32,694 nucleotides of DNA from a virus. Its lineage: Duplodnaviria; Heunggongvirae; Uroviricota; Caudoviricetes. Positions 1 to 32,694 of the stretch are shown here, in pieces; the first letter of the stretch is position 1; every line of letters starts with the position of its first letter. The notes under the pieces were generated by a model. The model was not told the DNA's origin and made no database searches. It saw only the letters and a program-made list of their open reading frames with translations. The DNA lies in IMG/VR virus record IMGVR_UViG_3300002756_000060, positions 1-32,694 of that record. One strand, given 5' to 3'. The position numbers and the translations under genes are program-made.

Positions 1-36
1 CCAGCCGACGCGCATCTGCGCGTCGAGGAACGCCCG

Positions 37-354
37 ATGTATGGCGGGCGGGACATTCGCGTCGGATCGGAGATTTTCCTCTGGTCGTCCGAGACGCAGG
101 GCGGCGTCGGCTTGTGGGGCAAGGGAACCGTCACGGCGGTTGACCCTGGCGGTGCAAAGCCGGTGGTCACCGTCCGCGTCGATCAGCGCGTCAATTCCGG
201 CAACTTCGGCCTCAACGAGATCGCGCCGCATCGGGACAGCACGCAGGACACACCAATCGTCGGCCTGGCCCGCAAGCTCTACAAGCATGCCCACAACAAG
301 ATTGCCGAACTGACGAACGCCGAAGCAGAATTGCTGCAACAGAATTTCGAGTAG
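37..354 (+). CDS. hypothetical protein (possibly 5'-partial; reading frame is open back to window start)
   Basis: 105-aa ORF; no in-frame stop between position 1 and the ATG at 37; no recognisable motif. Confidence 0.3.
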   Translation: MYGGRDIRVGSEIFLWSSETQGGVGLWGKGTVTAVDPGGAKPVVTVRVDQRVNSGNFGLNEIAPHRDSTQDTPIVGLARKLYKHAHNKIAELTNAEAELLQQNFE

Positions 355-400
355 TTGAGCCGGGCATCATTCATCCCACCCATTTTCGAGGTCAAACCGC

Positions 401-828
401 ATGAGCACACCCGAAATCAATCTCACGAACCTGAAACGAGCCATCGTCATGCGGCTCGACCGCGAGGCGAAGGAGCATTCCAAGGGCCACCAGAAGAGCT
501 ACGCGAACCGCTATTCGATGCGATCCTCCGACGGCGCGCTGGTCGAGCTGATGTTCGAGAAGGGCGACAAGTCCCCCGGCAACCTCTGGGTCAGACAGGA
601 CTTCGTGAGGGACCTTCTGGATGGCAGCATTCCGTTCACCCCTTCGCCCGCGTCAAAGCTGTACCAGACCGTCGGCAAGACGGGCGAGAAGCAATATGGG
701 CGGCACTCGGCGCTTGAGGAGATGATGCAACTCGGCAAGGCAGACCTTGTCTGTTTCGCGTTGCGCAACATGGCGGATCTGGACCGGGTTCTGGCAACGT
801 TGGCACAGGTCACGAGGCCAGTGCGCGC

Positions 829-832
<4 letters not shown>
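401..832 (+). CDS. hypothetical protein
   Basis: 143-aa ORF; its stop overlaps the hsdR start (ATGA at 829-832), suggesting translational coupling; no recognisable domain. Confidence 0.45.
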
Positions 833-3960
<3,128 letters not shown>

Positions 3961-4220
3961 TCGTGGCCACAAAAATATTGGTGGCAAAGGCCGAAAATCG
4001 GGCATTCGCTGTGGTTTTCACCGAGGTCTACTTTGCGGATAAAGTGAGCTTTCGCTGGGCACGCGCGAGTGTGCGCTTATCCTAAAATGACTTCGGAGAG
4101 ACTGGGTCGTTTGGAACCGTTCGCTCACTCGGCCTTGTCTGGCGGCCATGGCCCTTCGCCGACGATCATCCGCGCGGAAGACCATCATTGCCGTTTTTTG
4201 AGAATACTACATAATGCACA

Positions 4221-5219
4221 GTGGAGGTGACTTTTTTGGATTCTTACCTGCAGATCGCGCAGACAGTTCTGAGATCGGCCCGCCGCCCTATGGGGGCAAA
4301 GGCCATTCTCGACGTGGCCTATCAAGCGGGAGTGGTGCCCAAGCACTTATACGGAAAGACTCAGCAAAAAACCCTCCAGGCACGGTTGAGCGAGGAAATT
4401 CTTCATCATCGCGAGACATCCCCGTTCTACCGGACCAAGCCAGGGCAGTTTTTCCTGACCGAGTTTCTCGATGCCGATGATGTCCCGGTGGAGTGGAAGA
4501 CGCCCTTTCCCGCCCGTCGTCGGACGCGCGATCTGACGCGTGACAACACGCTGGCCGTGAGGGGGTCATTCCTTGACCGGTGGCGCCGGAGGACGGCGGA
4601 CGCGGACAGTTTCTTCCAAGCGGCGGAGGCCGAGGGTGCGATGGCCTATATGCATCCCAAAGAGATGAGTGCGCAAGGCTACTGCGCCACGTGGACCTTT
4701 GCAATGGTCGTTAAGGACGACTGCACCCTTGCCTATAGGGTTGGGCGCTACCGCGACGATCGCGACAACTACGCCATGCAGCGATCGATCGGCTTCCCCG
4801 GTCCACTTACAGTCGAAGACATGACGCTGTTTTCGCGCGACCGGCTCGGAGCCGAGGACAGCGCCGCGGACGTTCTGATCCAAGATTTGGACCTTTCCTA
4901 TGCGTCCTTCCATGGCCGCGAAAAGCACCTCCCGAAGATCGACCATGTCATGGTCGTGGACGAGGCAGAGTCGCTGAACGTTGTGATCGTGCTGTCGTGG
5001 CAGTGTCCCGAATGGTTCGAGCCGACGACGCGGCGCATGTCGCTCAACGACCCGCACTGGCTCTGCACTTCGATCCGGCATAACGATTTAAATGACTTCG
5101 AACCGTGGAGTTCTAGGATTCTGGCCGCGCGGGCCGCGGATAGGGAGCGCACGACAGTTGGCCACGAAACGGATCACGGAACAGCAAGCGGCCTTTCTCG
5201 TGTCAGAGTTGACGAGTAG
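4221..5219 (+). CDS. HARE-HTH-like DNA-binding domain protein (N-terminal winged-helix; C-terminal ~230 aa of unknown function)
   Basis: N-terminus DSYLQIAQTVLRSARRPMGAKAILDVAYQAGVV...TLQARLSEEILHHRETSPFYRTKPGQFFLTEFL fits the HARE-HTH pattern; GGAGG at 4223-4227 upstream of alternative TTG at 4236, so the exact start (GTG 4221 / TTG 4236) is uncertain. Confidence 0.6.
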   Translation: MEVTFLDSYLQIAQTVLRSARRPMGAKAILDVAYQAGVVPKHLYGKTQQKTLQARLSEEILHHRETSPFYRTKPGQFFLTEFLDADDVPVEWKTPFPARRRTRDLTRDNTLAVRGSFLDRWRRRTADADSFFQAAEAEGAMAYMHPKEMSAQGYCATWTFAMVVKDDCTLAYRVGRYRDDRDNYAMQRSIGFPGPLTVEDMTLFSRDRLGAEDSAADVLIQDLDLSYASFHGREKHLPKIDHVMVVDEAESLNVVIVLSWQCPEWFEPTTRRMSLNDPHWLCTSIRHNDLNDFEPWSSRILAARAADRERTTVGHETDHGTASGLSRVRVDE

Positions 5220-6840
5220 GGAAGATTCTCGCCGTCAGAAGGTCGCTCTCCAAAATCTTAGCCGCCTTTATCGAACCGGCCATCGGTTCGCCCCGGAGAC
5301 TGCGCCGCGCGTTGAGCAGCAGATCGTAGGGCTGACCAACATGAGCCGCGACGAAAAGGTCGTGCGGTGGGGACTGAACACCCTTGCGCAACTTGGCACC
5401 AAGGACAGCGCCGAGAGCGTCGAGTTGGCAATCAAGCGCCACGAAACCAAGCCCGAGATCGTGGCGGCAGGCATCTCGGCCCTAGCCCGCCTGCGCGCGG
5501 GCCAACTGTCCGGCATTGCGGCTTTACGTAGCGTCCCGCCGGAGGTTCAGATGCTCGCGGCTATGCAAACCGTAGATCCCAAGCGGTTAGCCGTCGACGG
5601 GCTCCAAATCGACCTCGATGTGGCCGATCCAGAGATATTGAAGCTGGCTCTGATCGTCGTCGGGCTCGATCGGGATGTGCAGCATCTACTCCATCCCAAG
5701 CACGAAAACGGCGTCATTGTGCGGGAACTCGGGCAACACGACGATCCCATCGTGCGCCAATACGCAGTTTGGGCCGTGATCGAAAATCGTCGACTGTCGA
5801 TCGCCCATCTCGGCATCGATATCAATCGCATCGAAGATCAGCCAGCGAACGTGCAGTCGAAGCTACTGCAACTTGTCTCGTCCTCTCTGCCCGACCTCAA
5901 TCAACGGCATGAAGCAATCTTGCGGGGAGCCGATCTTCCTACAGTCGACGCGCGTGAGGGTCTCGCCAAAGGTCTTCTGCACGCACACTATGACGGCCTT
6001 GCAGAGATAACGCTGGACTGGTTCGATATTGAAGGAAGCGGCCGCGTGAAGTTGCATCTAGCAGAACATTTCGCGCGTTTCGCTGACGACCAGCCAAGTT
6101 ATCGCGTCAAGGCCTTGGAACTCGTCGAGAGCGGCGGCAACCTGCGCGAGCGGGTCCTGCTGGGTGCGGAAGGGACAGCCTTCTTCAGCGACATCAGGAA
6201 AGCGGAAGGGCAAGCATCACTGGGACTCTTTGGTCTCGGGGGAGACGAACAAATGGCACGACTGGAGAAGGCGGTTCGCATCATGAATAGGGAAACTGTG
6301 CTGGTGCTCAATGCGACACCCGACGACTTAGGGCGCATTCGGGCAGACAAGGAGGGCGCGTTGCTTGAGCGCCAATTGGAGACCGTTAAGAACCGGGAGC
6401 GCGATCTTCTCGTCGTTCAAAAGTTCGCGGTCCGCCTGCAGGACATCCAAAAGGAGCTCCTTAACCATCGGCCGAAGATCCTGCACTTCAGCGGGCATGG
6501 TGGCGTCGGCGTGCTGTGTTTTGAGAAGGACGACGGGACAGAGGCCTTGATCGCCGGAGACGTTCTTGCTGAGATTCTGGACGTCTATGGAGAGCTTGAG
6601 TGCCTAGTTCTCCACGCTTGCTACACAGAAAGTGTTGCGCGGGCCTGTGCGAAACACGTTGGCGTCGTAATTGGCTCGACAGATGCTATCGACGACGAAA
6701 CCGCTCCGAAGTTCACCTACGCATTCTATCAGGCCTTGGCGAACGGCCGTCCCTACGAGAACGCATTCAGGGCTGGACAGGTCGAAGTCAGAACCGCTAG
6801 CGAGGTGGCCGCAGCCTGCTACAAGCTGTTCACCCGCTAA
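5092..6840 (+). CDS. HEAT-like repeat protein with C-terminal CHAT (caspase-like) protease domain
   Basis: C-terminus ILHFSGHGG...ECLVLHACYTESVARACAKHVGVVIGSTDAIDDETAPKFTYAFYQALANGRPYENAFRAGQ matches the CHAT His/Cys dyad and FY..L..G tail; N-terminal helical repeats (VVRWGLNTLAQLG, IVRQYAVWAVIEN). Start uncertain: ATG 5092 overlaps the upstream gene by 128 nt; GTG 5200, TTG 5209 and ATG 5341 are alternatives. Confidence 0.7.
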   Translation: MTSNRGVLGFWPRGPRIGSARQLATKRITEQQAAFLVSELTSREDSRRQKVALQNLSRLYRTGHRFAPETAPRVEQQIVGLTNMSRDEKVVRWGLNTLAQLGTKDSAESVELAIKRHETKPEIVAAGISALARLRAGQLSGIAALRSVPPEVQMLAAMQTVDPKRLAVDGLQIDLDVADPEILKLALIVVGLDRDVQHLLHPKHENGVIVRELGQHDDPIVRQYAVWAVIENRRLSIAHLGIDINRIEDQPANVQSKLLQLVSSSLPDLNQRHEAILRGADLPTVDAREGLAKGLLHAHYDGLAEITLDWFDIEGSGRVKLHLAEHFARFADDQPSYRVKALELVESGGNLRERVLLGAEGTAFFSDIRKAEGQASLGLFGLGGDEQMARLEKAVRIMNRETVLVLNATPDDLGRIRADKEGALLERQLETVKNRERDLLVVQKFAVRLQDIQKELLNHRPKILHFSGHGGVGVLCFEKDDGTEALIAGDVLAEILDVYGELECLVLHACYTESVARACAKHVGVVIGSTDAIDDETAPKFTYAFYQALANGRPYENAFRAGQVEVRTASEVAAACYKLFTR

Positions 6841-7136
6841 AAGACTCAGGCTTGTCGATTTCTTCCACTCTGATTTGAGCTGACATGACAGCCGCGTTAT
6901 ATACTTCGCCCGTTCCTAACGACTCATTCTGCTTTTCAGAACGTGGCGGGAAGTAGGTCCAGATCGGATCGAAACGCCAACTTGGAAACCCGAGTTTCCT
7001 TGAACCAAACCTTCGCAGCGCATTCCTTGAAGGTCCCCTTGGGCCGAGAGTGCACCCTCCCATTGGTTCCTCCCTGGCCCCGAACGTATACGGGGGGGCG
7101 CAGCGCGGCAGTTTTCCAGCGTCTGGCCTTTTCACC

Positions 7137-7325
7137 GGGGAATCCAGGCGGAATCCACCTGCCGAGTCATCCTGGAAAAAGCGACTCATTATCAAGGACT
7201 TGCCGAATCACGACCTGGCCAGGGTGGATTCTTTTACCGAATCCAGGGAATCCAGTTCGCGGAAGCCACAGCGCCGGAAGCCAGCCAGCGGAAGCCACCT
7301 GATGGGAAGCCATTGAATCCAGGTG
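7137..7325. repeat. Array of at least 10 short GGAA(T/G)CCA motifs in both orientations
   Basis: ggggaatccagg, cggaatccacc, gggtggattc (inverted), ccgaatccaggg, gggaatccag, cggaagccaca, ccggaagccagcc, gcggaagccacc, gggaagccattg, tgaatccaggtg. Confidence 0.6.
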
Positions 7326-7335
7326 CATTTTTCGT

Positions 7336-7419
7336 TTGACAAAGCTGCCCCCCTTGACTCATACCTTGATAATCGAAGAATGGCGCCCGGAGGAAACTCT
7401 CGCGGGCGTTTTTGTTTTT
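7336..7419 (+). promoter_or_regulatory. Promoter-like TTGACA/TTGACT/GATAAT elements followed by a GC stem (CGCCCG 7384-7389 / CGGGCG 7403-7408) and T-run tttttgttttt; candidate leader attenuator or terminator
   Basis: TTGACA at 7336-7341, TTGACT at 7354-7359, GATAAT at 7368-7373; hairpin plus U-tract; the same arrangement is conserved at 22422-22510. Confidence 0.4.
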
Positions 7420-7505
7420 CCAACATCGCGGACCCTGATGCTGTCGCCGACCGGTGCGGTCGCGCTCTCGCGTCTGTCCGCGTCTCACCACAGCAGAGAG
7501 ACCCC

Positions 7506-8768
7506 ATGGACCTTGTCTTCGCGCCAAGCGAGATCGAGGCGTGGCCGATCGAGCGGCTGCGCCCCTATGCCCGCAATGCCAAGATGCATGGTGAGGACCA
7601 GGTGGCCAAGATCGCCGCCAGCATGGCGAAGTTCGGCTGGACGGTGCCCTGCATGGTGTCCGACGATGGCGAGTTGATTGCCGGGCATGGCCGGGTACTG
7701 GCGGCCGCAATGCTGGGGCTGAAGGATGTGCCGGTGATCCGGCTGGCGCATCTGGACGAGGCCGAGCGGCGGGCCTACCGGATCGCCGACAACAAGCTCA
7801 CGGAACTCGGCGATTGGGACGAGACCGTGCTGCGCGACGAGATCGCGGGGCTGCTGGCCGAGGATTTCGACCTGTCGCTGCTGGGGATCGGCGACGATGA
7901 TCTGGATGCGCTGCTGCGCGACCCCGAAGCGCAGGACGGCGACGGCCCGATCGAGGGCGAGGACGACGTTCCGGAACCGCCGGTCACGCCGGTCTCGGTG
8001 GCGGGCGATCTCTGGCAGCTTGGCGCGCATCGACTGATCTGCGGCGACAGCACTGCGGCGGACGTGGTCGGGCGCCTGCTGGGCGATGTGCGCCCCCTGC
8101 TGATGGTGACCGATCCGCCCTATGGCGTGGAATACGATCCGTCCTGGCGAAACCAGGCGGGCGCCGCCAAGACCAAACGCACCGGCAAGGTGCTCAACGA
8201 TGACCGCGCCGACTGGCGCGAGGCCTGGGCGCTGTTTCCGGGCGACGTCGCCTATGTCTGGCACGGTGCGCTGCATGCCGCCGAGGTGGCGGAGTCGCTG
8301 ATCGTCTCGGGTTTTGCCATCCGCTCGCAGATCATCTGGGCCAAGGACCGGCTGGTGCTCAGCCGAGGCGATTACCACTGGCAGCATGAACCGTGCTGGT
8401 ATGCGGTGCGTACCAAGGGCAAGGGCCACTGGGCCGGCGATCGCAAGCAGACGACGCTGTGGCAAATCGCAAACAAGGATCAGGATGTGGCCACCGTCCA
8501 CGGCACGCAAAAGCCCGTCGAGTGCATGCGCCGCCCGATCCTCAACAACTCGAACGCCGGTCAGGCGGTCTATGAGCCCTTCATGGGATCGGGCACGACG
8601 CTGATCGCGGCGGAAACCACCGAACGGATCTGCTACGGGGTCGAGCTCAACCCGGCCTATGTCGATGTCGCCGTCAAGCGCTGGCAGTCCTTCACCGGCG
8701 CGGAAGCGGTGCTGGCGGACACCGGCGAGAGCTTTGCCAGCCTCAAGGCCAAACGGATGGCTGCATGA
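7506..8768 (+). CDS. ParB-like nuclease domain fused to DNA methyltransferase (beta-class, motif IV DPPY; N6-adenine type predicted)
   Basis: N-terminal ParB-type motif (RPYARNAKMHG...IAGHGRVLAA...YRIADNKLTELG); motif IV LMVTDPPYG; motif I YEPFMGSGTTLIAAE. The ORF is open from 7323 but the start is called at ATG 7506 by alignment with the paralog at 22593. Confidence 0.85.
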   Translation: MDLVFAPSEIEAWPIERLRPYARNAKMHGEDQVAKIAASMAKFGWTVPCMVSDDGELIAGHGRVLAAAMLGLKDVPVIRLAHLDEAERRAYRIADNKLTELGDWDETVLRDEIAGLLAEDFDLSLLGIGDDDLDALLRDPEAQDGDGPIEGEDDVPEPPVTPVSVAGDLWQLGAHRLICGDSTAADVVGRLLGDVRPLLMVTDPPYGVEYDPSWRNQAGAAKTKRTGKVLNDDRADWREAWALFPGDVAYVWHGALHAAEVAESLIVSGFAIRSQIIWAKDRLVLSRGDYHWQHEPCWYAVRTKGKGHWAGDRKQTTLWQIANKDQDVATVHGTQKPVECMRRPILNNSNAGQAVYEPFMGSGTTLIAAETTERICYGVELNPAYVDVAVKRWQSFTGAEAVLADTGESFASLKAKRMAA

Positions 8769-10132
8769 GCATGCATTTGCGTCCCAGCCAGATCGAGTTC
8801 TGGCCGCTGGACCGCCTCAAGCCCTATGCCCGCAACGCCAAGACCCATGACGCCGATCAGGTGGCGCGGATCGCCGCCAGCATGGCCGAGTTCGGCTGGA
8901 CCGTGCCCTGCCTGGTTGGCGACGATGGCGACCTGATCGCGGGCCATGGTCGCGTTCTTGCCGCCGCGCAGCTGGGCCTGGCGGAGGCACCCGTCATCGT
9001 GCTGGGCCATCTGACCGAGGCGCAGCGCCGGGCCTATCGCATCGCCGACAACAAGCTGACCGAGTTGGGCGGCTGGGACGAGGGCCTGCTGCTGGAGGAA
9101 CTGCGGGGGCTTATGGCCGCCGAGTTCGACCTCGGGCTGATCGGCATCCCCGAGGACGAGCTGGATGCCCTGCTGCGCGACGCCGATGACGACAGTGTGC
9201 CCATCGACGACGACACAGCCGATACCATCCCGGAGCCCCCGGCCGAGCCGATCACCCGGCCCGGCGATATCTGGGCGCTGGGCGCGCACCGGCTGATCTG
9301 CGGCGATGCCACCGACGCGGATGTCGTGGCCAGGCTTATGGAGGGCGCGCAGTCGTCGCTGATGTTCACCTCGCCGCCCTACGCCCAGCAGCGCGACTAT
9401 GGCGCGGCCAGGGAGACGGTGGGCGACTGGGACGCGCTGATGCAGGGCGTCTTCGCGGCGGCACCGGTCACCGACGCGGCCCAACTGCTGGTCAATCTCG
9501 GCCTCGTGCATCGCGACGGTGAGTGGCTCCCCTATTGGGAGCGCTGGGTCGAGTGGATGCGCAGCTCTGGCTGGCGGCGCTTCGGCTGGTATGTCTGGGA
9601 TCAGGGGCCGGGCCTGCCCGGCGACTGGAATGGCCGCCTCGCGCCCTCGCACGAGTTCATCTTCCACTTCAACCGCCAACCCCGGAAGCCCAACAAGACG
9701 GTGCCGTCCAAGCACGCGGGCGAAACCTTGGGCGGCGGTGGGCTGCGCGGGGTCAACGGCACCGTCCACGCCAAGCGAGGGGCCGGCAACGCGATCCAGA
9801 GCCATCGCATCCCGGACTCGGTGTTTCGTATCATGCGCCACAAGGGCGGGCTGGGTGCTGCCGGATCGCATCCGGCCGTGTTCCCGGTGGCGCTGGTCGA
9901 GGCCGTGCTGACCGCGTTCAGCGATCCAGGCGACCTGATCTACGAGCCGTTCTGTGGCTCCGGCACGCAGATCGTTGCCGCCGAACGCGCTGGGCGGCGC
10001 TGCTTCGCGATGGAGCTGGATCCGGTCTATTGCGACGTCGCCATGCGGCGATGGGAACTGGCGACGGGGCGGACGGCGCAGTTGGAAAATCGCAACGAGA
10101 CCACCATTGGCAAGGAGACAAAACAGCAATGA
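8765..10132 (+). CDS. ParB-like nuclease domain fused to DNA methyltransferase (beta-class, motif IV SPPY; N4-cytosine type predicted)
   Basis: ParB-type N-terminus (KPYARNAKTHDADQVARIAASMAEFGW...); motif IV LMFTSPPYAQQRDYG; motif I YEPFCGSGTQIVAAE; ATGA overlap with the upstream gene at 8765-8768. Confidence 0.85.
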   Translation: MSMHLRPSQIEFWPLDRLKPYARNAKTHDADQVARIAASMAEFGWTVPCLVGDDGDLIAGHGRVLAAAQLGLAEAPVIVLGHLTEAQRRAYRIADNKLTELGGWDEGLLLEELRGLMAAEFDLGLIGIPEDELDALLRDADDDSVPIDDDTADTIPEPPAEPITRPGDIWALGAHRLICGDATDADVVARLMEGAQSSLMFTSPPYAQQRDYGAARETVGDWDALMQGVFAAAPVTDAAQLLVNLGLVHRDGEWLPYWERWVEWMRSSGWRRFGWYVWDQGPGLPGDWNGRLAPSHEFIFHFNRQPRKPNKTVPSKHAGETLGGGGLRGVNGTVHAKRGAGNAIQSHRIPDSVFRIMRHKGGLGAAGSHPAVFPVALVEAVLTAFSDPGDLIYEPFCGSGTQIVAAERAGRRCFAMELDPVYCDVAMRRWELATGRTAQLENRNETTIGKETKQQ

Positions 10133-10638
10133 TCATCGACACCCCGATCTGGCGAAACGCCGACCTCATTCGGATCATTCCGATCACACGCGCGGACCTG
10201 AACCAGGCCATATCCCGAAACGACTTTCAGCCTGAAAACACACCCAAGCCCGGAAAGGCGCGCTGGTACAGCTGGAGAGACGTGGTGTCGGTTGCTGCCG
10301 CACAGGACTTGCGCAAACTTGGCTTTGGTCCGTCCATCGCATTTAGGCTGGTGCAAAACCACCTGTCACCGTTTCTGCGGGGTAGCATAGACGCCCCGGA
10401 CGATTGCGCAGGAGTGCTTTGGCTTATCCGTCCAAGTGACGACCATCTCAACATTGAGACCCCGTGTGAGTTCCTGCGCCACACCGAATACGAGGCACTC
10501 CTTGTCACGCCAGACGAGAGCGCCTGCATCATCGTGAATATCGGTCGCATTGCAGCACGCGTTCGCGATGACCTGCAGGCGACCGAGACCGCCAAGGTCA
10601 TCCGTGAGGAATTTCAGATCACGGGACCGGTGATGTGA
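10129..10638 (+). CDS. hypothetical protein (169 aa)
   Basis: ATG 10129 overlaps the upstream stop (ATGA); AAGGAGA Shine-Dalgarno at 10112-10118; conserved paralog at 25216-25725. Confidence 0.6.
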   Translation: MIIDTPIWRNADLIRIIPITRADLNQAISRNDFQPENTPKPGKARWYSWRDVVSVAAAQDLRKLGFGPSIAFRLVQNHLSPFLRGSIDAPDDCAGVLWLIRPSDDHLNIETPCEFLRHTEYEALLVTPDESACIIVNIGRIAARVRDDLQATETAKVIREEFQITGPVM

Positions 10639-10844
10639 CCCAATCGCGCGGCATGTCGCTGATCGAGGCCATCACCAATGTCGCGGTGGGCTATGCGCTG
10701 GCCGTCGCCGCGCAGATCGCGGTTTTCCCGTGGTTCGGCCTGCATGCGAGCATTGGCGAGAACCTCACCATCGGCGCCCTGTTCACCGGCATCTCGCTGC
10801 TGCGCAGCTACGCGCTGCGCAGGCTGTTCGAACGCTGGTGGTAA
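10635..10844 (+). CDS. small hydrophobic (probable membrane) protein, 69 aa
   Basis: GTG start overlapping the upstream stop (GTGA); two hydrophobic stretches (VAVGYALAVAAQIAVFPWFG, LTIGALFTGISLL); conserved paralog at 25722-25937. Confidence 0.5.
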   Translation: MTQSRGMSLIEAITNVAVGYALAVAAQIAVFPWFGLHASIGENLTIGALFTGISLLRSYALRRLFERWW

Positions 10845-10853
10845 CGCGCGGGA

Positions 10854-11309
10854 TCAAGCCGTGTCGAGCTTGTACACGGTGCCACGCCCGTCAACTTTCT
10901 CGGCAGTGACGGGCAGGCCCAGCTTCTTCTTGAGCCCGCCCGAGATCAGGCCACGTGCACTATGCGGCTGCCACGAGGTCGCCTCGACAATCTCGGCGAT
11001 GGATGCGCCCTCGGGCCGCTGAATGAGCGCGATGATCTGCGCCTGCTTCGTGCCCGAGCGGATGGCGACGGGTTTTGCGGTGTCCGCAGCTTCGGGCGTC
11101 GGTGCGACATCGGGCTTGGGCTTTCCCTTCCGCGCGCTGGCGACAGCGCTGACCACCACCGGCTCGATCCCGATGGCCTCCAGCCCGGCCTCGGTGGCGA
11201 TCAGCGTGGTGCCATGACCGTCACCGGTCTCGCGCCAGAGCGGCTCGCCGCGGCGGCTGTCGGCATCGACCTCCTCGATCCAGCCATTGGTGATCATGCG
11301 AGTGAACAC
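10854..11309 (-). CDS. DUF3489-like protein, probably a 5'-truncated copy
   Basis: Aligns with the C-terminal ~150 aa of the 193-aa paralog at 26938-27519 (WRETGDGHGTTLIATEAGL...SIAEIVEATSW...GRGTVYKL); start abuts a divergent gene at 11312 with no promoter space. Confidence 0.5.
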   Translation of the reverse strand: MFTRMITNGWIEEVDADSRRGEPLWRETGDGHGTTLIATEAGLEAIGIEPVVVSAVASARKGKPKPDVAPTPEAADTAKPVAIRSGTKQAQIIALIQRPEGASIAEIVEATSWQPHSARGLISGGLKKKLGLPVTAEKVDGRGTVYKLDTA

Positions 11310-11311
11310 CG

Positions 11312-12058
11312 ATGAGCCTGCATCCCGGTACGGATCGCTACAACCCGGCTGGGAACAGCGACTTCACCCGCAAGGCGGAGGCGCTGGCGCTGGGCATCCC
11401 CAACTGGTCGACACCGAAGGCGACAGACGGCGCGAAGGGTGGGCCGGGCCAGAGCTATGGCTCGGGCGGGACGCCACCCCTGCCCGCGCAGGCGGCACAA
11501 TGGCAGACGCCGGTGGCCGACGACCAGATGGATCGGCTGCGTGGCAAGATCAACAGCCGGGGCGAGCCGAAGCTATCGGCACAGGCGCTGCAATGGCCGA
11601 CCCCGGCGGCGCAGAACTGGAAGGGGAGCAGCCCGGCCAGCGTGACGCGGGCGGATGGCAAGAGCCGGATGGATATCCTGCATTACCGGGCGGAGCAGGG
11701 CTTCACCCACCCGGCCCCGGCGATCATGCGGCATGGGCGGCAGTGCTCGCGACACGCCCCGATCTCACGCCCGCTGTGGGCTTCGATGATTGCCTCGCAT
11801 GGGCGCGGCGCATGTCGGCGGCTCCTGAAGGGCCGCTCACGGCGGCGGCTGAACCCGCTCTTCGTCGGATGGTTGATGGGCTGGCCCATCGGTCACGCGC
11901 TCTGCGCCTGCTCGGCAACGGAGTTCATCCTCTGGCAGCAGCGCATGCGTGGCGCGCTCTCGCAGCTGCCCATGGCCTCGGGCCCGTGGATCTGGCGGCC
12001 ATCGGACGAGGCCCAGCGCCCCGCGCAGATGACGCTGTTTGAGGTGTGGTCTGAATGA
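11312..12058 (+). CDS. hypothetical protein with three W-x-TP motifs
   Basis: 248-aa ORF; NWSTPKATDGAKGG, QWQTPVADDQ, QWPTPAAQNWKGSS; stop overlaps the next ATG (ATGA at 12055-12058). Confidence 0.5.
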   Translation: MSLHPGTDRYNPAGNSDFTRKAEALALGIPNWSTPKATDGAKGGPGQSYGSGGTPPLPAQAAQWQTPVADDQMDRLRGKINSRGEPKLSAQALQWPTPAAQNWKGSSPASVTRADGKSRMDILHYRAEQGFTHPAPAIMRHGRQCSRHAPISRPLWASMIASHGRGACRRLLKGRSRRRLNPLFVGWLMGWPIGHALCACSATEFILWQQRMRGALSQLPMASGPWIWRPSDEAQRPAQMTLFEVWSE

Positions 12059-12717
12059 CGATACAAGGAAAGATCGGGCGGCCAGGCGGCCAAAAAACCA
12101 AACGCGCGCTGGGCGTGCAGGCGGCGCTGGAATGGGCCTTTGGCGTGGAAAAGGCACAGCTGGAACTGCCCCTACCGAAGGGCGTGGCCGAGGAAGGCTT
12201 CGGCTTTGGGCTCGAATACGTGCTGCTGCAACGCGCCATACTTGGCTGCAAGATCGACGGCGGCCAACACAAGTTGGGTGGCTATGTGCACGTGGACGCC
12301 GAGGTGATCGCCGCCACCGTCGCGGGCATGCCCGACACCTTGGGTGGTAAGCGCATGGCGATCCGGGTCGCGGAACTGGCACGCGCCGGGCTGACCCCGG
12401 ACTGGATGCCCAGGGCCGTGCCGCGCTGCGTGCCCGTCGATATCAAGCGCAACCGGCATGGTGATCGCGCGGTCAGCGTCGTGGTCGGCACCGCCCGCGC
12501 GCTGATCAGCGGCAAGTGGCGCATCGTCGAGGTCCGCGCCTGCCCCGTCACCTTCACCCCAACCCCACACCAGATCGACGCCGCCCGCCAAGCCTATGAC
12601 GACTGGTGGCAGGCACTGGACTGGGTACGGGATGGGCTTATCGCGGGCGACATGCTGCGGGAGATTGATGTGACAGGGGCGATGCCGAGCGTGCGGCCGT
12701 GGGCTGCAAAGCCTTGA
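12055..12717 (+). CDS. hypothetical protein (220 aa)
   Basis: Translationally coupled to the upstream gene; no recognisable motif. Confidence 0.5.
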   Translation: MTIQGKIGRPGGQKTKRALGVQAALEWAFGVEKAQLELPLPKGVAEEGFGFGLEYVLLQRAILGCKIDGGQHKLGGYVHVDAEVIAATVAGMPDTLGGKRMAIRVAELARAGLTPDWMPRAVPRCVPVDIKRNRHGDRAVSVVVGTARALISGKWRIVEVRACPVTFTPTPHQIDAARQAYDDWWQALDWVRDGLIAGDMLREIDVTGAMPSVRPWAAKP

Positions 12718-12778
12718 TCTTGCGCTCGGCACAAAGAATTCACTCGAAGCGCTGGCATTCAGCAAGTAAGCCTAAGGT

Positions 12779-15652
12779 ATGTTCACCGCTTACCATGGCA
12801 AATATACCGCATATGATCTTACGAAGCTGGCGCCGCCCGGCTCGGACGATCAGTTGTCAATGTCGTTGTTCGATGCATCGGTTGATCTCAATCCTCATCA
12901 GATTGAGGCCGCGATGTTCGCGCTTCAATCGCCGCTGGCTGAAGGCGCGATACTTGCGGATGAGGTCGGCCTCGGCAAAACCATCGAGGCAGGCATTGTC
13001 CTTTGCCAGAAATGGGCTGAGCGAAAACGGAAACTAATCATCATCTGCCCAGCGGCCATTCGACAGCAGTGGGCTGCAGAACTGACGAACAAGTTCAATC
13101 TTCCCGCAGTCGTCATTGACGCTCGGACCTATCGACAGATGAAGATGGAAGGCATTCCATTCCCTTTGTCACAGAAGCGGATCGTCGTGCTATCCTATCA
13201 TTATGCTGCAAAGCTTCAGGATGAGCTTCGGCAAGTCGATTGGGATCTGGTTGTTATCGACGAAGCGCACAAGCTTCGTAACTCGTACCGACCCAGCAAT
13301 CGCATCGGGCAAGCTCTTCAACGAGCAGTCGAAGGCCGCAAAAAGCTCCTGCTGACGGCTACTCCCCTCCAAAACAGCTTGATGGAGATATTCGGGCTTA
13401 CGAACTTCATTGATCCAAACATTTTCGGCGATGCCAACAGCTTCCGGTCGAAGTATGTGAATGCCGGTGGCGATCTGCCCGAGCTTCGCGCAAGGCTCGC
13501 GGATTTCTGCAAGCGCACGCTTCGGAAGCAGGTTCTCGAGTATGTCAAATATACTCAGCGCCGTGCCATCACGCAGCCATTCTCGCCGGCGGAGAACGAG
13601 CAGGCGCTGTATGACGGCATTACGCGCTTCCTACAACGAGAGGACACCTATGCAATACCCTCTCAACAGCGCCATCTAACCGTTCTTATCCTGCGGAAGC
13701 TTCTCGCTTCGTCATCACAGGCCATCGCAGGGACGCTTGAGACCCTACGCGCCCGCTTGGTAGCCCTGCAGAAAGGGGAACCGGTAAAGGATGATCTGGC
13801 GGAGGTGATTTCATTCGAGAACGAGCTCGAAGAAGAAATTCTCGACGAATGGGATGATGACGATGCGCAAGACCCCACAGGGGCCGAGCAAATCGACTTC
13901 GCCAAGCTTCGCCTGGAAATCGACGATATTTCAGGTCTGATCCAGCTTGCACATTCGATCCAGATCGATACTAAGTCCAAAGCGCTGCTACAGGCTCTCG
14001 AGATAGGCTTTTCGGAGCAGGAGCGGATGGGCGCACAGAGAAAAGCCCTGATCTTCACAGAGTCGCGCCGCACCCAAGACTATCTCCGCGATTTCCTCGC
14101 GCGCTACGGTTACGCCAATCAAATTGTGACCTTCAGTGGCACTAATTCCGACCGCAAGGCACAGGAAATTTACGAGCGCTGGCTTACCGATCCGAAGAGC
14201 GCCGAGCAGATTACAGGATCGCGCGCCATCGATGTTCGTGCTGCACTGATAGAAGAATTCCGCGACAATGCCTCGATCATGATCGCAACCGAGGCCGCCG
14301 CCGAGGGTGTCAACCTGCAATTCTGCTCGCAGGTCATCAACTACGACCTTCCGTGGAACCCGCAGAGGATCGAACAGCGCATCGGACGCTGCCATCGCTA
14401 TGGGCAGACGCATGATGTGATCGTCGTGAACTTCCTGAACGAACGCAACGATGCAGATAAACGGGTTCACGCGCTTCTAACCGAGAAGTTCAATCTGTTC
14501 GATGGTGTATTTGGGGCTTCAGACGAGGTCTTGGGAACGATTGAGTCCGGCGTCGACTTCGAAAAGCGCATTCTGGCGATTTACCAGGACTGCCGCACTC
14601 CGGAGGCCATCGCCGCAGCTTTTGATGAACTTCAGACCCAGCTCGAGGAACAAATTCGGAGCCGAATGGAGGATACAAGGCGGGCCCTGCTGGAGAACTT
14701 CGACGAGGATGTCCACGCCCGCCTGAAGCTGCGCCTCGCTGACGCCCGCGAACAGTTGGACCGTGTCGGGCGCCGGTTTTGGGATCTGACCACTGCTATC
14801 CTCGCCGACAAGGCCAAATTCGATGAACCAAATCTGGCCTTCGACCTTCTGGCCCCGCCGACCCGCGACCTGCGACCGGGCCGCTATCACCTGATCTCGC
14901 GGAACTCGGCCGCAGACCCGGCCAAGAACGAACACGGCTATTTCCTCTACCGGCTGTCGCACCCTCTTGGCGAGCATGTCATTGAATCGGCCAAGGCCGC
15001 TGACACGCCAGTGGCCGAATTGCGGTTCGATGTGACCAATCACCCCACACGCGTGGCCATCGTCGAGGCGCTGAAAGGGCGGCGCGGCTGGCTGACGCTG
15101 CGCAAACTTGCGGTGACGACCTTCGAGACCGAGGAATACCTGCTATTCTCGGGCATCGACGACAATGGTCGCTCCATCGACCACGAAGCCTGCGCCAAGC
15201 TGTTCTCGGTCGGTGCTGGCGTTCACCCCATCGACATGCCCGCCCCTGCCATCGCCGACCTCCTTCAGGCTGAGGCCGAGCAGCATGCCAAAGCCACCTT
15301 GAACCGGTCGCTGGATGCCAACAACAAGCACTTTGCCTCGGCCCGTGAAAGGCTGGAGCGCTGGGCTGAGGACAAGGTCTACGCGGCAGAGAAGGCGCTG
15401 AAGGACACCAAGGAACAGATCAAGGGGGTGCGTCGCGAGGCGCGGGCAGCTACCACACTCGAAGAAGAAGCCGCCATCCAAGCCAAACTGCAGGAACTGG
15501 AACGTCGCCAGCGCAAGCAGCGGCAGGAAATCTTCAACCAGGAAGACGAAGTGGCCGACAAGCGGGACGAGTTGATCGCCAACCTTCAAAAGCGGCTCAG
15601 CCGTGGCCACTCGGTTGAATCGCTGTTTACGGTCCGCTGGGCCGTCGTGTAG
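12779..15652 (+). CDS. SNF2-family (SF2) helicase/ATPase
   Basis: Motif I LADEVGLGKTIEAG; motif II LVVIDEAHKLRN; motif III LLLTATPLQNSLMEIFGL; C-terminal helicase motifs ALIFTESRRT, IMIATEAAAEGVNLQ, DLPWNPQRIEQRIGRCHRYGQ; AT-richer codon usage than neighbours. Confidence 0.9.
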   Translation: MFTAYHGKYTAYDLTKLAPPGSDDQLSMSLFDASVDLNPHQIEAAMFALQSPLAEGAILADEVGLGKTIEAGIVLCQKWAERKRKLIIICPAAIRQQWAAELTNKFNLPAVVIDARTYRQMKMEGIPFPLSQKRIVVLSYHYAAKLQDELRQVDWDLVVIDEAHKLRNSYRPSNRIGQALQRAVEGRKKLLLTATPLQNSLMEIFGLTNFIDPNIFGDANSFRSKYVNAGGDLPELRARLADFCKRTLRKQVLEYVKYTQRRAITQPFSPAENEQALYDGITRFLQREDTYAIPSQQRHLTVLILRKLLASSSQAIAGTLETLRARLVALQKGEPVKDDLAEVISFENELEEEILDEWDDDDAQDPTGAEQIDFAKLRLEIDDISGLIQLAHSIQIDTKSKALLQALEIGFSEQERMGAQRKALIFTESRRTQDYLRDFLARYGYANQIVTFSGTNSDRKAQEIYERWLTDPKSAEQITGSRAIDVRAALIEEFRDNASIMIATEAAAEGVNLQFCSQVINYDLPWNPQRIEQRIGRCHRYGQTHDVIVVNFLNERNDADKRVHALLTEKFNLFDGVFGASDEVLGTIESGVDFEKRILAIYQDCRTPEAIAAAFDELQTQLEEQIRSRMEDTRRALLENFDEDVHARLKLRLADAREQLDRVGRRFWDLTTAILADKAKFDEPNLAFDLLAPPTRDLRPGRYHLISRNSAADPAKNEHGYFLYRLSHPLGEHVIESAKAADTPVAELRFDVTNHPTRVAIVEALKGRRGWLTLRKLAVTTFETEEYLLFSGIDDNGRSIDHEACAKLFSVGAGVHPIDMPAPAIADLLQAEAEQHAKATLNRSLDANNKHFASARERLERWAEDKVYAAEKALKDTKEQIKGVRREARAATTLEEEAAIQAKLQELERRQRKQRQEIFNQEDEVADKRDELIANLQKRLSRGHSVESLFTVRWAVV

Positions 15653-15685
15653 ACCAGCCGAGTAACATCAAGGAAAACAAGAACA

Positions 15686-18600
15686 ATGAGCAATTTTGAC
15701 GCCCTCGTTGCCAAGCTGCGCGAAATCTTCCAGATCGACCGGCCTGACCTCGATTTTGGCGTCTACCGTATCCTCAACGCCCGCGCGGGGGAAATCGAGG
15801 ATTACCTGTCCAAGCGTCTGAAGGCGCGGGTGGCCGAAGCACTGGCTGCCGGTGCTGCGGCCAATACCGAAACGCTGAAGGCCGCGATTGAGAAAGCGCG
15901 CGAAGCTGCTGAGGCCGCAGGGTACAATTCAGACGAAGCTCCGAGAGTTCTGAGCCTCCAGAAGGAACTTGCAGCCGCCAGCGGGGCCACGTCGGAGCAT
16001 GAAAATCAGGTCTTCTCGCACCTGTTGACCTTCTTCTCGCGCTACTACGACAAGGGCGATTTCATCAGCCAGCGCCGGTACAAGGGTGATACCTATGCCA
16101 TCCCCTATTCCGGGGAAGAGGTCGTGCTGCACTGGGCGAACCGCGATCAGTATTACATCAAAAGCGGAGAATCCTTCTCGAACTTCAGCTTCAAGCTGGA
16201 TGACGGTCGACTTGTGCATTTCCGCCTTGTCGCTGCCGATACGGCCAAAGACAACCGCAAGGATAACGACAAGGAGCGCCGCTTCGTTCTGGCCACCGAG
16301 CGCACGGTCACGCGCCTTGACGAGGAGGGCGAGGGTTTTGAAGAAACCATCCGTCCGATCGAGGAAGAGGATGGCGCGCTGGTCATCCGGTTCGACTTTG
16401 CAGCACAGCCCAAAGGGACCAAGCAAGAAAAACTGGTTGAGGCGGCGGTGGAAACCATTCTGGACAGCGAGACTTTCAAATCGAGATGGCTGGAACTGAC
16501 CAACCGCGCGCCGACGGAAAAGAAACCGCAGCGCACCTTGCTGGAAAAGCACCTGACGACCTACACGCAAAAGAACACCGCCGATTACTTCATTCACAAG
16601 GATCTGGATGGTTTTCTGCGGCGCGAACTGGATTTCTACATCAAGAACGAGGTGATGAACCTGGACGATGTGCAGGAGGCCGGGGCCTTTGCCGCCATCG
16701 AAAGAAACCTACGGATGATCCAATGCCTGCGGGCCATCGCTCTGGACCTGATTACCTTTCTGGCCAGCATCGAGAATCTCCAGAAAAAGCTATGGCTGAA
16801 AAAGAAATTCGTGGTGGCGGCGCAGTATTGCGTGACGCTGGACCGGGTGCCGGAGGCGCTTTACCCGGCTATCGCGGCGAACCCCGCGCAATGGGCGCAG
16901 TGGCATGATCTGGGGATGCGGGCATCCGCGGCGCCGGGGACGGTGGAGGATCTGAAAGCCGCGCCCTTCCTGATGGTGGACACCGCGCTCTTTGATGCGG
17001 GTTTCCGGGCTGACCTGTTGAAGGCGATCCCCGATCTGGATGCTAGCCTCGACGGGCTGCTGGTTCATGGGGACAATTTTCAGGCGCTGAACCTTTTGCA
17101 GGATCGATACCGGGAAAAGGTCAAATCAATCTATATCGACCCGCCTTACAACACTGACGCAGGACCGATCAGTTACAAGAACGGCTACCGGAGTTCGTCG
17201 TGGGTTGCCATGATGCACGACCGCGTGAAACTCGGGCGTGAGCTATTGCCTCTCGACGGGTTGCTCACCGCCACGATCGATGACTATCAGTACCGTGAAT
17301 TGCACTTCGCCATTGAAGAGGTTTTTGGCGCTCAAAACCTCGCAGGTACCGTTGTAATCCGAATGAACCCGTCTGGCCGCCCGCTCCCACAAGGCTTCGC
17401 ACAGTCCCACGAATACGCAATCGTCGCGAAGCGGTCAGACTTAGCTCAGATCGAGAACTTACCGAGAAGCGAGAAGCAGAACGCCAGATATAAGCACCGC
17501 GATGACGACGGTCAGATGTACATGTGGGAACTGTTCAGAAAGCGCGGATCGAATTCCGAAAGAACTGACCGGCCTTCGCTGTATTATCCGATCTATCTCC
17601 GGGGTGAGGACTTTCGGGTTCCCCGAATGACTTATGATCCTGATCGCAAGGATTGGGATATTCATGAAGAACCGGATACCGACGAAAGCGTCATCTACCC
17701 TATTGACGACAACGGAACCTTGCGCACGTGGCGTGGCTCACCGGATGATTTGATCGATAATCCAAGCAACTATCGTGTGAAGATCGAGGACAGCAAAGTC
17801 ACGGTCTACTACAAGTTTCGCCCCAACTCTGAGGGTGTGCTTCCGCTCACCAACTGGATCGATGCCAAATACTCCGCAACGGAGCATGGAACGGGATATC
17901 TCAAGAACTTCTTTTCGGAATACAACGTTTTCTCCTATCCGAAGTCGATCTACGCGGTTGAAGACTGCATCAGGGTTGGTGGCGCAACGGCCAATGCAAC
18001 CGTCCTCGACTATTTTGCAGGATCGGGCACGACTGGACACGCAGTCATAAACTTGAACCGGTCCGACCAAGGGTCTCGAAAGTACATCTTGGCCGAGCAA
18101 GGCGCTTACTTCGAAACTGTCATTAAGCCACGCTTAAAGAAGGCAGTGTTTTCTGCTGATTGGTCAGAGGGTAAACCCACCGCCCCCGAAACCGGCATCA
18201 GCCATGCCTTCAAGGTACTCAAGATCGAGGGCTATGAGGACACGCTGAACAATCTTGATCTGAAGCGTTCGGAGGCGCAGGCCAGTCTTCTGGAACGGTT
18301 CAGCGCCGACAAGCGCGACGACTATTTGATGCGCTACATGCTGGATGTCGAGGGACGCGGCTCGCTCCTGTCCATCTCGGATTTCCGCAAGCCCTTTGAC
18401 TACTCGCTCAAGGTCGCCGTCGACAGCGCCGGGGCCTGGGAGGAGCGCAAGGTCGATCTGGTCGAGACCTTCAACTACCTGATCGGCCTGACCGTCCGCC
18501 ATATCGACATCCAGCTTCGCCAAGGCTTCGCCACGGTCGAGGGCTGGTTGCCAACGGGTGAGCGGACCCTGATCCTGTGGCGCGACTGCGATAAAATCGG

Positions 18601-18805
18601 CTATGAGGAATTGACGCGCCTGTGCGACAAACTGGCGATTAACCCGGCCGACAGCGAATACGACGTGGTCTACATCAACGGCGACCACAATATCCCCTCG
18701 GTGGTGGAAACGACCGAGGAAGAGGGCAGCGTTATCAAGAAGCTGATGCTGCGCCAGATCGAACCCGCCTTCCTCGATGCGATGTTCAACGTGGATGACG
18801 TCTGA
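15686..18805 (+). CDS. Type III Mod-like beta-class DNA methyltransferase with ~480-aa N-terminal extension
   Basis: LLVHGDNFQALNLLQDRYREKVKSIYIDPPYNT (motif IV) precedes VLDYFAGSGTTGHAV (motif I); AAGGAAA Shine-Dalgarno at 15670-15676; 1039 aa. Confidence 0.85.
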   Translation: MSNFDALVAKLREIFQIDRPDLDFGVYRILNARAGEIEDYLSKRLKARVAEALAAGAAANTETLKAAIEKAREAAEAAGYNSDEAPRVLSLQKELAAASGATSEHENQVFSHLLTFFSRYYDKGDFISQRRYKGDTYAIPYSGEEVVLHWANRDQYYIKSGESFSNFSFKLDDGRLVHFRLVAADTAKDNRKDNDKERRFVLATERTVTRLDEEGEGFEETIRPIEEEDGALVIRFDFAAQPKGTKQEKLVEAAVETILDSETFKSRWLELTNRAPTEKKPQRTLLEKHLTTYTQKNTADYFIHKDLDGFLRRELDFYIKNEVMNLDDVQEAGAFAAIERNLRMIQCLRAIALDLITFLASIENLQKKLWLKKKFVVAAQYCVTLDRVPEALYPAIAANPAQWAQWHDLGMRASAAPGTVEDLKAAPFLMVDTALFDAGFRADLLKAIPDLDASLDGLLVHGDNFQALNLLQDRYREKVKSIYIDPPYNTDAGPISYKNGYRSSSWVAMMHDRVKLGRELLPLDGLLTATIDDYQYRELHFAIEEVFGAQNLAGTVVIRMNPSGRPLPQGFAQSHEYAIVAKRSDLAQIENLPRSEKQNARYKHRDDDGQMYMWELFRKRGSNSERTDRPSLYYPIYLRGEDFRVPRMTYDPDRKDWDIHEEPDTDESVIYPIDDNGTLRTWRGSPDDLIDNPSNYRVKIEDSKVTVYYKFRPNSEGVLPLTNWIDAKYSATEHGTGYLKNFFSEYNVFSYPKSIYAVEDCIRVGGATANATVLDYFAGSGTTGHAVINLNRSDQGSRKYILAEQGAYFETVIKPRLKKAVFSADWSEGKPTAPETGISHAFKVLKIEGYEDTLNNLDLKRSEAQASLLERFSADKRDDYLMRYMLDVEGRGSLLSISDFRKPFDYSLKVAVDSAGAWEERKVDLVETFNYLIGLTVRHIDIQLRQGFATVEGWLPTGERTLILWRDCDKIGYEELTRLCDKLAINPADSEYDVVYINGDHNIPSVVETTEEEGSVIKKLMLRQIEPAFLDAMFNVDDV

Positions 18806-21800
18806 TGGCGCGTGCGGCGAAGAAAAAGCGCACCTTCCATCACGAGTTGGTGCTGAACCGCTGGATGCTGAGCCATTTTTACGGTGACGGCCTGATGACG
18901 CTCAAATCGCGGTTGGGCGATGACCGGTTTGAGGGTATCGACGACGATGGCCAGACCAAGTTCTTTCATGAGCTGACGCGCAACCTGTTCAACATGGACC
19001 GCGTCACCGAGGCCGAGCTGCGCCGCTATGACCTGAACATCGTCGCATATTGGCAGAAGATCACCCATCGCCGCAACGCCGCCACGGGCGAATTGCTGAC
19101 GATGAAATATTTTCAGTATCTGTCGCTGCTGTTCACCGAGATCTACCTCGACTGGTATTTCAACCGGCGACAGGACTTGCTGGACGGGCTGAATGCCCAA
19201 ATGGCCGCGTATCGGAAAGAGGACGGGGCCGAACCGTTTCGCGATTATAGCGCCGACGACCTCAACAAGCTCGCCTTCTGGAACGCGACAGGCAGCGGCA
19301 AGACCCTGCTGCTGCATGTGAACATCCTGCAGTACCTGCATTACTTCCAGGCGGGCAACGGCAACCTATTTCCCGACCGGATCATCCTGCTGACCCCAAA
19401 CGAGGGACTGTCACGCCAGCATCTGGAGGAATTCCGCGAGTCCGGCATCAACGCCCATGTCTTCGACAAGAACCAGACAGGTTCGCTGTTCAAGGGCTGG
19501 GTGGATGTGATCGAAGTCACGAAGCTGGCCGACGAGATGGGCGACAAGACCGTCGCCACCGGCGCGTTCGAGGGCAACAACCTGGTGCTGGTCGACGAAG
19601 GCCACCGCGGCACCGGCAGTGCGGGCGGGGTCTGGATGGCGAGGCGCGCGGCGCTGGTGAAGGGCGGCTTTGCTTTTGAATACAGCGCGACCTTCAGCCA
19701 ATCAGTCGCCAAGGGCGCCACGGTTGCAAAGGCCGAGGAAGACATCCTGAAGGCCAAGGCGAAGCGCCTGTTCGACAAGACTTTGAAACAGCTGGACGAC
19801 ACGGAACGCGCACAACTGCAGCTGACCAACGAAGATCGCGCCCGCGCCCGCATCGACGGCATTCGCGAGGCCTACGCCAAGGCGGTGCTGATCGACTACA
19901 GCTACAAGTATTTCTACGCCGACGGTTACGGGAAGGAATCCCTGATCCTGAACCTGGACGACAAGGGCTATGACAACCATGGCGATCTGTATTTCACAGC
20001 GTGCTTGCTCAGCTTCTACCAGCAGCTCTGGCTCTGGGACACGCACCGCGACAAGATCAGGGACTTCAATATCGAGAAGCCGTTGTGGGTCTTCGTGGGC
20101 AACACTGTGGCCGGAGAGGACAGCGATATCCTCGAAGTCATCAAGTTCCTCGCCTGGTTTCTGAACCATCCCAGCGAAGCCACGACATGGATCGCAGACC
20201 TCGTTGCCGACAAGGCGCGGCTGCTGGACCCGAAGGGTAACGACGTATTCGCGGGGCGCTTCTCCCCCTTGATGCAGCGTGATGCCGCGACGATCTATGA
20301 CGATATCCTGAAGCGGCTGTTTAACGCCGATGCGAGGCAGCGGCTGAAGTTGGTGAACCTGAAGAACAGCAAGGGTGAGCTGGCCCTGCGGGTCGGATCG
20401 TTCGATCCCTTTGGCCTGATCAACATCGGCGACGATTCCGGCTTCTTCAAGAACGCCGAGGACAGCAGCGACTTCGATACCGAAGCGGACGATTTCGGGA
20501 CCGGGCTGTTTGGCACGATCAACCAGAAAGATAGCAAGCTGAATGTCCTGATCGGGTCGCGGAAATTCACCGAAGGCTGGTCAAGCTGGCGGGTGTCGAC
20601 CATGGGTCTACTCAACATGGGGCAAGGCGAAGGCTCACAGATCATTCAGCTTTTCGGTCGCGGCGTCCGCCTGAAAGGACGCGGCATGTCGCTGAAACGG
20701 TCACTCCCCGCCGAGCGGCCGAAGGGCACGCACATGGAACGCCTTGAAACGCTGAACATCTTCGGCGTCCGGGCGAACTACATGGCCACCTTCAAGGACT
20801 ACCTGAAGGAGGAAGGCATCACGCCGAGCGACGAAATCATTCAGCTCGACTTCCCGACCAGGACGAACCTGCCGTCCGGGACTAGGCTCAAGACGCTCAA
20901 GCTGAAAGATGGCTATAAGGATAATCAGATCAAGGGCTTCAAGCGCGTCCACTATCCGACGTTATACGAGGTCCCGGCCGAGTTCGCGGGCAAGATCAAG
21001 CCTCCACACGTCCTGCTCGACCTTTATCCGCGAGTCGAAGCGATCACGACCACGGCGAACGCAACGGCGGGCGCACCGGACAAGCGAAATCGTGGCAAAC
21101 TGAGCAAGGCGGCAATCGCCTGCTTTGATTGGGATGCGGTATTCACCGCCGTTCAGGAATACAAGCTCCTGAAAAGCTGGAGCAACCTGAAGGTCGACCG
21201 AGAGCGCCTATACCAGTTCTGTCTTGGCGACAACAGCTGGTACACCCTTTTGATCCCCCAAGCGGAACTGGAAGTGTCGGACTTTTCAGATGTGCTGCGT
21301 CAGCAGGACATCATGCTTCAGCTGCTTACCGACTATACCGACCGTTTCTATCAAGGGCTGAAGGCGGCTTATGAGGGCAAATTCTACGATGTCGCGCCGG
21401 TTACGGAGGACTCCGGCTCGATCATCAAACTGTACCAGTTTGAGATCGAAAACACCGATGTCGGTCTTGAGTACAAGGCAAAGCTTGAGGTCCTTTCCGC
21501 CCTCGTCGCGTCTGGAAAAATCGGCGAGGCCAGCAATTGGAACGCACCCCATATGGTGGCGATCAGCTTCGGACAGCACCTGTATTATCCCCTGCTCTCT
21601 CCGATCAAAGATGCGGTCGTCCCACTAAAGATGCGACCACTGGCAATTGGAGAACCAAGCGAGGTGCAGTTCGTTGAGGACGTCATGGCCTACTACGACT
21701 CGCCTTCAGGGAAAGAGAGGCTGAAAGGCTTCAGCCTTTACCTGCTGCGCAATGCCGACAATCGCGCCAAGGGGCTCGGTTTCGCTCTGGCAGGCAACTT

Positions 21801-22122
21801 CTATCCTGACTTCCTGCTCTGGCTGGTGGACGACAAAACTGGCAAGCAGTGGCTATCATTCATCGATCCTAAGGGCATTCGAAACCTGAACATTTCGGAC
21901 CCGAAGTTTGGCTTGTATAGGGAAATCAAGCAGATCGAGAACCAGCTGGGTGACGGCATGATCAGCCTAAACGCCTTCATCCTGTCCGTGACGACCTTCA
22001 GCGACCTGCTAAATGTCACAGGCTCTACCACGAAATCGGAGCTCGAGGACCGAAATGTCCTATTCATGGGCGACGGGGGGCCGACATATCTTGATAAGCT
22101 GCTGGCCAGAGCCCTCACCTGA
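18805..22122 (+). CDS. Res-like ATPase/helicase with candidate C-terminal PD-(D/E)xK nuclease
   Basis: Walker A FWNATGSGKTLLLHV; Walker B-type LVLVDEGHRG; C-terminal YPDFLLWL...FIDPKG; start overlaps the Mod-like stop (TGATG), so co-operonic; 1105 aa. Confidence 0.75.
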   Translation: MARAAKKKRTFHHELVLNRWMLSHFYGDGLMTLKSRLGDDRFEGIDDDGQTKFFHELTRNLFNMDRVTEAELRRYDLNIVAYWQKITHRRNAATGELLTMKYFQYLSLLFTEIYLDWYFNRRQDLLDGLNAQMAAYRKEDGAEPFRDYSADDLNKLAFWNATGSGKTLLLHVNILQYLHYFQAGNGNLFPDRIILLTPNEGLSRQHLEEFRESGINAHVFDKNQTGSLFKGWVDVIEVTKLADEMGDKTVATGAFEGNNLVLVDEGHRGTGSAGGVWMARRAALVKGGFAFEYSATFSQSVAKGATVAKAEEDILKAKAKRLFDKTLKQLDDTERAQLQLTNEDRARARIDGIREAYAKAVLIDYSYKYFYADGYGKESLILNLDDKGYDNHGDLYFTACLLSFYQQLWLWDTHRDKIRDFNIEKPLWVFVGNTVAGEDSDILEVIKFLAWFLNHPSEATTWIADLVADKARLLDPKGNDVFAGRFSPLMQRDAATIYDDILKRLFNADARQRLKLVNLKNSKGELALRVGSFDPFGLINIGDDSGFFKNAEDSSDFDTEADDFGTGLFGTINQKDSKLNVLIGSRKFTEGWSSWRVSTMGLLNMGQGEGSQIIQLFGRGVRLKGRGMSLKRSLPAERPKGTHMERLETLNIFGVRANYMATFKDYLKEEGITPSDEIIQLDFPTRTNLPSGTRLKTLKLKDGYKDNQIKGFKRVHYPTLYEVPAEFAGKIKPPHVLLDLYPRVEAITTTANATAGAPDKRNRGKLSKAAIACFDWDAVFTAVQEYKLLKSWSNLKVDRERLYQFCLGDNSWYTLLIPQAELEVSDFSDVLRQQDIMLQLLTDYTDRFYQGLKAAYEGKFYDVAPVTEDSGSIIKLYQFEIENTDVGLEYKAKLEVLSALVASGKIGEASNWNAPHMVAISFGQHLYYPLLSPIKDAVVPLKMRPLAIGEPSEVQFVEDVMAYYDSPSGKERLKGFSLYLLRNADNRAKGLGFALAGNFYPDFLLWLVDDKTGKQWLSFIDPKGIRNLNISDPKFGLYREIKQIENQLGDGMISLNAFILSVTTFSDLLNVTGSTTKSELEDRNVLFMGDGGPTYLDKLLARALT

Positions 22123-22124
22123 GC

Positions 22125-22150
22125 CGGGGCAAGTTGAGCTCCCCCCCGGC
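22125..22150 (+). terminator. Weak GC hairpin immediately after the Res-like gene stop
   Basis: GCCGGGG (22125-22131) pairs with CCCCGGC about 13 nt downstream; no clear U-tract. Confidence 0.2.
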
Positions 22151-22225
22151 ATGGTTCCTCCCGGGCGCGATCCGTATACGGGGGGGCTGAGCGCGGCATT
22201 TCGCTAGCGACTGGCTTTTTCACCG

Positions 22226-22427
22226 GGGAATCCACTTGGAAGCCACCCCGGCGGCCCTGCCGGAAATTGTGACTCAATTTCAGAACCTTACCCGACAGCA
22301 TCGGTGGCCAGGGTGGATTCCTTTTGGAAGCCAGGGAATCCACTTGGTGGGTTCTTTTGGCCAGAAAAGCCACCCTCAGGCCAGATCGGCAGAACACCTT
22401 GATTCCAAGCCACAAAATGGATTGACA
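22226..22427. repeat. Array of GGAA(T/G)CCA motifs in both orientations (paralog of 7137-7325)
   Basis: gggaatccacttggaagccacc occurs twice; ggtggccagggtggattcc (inverted); gattccaagccac. Confidence 0.6.
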
Positions 22428-22510
22428 TTTCTAGCCCCCTTGACGTACCCCTTGATTGTCGAAGAGTTGCGCCCGGAGGAAACCCCTCGCGGGCGCTTTT
22501 GCTTTCCCCC
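22422..22510 (+). promoter_or_regulatory. Promoter-like TTGACA/TTGACG/TTGATT elements followed by a GC stem (GCGCCCG 22469-22475 / CGGGCGC 22490-22496) and T-rich tract
   Basis: Same arrangement as 7336-7419; the conserved leader CATCGCGGACCCTGA follows in both copies. Confidence 0.4.
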
Positions 22511-22592
22511 ATCGCGGACCCTGACACAGCAACCGGCGTTTGCCGGGGCTTGCATTGGTCTGTCCGCCCTGCCCCGGATCCGAACCCCACCC

Positions 22593-23855
22593 ATGGACCT
22601 TGTCTTTGCGCCGAGCCAGATCGAGAGCTGGCCGATCGACCGGCTGCGCCCCTATGCCCGCAATGCCAAGATCCACGGCACGGACCAAGTCGCCAAGATC
22701 GCGGCAAGCATGGCCAAGTTCGGCTGGACCGTGCCTTGCTTGGTGGCTGACGATGGCGATCTGATTGCGGGCCACGGTCGGGTGCTGGCCGCCATCATGC
22801 TGGGGCTGACCGAGGTGCCGGTGATCCGGCTCGGCCACCTGGATGAAGCGGAGCGCCGGGCGTACCGGATCGCGGACAACAAATTGACCGAGTTGGGCGA
22901 ATGGGACGAGGCAATGCTGCGCGACGAGATCGCGGGGCTGCTGGCCGAGGATTTCGACCTTACGCTGCTGGGCATCAGCGAGGATGATCTCGATGCGCTG
23001 TTGCGGGATCCCGATGCGCTGGGCGGCGATGGCCCCGTCGAGGGCGAGGACGACGTTCCGGAGTTACCGGTCACCCCGGTCTCGGTGGCGGGTGACCTTT
23101 GGCAGCTTGGATCGCACCGGCTGATCTGCGGCGACAGCACCTCCGCCGATGTCGTCGGGCGGCTGCTCGGCGACGTGAAGCCGTTGCTGATGGTGACGGA
23201 CCCGCCTTACGGCGTGGAGTATGACCCAAGCTGGCGCAACCAGGCGGGCGCGGCCAAAACCAAACGAACCGGCAAGGTGCTGAACGACGACCGGGCCGAC
23301 TGGCGCGAGGCATGGGCGCTGTTCCCCGGCGATGTCGCCTATGTCTGGCACGGCGCGCTGCATGCAGCGACGGTTGCTGAAAGCCTCTTGGTTGCAGGTT
23401 TTGCCATTCGCTCGCAGATTATCTGGGCCAAGGACCGGCTGGTCCTCAGCCGCGGCGATTACCACTGGCAGCATGAGCCCTGCTGGTATGCGGTGCGCGT
23501 CAAGGGCAAGGGGCACTGGGCGGGCGACCGCAAGCAGACCACATTGTGGCAGATCGCCAACCGCGATCAAGATGCCGACACAGTGCACGGCACGCAAAAG
23601 CCGGTCGAATGCATGCGCCGTCCGATCCTGAACAATTCCAGCCCCGGGCAGGCGGTGTTTGAACCCTTTATGGGGTCTGGCACCACGCTGATCGCGGCTG
23701 AAACCACGGGACGCGTCTGCTTTGGGATCGAGTTGAACCCGGCCTACGTTGATGTGGCCATCGAGCGCTGGCAGCAATTCACCGGCGCCAATGCCGTGCT
23801 GGCGGAAACGGGCGAGACCTTCGCCGAGTTGAAGGCCAAAAGGCTGGCCGCATGA
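22593..23855 (+). CDS. ParB-like nuclease domain fused to DNA methyltransferase (DPPY type), paralog of 7506-8768
   Basis: MDLVFAPSQIESWPIDRLRPYARNAK...; LMVTDPPYG; FEPFMGSGTTLIAAE; 8 differences from the first copy in the first 62 residues. Confidence 0.85.
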   Translation: MDLVFAPSQIESWPIDRLRPYARNAKIHGTDQVAKIAASMAKFGWTVPCLVADDGDLIAGHGRVLAAIMLGLTEVPVIRLGHLDEAERRAYRIADNKLTELGEWDEAMLRDEIAGLLAEDFDLTLLGISEDDLDALLRDPDALGGDGPVEGEDDVPELPVTPVSVAGDLWQLGSHRLICGDSTSADVVGRLLGDVKPLLMVTDPPYGVEYDPSWRNQAGAAKTKRTGKVLNDDRADWREAWALFPGDVAYVWHGALHAATVAESLLVAGFAIRSQIIWAKDRLVLSRGDYHWQHEPCWYAVRVKGKGHWAGDRKQTTLWQIANRDQDADTVHGTQKPVECMRRPILNNSSPGQAVFEPFMGSGTTLIAAETTGRVCFGIELNPAYVDVAIERWQQFTGANAVLAETGETFAELKAKRLAA

Positions 23856-25219
23856 ACGCGCCCCTCCTGCCGGGCCGGATCGAACATTGGCCGCTGGCCC
23901 GGCTGAAGCCCTATGCCCGCAACGCCAAGACCCATGACGCCGATCAGGTTGTGAAGATCGCTGCCAGCATGGCCGAGTTTGGCTGGACCGTCCCCTGCCT
24001 CGTCGCCGCCGATGGTGAGTTGATCGCAGGCCATGGCCGCATCCTGGCGGCGGCCCAGCTGGGGCTGTCCGAGGCCCCGGTCATCGTGCTGGACCATCTG
24101 ACCGAGGCGCAACGCCGGGCCTATCGCATCGCCGACAACAAGCTCACCGAGCTGGGCGGCTGGGACGAGGCCCTGCTCCTCGAGGAGCTGCGCGGGCTGT
24201 TGGCCGAGGATTTCGACCTCGGGCTGATCGGGATCCCCGAGGATGAGCTGGACGCGCTGCTGCACGCGGGCGACGAAGAGCGCCCATCGATTTCTGACGA
24301 TGCGGCTGATGCCATCCCCGCCCCGCCTGCCGAACCCATCACTAAGGCGGGCGACATCTGGGCGCTGGGCAAGCACCGGCTATGCTGCGGCGACGCGACC
24401 GATCCGGCCGCTGTCGCCAGGTTGATGCAGGGTGCAGAAGCCGCGCTGATGTTCACCTCGCCACCCTATGCCCAGCAGCGCGACTATGGCGCGGCCAGGG
24501 AAAAACTCGGCGATTGGGATGCGCTGATGCAGGGCGTGTTCACTGCAGCGCCGGTCACCACCGACGCACAGCTGCTGGTCAACCTCGGCCTCGTGCACCG
24601 GGACAGCGAATGGCAACCCTATTGGGAAGGATGGGTCGAATGGATGCGCAAATCTGGCTGGCGACGCTTTGGCTGGTATGTGTGGGATCAGGGCCCGGGC
24701 TTGCCGGGCGACTGGAACGGCCGCCTGGCCCCGTCGCACGAGTTCATTTTCCACTTCAACCGCGCGCCCCGCAAACCGCACAAGACGGTCCAGTCAAAGC
24801 ACGCGGGCGAAACTTTGGGCGGCGGCGGGCTGCGCGGGGCCGACGGCACCGTGCATGCCAAAACCGGCACAGGCAACGCGATCCAGAGCCACCGCATCCC
24901 GGACTCTGTCTTCCGCATCATGCGCCACAAGGGCGGGCTGGGTGCGGCCGGATCGCATCCGGCGGTGTTCCCCGTGGCGCTGGTCGAGGCCGTGCTGACC
25001 GCATTCTCGGATCCGGGCGACCTGATCTACGAGCCGTTCTGCGGCTCCGGCACCCAGATCGTCGCCGCCGAACGCGCTGAGCGGCGCTGCTTCGCGATGG
25101 AACTGGATCCCGTCTATTGCGACGTCGCCGTGCGGCGATGGGAACTGGCGACGGGGCGAAAGGCACAGTTGGAAAATCGCAACGAAACCACCATTGGCAA
25201 GGAGACAAAACAGCAATGA
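23852..25219 (+). CDS. ParB-like nuclease domain fused to DNA methyltransferase (SPPY type), paralog of 8765-10132
   Basis: KPYARNAKTHDADQVVKIAASMAEFGW; LMFTSPPYAQQRDYG; YEPFCGSGTQIVAAE; ATGA overlap with the upstream gene. Confidence 0.85.
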   Translation: MNAPLLPGRIEHWPLARLKPYARNAKTHDADQVVKIAASMAEFGWTVPCLVAADGELIAGHGRILAAAQLGLSEAPVIVLDHLTEAQRRAYRIADNKLTELGGWDEALLLEELRGLLAEDFDLGLIGIPEDELDALLHAGDEERPSISDDAADAIPAPPAEPITKAGDIWALGKHRLCCGDATDPAAVARLMQGAEAALMFTSPPYAQQRDYGAAREKLGDWDALMQGVFTAAPVTTDAQLLVNLGLVHRDSEWQPYWEGWVEWMRKSGWRRFGWYVWDQGPGLPGDWNGRLAPSHEFIFHFNRAPRKPHKTVQSKHAGETLGGGGLRGADGTVHAKTGTGNAIQSHRIPDSVFRIMRHKGGLGAAGSHPAVFPVALVEAVLTAFSDPGDLIYEPFCGSGTQIVAAERAERRCFAMELDPVYCDVAVRRWELATGRKAQLENRNETTIGKETKQQ

Positions 25220-25725
25220 TCATCAACACCCCAATCTGGCGAAACGCTGACCTCATTCGGATCATTCCGATCACGCGCGCGGACCTGAACCAGGCCATAT
25301 CCCGCAACGACTTTCAGCCTGAAAACACACCCAAGCCCGGAAAGGCGCGCTGGTACAGCTGGAGAGACGTAGTGTCGGTTGCTGCCGCACAGGACTTGCG
25401 CAAACTCGGCTTTGGTCCGTCGATCGCATTTGGGCTGGTGCAAAACCACCTGTCACCGTTTCTGCGGGCTAGCATAGACGCCCCGGACGATTGCGCAGGA
25501 GTGCTTTGGCTTATCCGTCCAAGTGACGACCATCTCAACATTGAGACCCCGTGCGAGTTCCTGCGGCACACCGAATACGAGGAACTCCTTGTTACGCCAG
25601 ACGAGAGCGCTTGCATCATCGTGAATATCGGTCGCATTGCAGCCCGCGTTAGCAATGACCTGCAGGCGACCGAGACTGCCAAGATCATCCGTGAGGAATT
25701 TCAGATCACAGGACCGGTGATGTGA
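25216..25725 (+). CDS. hypothetical protein (169 aa), paralog of 10129-10638
   Basis: Near-identical sequence (MIINTPIWRNADLIRIIPITRADLNQAISRNDF...). Confidence 0.6.
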   Translation: MIINTPIWRNADLIRIIPITRADLNQAISRNDFQPENTPKPGKARWYSWRDVVSVAAAQDLRKLGFGPSIAFGLVQNHLSPFLRASIDAPDDCAGVLWLIRPSDDHLNIETPCEFLRHTEYEELLVTPDESACIIVNIGRIAARVSNDLQATETAKIIREEFQITGPVM

Positions 25726-25937
25726 CCCAATCGCGCGGCATGTCGCTGATCGAAGCCGTCACCAACGTGGCGGTGGGCTATGTGCTCGCTGTCGCCACGC
25801 AGATCTTGGTGTTTCCATGGTTCGGCCTGCACCCGAGCCTTGGCGAGAACCTAGCGCTGGGCGGGGTCTTCATCGGCATATCGCTCCTGCGCAGCTACGC
25901 GCTGCGCAGGCTGTTCGAGCGCTGGACGCACTTGTGA
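25722..25937 (+). CDS. small hydrophobic (probable membrane) protein, paralog of 10635-10844
   Basis: MTQSRGMSLIEAVTNVAVGYVLAVATQILVFPWFGLHPSLGENLALGGVFIGISLL. Confidence 0.5.
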   Translation: MTQSRGMSLIEAVTNVAVGYVLAVATQILVFPWFGLHPSLGENLALGGVFIGISLLRSYALRRLFERWTHL

Positions 25938-25989
25938 TGCCAGTTCCTGATAAAAAATGCAGCTGAGAGAAGCGCCGAATTTTTGGCGC

Positions 25990-26010
25990 ATTCCTGCGAT
26001 ACCAGGAATG
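25990..26010. promoter_or_regulatory. Perfect 8-bp inverted repeat CATTCCTG-cgata-CAGGAATG just upstream of the NYN gene (candidate operator)
   Basis: Palindrome read directly at 25990-25997 and 26003-26010; it lies 16-25 nt upstream of the candidate starts. Confidence 0.35.
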
Positions 26011-26025
26011 GAAATCCAGTAGACG

Positions 26026-26712
26026 GTGAGCGATATGACCCAGCCAGTGGCAGTGCTTGTGGATGGCGACAATATCAGCGGCAAGAACGCCGCATCCATC
26101 CTTGGGATCGCCATGAAGCACGGCGATCCCGTTGTGGTGCGGGCCTATCTGGACGCTCAGCGGGCATCCGACTGGCACGGTGCCATCGGGTATCGGCTGG
26201 TCCATGCCGGGTCAGGCAAGAACGCATCGGATATCCTGCTGGCCATTGATGCAATGGACCTTGTTCACGCCAAGACGACCACGAAATTCATCATTGCCAC
26301 CTCTGACGGTGATTTCACTCATCTCGCAGTCCGCCTGCGCGAACTTGGTGCAAAGGTCATAGGCGTCGGAGAAGCGAAAGCACCACATATGTTCAGGGCA
26401 AGTTGCTCCAGCTTTGTGGAACTGGGCACGAAACCGACAGTGAAACTGGTGCCCAAGGCGCCGACAGGCGTCGCGGATATGGACTTGAAAATCCGAGCGA
26501 TGATTGCCGAACACAGCAAGAAGGGGGCCGGCATGCGCATCGTCGAGCTCGCCCCGAAAATGCATGTGGTGCATGGGATCAAGATCAGTACACTGCCGGA
26601 AAAGAACTGGCGAAGCTATCTGACCGCGCGCCCAGCTTTGTTCGATGTTGAGCCGCGCGGCCCCGAAGCAATGGTCAGGTTTCGACCAGAGGGGTTTGCG
26701 ACGGCGGCCTGA
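26026..26712 (+). CDS. NYN (PIN-like) domain protein with possible C-terminal OST-HTH/LOTUS-like domain
   Basis: N-terminus VAVLVDGDNISGKNAASILGIA...FIIATSDGDFTHLAVRLRELGAKVIGVG fits the NYN pattern; start GTG 26026 or ATG 26035. Confidence 0.65.
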   Translation: MSDMTQPVAVLVDGDNISGKNAASILGIAMKHGDPVVVRAYLDAQRASDWHGAIGYRLVHAGSGKNASDILLAIDAMDLVHAKTTTKFIIATSDGDFTHLAVRLRELGAKVIGVGEAKAPHMFRASCSSFVELGTKPTVKLVPKAPTGVADMDLKIRAMIAEHSKKGAGMRIVELAPKMHVVHGIKISTLPEKNWRSYLTARPALFDVEPRGPEAMVRFRPEGFATAA

Positions 26713-26937
26713 CAGGGAAGCTGTGATCGGACCCGTCTCAACCGTCCAGAAGATTGAGTGCCGTGATATAGGGATCGGCGATGTTCCATGACCCTTCTTC
26801 AAGGGTTCAGATCGCATCGCTGTTGGCGGACAAGGCCGCGAAGGCTGCGGATACCGCCGCCTCCGCATTCGACGCCTGAACCGTGACGCTTGTGCTTTCC
26901 GTCACATCGCGGGTGAGCAGGACCGCGAAGCAGGGCA

Positions 26938-27519
26938 TCAGGCGGCCTCGAGTTTGTACACGGTGCCTCTGCCCGCGACCTTCTCCGAGGTAACCGGCAG
27001 GTTCAGCTTCTTCTTGAGGCCGCCCGAAATCAGGCCTCTCGCCGAATGCGCCAACCATCCCGTCGCTTCGACGATCTCGGCGATGGATGCACCCTCGGGT
27101 CGCTGAATGAGTGCGATGATCTCCGCCTGTTTGGTGCCGGTGCGGATGGCAACCGGCTTCGGCGTGGAAGGGTTCGGGGAAGCTTCGGACGCATCCTTGG
27201 GCCCAGTGACCAGCTCCAGCTTTGCCTTGCGCGCGCTGGCGACGGCGCTGGCCACCACCGGCTCGATCCCGATGGCTTGCAGCCCGGCCTCAGTCGCGAT
27301 CAGCGTGGTGCCGTGGCCGTCGCCGGTTTCGCGCCACATGGGCTCGCCTCGGCGCAGGTTGGCCTCGACCTCTTCAAGCCAGCCGCGCGTGATCATCGCG
27401 GTCACCGCCTTCTGGGCGGCGGCGCCATGCAGGCCCTCGGGCAGTGGCATAGCGAGGTTGCCGGGGCGCGTTGCCGCGCGGCTGAGGACGATGGTTTGGG
27501 TGTCGGTGAGTTTGGGCAT
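26938..27519 (-). CDS. DUF3489-like protein (full-length copy, 193 aa)
   Basis: Paralog of 10854-11309 with ~42 extra N-terminal residues. Confidence 0.6.
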   Translation of the reverse strand: MPKLTDTQTIVLSRAATRPGNLAMPLPEGLHGAAAQKAVTAMITRGWLEEVEANLRRGEPMWRETGDGHGTTLIATEAGLQAIGIEPVVASAVASARKAKLELVTGPKDASEASPNPSTPKPVAIRTGTKQAEIIALIQRPEGASIAEIVEATGWLAHSARGLISGGLKKKLNLPVTSEKVAGRGTVYKLEAA

Positions 27520-27556
27520 CTTGGCCTCCTGTCATGGAATGGGGTGTCGGGGATGA

Positions 27557-28003
27557 TCAGTCGCTCTCGGCCATCGCGGCCGCGACTGCGAAATGCTGAA
27601 CCCAGCCAGTCAGGTAGGGCAGCCCTGCGGGGATCCCCTCGTCGCGCTCAAGCTGGCGCGAGATACGCCAGTCCTGCCACGTGCGGATGGACGATCTGAT
27701 GGCGGTTTCGCAGTCGATGTTGCAGCCGGTCATGTTGCCGACCACATCGTCAGCGAAATGGCGGCCCATGCGGCTGTCGAGAAAGTCGCGAATGCCAATC
27801 ATCTCGTCCTCGCTGTTGGCGCAGATGGCGGTGGCGATCAGGGTTGAGGCCAGCACCCAGACCTCGACACTGCGGCGGTCCCGCTGCGGGCAAGTGGTCA
27901 GGGTGCCGAAGAAGCCGTGGTCGGGGTTGCGGCTGGGCAGGATGGGGTGCGTCATGACGGTGGTCCTTTGGGGTGAGTTGCATCGTTTTCCTGTGACAAC
28001 CAT
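27557..28003 (-). CDS. hypothetical protein
   Basis: Minus-strand ORF in a co-directional cluster; internal ATG at 27955 is an alternative start. Confidence 0.4.
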   Translation of the reverse strand: MVVTGKRCNSPQRTTVMTHPILPSRNPDHGFFGTLTTCPQRDRRSVEVWVLASTLIATAICANSEDEMIGIRDFLDSRMGRHFADDVVGNMTGCNIDCETAIRSSIRTWQDWRISRQLERDEGIPAGLPYLTGWVQHFAVAAAMAESD

Positions 28004-28073
28004 CGCTCCAGCCCGCCGATTATCGTAGGCAATTCAGAGCAATATCATGGCTTTATGATCGAGAAGCCTTGGC

Positions 28074-28430
28074 TCAGGCGATGCGATCCGGATCGGTCAG
28101 CGCCGCCTGTTCCGCCTCATGACGCTGGGCGGCGTCGGGCGGGTCACGGCGGGCGTTGACGATGGCGACGAACAGCGCGCGGGCGATGGTAGCGACCTCG
28201 TCAGCCCCGGCGCTGGTCAGGTTGGCATCGTGGATCGCGATGGCCTCGCCCAGATCTGTCAGGGCTGAGAGCGTCGCGAACTCGGCGTCGGTCGGATCGC
28301 AGGTCTCGGTTTCGCGGTCGTGTTCGGACACGGCGACGCTGCGGCAGAAGCGCAGATCAAACCCGATGGCGCATTCGCGGCGGGCCAGATCGGCGAGGGT
28401 TTCGCCCTCAGGCAGGCAATTTGGGGTCAT
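28074..28430 (-). CDS. hypothetical protein
   Basis: Start placed at the ATG whose complement is 28428-28430, which overlaps the upstream gene's stop (ATGA coupling on minus strand); the longest ORF runs to 28478. Confidence 0.4.
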   Translation of the reverse strand: MTPNCLPEGETLADLARRECAIGFDLRFCRSVAVSEHDRETETCDPTDAEFATLSALTDLGEAIAIHDANLTSAGADEVATIARALFVAIVNARRDPPDAAQRHEAEQAALTDPDRIA

Positions 28431-28732
28431 GGGGTTGCTCCTTCGGGGGCGTGGGTTTCGGGGTCGAGTTCGACCCAAGCGTCGTCTTGCCAGACGTAAA
28501 GGTGGCAGAACTGACAGGTCGGGCGTGGCATGATCACCGGGTCGCGGGGCCTCTCAAACGCTTCGATCCCGTCGGCGCGGACCTGCCGAATTTCGCTGGC
28601 GGCGAGGATGTCCTCGGGCGTCCACGGTGCCAGCGCGGGGAGCATGTGGGAGGGGCGGCCGTCGTAGTGGACATATGTGTGTGCCCATTCCTCGGGCCCG
28701 ATCTGGATGGCGATTTGCGCGCGCGTGCTCAT
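28427..28732 (-). CDS. hypothetical protein (101 aa)
   Basis: Minus-strand ORF in the same cluster; no recognisable motif. Confidence 0.4.
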   Translation of the reverse strand: MSTRAQIAIQIGPEEWAHTYVHYDGRPSHMLPALAPWTPEDILAASEIRQVRADGIEAFERPRDPVIMPRPTCQFCHLYVWQDDAWVELDPETHAPEGATP

Positions 28733-28755
28733 GTTGGTCTCCGTTTGGCGACGTT

Positions 28756-28968
28756 TCAGATCAGCCCGTGCTGCTGCAGGACCGGCACGACATCGGCTAA
28801 CTCGATGGTCAGGCAGTCGATCCCGATCCGGCCGGCCATCTCGAAGACCTCTGCGTTCAGGCTCTTGTCATTGAGGTGGCGCTGCAGCGCGGCGGTGCTC
28901 ATGGCCTGAACAAAGCGGGCGCGGTCGATGAAAATGCGGGTCGTGTCAGAAGTGGTGGCGATGTTCAT
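28756..28968 (-). CDS. hypothetical protein (70 aa)
   Basis: Minus-strand ORF in the same cluster. Confidence 0.35.
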   Translation of the reverse strand: MNIATTSDTTRIFIDRARFVQAMSTAALQRHLNDKSLNAEVFEMAGRIGIDCLTIELADVVPVLQQHGLI

Positions 28969-28980
28969 GTGCGTGTCCTT

Positions 28981-29193
28981 TCAGGATTGGGGTGCGGTGG
29001 TTTCAGCGGCGCGGCGTCCCGCCTCGAAAGCGGCCTCCAGCGCGGAGCGGATCGCCCAAACCGCGACGTCGTGGAAATCGAGGCGGTCCCAGTTCCGGGT
29101 TTCGAGCGTTTCCAGAAAGAGGTGGCGTTCGGCGATCTCCATCAGCTGTGCATCGCGGGCGGCGTTGGGGTCGGCGGGTTTGCGCTTGGCCAT
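28981..29193 (-). CDS. hypothetical protein (70 aa)
   Basis: Minus-strand ORF in the same cluster. Confidence 0.35.
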   Translation of the reverse strand: MAKRKPADPNAARDAQLMEIAERHLFLETLETRNWDRLDFHDVAVWAIRSALEAAFEAGRRAAETTAPQS

Positions 29194-29195
29194 GA

Positions 29196-29414
29196 TCAGT
29201 CTTCCCAGCGGTGCTCAGGGTGGGTGGTGCGCGCGCGGGCTTCCTCGCGCATCATCTCTTGCGCCTTGGCCATCTCGACCATCCCGTCCGCCTGGCTCAT
29301 CCGCCCGGACATGACCTCGTCCATCACCCAGTTCATCCGCTCCTGCGCGGGGCTGGTGTGATCCCGCCACCCCTCGCTCATCGAGCTGTGCCCCATCTTC
29401 TCTTGTGCGCGCAT
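29196..29414 (-). CDS. hypothetical protein (72 aa)
   Basis: First gene of the minus-strand cluster, divergent from the terminase genes. Confidence 0.35.
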   Translation of the reverse strand: MRAQEKMGHSSMSEGWRDHTSPAQERMNWVMDEVMSGRMSQADGMVEMAKAQEMMREEARARTTHPEHRWED

Positions 29415-29553
29415 GGCTGTCTCCGATCCGTGTATCCGGGTTGCGATGCACCCGCTTTGTGAGACAATGAATCGCTCTATCGGGGAGTGTAATCAACTCA
29501 AATAGATCGGCTTTCCTGTTTATTTACAATATGTTGAGGACAATCATAGCGCC
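29415..29553. promoter_or_regulatory. AT-richer divergent intergenic region (candidate divergent promoters and/or cos-type packaging site)
   Basis: Lies between the minus-strand cluster and the Nu1-like terminase gene; AT-rich relative to surroundings (ttatttacaatatgttgaggacaatcatag). Confidence 0.3.
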
Positions 29554-30123
29554 ATGGAAGGTCTATCTGAGCGCGCCTATGCGACCCAGTCCGGCCTGTC
29601 GCGCGGGGCGGTGCAGAAGGCCCGTAAGAATGGTCGGCTGGTGCTGTTTGGCGATGGATCAATCAACGCAGCCGCCTCGGATGCGCGGCGCGGGGTGATG
29701 ACAGATCCCGATCAACAGCTGCGGTCACGCGGCGGGTTTGGCGCGGGTGCTGATGGTCCTGGGATTGGCAACAGTGGCGTTTCCGGGCCCGGCGACAGCA
29801 CGTCCTACCTCAAGGCCCGCACGGCGCTGACCGTCTACCAGGCGCAGGAACGCCTGCTGTCGATCCAGCGCAAGAAAGGCGTACTGATCGACCGCGCGCG
29901 GGCCGAAACGCTGGTGTTTCGCCTTGCGCGGCAAGAACGCGACACATGGATCACCTGGCCCACCCGCGTGGCGGCGCTGATGGCAGCGCAATTATCCGCA
30001 GAGATGGAGAAGGCATCGGGGGTGCCCGTGACAATCGAGACTGCGATCCTGCAAAGGGTGCTGGAAACCCATGTCCGAGAGCAGCTCGATGCCCTTGCCG
30101 ACCTCCGGGTCTCGCTTGGATGA
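29554..30123 (+). CDS. phage terminase small subunit (Nu1-like, N-terminal HTH)
   Basis: LSERAYATQSGLSRGAVQKARKNGRLV resembles the Nu1 HTH region; sits immediately upstream of and overlapping the GpA-like large terminase. Confidence 0.65.
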   Translation: MEGLSERAYATQSGLSRGAVQKARKNGRLVLFGDGSINAAASDARRGVMTDPDQQLRSRGGFGAGADGPGIGNSGVSGPGDSTSYLKARTALTVYQAQERLLSIQRKKGVLIDRARAETLVFRLARQERDTWITWPTRVAALMAAQLSAEMEKASGVPVTIETAILQRVLETHVREQLDALADLRVSLG

Positions 30124-32104
30124 CAAGGAAGGTGGAAACGACCACGACCTGACCGAGGGTCTGGATCTCGGGTTTGACGGGGCCGAAGATGTCCTGCGCG
30201 CCTGGCGCCGGGGGATGCGGCCCGATGCTGACCTCACCGTGTCGGAATGGGCCGATGCGCATCGCTGGCTATCCTCACGTGCGGCGGCTGAACCCGGGCG
30301 CTATCGCACGGCGCGCACGCCCTATCTGCGCGCCATCATGGATGCACTCTCGCCCAGCCACCCGGCGCAACGGATCAGCTTCATGAAAGCCGCACAAGTC
30401 GGCGCGACAGAGGCAGGCAACAACTGGATCGGCTTTGTCATTCACCACGCGCCGGGCCCGATGCTGGCGGTACTGCCCACGGTCGAGATGGCCAAGCGCA
30501 CTTCGCGCGGCCGGATTGATCCGCTGATCGAAGACAGCCCAGCGCTGAAGGAGCGCGTGAGCCCCGCACGCTCACGCGATGCAGGCAATTCGATGCTGTC
30601 GAAGGAATTCCCCGGCGGCATTCTGGTGCTGACCGGCGCGAACTCGGCCACTGGCCTGCGTTCAATGCCCGCGCGCTATGTGTTTCTGGATGAGGTCGAT
30701 GCCTATCCGGCCTCGGCCGACGAGGAGGGCGACCCGGTCACGCTGGCCGAGGCAAGGACCACCACCTTCGCGCATCGGCGGAAGGTGTTCATGGTCTCGA
30801 CACCTACAGTGCGCGGGCTGTCGCGCATCGAGCGCGAGTTCGAGGCATCGGACCAGCGCCGCTATTTCGTGCCCTGCCCGCATTGTGGCCATTTGCAGTG
30901 GCTGCAGTTCGAGAGGCTGCGCTGGGGCAAGGGTAAGCCCGAGACGGCCATGTATCACTGCGAAGGCTGCGAGAAGCCCATCGCCGAGCACCACAAGACA
31001 GAAATGCTGGCGCGCGGCGAATGGCGGGCGACGGCAGTGTCGGCGAACCCGAATGCCATCGGCTTCCACCTCTCGGCGCTCTATTCGCCAATCGGCTGGA
31101 AAAGCTGGGAGCAGATTGCGCGGGACTGGCTGGCGGCGCAGGGCTCGGACGAAATGCTGCGCGCCGCGCGCAACACGCTTCTGGGCGAGACGTGGATCGA
31201 GAGCGGCGAAGCGCCGGAATGGCAGCGCCTCGCGGATCGGCGCTTTGCTTTCCCAGCGCAGATCCCCGCAGGCGGGTTGTTCCTGACAGCAGGGGCCGAT
31301 GTGCAGAAGGACCGCATCGAGGTCGATATCTGGGCCTGGGGCCGGGGTATGACCAGCTGGCTCGTCGATCACATCGTCATTCCGGGCGGGCCGGATGATC
31401 CGGCCTGTTGGGACAAGCTGACCGCGCTCCTGGGGCATACATGGGTGCATGAACACGGCGCGGTCATGACACTGGCGAAGCTCGCCATCGATACCGGATA
31501 CGAGTCCGCAGCCGTCTATGCATGGGCCCGCAAGCAGGGCATCGCGCAGGTGGCGCCCGTGAAGGGAATGGAGGGGTTCAACCGGGCAACACCCGTGTCG
31601 GGTCCGACCTACGTCGATGCCACGGTGAATGGCCGCAAGCTCAAGCGCGGCGCGCGGCTTTGGACGGTGGCCACGGCCACCTTCAAGGCGGAGACCTATC
31701 GGTACATGCGGATCGAGCGGCCGTCTGAGCCGGAGGCACCCAGTCCTGCTGGCACGATCCACCTGCCCGACTGGGCCGATAGCGAATGGCTCAAGCAGCT
31801 GGTGGCCGAGCAGCTGGTCACCATCCGCGACAAGCGCGGCTATGCCCGGCAGGAATGGCAGAAGATGCGCGAGCGCAACGAGGCTCTCGACGCAAGGGTC
31901 TATGCCCGGGCCGCAGCGTGGATCCTCGGGGCTGACCGCTTTGACGAACGGATGTGGCGACAACTGGAGAAACAGGCCGGCGTTGAAACGGCCTCATCGG
32001 CTGCGAAACCGGACACTGACAGACCGACGGAACCACAGGCCGGGCGTATCACCGCCCCCCGACGGCGTGGCTGGAAGATCAGCACGCCCCGATACATGGA
32101 ATGA
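30071..32104 (+). CDS. phage terminase large subunit, GpA (lambda) family
   Basis: Recalled lambda gpA motifs are matched in order: YFVPCPHCGHLQWLQF, MYHCEGCEKPIAEHHK, LGETWIESGE, AGADVQKDRIEVDIWAWGRGMTSWLVDHIVI, MRERNEALDARVYARAAA; start may lie downstream of 30071 (overlap with the small subunit). Confidence 0.9.
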   Translation: MSESSSMPLPTSGSRLDDKEGGNDHDLTEGLDLGFDGAEDVLRAWRRGMRPDADLTVSEWADAHRWLSSRAAAEPGRYRTARTPYLRAIMDALSPSHPAQRISFMKAAQVGATEAGNNWIGFVIHHAPGPMLAVLPTVEMAKRTSRGRIDPLIEDSPALKERVSPARSRDAGNSMLSKEFPGGILVLTGANSATGLRSMPARYVFLDEVDAYPASADEEGDPVTLAEARTTTFAHRRKVFMVSTPTVRGLSRIEREFEASDQRRYFVPCPHCGHLQWLQFERLRWGKGKPETAMYHCEGCEKPIAEHHKTEMLARGEWRATAVSANPNAIGFHLSALYSPIGWKSWEQIARDWLAAQGSDEMLRAARNTLLGETWIESGEAPEWQRLADRRFAFPAQIPAGGLFLTAGADVQKDRIEVDIWAWGRGMTSWLVDHIVIPGGPDDPACWDKLTALLGHTWVHEHGAVMTLAKLAIDTGYESAAVYAWARKQGIAQVAPVKGMEGFNRATPVSGPTYVDATVNGRKLKRGARLWTVATATFKAETYRYMRIERPSEPEAPSPAGTIHLPDWADSEWLKQLVAEQLVTIRDKRGYARQEWQKMRERNEALDARVYARAAAWILGADRFDERMWRQLEKQAGVETASSAAKPDTDRPTEPQAGRITAPRRRGWKISTPRYME

Positions 32105-32114
32105 GCAAACCCCG

Positions 32115-32324
32115 ATGACCCTCGACGATCTGAAATCCCGCCACGGCGCGCTGCTGGCCGCACGCTACAGCGGCACGCGGTCGGTCAGCTATGACGGCAA
32201 GACCGTGAATTATGGCTCGGACGCAGAACTTGCCGCGGCCATTTCCGACATCGAACGCCGGATCGCCAAAGCCGAGCGTGGCACCGGGCGTGTGCTGCGC
32301 CCATATGCTGTGAAGGATCTGTGA
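32115..32324 (+). CDS. head-tail joining protein, gpW-like
   Basis: 69 aa, MTLDDLKSRHGALLAARYSGTRSVSYDGKTVNYGSDAELAAAISDIERRIAKAE resembles lambda gpW; sits between terminase and portal. Confidence 0.7.
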   Translation: MTLDDLKSRHGALLAARYSGTRSVSYDGKTVNYGSDAELAAAISDIERRIAKAERGTGRVLRPYAVKDL

Positions 32325-32694
32325 TGAACTGGCGGCAGCGCCTTGGCGCGTTCATCGGTGGGTTCGATGCCGGTCAGCACCATCGCCGCCTGCGCGGGTT
32401 CCGCGCGACGCGCGCCCATGTCAACGCGCTGATTGCAGCCTCGGGCCCCGACATCACCGCCCGTGCCCGTTGGCTGGTGCGCAATAACGGGTATGCCGTG
32501 AACGCAGTGGAAAGCTGGGCCGCCAACACTGTGGGCGACGGGATCAAGCCGATATCAAAAATCGCCGATGCAGCCCGCAAGGAAGAGCTGCAGCGCCTCT
32601 GGCTCGCCTGGACCGACGAGGCCGATGCCGAGGGGCTGACCGATTTCTACGGGCTGCAGCGCCGCGCCGCACGTGAGGTGTTCATGGCGGGCGA
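32324..32694 (+). CDS. phage portal protein, lambda (gpB) family; 3'-partial
   Basis: ARWLVRNNGYAVNAVESWAAN matches the lambda portal N-terminal motif DLVRNNGYAANAI; the ORF runs off the window end. Confidence 0.85.
   Translation, partial: MNWRQRLGAFIGGFDAGQHHRRLRGFRATRAHVNALIAASGPDITARARWLVRNNGYAVNAVESWAANTVGDGIKPISKIADAARKEELQRLWLAWTDEADAEGLTDFYGLQRRAAREVFMAG

What the first reader, a model, noticed from the sequence alone, without database searches (positions are those of the whole stretch)
15686..17150. ~480-residue N-terminal extension on the Mod-like methyltransferase
Canonical Type III Mod proteins as I recall them are roughly 600-700 aa, whereas this one is 1039 aa with motif IV only at about residue 490. 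The extension (starting MSNFDALVAKLREIFQIDRPDLDFGVYRILNARAGEIEDYL) may be a sensor, target-recognition or partner-interaction domain specific to this system.
Basis: inference. Interest (0 to 1): 0.4.

Follow-up and report, generated by a model that had tools for sequence, protein, structure and literature searches.

The report
Unannotated N-terminal domain of Eco86II-type Mod
[quoted passage not shown] It is most likely a constant assembly module, not a sensor or a DNA-sequence reader.

Summary
ORF 15686-18805 (+) encodes 1039 aa, with DPPY at aa 485-488 and FAGSG at aa 777. Nothing before about aa 428 matches Pfam, NCBIfam or any solved structure.

The extension is not peculiar to this locus. 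The protein matches the PADLOC Type III methyltransferase profile PDLC03646 end to end. It is homologous, and probably orthologous, to the E. coli NCTC86 SNF2-mod-res locus (Mod 46%, Res 62%, SNF2 54% identity). That locus fits the published Eco86II system, a Type III 'third group' with an extra helicase gene 5' of mod.

The N-domain alone finds 2413 protein clusters. In all 150 listed hits it sits at the N-terminus, and intact members are about 1000-1100 aa.

The N-domain is more conserved (79%) than the central methyltransferase/TRD region (41-62%). Its divergence tracks Res (r=0.94), the Mod C-terminal extension (0.91) and SNF2 (0.91). It does not track the central region (r about 0). This excludes a target-recognition role and argues against an arms-race sensor.

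The AlphaFold2 model (pLDDT 76) has no counterpart in PDB or BFVD.

Best reading: an enlarged equivalent of the EcoP15I Mod N-terminal dimerisation domain, forming the constant chassis that assembles Mod2 and couples it to Res. This is inferred, not shown.

It is a new member of a known kind, of modest interest.

The parts
15686..18805 (+). mod gene: 1039-aa Eco86II-type Type III methyltransferase
   Evidence: ORF. PADLOC PDLC03646 MTase_III matches aa 1-1035, 1128 bits. 46% identical to the E. coli NCTC86 Mod over the full length.
15686..16966 (+). N-terminal extension proper (aa 1-427): the feature under study
15686..15784 (+). aa 1-33: N-terminal helix plus invariant DLDFG.YR motif
   Evidence: Invariant L22 D23 F24 G25 Y27 R28 from Proteobacteria to haloarchaea. 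AF2 helix 3-14.
15785..16048 (+). aa 34-121: long helical hairpin with a variable tip (aa ~55-100)
   Evidence: AF2 helices 34-77 and 86-121. The tip is only 43-45% conserved. Most of this segment (about aa 55-95) is missing in the Priestia homologue.
16049..16420 (+). aa 122-245: antiparallel beta-meander carrying the two best-conserved loops (RRYKGDTYAIPYSGEEV.LHWAN.DQYY.K and AADTAKDNRKDNDKERRF)
   Evidence: Blocks 121-140 and 181-200 are 97% conserved. The same loops have pLDDT below 50 in both AF2 models, at aa 129-163 or 145-163 and 187-192. Partly shared with PADLOC PDLC03638.
16421..16915 (+). aa 246-410: helical bundle with the invariant motifs N..DYFIHK.L..FL..EL.F...NE and FLA..E.F...L..K.KF
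   Evidence: aa 281-410 are 87% conserved. Motifs are invariant across phyla. Shared with PADLOC PDLC03638, query 282-390.
16916..16966 (+). aa 411-427: variable linker between the extension and the methyltransferase
   Evidence: Length-variable in alignment A3. One homologue (P0082) carries a DUF559 endonuclease domain inserted exactly here.
16967..18130 (+). aa 428-815: beta-class amino-methyltransferase region (motif IV DPPY at nt 17138-17149; motif I FAGSG at nt 18014-18028) including the TRD; exchangeable cassette at about aa 501-780 (nt 17186-18025)
   Evidence: Pfam N6_N4_Mtase 479-809. Mbo45V E=1e-30 and EcoP15I Mod 2.6e-23. Identity of this region is uncorrelated with the rest of the operon. 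aa 501-780 are 25% identical to the NCTC86 Mod.
18131..18802 (+). aa 816-1039: conserved C-terminal extension, likely an enlarged counterpart of the Res-contacting CTD of EcoP15I Mod
   Evidence: 78% conserved. No Pfam or NCBIfam hit. Co-diverges with Res, r=0.94. The EcoP15I CTD contacts Res (PMC4490356).
18805..22122 (+). res gene: 1105-aa SF2 helicase plus C-terminal PD-(D/E)xK-like nuclease; its start overlaps the mod stop (TGATG)
   Evidence: PADLOC PDLC03654 REase_III, 1537 bits. Pfam ResIII 151-296. GSGKT 163, DEGH 264, YPDF 1000, IDPKG 1020. Overlap seen. 62% identical to the NCTC86 Res.
12779..15652 (+). accessory SNF2-family helicase-like ATPase gene 5' of mod (33-nt gap)
   Evidence: Pfam SNF2-rel_dom plus Helicase_C. 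NCBIfam DISARM_DrmD_b 683 bits, below the 950 cut-off. 54% identical to the NCTC86 SNF2 protein. This is the 'third protein' of Murray et al. 2021.

Best explanation
The first ~427 residues are a genuine, ancient, family-defining domain of the Eco86II/BspHIV-type Type III restriction-modification Mod subunit. The predicted layout is a helical hairpin, a beta-meander and a helical bundle.

Its most likely role is that of a constant structural chassis. It sits where the short helical NTD sits in EcoP15I Mod, and that NTD intertwines to form the Mod2 dimer and limits Res binding to one protomer. I propose that the enlarged version assembles the Mod dimer. Together with the conserved C-terminal extension, it would dock and communicate with the cognate long Res.

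The central methyltransferase/TRD cassette (aa ~501-780) is exchanged freely and supplies the sequence specificity.

Shown: family membership, constancy of the domain, co-divergence with Res, and absence of any target-recognition signature.

Inferred: dimerisation and Res coupling.
For: Family membership:
- End-to-end match to PADLOC PDLC03646. The NCTC86 Mod scores 2204 bits on the same profile.
- The NCTC86 locus has the same SNF2-mod-res order, with 54%, 46% and 62% identity. It fits the Eco86II description in PMC8259958.

Constancy:
- N-extension (aa 1-455) 79% identity. MTase N-part 54%, TRD 41%, MTase C-part 62%, C-extension 78%.
- Against NCTC86: N-extension 60%, aa 501-780 25%, C-extension 50%.

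Co-inheritance over 86 loci:
- ModN-Res r=0.94, ModN-ModC 0.91, ModN-SNF2 0.91. The central Mod region against any other part gives r about 0.
- Res lies downstream in 71 of 71 evaluable loci.

Architecture and interface hints:
- In all 150 listed hits the domain sits at the N-terminus; intact members are about 1000-1100 aa.
- The most conserved loops (aa 129-163, 187-192) are the lowest-confidence parts of both monomer models, as expected for segments that order on a partner.
- The domain is net acidic, pI 5.5.

Published context:
- In EcoP15I the NTD forms the Mod2 interface and the CTD contacts Res (PMC4490356).
- Mod and Res of Eco86II co-purify without the helicase, and Mod alone methylates (PMC8259958).
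Against: There is no direct evidence of dimerisation or Res contact; no multimer prediction could be run.

Co-divergence of genes in one operon is expected anyway. What is informative is only that the N-domain travels with Res and not with the catalytic cassette.

The helical hairpin tip, the most obvious dimerisation element, is variable and largely missing in Priestia.

There are about 25 invariant polar residues (D, E, H, K, R), which is more than a pure scaffold usually needs.

A 427-aa domain is far larger than the 47-aa EcoP15I NTD, so it probably does something more.
Confidence: 0.5

Rival explanations
1. The N-domain is a sequence-independent DNA-contacting module, such as a clamp, a ruler or a sliding aid. 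It would hold or track DNA next to the recognition site during methylation or ATP-triggered diffusion.
For: The invariant basic and aromatic loops RRYKG...Y..PY...W...QYY.K and KDNRKDNDKERR are poorly ordered in the monomer models. The Natronosalvus homologue has a helix-hairpin-helix DNA-binding domain (Pfam HHH_5, E=4e-13) fused directly in front of the N-domain, which suggests that this end of Mod lies near DNA.
Confidence: 0.2
2. The N-domain is the docking site for the accessory helicase encoded 5' of mod (SNF2 here). It would recruit that helicase to the Mod2Res complex.
For: SNF2 is present upstream in 63 of 80 evaluable loci, and its divergence correlates with that of the N-domain (r=0.91). 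The helicase association is reported for more than 500 genomes (PMC8259958).
Against: The domain is intact and equally conserved in 17 of 80 loci without SNF2 and in two haloarchaeal loci (Halobacterium, Natronosalvus) with no adjacent helicase on the mod strand. In Priestia and Athalassotoga the upstream gene is an unrelated UvrD plus PD-(D/E)xK helicase-nuclease. Purified Eco86II contained Mod and Res but no helicase peptides.
Confidence: 0.12
3. The N-domain has an activity of its own: an undescribed enzyme, or a small-molecule or protein sensor that licenses restriction.
For: It shows unusually strong conservation, higher than the catalytic methyltransferase region. Many polar residues are invariant from Proteobacteria to archaea: D23, R28, R119, D125, R130, E144, E145, K159, E162, D300, H304, K305, E314, E322, K372, K374. 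No fold counterpart was found in PDB or BFVD.
Against: No known catalytic motif is present; the candidate E145-x-K is not conserved (position 147 is V, M, K, Y, T or H). Mod alone of the orthologue Eco86II simply methylates. Sensors of phage proteins are usually variable, and this domain is not.
Confidence: 0.1
4. The N-domain is a (second) target-recognition domain that contributes to sequence specificity.
Against: It is 79% identical across homologues whose TRD region is 41% identical. It is 91% identical to the Pseudorhodobacter homologue, whose central Mod region is 32% identical. Its divergence is uncorrelated with that of the central cassette (r=0.05).
Confidence: 0.03

Closest known systems
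[quoted passage not shown] 2021, PLoS One, PMC8259958)
   Same: Same three-gene order, SNF2-mod-res. Same protein sizes: 963/1040/1126 aa against 957/1039/1105 aa here. Identity 54%, 46% and 62%. The N-extension is 60% identical and the C-extension 50%. Both Mods match PADLOC PDLC03646 end to end.
   Different: The central cassette is only 25% identical, so the recognition sequence must differ from GAGCC. Whether the product here is m4C or m6A is unknown. This copy sits in a prophage-like region of a Rhodobacteraceae-like genome. The paper does not mention the N-terminal extension at all.
EcoP15I Mod (PDB 4ZCF) and other canonical Type III Mods (Mbo45V 7DSU; the Mod chain of PDB 6K0W)
   Same: Beta-class motif order IV-TRD-X-I. 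The catalytic region is homologous (E=1e-30 to 2.6e-23). The layout NTD-MTase-TRD-MTase-CTD is the same. Conserved ends with a variable centre are also typical of mod alleles.
   Different: The canonical NTD is about 47 aa (aa 14-60) and the CTD about 105 aa. Here they are about 427 aa and 224 aa, with no detectable sequence or fold similarity. The partner Res is not detectable against PDB sequences by phmmer.
PADLOC PDLC03638 (a second 'MTase_III' profile, 816 positions)
   Same: It shares parts of the N-extension (query aa 106-196 and 282-390) and the methyltransferase N-part. The Priestia Mod aligns to it from residue 11.
   Different: It is shorter, with a compact N-domain and little or no C-terminal extension. 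I could not retrieve members to study their partners.
Class 1 DISARM (DrmD SNF2 helicase plus DrmMI methylase plus DrmABC)
   Same: An SNF2 helicase related to DrmD lies next to a DNA methyltransferase.
   Different: The helicase scores below the DrmD_b equivalog cut-off (683 against 950 bits). The methylase is a beta-class Type III Mod, not DrmMI. No DrmA, DrmB or DrmC is present.

Membership tests
Type III R-M Mod subunit | Beta-class amino-methyltransferase: motif IV (DPPY) N-terminal of the TRD, motif I (FxGxG) C-terminal | tested here: met
   DPPY at aa 485, FAGSG at aa 777. Pfam N6_N4_Mtase 479-809.
Type III R-M Mod subunit | Sequence homology to experimentally solved Type III Mods | tested here: met
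   Mbo45V 1e-30, Mod chain of 6K0W 9e-27, EcoP15I Mod 2.6e-23, all over aa ~458-805 only.
Type III R-M system | Adjacent res gene encoding an SF2 helicase-like ATPase plus a C-terminal PD-(D/E)xK nuclease | tested here: met
   PADLOC REase_III, 1537 bits. ResIII domain. GSGKT, DEGH, and YPDF...IDPKG at aa 1000-1024. mod and res overlap as TGATG. The nuclease motif was read from the sequence and not confirmed by a profile.
Type III R-M system | Hemimethylation of an asymmetric site; ATP-dependent cleavage about 25 bp from one of two head-to-head sites | not testable with these tools
   Shown biochemically for the homologous system Eco86II (PMC8259958), not for this locus.
Eco86II/BspHIV-type three-gene Type III system | Conserved SF2 helicase-like ATPase gene immediately 5' of mod, without a nuclease motif | tested here: met
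   ORF 12779-15652 ends 33 nt before mod. Pfam finds only SNF2-rel_dom and Helicase_C.
Eco86II/BspHIV-type three-gene Type III system | All three proteins homologous over their full length to the E. coli NCTC86 locus | tested here: met
   Mod 46%, Res 62%, SNF2 54%. The identification of the NCTC86 locus as Eco86II is inferred from the paper's description: one Type III system in the strain, with a helicase 5' of mod.
Eco86II/BspHIV-type three-gene Type III system | N4-cytosine methylation | not testable with these tools
   Per the paper, the m4C Mods carry DPPY/F, and canonical m6A Type III Mods also use DPPY (my own knowledge, not tested here), so motif IV does not discriminate. The catalytic cassette here is only 25% identical to the NCTC86 one.
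PADLOC PDLC03646 (long MTase_III) | End-to-end match that includes the N- and C-terminal extensions | tested here: met
   aa 1-1035 against profile positions 1-1054 of 1057, 1128 bits. The N-extension alone scores 636 bits and the C-extension alone 272 bits.
Class 1 DISARM | DrmD equivalog score, plus DrmA, DrmB (DUF1998) and DrmC neighbours | tested here: not met
   DrmD_b 683 bits, below the 950 cut-off. The downstream genes are Res and ParB-methyltransferases.
Any curated domain family for aa 1-427 | Significant Pfam, NCBIfam, PDB-sequence or PDB/BFVD fold match | tested here: not met

The most novel reading that the evidence does not exclude
The ~427-aa N-domain is a new protein fold with a function of its own inside Eco86II-type Type III enzymes. 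One possibility is a regulatory or enzymatic module that licenses Res, or that hands the complex over to the variable accessory helicase (SNF2 or UvrD-nuclease). That would explain why this widespread subgroup carries a third motor protein that is not needed for basic cutting or methylation.
Probability: 0.15. Interest if true: 0.55.

Novelty: new member of a known kind. Interest (0 to 1): 0.3.

Why it matters
The gene is one more member of a Type III subgroup that has already been characterised biochemically, so the locus itself is ordinary.

What is worth recording is the domain. The subgroup's hallmark N-domain is more conserved than the catalytic region. It is present in thousands of sequences from Proteobacteria to archaea, and in about 3% of complete E. 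coli genomes. It still has no curated domain model. The one paper on these enzymes in the searched library does not mention it, and I found no structural counterpart.

Defining it would give annotators a clean marker for Eco86II-type systems. It would also give structural biologists a defined target for understanding how these three-gene Type III enzymes assemble, and what the extra helicase is for.

Tried and rejected
- Pfam at E<=10, and NCBIfam, on aa 1-480 and on the C-terminal extension: nothing usable.
- phmmer of the full protein, and an HMM profile of a cross-phylum N-domain alignment, against PDB sequences: only the methyltransferase region hits.
- AFDB50 Foldseek: library not installed.
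- Full-length AF2 model: did not raise confidence in the conserved loops.
- BLASTP of the N-domain against Res, SNF2 and the rest of Mod, looking for internal or partner homology: nothing.
- PD-(D/E)xK reading of D125...E144-E145-x-K: rejected, because the K position is not conserved.
- DISARM membership: rejected.
- Literature searches by accession numbers and by 'SNF2 + Type III + Klebsiella': empty or irrelevant.
- A third homologue search with the Athalassotoga N-domain, meant to find the Res-dependent thermophile Mods (FnoB1III, DthLIII) and link the domain to Res-dependence: they did not appear among the listed hits.
- The first homologue search listed only truncated or frameshifted proteins, which briefly suggested a split architecture. 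The full-length search showed that the intact form is the norm.
Full report
**Observation.**
The window has an uninterrupted ORF at 15686-18805 (+) of 1039 codons, beginning MSNFDALVAKLREIFQIDRPDLDFGVYRILNARAGEIEDYL. DPPY (motif IV) is at aa 485-488 and FAGSG (motif I) at aa 777. Pfam recognises only N6_N4_Mtase at aa 479-809.

Solved Type III Mods are 567-644 aa: Mbo45V, the Mod chain of PDB 6K0W, and EcoP15I Mod. They align only to aa ~458-805, and query residue 458 corresponds to residue 100 of Mbo45V.

- aa 428-480 already belong to the canonical Mod N-terminus, so the family-specific extension is about aa 1-427.
- There is a second unannotated extension at the C-terminus (aa 816-1039).

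The start codon has an AAGGA 13 nt upstream. It coincides with the start of homologues from Proteobacteria, Bacteroidota, Bacillota, Thermotogota and haloarchaea.

**Context.**
- Upstream, after a 33-nt gap, lies a 957-aa SNF2-family helicase (Pfam SNF2-rel_dom plus Helicase_C). It is DrmD-like but scores below the NCBIfam DrmD_b cut-off, 683 against 950 bits.
- Downstream lies a 1105-aa protein that matches PADLOC REase_III PDLC03654 end to end. It carries GSGKT, DEGH and a C-terminal YPDF...IDPKG nuclease-like motif. Its start overlaps the mod stop codon as TGATG.
- The cassette sits among phage genes: ParB-methyltransferases, several PHROG families, and small and large terminase.

**The architecture is a known family, not a peculiarity.**
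The whole Mod, both extensions included, matches PADLOC MTase_III profile PDLC03646 over aa 1-1035 (1128 bits).
- A search with the full protein returned at least 8000 homologues; most of the 120 listed are 1000-1100 aa.
- The N-domain alone finds 2413 clusters at 50% identity with E<=1e-3, of which 908 have E<=1e-30. In all 150 listed hits it lies at the N-terminus, and intact members are about 1000-1100 aa.
- It occurs on plasmids of Klebsiella, E. coli, Priestia, Hymenobacter, Athalassotoga and three haloarchaeal genera.
- It occurs in 162 of 5426 complete E. coli genomes.

Murray et al. [quoted passage not shown]
- These have an extra SF2 helicase-like gene 5' of mod, found in more than 500 genomes.
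- M.Eco86II alone methylates GAGCC to m4C.
- Partially purified Eco86II contains Mod and Res but no helicase.
- It cuts about 25 bp 3' of head-to-head sites.

The NCTC86 chromosome holds exactly such a locus: SNF2 963 aa, Mod 1040 aa, Res-like 1126 aa. Its proteins are 54%, 46% and 62% identical to those of the window. Its Mod scores 2204 bits on PDLC03646. The window's system is thus a homologue, probably an orthologue, of Eco86II. That paper never mentions the N-terminal extension.

**What the extension is not.**
It is not a target-recognition domain. Mean identity to the window protein across 93 full-length homologues:

| Region | aa | Identity |
|---|---|---|
| N-extension | 1-455 | 79% |
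| most conserved blocks | 121-205 / 281-410 | 90% / 87% |
| MTase N-part | 456-590 | 54% |
| TRD region | 591-745 | 41% |
| MTase C-part | 746-815 | 62% |
| C-extension | 816-1039 | 78% |

Against the NCTC86 Mod the figures are 60% for the N-extension, 25% for aa 501-780 and 50% for the C-extension.

Over 86 related loci, N-domain identity correlates with that of Res (r=0.94), the C-extension (0.91) and SNF2 (0.91). Identity of the central Mod region correlates with nothing (|r|<=0.18). The central cassette is therefore exchanged by recombination inside a constant frame. This is the pattern known for mod alleles, here with much larger constant ends. Such constancy also argues against a sensor engaged in an arms race.

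**What it looks like.**
AlphaFold2 gives the same layout for aa 1-455 with a 101-sequence alignment (pLDDT 75.9) and for the full protein (pLDDT 78.6):
- a short N-terminal helix followed by the invariant DLDFG.YR motif;
- a long helical hairpin (aa 34-121) whose tip is variable, with about aa 55-95 missing in Priestia;
- an antiparallel beta-meander (aa ~136-242);
- a helical bundle (aa ~247-408);
- a variable linker (aa 411-427).

One homologue tolerates an inserted DUF559 endonuclease domain in that linker.

The two most conserved stretches are RRYKGDTYAIPYSGEEV.LHWAN.DQYY.K and AADTAKDNRKDNDKERRF. They are the least confident parts of both models.

No counterpart was found in any of these searches:
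- Foldseek on PDB: 0 hits at E<=0.001.
- Foldseek on BFVD: 0 hits at E<=0.001.
- PDB sequence-profile search.
- Pfam and NCBIfam.

The AFDB libraries were not available. 'No known fold' therefore holds only relative to solved and viral structures, and for a medium-confidence model.

A second PADLOC Type III profile (PDLC03638, 816 positions) shares parts of the domain, at aa 106-196 and 282-390.

**Most likely function.**
In EcoP15I, Mod consists of NTD (aa 14-60), MTase, TRD, MTase and CTD (aa 539-644). The NTD helices of the two protomers intertwine in the Mod2 interface, and their asymmetry prevents a second Res from binding. The CTD of one protomer contacts Res (PMC4490356).

The extension here occupies the NTD position, and the C-extension occupies the CTD position. 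Both co-diverge with Res and not with the catalytic cassette. The domain is acidic (pI 5.5). Its best-conserved loops look like segments that order on a partner.

I therefore favour a constant assembly and communication module: Mod2 formation plus coupling to the long Res. Confidence is about 0.5. Membership and constancy are shown; the interaction itself is inferred.

**Rivals.**
1. Non-specific DNA contact (0.2). It is supported by the basic and aromatic loops and by an HHH_5 DNA-binding domain fused in front of the N-domain in Natronosalvus. The acidic net charge weakens it.
2. Docking of the accessory helicase (0.12). SNF2 is upstream in 63 of 80 loci. However, the domain is unchanged where SNF2 is absent. 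The upstream gene is replaced by an unrelated UvrD plus PD-(D/E)xK protein in Priestia and Athalassotoga. There is no adjacent helicase in the two haloarchaeal loci examined. Eco86II purifies without the helicase.
3. An activity of its own (0.1). It is suggested by about 25 invariant polar residues and by conservation above that of the catalytic region. No motif supports it.
4. Target recognition (0.03). Effectively refuted.

**Verdict.**
The gene is a new member of the Eco86II-type Type III subgroup. Its N-domain is a widespread, uncurated and structurally orphan module that deserves a domain definition and a structure, but it is not a surprise at the level of the system. Interest 0.3.

Noticed in passing
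window 7064-11300 and 22152-27400: Two diverged copies (74-84% nt identity) of a ~4.2-kb phage module. Each copy starts with a pair of ParB-type N6_N4 methyltransferases, followed by a phrog_10315 gene. Different defence cargo sits upstream of each copy: Type I HsdR, HARE-HTH and CHAT proteins before copy 1, and the SNF2-mod-res cassette before copy 2. This may be two related prophages in tandem, or one defence hot-spot that was duplicated.
   Followed up: partly
window 829-6840: A complete Type I HsdR (1043 aa) is followed by a HARE-HTH protein (4221-5219) and a CHAT-domain protein (5092-6840). No hsdM or hsdS is visible inside the window; the two small ORFs at 37-832 have no Pfam hit.
   Followed up: no
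window 18131-18802 (Mod aa 816-1039): The Mod also has a ~224-aa conserved C-terminal extension. It is 78% identical across homologues, has no Pfam or NCBIfam hit, and several of its segments have pLDDT below 50. It co-diverges with Res (r=0.94).
   Followed up: partly
window 18805-22122: The Res-like protein gives no phmmer hit to any PDB sequence, EcoP15I Res included. About 160 conserved residues precede its Walker A motif (GSGKT at aa 163). It is a very divergent Res family.
   Followed up: partly
L064 13141-14918; L059 13126-14217 (and about 22 other related loci): In 24 of 81 related loci, extra genes are inserted between mod and res. Examples are an AAA_15/AAA_21 ATPase plus a DUF4276 protein, or a RhuM-family protein. 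This resembles the cargo genes often embedded in Type I R-M operons.
   Followed up: partly
L002 6010-8955; L085 4892-7678: In Priestia and Athalassotoga, the gene 5' of the long mod is a UvrD-family helicase fused to a PD-(D/E)xK (Cas4/AddB-like) nuclease, not an SNF2 protein. The accessory motor of these Type III systems is therefore interchangeable.
   Followed up: partly
P0082 (Methylovulum sp., 670 aa, partial): A DUF559/Vsr-like endonuclease domain (PF04480, PF18741) is inserted in the linker between the N-domain and the methyltransferase, equivalent to window aa ~413-427.
   Followed up: no
L086 7446-7745 (Natronosalvus amylolyticus plasmid): A tandem helix-hairpin-helix domain (Pfam HHH_5, E=4e-13) is fused in front of the N-domain of the haloarchaeal Mod.
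   Followed up: partly
window 26026-26712: A NYN-domain (predicted RNase) ORF lies on the + strand and overlaps the region of the minus-strand ORF 26212-26868. Which of the two is the real gene was not resolved.
   Followed up: no
L004, L006, L008 (Pseudorhodobacter, Tabrizicola, and a MAG labelled Exiguobacterium profundum): The closest relatives (N-domain 87-91%, Res 93%) also share the two phage genes upstream of SNF2 (phrog_27243 and phrog_9306 homologues). The cassette therefore seems to travel with one prophage lineage in Rhodobacteraceae. The 'Exiguobacterium' MAG label looks taxonomically inconsistent with that.
   Followed up: no

What the first reader, a model, noticed from the sequence alone, without database searches (positions are those of the whole stretch)
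18805..22122. Res-like protein with non-canonical DEGH Walker B and a long N-terminal region
The Walker A motif lies about 160 residues from the N-terminus and the Walker B reads DEGH rather than DEAH. The putative nuclease motif (YPDFLLWL...FIDPKG) is at the extreme C-terminus. This divergence from typical Res proteins suggests a distinct family.
Basis: partly seen in the sequence, partly recalled or inferred. Interest (0 to 1): 0.4.

Follow-up and report, generated by a model that had tools for sequence, protein, structure and literature searches.

The report
Type III-like restriction subunit with SNF2 partner
The gene encodes the ATPase-nuclease subunit of a widespread, databased but experimentally unstudied Type III-like restriction-modification system that nearly always travels with a third gene, an SNF2 DNA motor, here carried on a prophage-like contig.

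Summary
ORF 18805-22122 (+) encodes 1105 aa with GSGKT at 163-167, DEGH at 264-267 and YPDF...IDPKG at 1000-1024.

These features are not oddities. DEGH is the consensus of a large family (G in 126 of 136 representatives), and the archetypal Res, EcoP1I, itself reads DEPH. A C-terminal PD-(D/E)xK nuclease is the normal Type III Res layout, and the motifs are collinear with EcoP1I.

The protein is nevertheless not detectably homologous to EcoP1I-type Res beyond the helicase motifs. Profile-profile probability is 3.8%, and there is no PF19778, NCBIfam or PDB sequence match. "Distinct family" is therefore right. But the family is already catalogued: PADLOC REase_III PDLC03654 covers residues 5-1100 at 1538 bits, and NCBI names some members Type III R subunits.

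The gene is translationally coupled to a 1039-aa Type III-type Mod whose recognition domain is swapped between close relatives. An intact SNF2 ATPase precedes Mod. A full-length SNF2 homologue is adjacent in 46 of 55 genome loci across many phyla.

The best reading is a three-gene, Type III-like restriction system. The SNF2 role is unknown, and I found no paper describing the trio. Interest is moderate.

The parts
12779..15652 (+). SNF2-family ATPase, 957 aa, first gene of the trio (GLGKT 64-68, DEAH 161-164)
   Evidence: Pfam SNF2-rel_dom 4.5e-38 and Helicase_C 6.9e-20. PADLOC DrmD PDLC02619 2e-203, covering residues 29-660 only. NCBIfam DISARM_DrmD_b 683 bits, below its cut-off of 950. A full-length homologue is adjacent to Mod-Res in 46 of 55 genome loci with enough flank. 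ATPase motifs are invariant in 79 co-located homologues.
15686..18805 (+). Mod subunit, 1039 aa: beta-class N6A/N4C DNA methyltransferase core (about aa 450-840) with a 450-aa N-terminal and a 230-aa C-terminal extension
   Evidence: Pfam N6_N4_Mtase 5e-19 at 479-809. PADLOC MTase_III PDLC03646 full length at 1128 bits, plus further MTase_III profiles over the core. Motif IV DPPY at 485-488 lies upstream of motif I FAGSG at 777-781.
17183..17935 (+). Mod target-recognition region (about aa 500-750), hypervariable between close relatives
   Evidence: Identity to the three closest relatives (L006, L007, L009) is 8-38% in this stretch, while the flanking parts of the same proteins are mostly 74-100%. 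The blastn alignment to Tabrizicola breaks at 17214-18006.
18805..22122 (+). Res-like subunit, 1105 aa (the finding). Its ATG overlaps the Mod stop codon (TGATG).
   Evidence: PADLOC REase_III PDLC03654 covers residues 5-1100 at 1537.7 bits. Pfam ResIII 5e-08 and DEAD 2.4e-06 match only residues 151-301.
18805..19254 (+). Res N-terminal domain of about 150 aa, helical, conserved across the family (KYFQY..LFTEIYLD), function unknown
   Evidence: Conserved from Proteobacteria to Bacillota, Bacteroidota and haloarchaea. AF2 pLDDT is 82-96 over most of it and the region is all-helical. No Pfam hit even at E<=10.
19285..19305 (+). Res Walker A / motif I (ATGSGKT, aa 161-167)
   Evidence: A, T, G165, K and T are invariant in 136 sequences.
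19594..19605 (+). Res Walker B / motif II (DEGH, aa 264-267)
   Evidence: D, E and H are invariant; G in 126 of 136 and A in 7.
20647..20670 (+). Res motif VI (QLFGRGVR, aa 615-622)
   Evidence: Q615, F617, G618, R619 and R622 are invariant. This aligns with QEVGRGLR of EcoP1I Res.
21637..21999 (+). Res C-terminal PD-(D/E)xK nuclease domain (about aa 945-1065). Candidate catalytic residues: E953, D1002, D1021, K1023.

Best explanation
The ORF is the restriction (ATPase plus nuclease) subunit of a three-gene, Type III-like restriction-modification defence system, in the order SNF2 - Mod - Res. The system is carried as cargo on a prophage-like element.

Proposed mechanism:
1. Mod recognises a short DNA sequence through its variable recognition domain and methylates host DNA (N6-adenine or N4-cytosine). 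This is inferred from motif order and recognition-domain swapping.
2. Mod and Res form a complex. This is inferred from the overlapping stop and start codons and from strict co-occurrence.
3. On unmethylated invader DNA, the Res SF2 ATPase (Walker A, DEGH, SAT, motif VI, all intact) hydrolyses ATP to drive or license long-range communication along DNA. The C-terminal PD-(D/E)xK domain then cuts. This is inferred by analogy with EcoP15I-type enzymes, whose motif layout is collinear.
4. The SNF2 ATPase is a functional third component. It is most likely a dsDNA translocase or remodeller that helps the complex reach or communicate between sites, or clears bound proteins. The genomic association is shown; the role is a guess.

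DEGH is simply this family's version of the DExH motif II.
For: - Mod: DPPY then FxGxG order, with full-length or core hits to many PADLOC MTase_III profiles. The recognition region is 8-38% identical between relatives whose flanks are mostly 74-100% identical.
- Coupling: the Mod TGA overlaps the Res ATG. A large Mod plus Res pair is conserved on plasmids of Proteobacteria, Bacteroidota, Bacillota and haloarchaea.
- SNF2: a full-length homologue is adjacent in 46 of 55 genome loci, 41 upstream and 5 downstream. Its motifs are invariant in 79 homologues.
- Defence context: other defence genes are nested between Mod and Res elsewhere, namely AAA_21+DUF4276, GmrSD and RhuM. The system occurs on plasmids, predicted viral contigs and this prophage-like window next to HsdR.
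- Type III mechanism used for the analogy: PMC4490356 and PMC3413136 (abstracts).
Against: - No member of this family has been tested, as far as the held literature shows.
- There is no detectable homology to characterised Res beyond generic helicase motifs, so the mechanistic analogy rests on architecture alone.
- K1023 is H in 31 of 136 representatives.
- The AF2 model is poor for the RecA2 core (pLDDT 30-45 at residues 587-690) and pTM is only 0.47.
- Deeper branches of the Res family (35% identity or less) lack the SNF2, or have SF1 helicases next to them instead. The SNF2 is therefore not universal to the family.
- No physical interaction has been shown.
Confidence: 0.7

Rival explanations
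1. It is an ordinary two-gene Type III restriction-modification system (Mod + Res). The SNF2 gene is an independent neighbour, for example a stand-alone DrmD-like defence gene that happens to share defence islands with it.
For: PADLOC labels Mod and Res as MTase_III and REase_III, and labels the SNF2 separately as DrmD-like. Nine of 55 loci lack a close SNF2 homologue within the flanks examined, and one of these (L024) has a partial hit at the locus edge. More distant Res clades lack it. Res already has its own ATPase, so a second motor is not obviously needed.
Against: The SNF2 is adjacent and on the same strand in 46 of 55 loci, from Proteobacteria to Planctomycetota, Acidobacteriota, Nitrospirota, Spirochaetota and Verrucomicrobiota. 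It is found in two gene orders. In distant phyla it is more conserved (55-60%) than Res (40-42%). Hitchhiker genes at these loci are variable, whereas the SNF2 is constant.
Confidence: 0.2
2. It is a DISARM- or BREX-like DNA-modification defence system. Methylation marks self, but the invader is blocked by the helicases (SNF2 plus the Res-like ATPase) without classical site-dependent cleavage.
For: The SNF2 is closest to DISARM DrmD_b (683 bits) and also hits BrxHII and DpdE profiles. In class 1 DISARM, deleting drmD together with drmMI almost abolishes protection against one phage (bioRxiv 10.1101/2021.12.28.474362).
Against: No DrmA, DrmB (DUF1998), DrmC, PglZ, BrxC or DUF499 gene is present among the neighbours scanned. 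Mod is Type III-type and hits no DrmMI or PglX profile. The SNF2 is below both DrmD cut-offs. The nuclease residues are under strong conservation.
Confidence: 0.07
3. It is not a defence system. It would instead be a mobile-element-encoded epigenetic, repair or replication module: a methylase plus two helicases acting on the element's own DNA.
For: It sits among phage methyltransferases and ParB-methylases next to the terminase genes. On Klebsiella IncF plasmids it lies close upstream of traM.
Against: Recognition-domain swapping between close relatives, nested defence genes, a conserved nuclease, and wide chromosomal, plasmid and prophage distribution are hallmarks of restriction-modification systems.
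Confidence: 0.03

Closest known systems
Type III restriction-modification enzymes of the EcoP1I/EcoP15I type (Mod2Res1-2)
   Different: No sequence or profile homology in Res outside motifs II-III and VI. No PF19778 endonuclease-domain match. There is an extra conserved N-terminal region, with Walker A 76 residues further in. Mod is 1039 aa with long N- and C-terminal extensions; archetypal Mods are about 650 aa (my own knowledge). A conserved SNF2 partner is present, which classical Type III systems lack. [quoted passage not shown]
DISARM class 1 (DrmD SNF2 helicase + DrmMI + DrmA/B/C)
   Same: An SNF2 ATPase most similar to DrmD_b sits directly upstream of an N6-type methyltransferase.
   Different: No DrmA, DrmB or DrmC. 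The SNF2 matches only the N-terminal two-thirds of DrmD_b and is below the cut-off. The methyltransferase is Type III Mod-like, not DrmMI.
SNF2-containing modification-based systems: BREX type 3 (BrxHII), DUF499-centred BR systems, ARMADA II
   Same: They combine a Swi2/Snf2 motor with an N6-methyltransferase and, in BR systems, a PD-(D/E)xK nuclease (PMC12839542; PMC12458937).
   Different: Those systems need BrxC/DUF499 ATPases, PglZ or YprA helicases, and PglX/BrxX-type methyltransferases. None of these is present here.
CglI/NgoAVII-type restriction enzymes with a separate helicase-like H subunit
   Same: They are a precedent for a restriction system in which a separately encoded SF2 motor subunit translocates dsDNA to activate a nuclease subunit (PMC5861437, abstract).

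Membership tests
Type III restriction-modification (Res subunit) | res lies immediately downstream of a mod gene in one operon | tested here: met
   The Mod stop codon overlaps the Res ATG at 18803-18807. Mod-Res adjacency is seen in all loci with flank.
Type III restriction-modification (Res subunit) | The partner Mod is a beta-class N6-adenine methyltransferase (motif IV DPPY, recognition domain, motif I FxGxG) related to known Type III Mods | tested here: met
   DPPY at 485, FAGSG at 777. PADLOC MTase_III profiles hit the core, for example PDLC03638 at 5.9e-70.
Type III restriction-modification (Res subunit) | SF2 helicase-like ATPase motifs in the N-terminal part and a PD-(D/E)xK endonuclease domain at the C-terminus | tested here: met
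   Motif positions are collinear with EcoP1I Res. Pfam ResIII scores 33.5 bits, above its 22.5 cut-off. The C-terminal fold matches restriction endonucleases.
Type III restriction-modification (Res subunit) | Sequence homology to characterised Res proteins (EcoP1I/EcoP15I family; Pfam PF19778 RE_endonuc) | tested here: not met
   BLASTP gives no significant alignment. hhalign gives 3.2% and 3.8% probability. No PF19778 hit at E<=10. No PDB sequence hit.
Type III restriction-modification (Res subunit) | Match to a curated or derived Type III REase profile over the full length | tested here: met
   PADLOC REase_III PDLC03654, residues 5-1100, 1537.7 bits. This is a subfamily profile that EcoP1I Res does not hit.
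Type III restriction-modification (Res subunit) | ATP-dependent cleavage that needs two inversely oriented unmethylated asymmetric sites, cutting about 25 bp from a site, with hemimethylation of one strand | not testable with these tools
   Needs biochemistry and methylome sequencing.
DISARM | Core genes drmA (helicase), drmB (DUF1998) and drmC (PLD) | tested here: not met
   Pfam and PADLOC scans of the trio and its neighbours show none. Res hits only REase_III in PADLOC.
DISARM | The SNF2 helicase passes the DrmD equivalog cut-off | tested here: not met
   NF038318 scores 683 bits against a cut-off of 950. NF038317 scores 281 against 610.
BREX type 3 / BR systems / ARMADA | BrxC/DUF499 AAA+ ATPase, PglZ, or YprA-like helicase together with a PglX/BrxX-type methyltransferase | tested here: not met
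   No such domains in the window ORFs scanned. System definitions from PMC12839542 and PMC12458937.

The most novel reading that the evidence does not exclude
The SNF2-Mod-Res trio would be a mechanistically distinct, widespread class of ATP-dependent restriction system. In it a Swi2/Snf2 dsDNA translocase is an obligatory third subunit of a Type III-like enzyme. It might convert the passive one-dimensional sliding of classical Type III enzymes into active translocation, or strip proteins from invader DNA. The Res subunit would be an independent, convergent fusion of an SF2 ATPase and a PD-(D/E)xK nuclease rather than a diverged EcoP1I-type Res.
Probability: 0.4. Interest if true: 0.65.

Novelty: new variant of a known kind. 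Interest (0 to 1): 0.4.

Why it matters
Type III restriction is understood from a handful of EcoP1I/EcoP15I-like enzymes.

This family is large. At least 590 of the 185,579 species-representative genomes scanned carry it, and there are 805 clusters at 50% identity with E<=1e-30. It spans many bacterial phyla and archaea. It sits on clinically relevant Klebsiella and E. coli IncF plasmids and on prophages.

It has no solved structure and, in the held literature, no experimental study. About 85% of the protein has no Pfam match, and none of it matches NCBIfam.

If the SNF2 motor really is a subunit, the system would show a new way of coupling two different SF2 motors to one nuclease. It could also shed light on what the related DrmD and BrxHII helicases do in DISARM and BREX.

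Practically, annotation pipelines call the Res 'DEAD/DEAH box helicase family protein'. The system is therefore easily missed as a barrier to plasmid and phage transfer.

Tried and rejected
- NCBIfam scan of Res and Mod: no hits.
- PDB sequence search with the single protein and with a 49-sequence profile: nothing significant.
- Foldseek of the full-length AF2 model against PDB: only weak generic SF2 hits, best E 2.3e-4, and EcoP15I not listed.
- Promoter and terminator consensus scan of 11000-23000: counts at or below shuffle expectation, uninformative.
- tRNA scan: none, so no att-site clue.
- Literature searches for the trio, including the accession numbers of the Klebsiella plasmid proteins: no description. 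One paper merely lists a Type III REase, a Mod and an SNF2 helicase as cargo of a Cronobacter integrative element.
- DISARM, BREX type 3, DUF499 BR systems, ARMADA II and Hma were considered and rejected. Their defining genes are absent and only the SNF2 resembles their helicases.
- The two small ORFs upstream (11312-12058, 12055-12717) were considered as system components and rejected. They are phage families (phrog_27243, phrog_9306) and co-occur only in the closest relative.
Full report
**1. The observation**

ORF 18805-22122 on the + strand starts with ATG and encodes 1105 aa.
- GSGKT at residues 163-167
- DEGH at 264-267
- YPDF at 1000-1003
- IDPKG at 1020-1024

The nuclease motif is in the last tenth of the protein, not at its very end. 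The gene is clearly real. About 8000 homologues were scored in the 90%-identity protein collection. An exhaustive HMMER search of 50%-identity cluster representatives found 2652 relatives at E<=1e-3 and 805 at E<=1e-30.

**2. Are the features unusual?**

I aligned 135 full-length cluster representatives with the query.
- Walker A (A-T-G-S/A-G-K-T) is essentially invariant.
- In DEGH, D, E and H are invariant. The third residue is G in 126 of 136 sequences and A in 7.
- Motif III (EYSAT) and motif VI (QxFGRGxRL) are invariant.
- In the nuclease motif, P1001, D1002 and P1022 are invariant. Position 1021 is D or E. Position 1023 is K (103) or H (31).

DEGH is therefore the family's normal motif II, not a lesion.

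For comparison I fetched the archetypal Res from phage P1. EcoP1I Res (970 aa) has GTGKT at 87, DEPH at 226, GAT at 253, GRGLR at 533, PD at 897-898 and ExK at 916-918. Three things follow:
- The archetype is not DEAH either.
- A C-terminal PD-(D/E)xK motif is the canonical Res layout.
- The two proteins are collinear. The target has Walker A 76 residues further from the N-terminus and a similar PD-to-(D/E)xK spacing (19 versus 18 residues).

The third position of the DExH/D motif is variable among SF2 ATPases (general knowledge). A glycine there does not argue against activity.

**3. Is it a distinct family?**

By sequence, yes.
- Pfam sees only ResIII/DEAD over residues 151-301.
- NCBIfam sees nothing.
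- No PDB chain matches the protein or a 49-sequence family profile.
- BLASTP and profile-sequence hhalign against EcoP1I Res find nothing.
- Profile-profile hhalign between this family (A1) and an EcoP1I-type family alignment (A4) gives 3.8% probability and aligns only motifs II-III.
- EcoP1I Res and all 120 of its listed relatives carry Pfam PF19778 (RE_endonuc). The target's C-terminus does not hit it even at E<=10.

The family is, however, already catalogued. PADLOC's REase_III model PDLC03654 covers residues 5-1100 at 1537.7 bits, and some NCBI records call members 'type III restriction endonuclease subunit R'. That model is subfamily-specific: EcoP1I Res hits PDLC03649 and 03647, not 03654.

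**4. Structure**

An AF2 model from a 100-sequence alignment has mean pLDDT 75.6 and pTM 0.47.
- The N-terminal 150 residues are a confident helical domain.
- The RecA2 core (residues 587-690) is oddly poor, with pLDDT 30-45.

- also Can2, BsaWI and SgrAI

The nuclease assignment is thus supported by fold as well as by motif.

**5. The neighbours**

The upstream gene (15686-18805, 1039 aa) ends in a TGA that overlaps the Res ATG.
- It is a beta-class methyltransferase, with DPPY at 485 ahead of FAGSG at 777.
- It hits a full-length PADLOC MTase_III model, and many other MTase_III models over the core.
- Between relatives whose SNF2 and Res are 81-93% identical, Mod residues about 500-750 are only 8-38% identical, while the flanks are mostly 74-100%.

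This is recognition-domain swapping, the signature of a sequence-specific restriction-modification methylase.

Upstream of Mod is an SNF2 ATPase (12779-15652, 957 aa).
- GLGKT and DEAH are intact.
- It is closest to DISARM DrmD_b but below the cut-off, and it matches only that model's first two-thirds.

**6. Conservation of the trio**

The best is Tabrizicola oligotrophica at 93% identity.

I ran tblastn with the window's three proteins against 85 fetched loci. Of the 55 loci with enough flank, 46 have a full-length SNF2 homologue next to Mod-Res.
- In 41 it is upstream.
- In 5 it is downstream (Pasteurellaceae, Neisseria, Cardiobacterium, and a Moraxellaceae MAG labelled Enhydrobacter).
- The phyla range from Pseudomonadota to Planctomycetota, Acidobacteriota, Nitrospirota, Spirochaetota, Verrucomicrobiota and Ignavibacteriota.

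In distant phyla the SNF2 is more conserved (55-60%) than Res (40-42%). Its ATPase motifs are invariant in 79 co-located homologues.

The same trio sits on Klebsiella and E. coli IncF plasmids, preceded by an HTH gene, and on a Blastomonas plasmid.

More distant Res branches (35-38% identity) keep the large Mod but have other partners or none:
- a UvrD-PD-(D/E)xK fusion in Priestia
- a RecD-like SF1 helicase in Hymenobacter
- nothing recognisable in haloarchaea and several viral contigs

In several loci unrelated defence genes are nested between Mod and Res: AAA_21+DUF4276, GmrSD and RhuM. This also happens in Type I restriction-modification and BREX operons (my own knowledge).

**7. Context in the window**

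The window is 100% identical over the trio to IMG/VR contig UViG_3300002490_000102. The exact protein occurs on 17 metagenome contigs; the three places listed are from subsurface or rock-porewater metagenomes.

The region is prophage-like:
- small and large terminase genes at 29554-32104
- ParB-methyltransferases
- several PHROG families

The trio lies between two diverged copies (75-84% identity) of a methyltransferase / ParB-methyltransferase module. A Type I HsdR, a HARE-HTH protein and a CHAT protein lie further upstream.

**8. Interpretation**

The best-supported reading is a three-gene, Type III-like restriction-modification defence system.

Shown computationally:
- an intact ATPase and nuclease in Res
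- a Type III-type Mod with swapped recognition domains
- translational coupling of Mod and Res
- a strongly co-conserved, intact SNF2
- a mobile-element and defence-island context

Inferred by analogy with EcoP15I (PMC4490356, PMC3413136): Mod-directed site recognition and ATP-triggered long-range communication, followed by cleavage.

The role of the SNF2 is not known. I propose a translocase or remodeller subunit, but this is a guess.

Rivals are listed with the tests that would separate them:
- a plain Type III system with an unrelated SNF2 neighbour
- a DISARM- or BREX-like non-cleaving system
- a non-defence module

**9. Novelty and score**

I found no paper describing this trio in the held library. 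One genome report merely lists such genes together. DISARM, BREX type 3, BR systems, ARMADA and Hma are different systems.

Databases already label the parts as Type III Mod and Res, so the gene in this window is a new member of a catalogued family. The family as a whole is best described as an uncharacterised variant of Type III restriction-modification. It differs from the archetype in three ways:
- a non-homologous Res
- an enlarged Mod
- a conserved SNF2 partner

Interest is moderate at 0.4. The conserved second motor is a real open question and could be tested directly.

Noticed in passing
window 7064-11297 and 22152-27396: A diverged direct duplication (75-84% identity). It consists of a module holding a DNA methyltransferase, a ParB-methyltransferase and a phrog_10315 ORF. 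The SNF2-Mod-Res trio and two phage ORFs lie between the two copies.
   Followed up: partly
window 829-6840: More defence-type cargo lies upstream: a full Type I HsdR (829-3960), a HARE-HTH protein (4221-5219) and a CHAT-domain protein (5092-6840). The last two ORFs overlap by about 130 nt. No hsdM or hsdS was seen among the ORFs scanned.
   Followed up: no
window 26026-26712: A NYN-domain (predicted RNase) ORF is present inside the second copy of the duplicated module. The spacing between repeat families grows from about 15087 to about 16090 nt, which indicates roughly 1 kb extra in copy 2.
   Followed up: no
window 29554-32104; whole window: Small (phrog_57) and large (gpA) terminase genes show the window is prophage or phage DNA. 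The trio region is 100% identical to IMG/VR UViG_3300002490_000102. The exact Res protein is on 17 metagenome contigs; the three places listed are subsurface or rock-porewater samples.
   Followed up: partly
window 19714-19860 (Res aa about 304-352): A helical insertion of about 50 residues after motif III is present in the window, Klebsiella and Blastomonas proteins. It is absent from the Hymenobacter, Priestia and haloarchaeal proteins. It explains why phmmer splits most distant hits into two stretches.
   Followed up: partly
window 20563-20874 (Res aa 587-690): AlphaFold2 gives very low confidence (pLDDT 30-45) to the RecA2 core. This is the most sequence-conserved part of the protein (motifs IV-VI). 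Unexplained.
   Followed up: no
L012 8213-9996; L079 8130-9926; L033 8874-9989: In other genomes unrelated defence genes are nested between Mod and Res: AAA_21 ATPase + DUF4276, a GmrSD Type IV nuclease, and a RhuM-family protein.
   Followed up: yes
L004 3108-6014; L003 193-3825: In distant branches the gene ahead of Mod is not SNF2 but an SF1 helicase. In a Priestia plasmid it is a UvrD-helicase/PD-(D/E)xK fusion. In a Hymenobacter plasmid it is a RecD-like 1210-aa ATPase.
   Followed up: partly
L001 (Klebsiella pneumoniae plasmid p19-10_01) 3590-13342: On IncF plasmids the trio is preceded by a small HTH gene that overlaps the SNF2 start. It lies a few kb upstream of DUF932, an SLT transglycosylase and traM, near the transfer region. 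Only 2 of 5426 complete E. coli genomes carry the whole trio. About 150 others keep a 300-bp remnant annotated DUF1158.
   Followed up: partly
H26, Thermus phage phiLo MH673673.1 18006-20477: This is the only deposited phage genome with a relative (38% identity over residues 1-857). It is annotated as a putative type III restriction endonuclease subunit R, and the match lacks the nuclease end.
   Followed up: no

Follow-up and report, generated by a model that had tools for sequence, protein, structure and literature searches.

Bacterial proteins that combine an LK-nuclease domain with an OST-HTH domain represent the typical bacterial form of this nuclease family and have been predicted to function as stand-alone enzymes of RNA degradation (Anantharaman, Zhang & Aravind 2010, PMC2848206; PMC5499597). 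Surveys published in 2010 and 2017 list an experimentally assigned function for none of these bacterial proteins (PMC2848206, PMC5499597). Among eukaryotes, MARF1 of mouse and human (PDB 5yaa, 6fdl, 5yad) is a large protein of the germline that contains RRMs along with several LOTUS repeats, and the cleavage of ssRNA depends on its LOTUS domains (PMC6217404). The same Pfam family as that of the protein described here also includes VPA0982 of Vibrio parahaemolyticus (2qip), which differs from our protein in being NYN-only and 165 aa long, and cyanobacterial LabA, which is known on genetic grounds only, through its part in KaiC feedback.

Our analysis concerns a gene in a stretch of 32,694 nt from a tailed-phage record of IMG/VR, hereafter the window. 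The gene, termed here NYN-LOTUS, occupies positions 26035-26712 of the + strand (an ORF of 678 nt, 225 aa plus stop); the ORF call allowed a start at 26026 or 26035, and the ATG at 26035 was fixed from the alignment of homologues. It is a real gene, and its product is an ordinary member of a known bacterial family of predicted RNA-cutting enzymes, whose architecture was described in 2010, rather than a new class. With the bacterial LK-nuclease (DUF88, now PF01936, COG1432 LabA-like) and OST-HTH proteins (PMC2848206; NYN.COG1432 group of Matelska et al. 2017, PMC5499597) it shares the two-domain architecture and the acidic residues, as well as the stand-alone character of the gene, the lack of a conserved neighbourhood and the sporadic distribution. 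Unlike other such proteins, it has a tail that is too diverged for the Pfam OST-HTH model, and its subfamily is confined to Rhodobacterales, partly phage-borne and equipped with its own conserved upstream element. MARF1 is the best structural match of its N-terminal part (TM 0.70) and also matches the tail (TM 0.70), with a four-Asp pocket, Asn and Ser at equivalent positions (PMC6217404), whereas the identity is 16-17% and the window protein consists of just one NYN and one LOTUS-like domain.

The NYN domain and the C-terminal winged helix

The NYN (LabA-like, LK-nuclease) domain spans aa 5-130 (positions 26047-26424, + strand) and was delimited with Pfam, a PDB profile search, Foldseek and the homologue alignment. 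The Pfam NYN model PF01936 matched with E=2.5e-25 (90.1 bits against a cutoff of 24.2), covering model positions 2-144 of 145, and was present in 120 of 120 homologues among the matches listed. In the PDB sequence-profile search, VPA0982 was the only significant match (2qip, E=2.6e-4), and its alignment includes the SxDxDF motif. The AF2 model (pLDDT 87) has a PIN-like alpha/beta/alpha fold resembling solved NYN domains, and Foldseek paired it with the NYN domain of MARF1 (6fdl/5yaa, E=4e-6 to 2e-5, TM 0.69-0.71, rmsd about 3 Å). The Pfam match and these structural resemblances bear out the NYN (PIN-like) fold that a preliminary description of the locus had claimed.

The acidic set of the domain comprises D10, D40, D66 and D91, accompanied by N13 and T/S89. 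Little or no variation is seen in the motif D10-x-x-N13, which closes beta1, in D66, with which helix 64-78 begins, or in (S/T)89-x-D91-x-D93, which follows beta4; the residue closing beta2, D40, is Asp in most homologues and Asn in a few. In the alignment of 23 homologues (58-90% identity) D10, N13, D66, S90, D91 and D93 are invariant and position 89 is occupied by S or T. When compared by position with the description in PMC6217404, the acidic positions are equivalent to the catalytic positions D178/D215/D246/D272 of MARF1. The four acidic residues, the Asn and the Ser that characterize the NYN/LK-nuclease family were thus all found, both in the 23-homologue alignment and in the AF2 model. 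With its full acidic set, the N-terminal domain is probably a metal-dependent endonuclease domain, an activity predicted from residue conservation and the modelled fold.

In the AF2 model, the NYN domain is followed by a linker at residues 133-143 (pLDDT <50) and by a winged helix at aa 148-222 (positions 26476-26700, + strand; pLDDT 82), so that the winged helix lies C-terminal to NYN, as PMC2848206 describes for bacteria. The best PDB matches of the tail are LOTUS domains, namely those of Tejas (8wxs, TM 0.74, rmsd 2.1 Å), TDRD5 (3s93), TDRD7 (2lh9/3rco) and MARF1 (5yad, TM 0.70), with target-normalised TM of 0.61-0.74, rmsd of 2.0-2.8 Å and weak E values from 7e-3 to 0.5. Further structure matches included the bacterial OST-HTH structure 2kpm as well as winged-helix DNA-binding proteins of a generic kind, namely repressors of the MarR, ArsR and SmtB types. 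At the level of profiles, neither the full window protein nor its tail was matched by Pfam OST-HTH (PF12872) at E<=10, one of the 23 homologue tails was (E=0.0018), and the tail alignment, run as a profile against the PDB, returned noise only, with LOTUS not found. The possible OST-HTH tail of the preliminary description is therefore upheld as a LOTUS-type fold in the structure model, but not as a Pfam assignment. Judged by its modelled structure, the tail is a winged helix of the LOTUS/OST-HTH type.

As in MARF1, such a winged helix would recruit the RNA substrate. The combination of a nuclease domain carrying the full acidic set with an RNA-recruiting tail makes it most likely that the product is a stand-alone endoribonuclease, and we predict that it would act as such in the cell.

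A cargo slot at the junction of two phage operons

Phage morons and prophage cargo hotspots, for instance the variable defence-gene slots of P2/P4-like elements, offer a known parallel to the site described here. The window contains two modules, A and B, which are collinear through the stop codon of a DUF7220 gene. The slot that follows measures 9 nt in module A (10845-10853, between the DUF7220 and DUF3489 stop codons) and 1000 nt in module B (25938-26937), the repeat offset changing from 15087 before the slot to about 16085-16099 after it. On the left, the slot of module B is bordered by the DUF7220 gene (25722-25937, + strand; Pfam E=4.3e-33; phrog_4276), the last gene of a rightward ParB-methyltransferase operon. 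The right border is formed by the DUF3489 gene (26938-27519, - strand; Pfam E=3.9e-25; phrog_10315 E=1.4e-56), the last large gene of a leftward operon. The two genes are convergent, and the slot represents the junction of two operons.

The earlier claim of about 1 kb in copy B that is missing from copy A holds for the length, but the insert is not one gene. It contains the NYN cassette and, as a second and independent cargo unit, a short ORF on the minus strand (26738-26938). This small ORF is coupled to the DUF3489 stop, is homologous to a phage ORF of 66 aa and is interrupted by an in-frame TGA where Trp codon 44 is conserved. The small ORF is found without the NYN gene in one related locus (L108), and the NYN gene without the small ORF in four (L010, L098, L104, L147). 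Since each occurs without the other and the ORF is interrupted here, it was rejected as a partner or antitoxin of the NYN protein.

Terminase genes, for TerS (phrog_57) and a TerL of the gpA type, follow 3 kb downstream of the NYN gene. The window is 100% identical to the IMG/VR contig UViG_3300002490_000102, and eight IMG/VR contigs, like genomes of Roseinatronobacter, Roseovarius and Yoonia, have the NYN gene at this slot. Roseinatronobacter bogoriensis DSM 18756 (L010) shows this arrangement of the slot. Among 70 related IMG/VR contigs, the slot was empty in 34 and occupied in 36, four of the latter carrying the NYN gene; a fifth contig with the gene (L121) ends before the core gene and stands outside these four. 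Elsewhere in related contigs, the DUF7220-DUF3489 slot holds HNH, HNH_3, GNAT, RiboL-PSP-HEPN, DUF4160 and LysR genes. The local GC content of 0.59 is lower than that of the module core (0.65-0.68). In INPHARED, which covers cultured phages, only matches to the NYN domain alone were obtained, at <41% identity, and a full-length DUF3489 homologue was not found.

The absence from module A, the nearby terminase genes and the IMG/VR contigs with the same slot confirm the earlier view of an accessory gene within a phage. Presence or absence at a fixed junction of collinear phage genomes, together with alternative cargo, identifies the site as a moron or cargo slot. It resembles known morons and hotspots in that one gene is present or absent between collinear genomes, at an operon junction, with lower GC and alternating cargo; it departs from them in that canonical promoter and terminator flanks were not found in the window, and from the P2/P4-like defence slots in that its cargo includes non-defence genes (GNAT, LysR). 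We read the NYN gene as a self-contained one-gene cassette of about 0.77 kb, made up of an upstream element, a Shine-Dalgarno sequence and the 678-nt ORF, which resides in a moron/cargo slot where two operons converge in a temperate phage of Rhodobacterales. That the 225-aa product belongs to the stereotyped bacterial family of LK-nuclease (Pfam NYN/LabA-like) and OST-HTH/LOTUS proteins, and that its gene shows this cassette and slot behaviour, we regard as highly likely.

The upstream region: palindrome and conserved element

A perfect 8-bp inverted repeat before the gene had been put forward as its own operator. The repeat exists as CATTCCTG-cgatac-CAGGAATG (25989-26010), with arms at 25989-25996 and 26003-26010; the spacer, however, is 6 nt long (cgatac) and not 5. 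The last nucleotides of the conserved 19-nt element considered below fall within the left arm. Perfect 8-bp inverted repeats with spacers of 3-10 nt gave 14 hits (9 distinct sites) across the window, most of them within coding sequence, against 7.1 +/- 3.5 in Markov-simulated windows; such repeats are not enriched, and their count is within expectation. The probability of at least one such repeat per 97-nt stretch is 0.012. Among 83 distinct upstream regions of homologues, the palindrome was present in one, namely that of the window, and the longest inverted repeats of the remaining 82 measured 2-6 bp, the same distribution as in random 40-mers. An operator at the palindrome was rejected on these window-wide statistics and on its absence from the 82 other regions. 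RNAalifold predicted 0 conserved pairs at the palindrome or the 19-nt element, and the upstream region had no Rfam match at E<=1, so that an RNA hairpin at either place was likewise rejected. Being unique to the window sequence, statistically unremarkable and not conserved, the palindrome is very probably a fortuitous, lineage-specific feature, and the notion of an operator of this kind was not sustained.

This result bears directly on the proposal that the NYN protein is a toxin, or an effector of abortive infection or superinfection exclusion, silenced by a palindrome-bound repressor until infection or induction lifts the repression. Such a switch would agree with the overlap that the palindrome would have with a -10-like GATACC, with the nuclease fold and its intact acidic residues, and with a phage cargo slot that holds HNH and HEPN genes elsewhere; the absence of the palindrome from all 82 other upstream regions speaks against it.

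Conservation in front of the gene was found instead in a gene-specific element, GCCGAATTTTTGGCGCATT (25975-25993, + strand), with partial dyad symmetry (GCCGAA-TT-TTCGGC), recognised from homologous upstream regions. The element occurs in 46 of 95 loci, at 42-45 nt from the ATG in most and within a range of 35-55 nt, and many homologues whose proteins are 60-70% identical and whose contexts are unrelated have kept it with <=3 substitutions. When the 19-nt pattern was sought in 1.8 Mb of fetched loci, 35 of its 38 matches lay upstream of NYN genes. Closer to the start codon, a Shine-Dalgarno-like GGTGAG (26025-26030, + strand) ends 4 nt before the ATG, and GGTGA or GGAG is kept there among homologues.

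Comparison of the element by eye with the consensus sequences of sigma-54, CtrA, LexA, EcfG and PrrA gave no consistent fit across homologues. No sigma-70 consensus promoter or intrinsic terminator was detected around the NYN gene in the window, nor in two homologous loci with better-looking hexamers; at one locus (L093), TTGACA and TATACT lie 19 nt apart, the scan range being 16-18. The 19-nt element may be a non-canonical promoter or operator. As neither sigma-70 consensus nor terminator was found, it is the conserved upstream element from which we infer independent transcription: the NYN gene would have a gene-specific control region that drives its transcription separately from the adjacent phage operons.

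The partial dyad of the element and the resemblance of the tail to MarR, ArsR and SmtB winged-helix repressors also raise the question of whether the protein is mainly a DNA-binding regulator, in which the winged helix binds the 19-nt dyad, regulating either its own gene or genes of the phage, and in which the NYN domain serves as a sensor or dimerisation module. The genetic involvement of cyanobacterial LabA in a transcriptional feedback (PMC5499597) would be in line with this. Yet in structure the tail comes closest to LOTUS domains, which bind RNA, the invariant catalytic-type residues argue for an active enzyme, and the near-exclusive location of the 19-nt pattern upstream of NYN genes would leave room for autoregulation at most. 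We consider a primarily regulatory protein very improbable.

Distribution among Rhodobacterales and possible role

Homologues were found in at least 185 Rhodobacterales species genomes; the subfamily is restricted to this order and partly phage-borne. Close homologues (80-90% identity) adjoin a type I HsdR gene or sit between IS elements, whereas more distant ones occur in Abi_C/AbiEi/IS islands, in integrase/ParB islands and at plain chromosomal sites. The non-phage loci include a position between aconitase and MipA/YajC/SecDF and another among sugar-metabolism genes on chromosome 2 of Cereibacter. Clustering of the flanking ORFs of >80 loci revealed no neighbour shared beyond close relatives and no co-conserved adjacent antitoxin or immunity gene, the called neighbours differing in each context examined.

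A broadly conserved housekeeping gene outside phages would have contradicted the preliminary description. Relatives are indeed widespread and many of them are not in phages, but they are patchily distributed and often close to mobile elements or defence islands. This patchiness and the frequent link to mobile elements and defence islands make the gene look accessory rather than housekeeping. The same evidence weighs on the explanation that the protein is a host-type Rhodobacterales enzyme of RNA turnover or processing, carried by the phage as a passenger with no phage-specific or conflict function. The number of species genomes with relatives, the full-length conservation under strong purifying selection, the control element that travels with the gene across contexts, the ordinary chromosomal neighbourhoods of some loci and the roles in tRNA/rRNA processing proposed for some NYN genes (PMC5499597) all agree with a passenger. 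Against it stand the patchy distribution without synteny, the recurrent IS, integrase, restriction-modification or Abi neighbours, and the recurrence of the gene at the same slot within a whole clade of phages at 74-100% identity, which suggests retention by the phages rather than a one-off acquisition. On balance, a mere passenger appears rather unlikely.

Some of these neighbourhoods also return to the toxin or exclusion effector, as homologues adjoin Abi_C/AbiEi, HsdR or an Xre_MbcA_ParS_C antitoxin-like gene in some islands. However, the loci share no adjacent gene for a cognate antitoxin, immunity protein or repressor, and in several genomes the gene is an orphan between core genes, which is hard to square with an unrestrained toxin. 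Furthermore, PADLOC-DB v2 contained 0 families matching the NYN protein at E<=0.01, and nine other cargo proteins of the slot were scanned with PADLOC with no match. The absence of a match among the PADLOC models also counts against this effector, which we judge highly unlikely. In a broader scenario, the protein would be an RNase for phage defence or exclusion that has so far escaped recognition, encoded by a single gene, driven in the prophage by the family-specific 19-nt element and perhaps autoregulated by its winged helix, with the DUF7220-DUF3489 junction as a defence-cargo hotspot of a large family of uncultured Rhodobacterales phages; we regard this as speculative and distinctly unlikely.

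The reading that we prefer, taken as one whole statement, is that of a stand-alone RNase cassette in a cargo slot, with its own control region and a fortuitous palindrome, and we assign it a probability of roughly 0.6. As to its benefit, the association with mobile elements and defence genes at some loci hints at selective RNA degradation that would help the element carrying the gene in its conflicts with competing mobile elements, a role that we hold weakly and only as a tentative possibility; the lack of a PADLOC match and the ordinary chromosomal neighbourhoods of several loci speak against it.

Significance

As things stand, the NYN-LOTUS gene is an ordinary accessory gene, and the palindromic operator that drew attention to it fails. 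Its architecture is common to the bacterial LK-nuclease and OST-HTH proteins and to the eukaryotic RNase MARF1. Modules A and B of a single window, together with the many related phages whose slot is empty, provide a natural on/off comparison for a NYN-LOTUS gene. Such on/off pairs, the small size of the gene, the conserved control element and the defined host group make this locus a convenient entry point to the function of the enzyme.

Gene model and the insert in copy B

A single long plus-strand reading frame (26026/26035-26712) lies within positions 25990-26712, and alignment with 22 homologues set the start of the gene at the ATG at 26035 (MTQPVAVLVDGDN...), preceded by GGTGAG at 26025-30, giving a product of 225 aa. 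The accessory NYN gene proposed in the preliminary description was borne out by Pfam, whose NYN family (PF01936) matches aa 5-130 with E=2.5e-25. The gene lies in the second of two copies of a module, copy A (about 7064-11300) and copy B (about 22152-27400), which carry on the plus strand two ParB-N6/N4 methyltransferase genes, an ORF and DUF7220, followed by DUF3489 on the minus strand. The alignment of the two copies extends to the DUF7220 stop codon, and the gap between the DUF7220 and DUF3489 stops measures 9 nt in A versus 1000 nt (25938-26937) in B, so copy B does have about 1 kb that copy A lacks, as stated earlier.

Four parts make up the insert: 97 nt upstream of the NYN gene, the gene itself, a 25-nt spacer and, on the minus strand, a small ORF (26738-26938) that is coupled to the stop codon of DUF3489. 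This ORF shares 72% identity with a 66-aa ORF of related phages and has an in-frame TGA in place of the conserved Trp codon 44; it is therefore a pseudogene or the result of a sequencing error. The small ORF occurs without the NYN gene at one homologous locus (L108) and the NYN gene without the small ORF at others (L010, L098, L104 and L147), which marks the small ORF as a cargo unit of the DUF7220/DUF3489 junction in its own right.

The DUF3489 gene of module A (about 10854-11309, minus strand) lacks its N-terminal ~37 residues, and the similarity between the modules ends at about 11300, where ORFs and a restriction-modification cluster start, so that a second related phage appears to have left module A behind, either as a truncated remnant or as a product of recombination. 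A 62-nt repeat holding tandem TTGAC-type motifs (TTGACA...CCCCCTTGAC...CTTGAT) is conserved at the start of both modules (7336-7397 and 22422-22483) and may serve the ParB-methyltransferase operon as promoter or operator.

Domain architecture of the product

The AlphaFold2 model built from 23 homologues (mean pLDDT 87) comprises an alpha/beta domain (aa 4-129), a disordered linker (aa 133-143) and a small helical/beta domain (aa 148-224). The N-terminal domain resembles the MARF1 NYN crystal structures 6fdl and 5yaa (E=4e-6 to 2e-5, TM 0.69-0.71), and the sole significant sequence-profile match in the PDB, with the SxDxDF motif aligned, was VPA0982 (2qip), the founding LK-nuclease/LabA-like structure. 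Among homologues at 58-90% identity D10, N13, D66, S90, D91 and D93 are invariant, while position 40 is D, occasionally N. In the model the catalytic-type residues are found at the ends of beta1 and beta2, where helix 3 begins and after beta4, and the four catalytic aspartates, the Asn and the Ser of MARF1 occupy the same positions (PMC6217404).

The possible OST-HTH tail fared differently by method. Pfam left the tail unrecognised even at E<=10, and an OST-HTH match was obtained in only 1 of 23 homologue tails (E=0.0018), whereas the tail modelled alone (pLDDT 82) found its best PDB matches, at weak E-values, in LOTUS/OST-HTH domains: Tejas (8wxs; TM 0.74, rmsd 2.1 A), TDRD5 (3s93), TDRD7 (2lh9/3rco), MARF1 (5yad; TM 0.70) and the bacterial OST-HTH domain 2kpm. 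Generic winged-helix repressors ranked lower. Because LOTUS/OST-HTH domains are the best structural matches, a predicted architecture of NYN followed by a LOTUS-like winged helix is accepted, on structural grounds and not on sequence profiles. This order is the stereotyped bacterial form described by Anantharaman, Zhang and Aravind in 2010 as sporadic, devoid of conserved neighbourhoods and, by prediction, a stand-alone enzyme of RNA degradation (PMC2848206); the protein family has thus been known since that year, and as of 2017 no member had been studied functionally according to Matelska et al. (PMC5499597).

Upstream region

The inverted repeat in front of the gene, proposed earlier as its operator, exists as two perfect 8-bp arms (25989-96, CATTCCTG; 26003-10, CAGGAATG), separated by a spacer of 6 nt (cgatac) that had been mis-transcribed. 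Perfect 8-bp inverted repeats with spacers of 3-10 nt gave 14 hits at 9 sites in the window, a frequency similar to that of simulated sequence (7.1 +/- 3.5), and longer ones are present in nearby coding sequence. The palindrome was found in just one of 83 distinct homologue upstream regions, that of the window itself; the repeats of the remainder measure 2-6 bp, a length also seen in random sequence. Its right arm is already changed in relatives at 85-90% identity. RNAalifold gave zero conserved pairs from the 19-nt element described below to the ATG. With frequency, conservation and RNA pairing all negative, the operator was rejected, and the palindrome is very probably a chance feature.

A 19-nt element (GCCGAATTTTTGGCGCATT, 25975-25993), whose final five bases form the beginning of the left arm, is conserved upstream of NYN-LOTUS genes. 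In most of the 46 loci with the element, 42-45 nt separate it from the ATG downstream. It recurs with <=3 substitutions in many homologues at 60-70% identity where the rest of the upstream DNA is unrelated, and is still recognisable in more distant homologues as GTCAAATTTTCGCC. Across the 1.8 Mb of loci that were retrieved, a degenerate pattern of it gave 38 matches; 35 of these, and probably a 36th, are upstream of NYN genes. The element shows partial dyad symmetry, is followed after ~6 nt by a weakly conserved (G/T)ATA-type hexamer, and matched neither the sigma-70 consensus nor any Rfam family. As judged from its sequence conservation and position, it may represent a non-canonical promoter or operator of the NYN gene's own, from which the gene would be expressed.

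Phage setting and the cargo slot

The window is identical (100%) to IMG/VR contig UViG_3300002490_000102. Genes for a small terminase (phrog_57) and a gpA-type large terminase are found 3 kb to the right of the NYN gene, and DUF7220, DUF3489 and several neighbours were assigned to PHROG families; the gene therefore resides in a phage or prophage, as had been described. The order ParB-MTase(s), DUF7220, NYN, DUF3489 (opposite strand) and, further on, TerS-TerL recurs in eight IMG/VR contigs and in metagenome contigs, as well as in Roseinatronobacter bogoriensis, Roseovarius, Yoonia and other genomes whose proteins share 74-90% identity with that of the window. Neither the NYN-LOTUS protein nor DUF3489 has a full-length homologue among the cultured phages of INPHARED, and the carrier lineage has no cultured representatives there.

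A defence-type cluster (12779-22122), preceded by two ORFs (11312-12717), lies between the modules and includes a DrmD-like SNF2 helicase (PADLOC DrmD, E=2e-203) and type III restriction-modification Mod (1039 aa) and Res (1105 aa). The left end of the window (829-6840) encodes a full-length HsdR (type I restriction R subunit), a HARE-HTH protein and a CHAT-domain protein; neither hsdM nor hsdS was seen in the scanned part of the window.

A DUF3489 relative was found in no fewer than 552 IMG/VR stretches, and 70 of the 80 best contigs permitted a measurement of the junction. It was empty, with stops <=100 nt apart as in copy A, in 34 of the 70 and occupied by an insert of 190-2000 nt in 36, the cargo being NYN in four, the window's own contig included; a fifth contig (L121) has NYN in the same position and ends short of the core gene. 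Other cargo comprised HNH and HNH_3 endonucleases, a GNAT acetyltransferase, a RiboL-PSP-HEPN protein, DUF4160 and a LysR regulator, and several cargo proteins of 160-420 aa had no Pfam or PADLOC match. Local GC is lower than in the module core (0.59 vs 0.65-0.68). The point where the DUF7220 and DUF3489 operons converge is a cargo ('moron') slot, at which the NYN gene is present or absent like a cassette, and a hotspot of a large phage family known solely from prophages and metagenomes.

Homologues outside phages and putative role

With one genome scanned per species, at least 185 stretches were found to encode relatives of the NYN protein; of the 80 loci listed, nearly all belong to Rhodobacterales/Paracoccaceae genomes or bins. 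Homologues at <=70% identity were never inside the phage module. The surroundings of homologues include an Abi_C/DUF3800/IS/AbiEi island (Pseudooceanicola), a type I HsdR gene (Roseinatronobacter thiooxidans), IS elements on both sides (a Paracoccaceae bin), an integrase/transposase/ParB island (Roseovarius), a ParB/RadC/H-NS/UvrD region (Pseudogemmobacter) and IS110 (Rhodovulum), together with ordinary chromosomal neighbourhoods in Cereibacter (chromosome 2, sugar genes), Leisingera (LysR/acyl-CoA genes), Falsihalocynthiibacter and Pararhodobacter (between aconitase and MipA/YajC/SecDF). Clustering of the flanking ORFs revealed no conserved neighbour; given these varied contexts, the NYN gene behaves as an orphan and as a mobile unit of one gene.

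The product was put forward as a putative toxin or exclusion factor; a toxin in the classical sense is argued against by the failure to find an antitoxin-like partner in the contexts examined, by the lack of a matching PADLOC model and by stable orphan copies among core genes. The protein is predicted to be a metal-dependent endoribonuclease. MARF1 requires its LOTUS domains for cleavage (PMC6217404), and by analogy the LOTUS-like tail may recruit the RNA substrate. Recurrence in a phage slot filled elsewhere by HNH and HEPN genes, along with frequent mobile or defence-island neighbours, hints circumstantially at a role of the NYN protein in conflicts between mobile elements.
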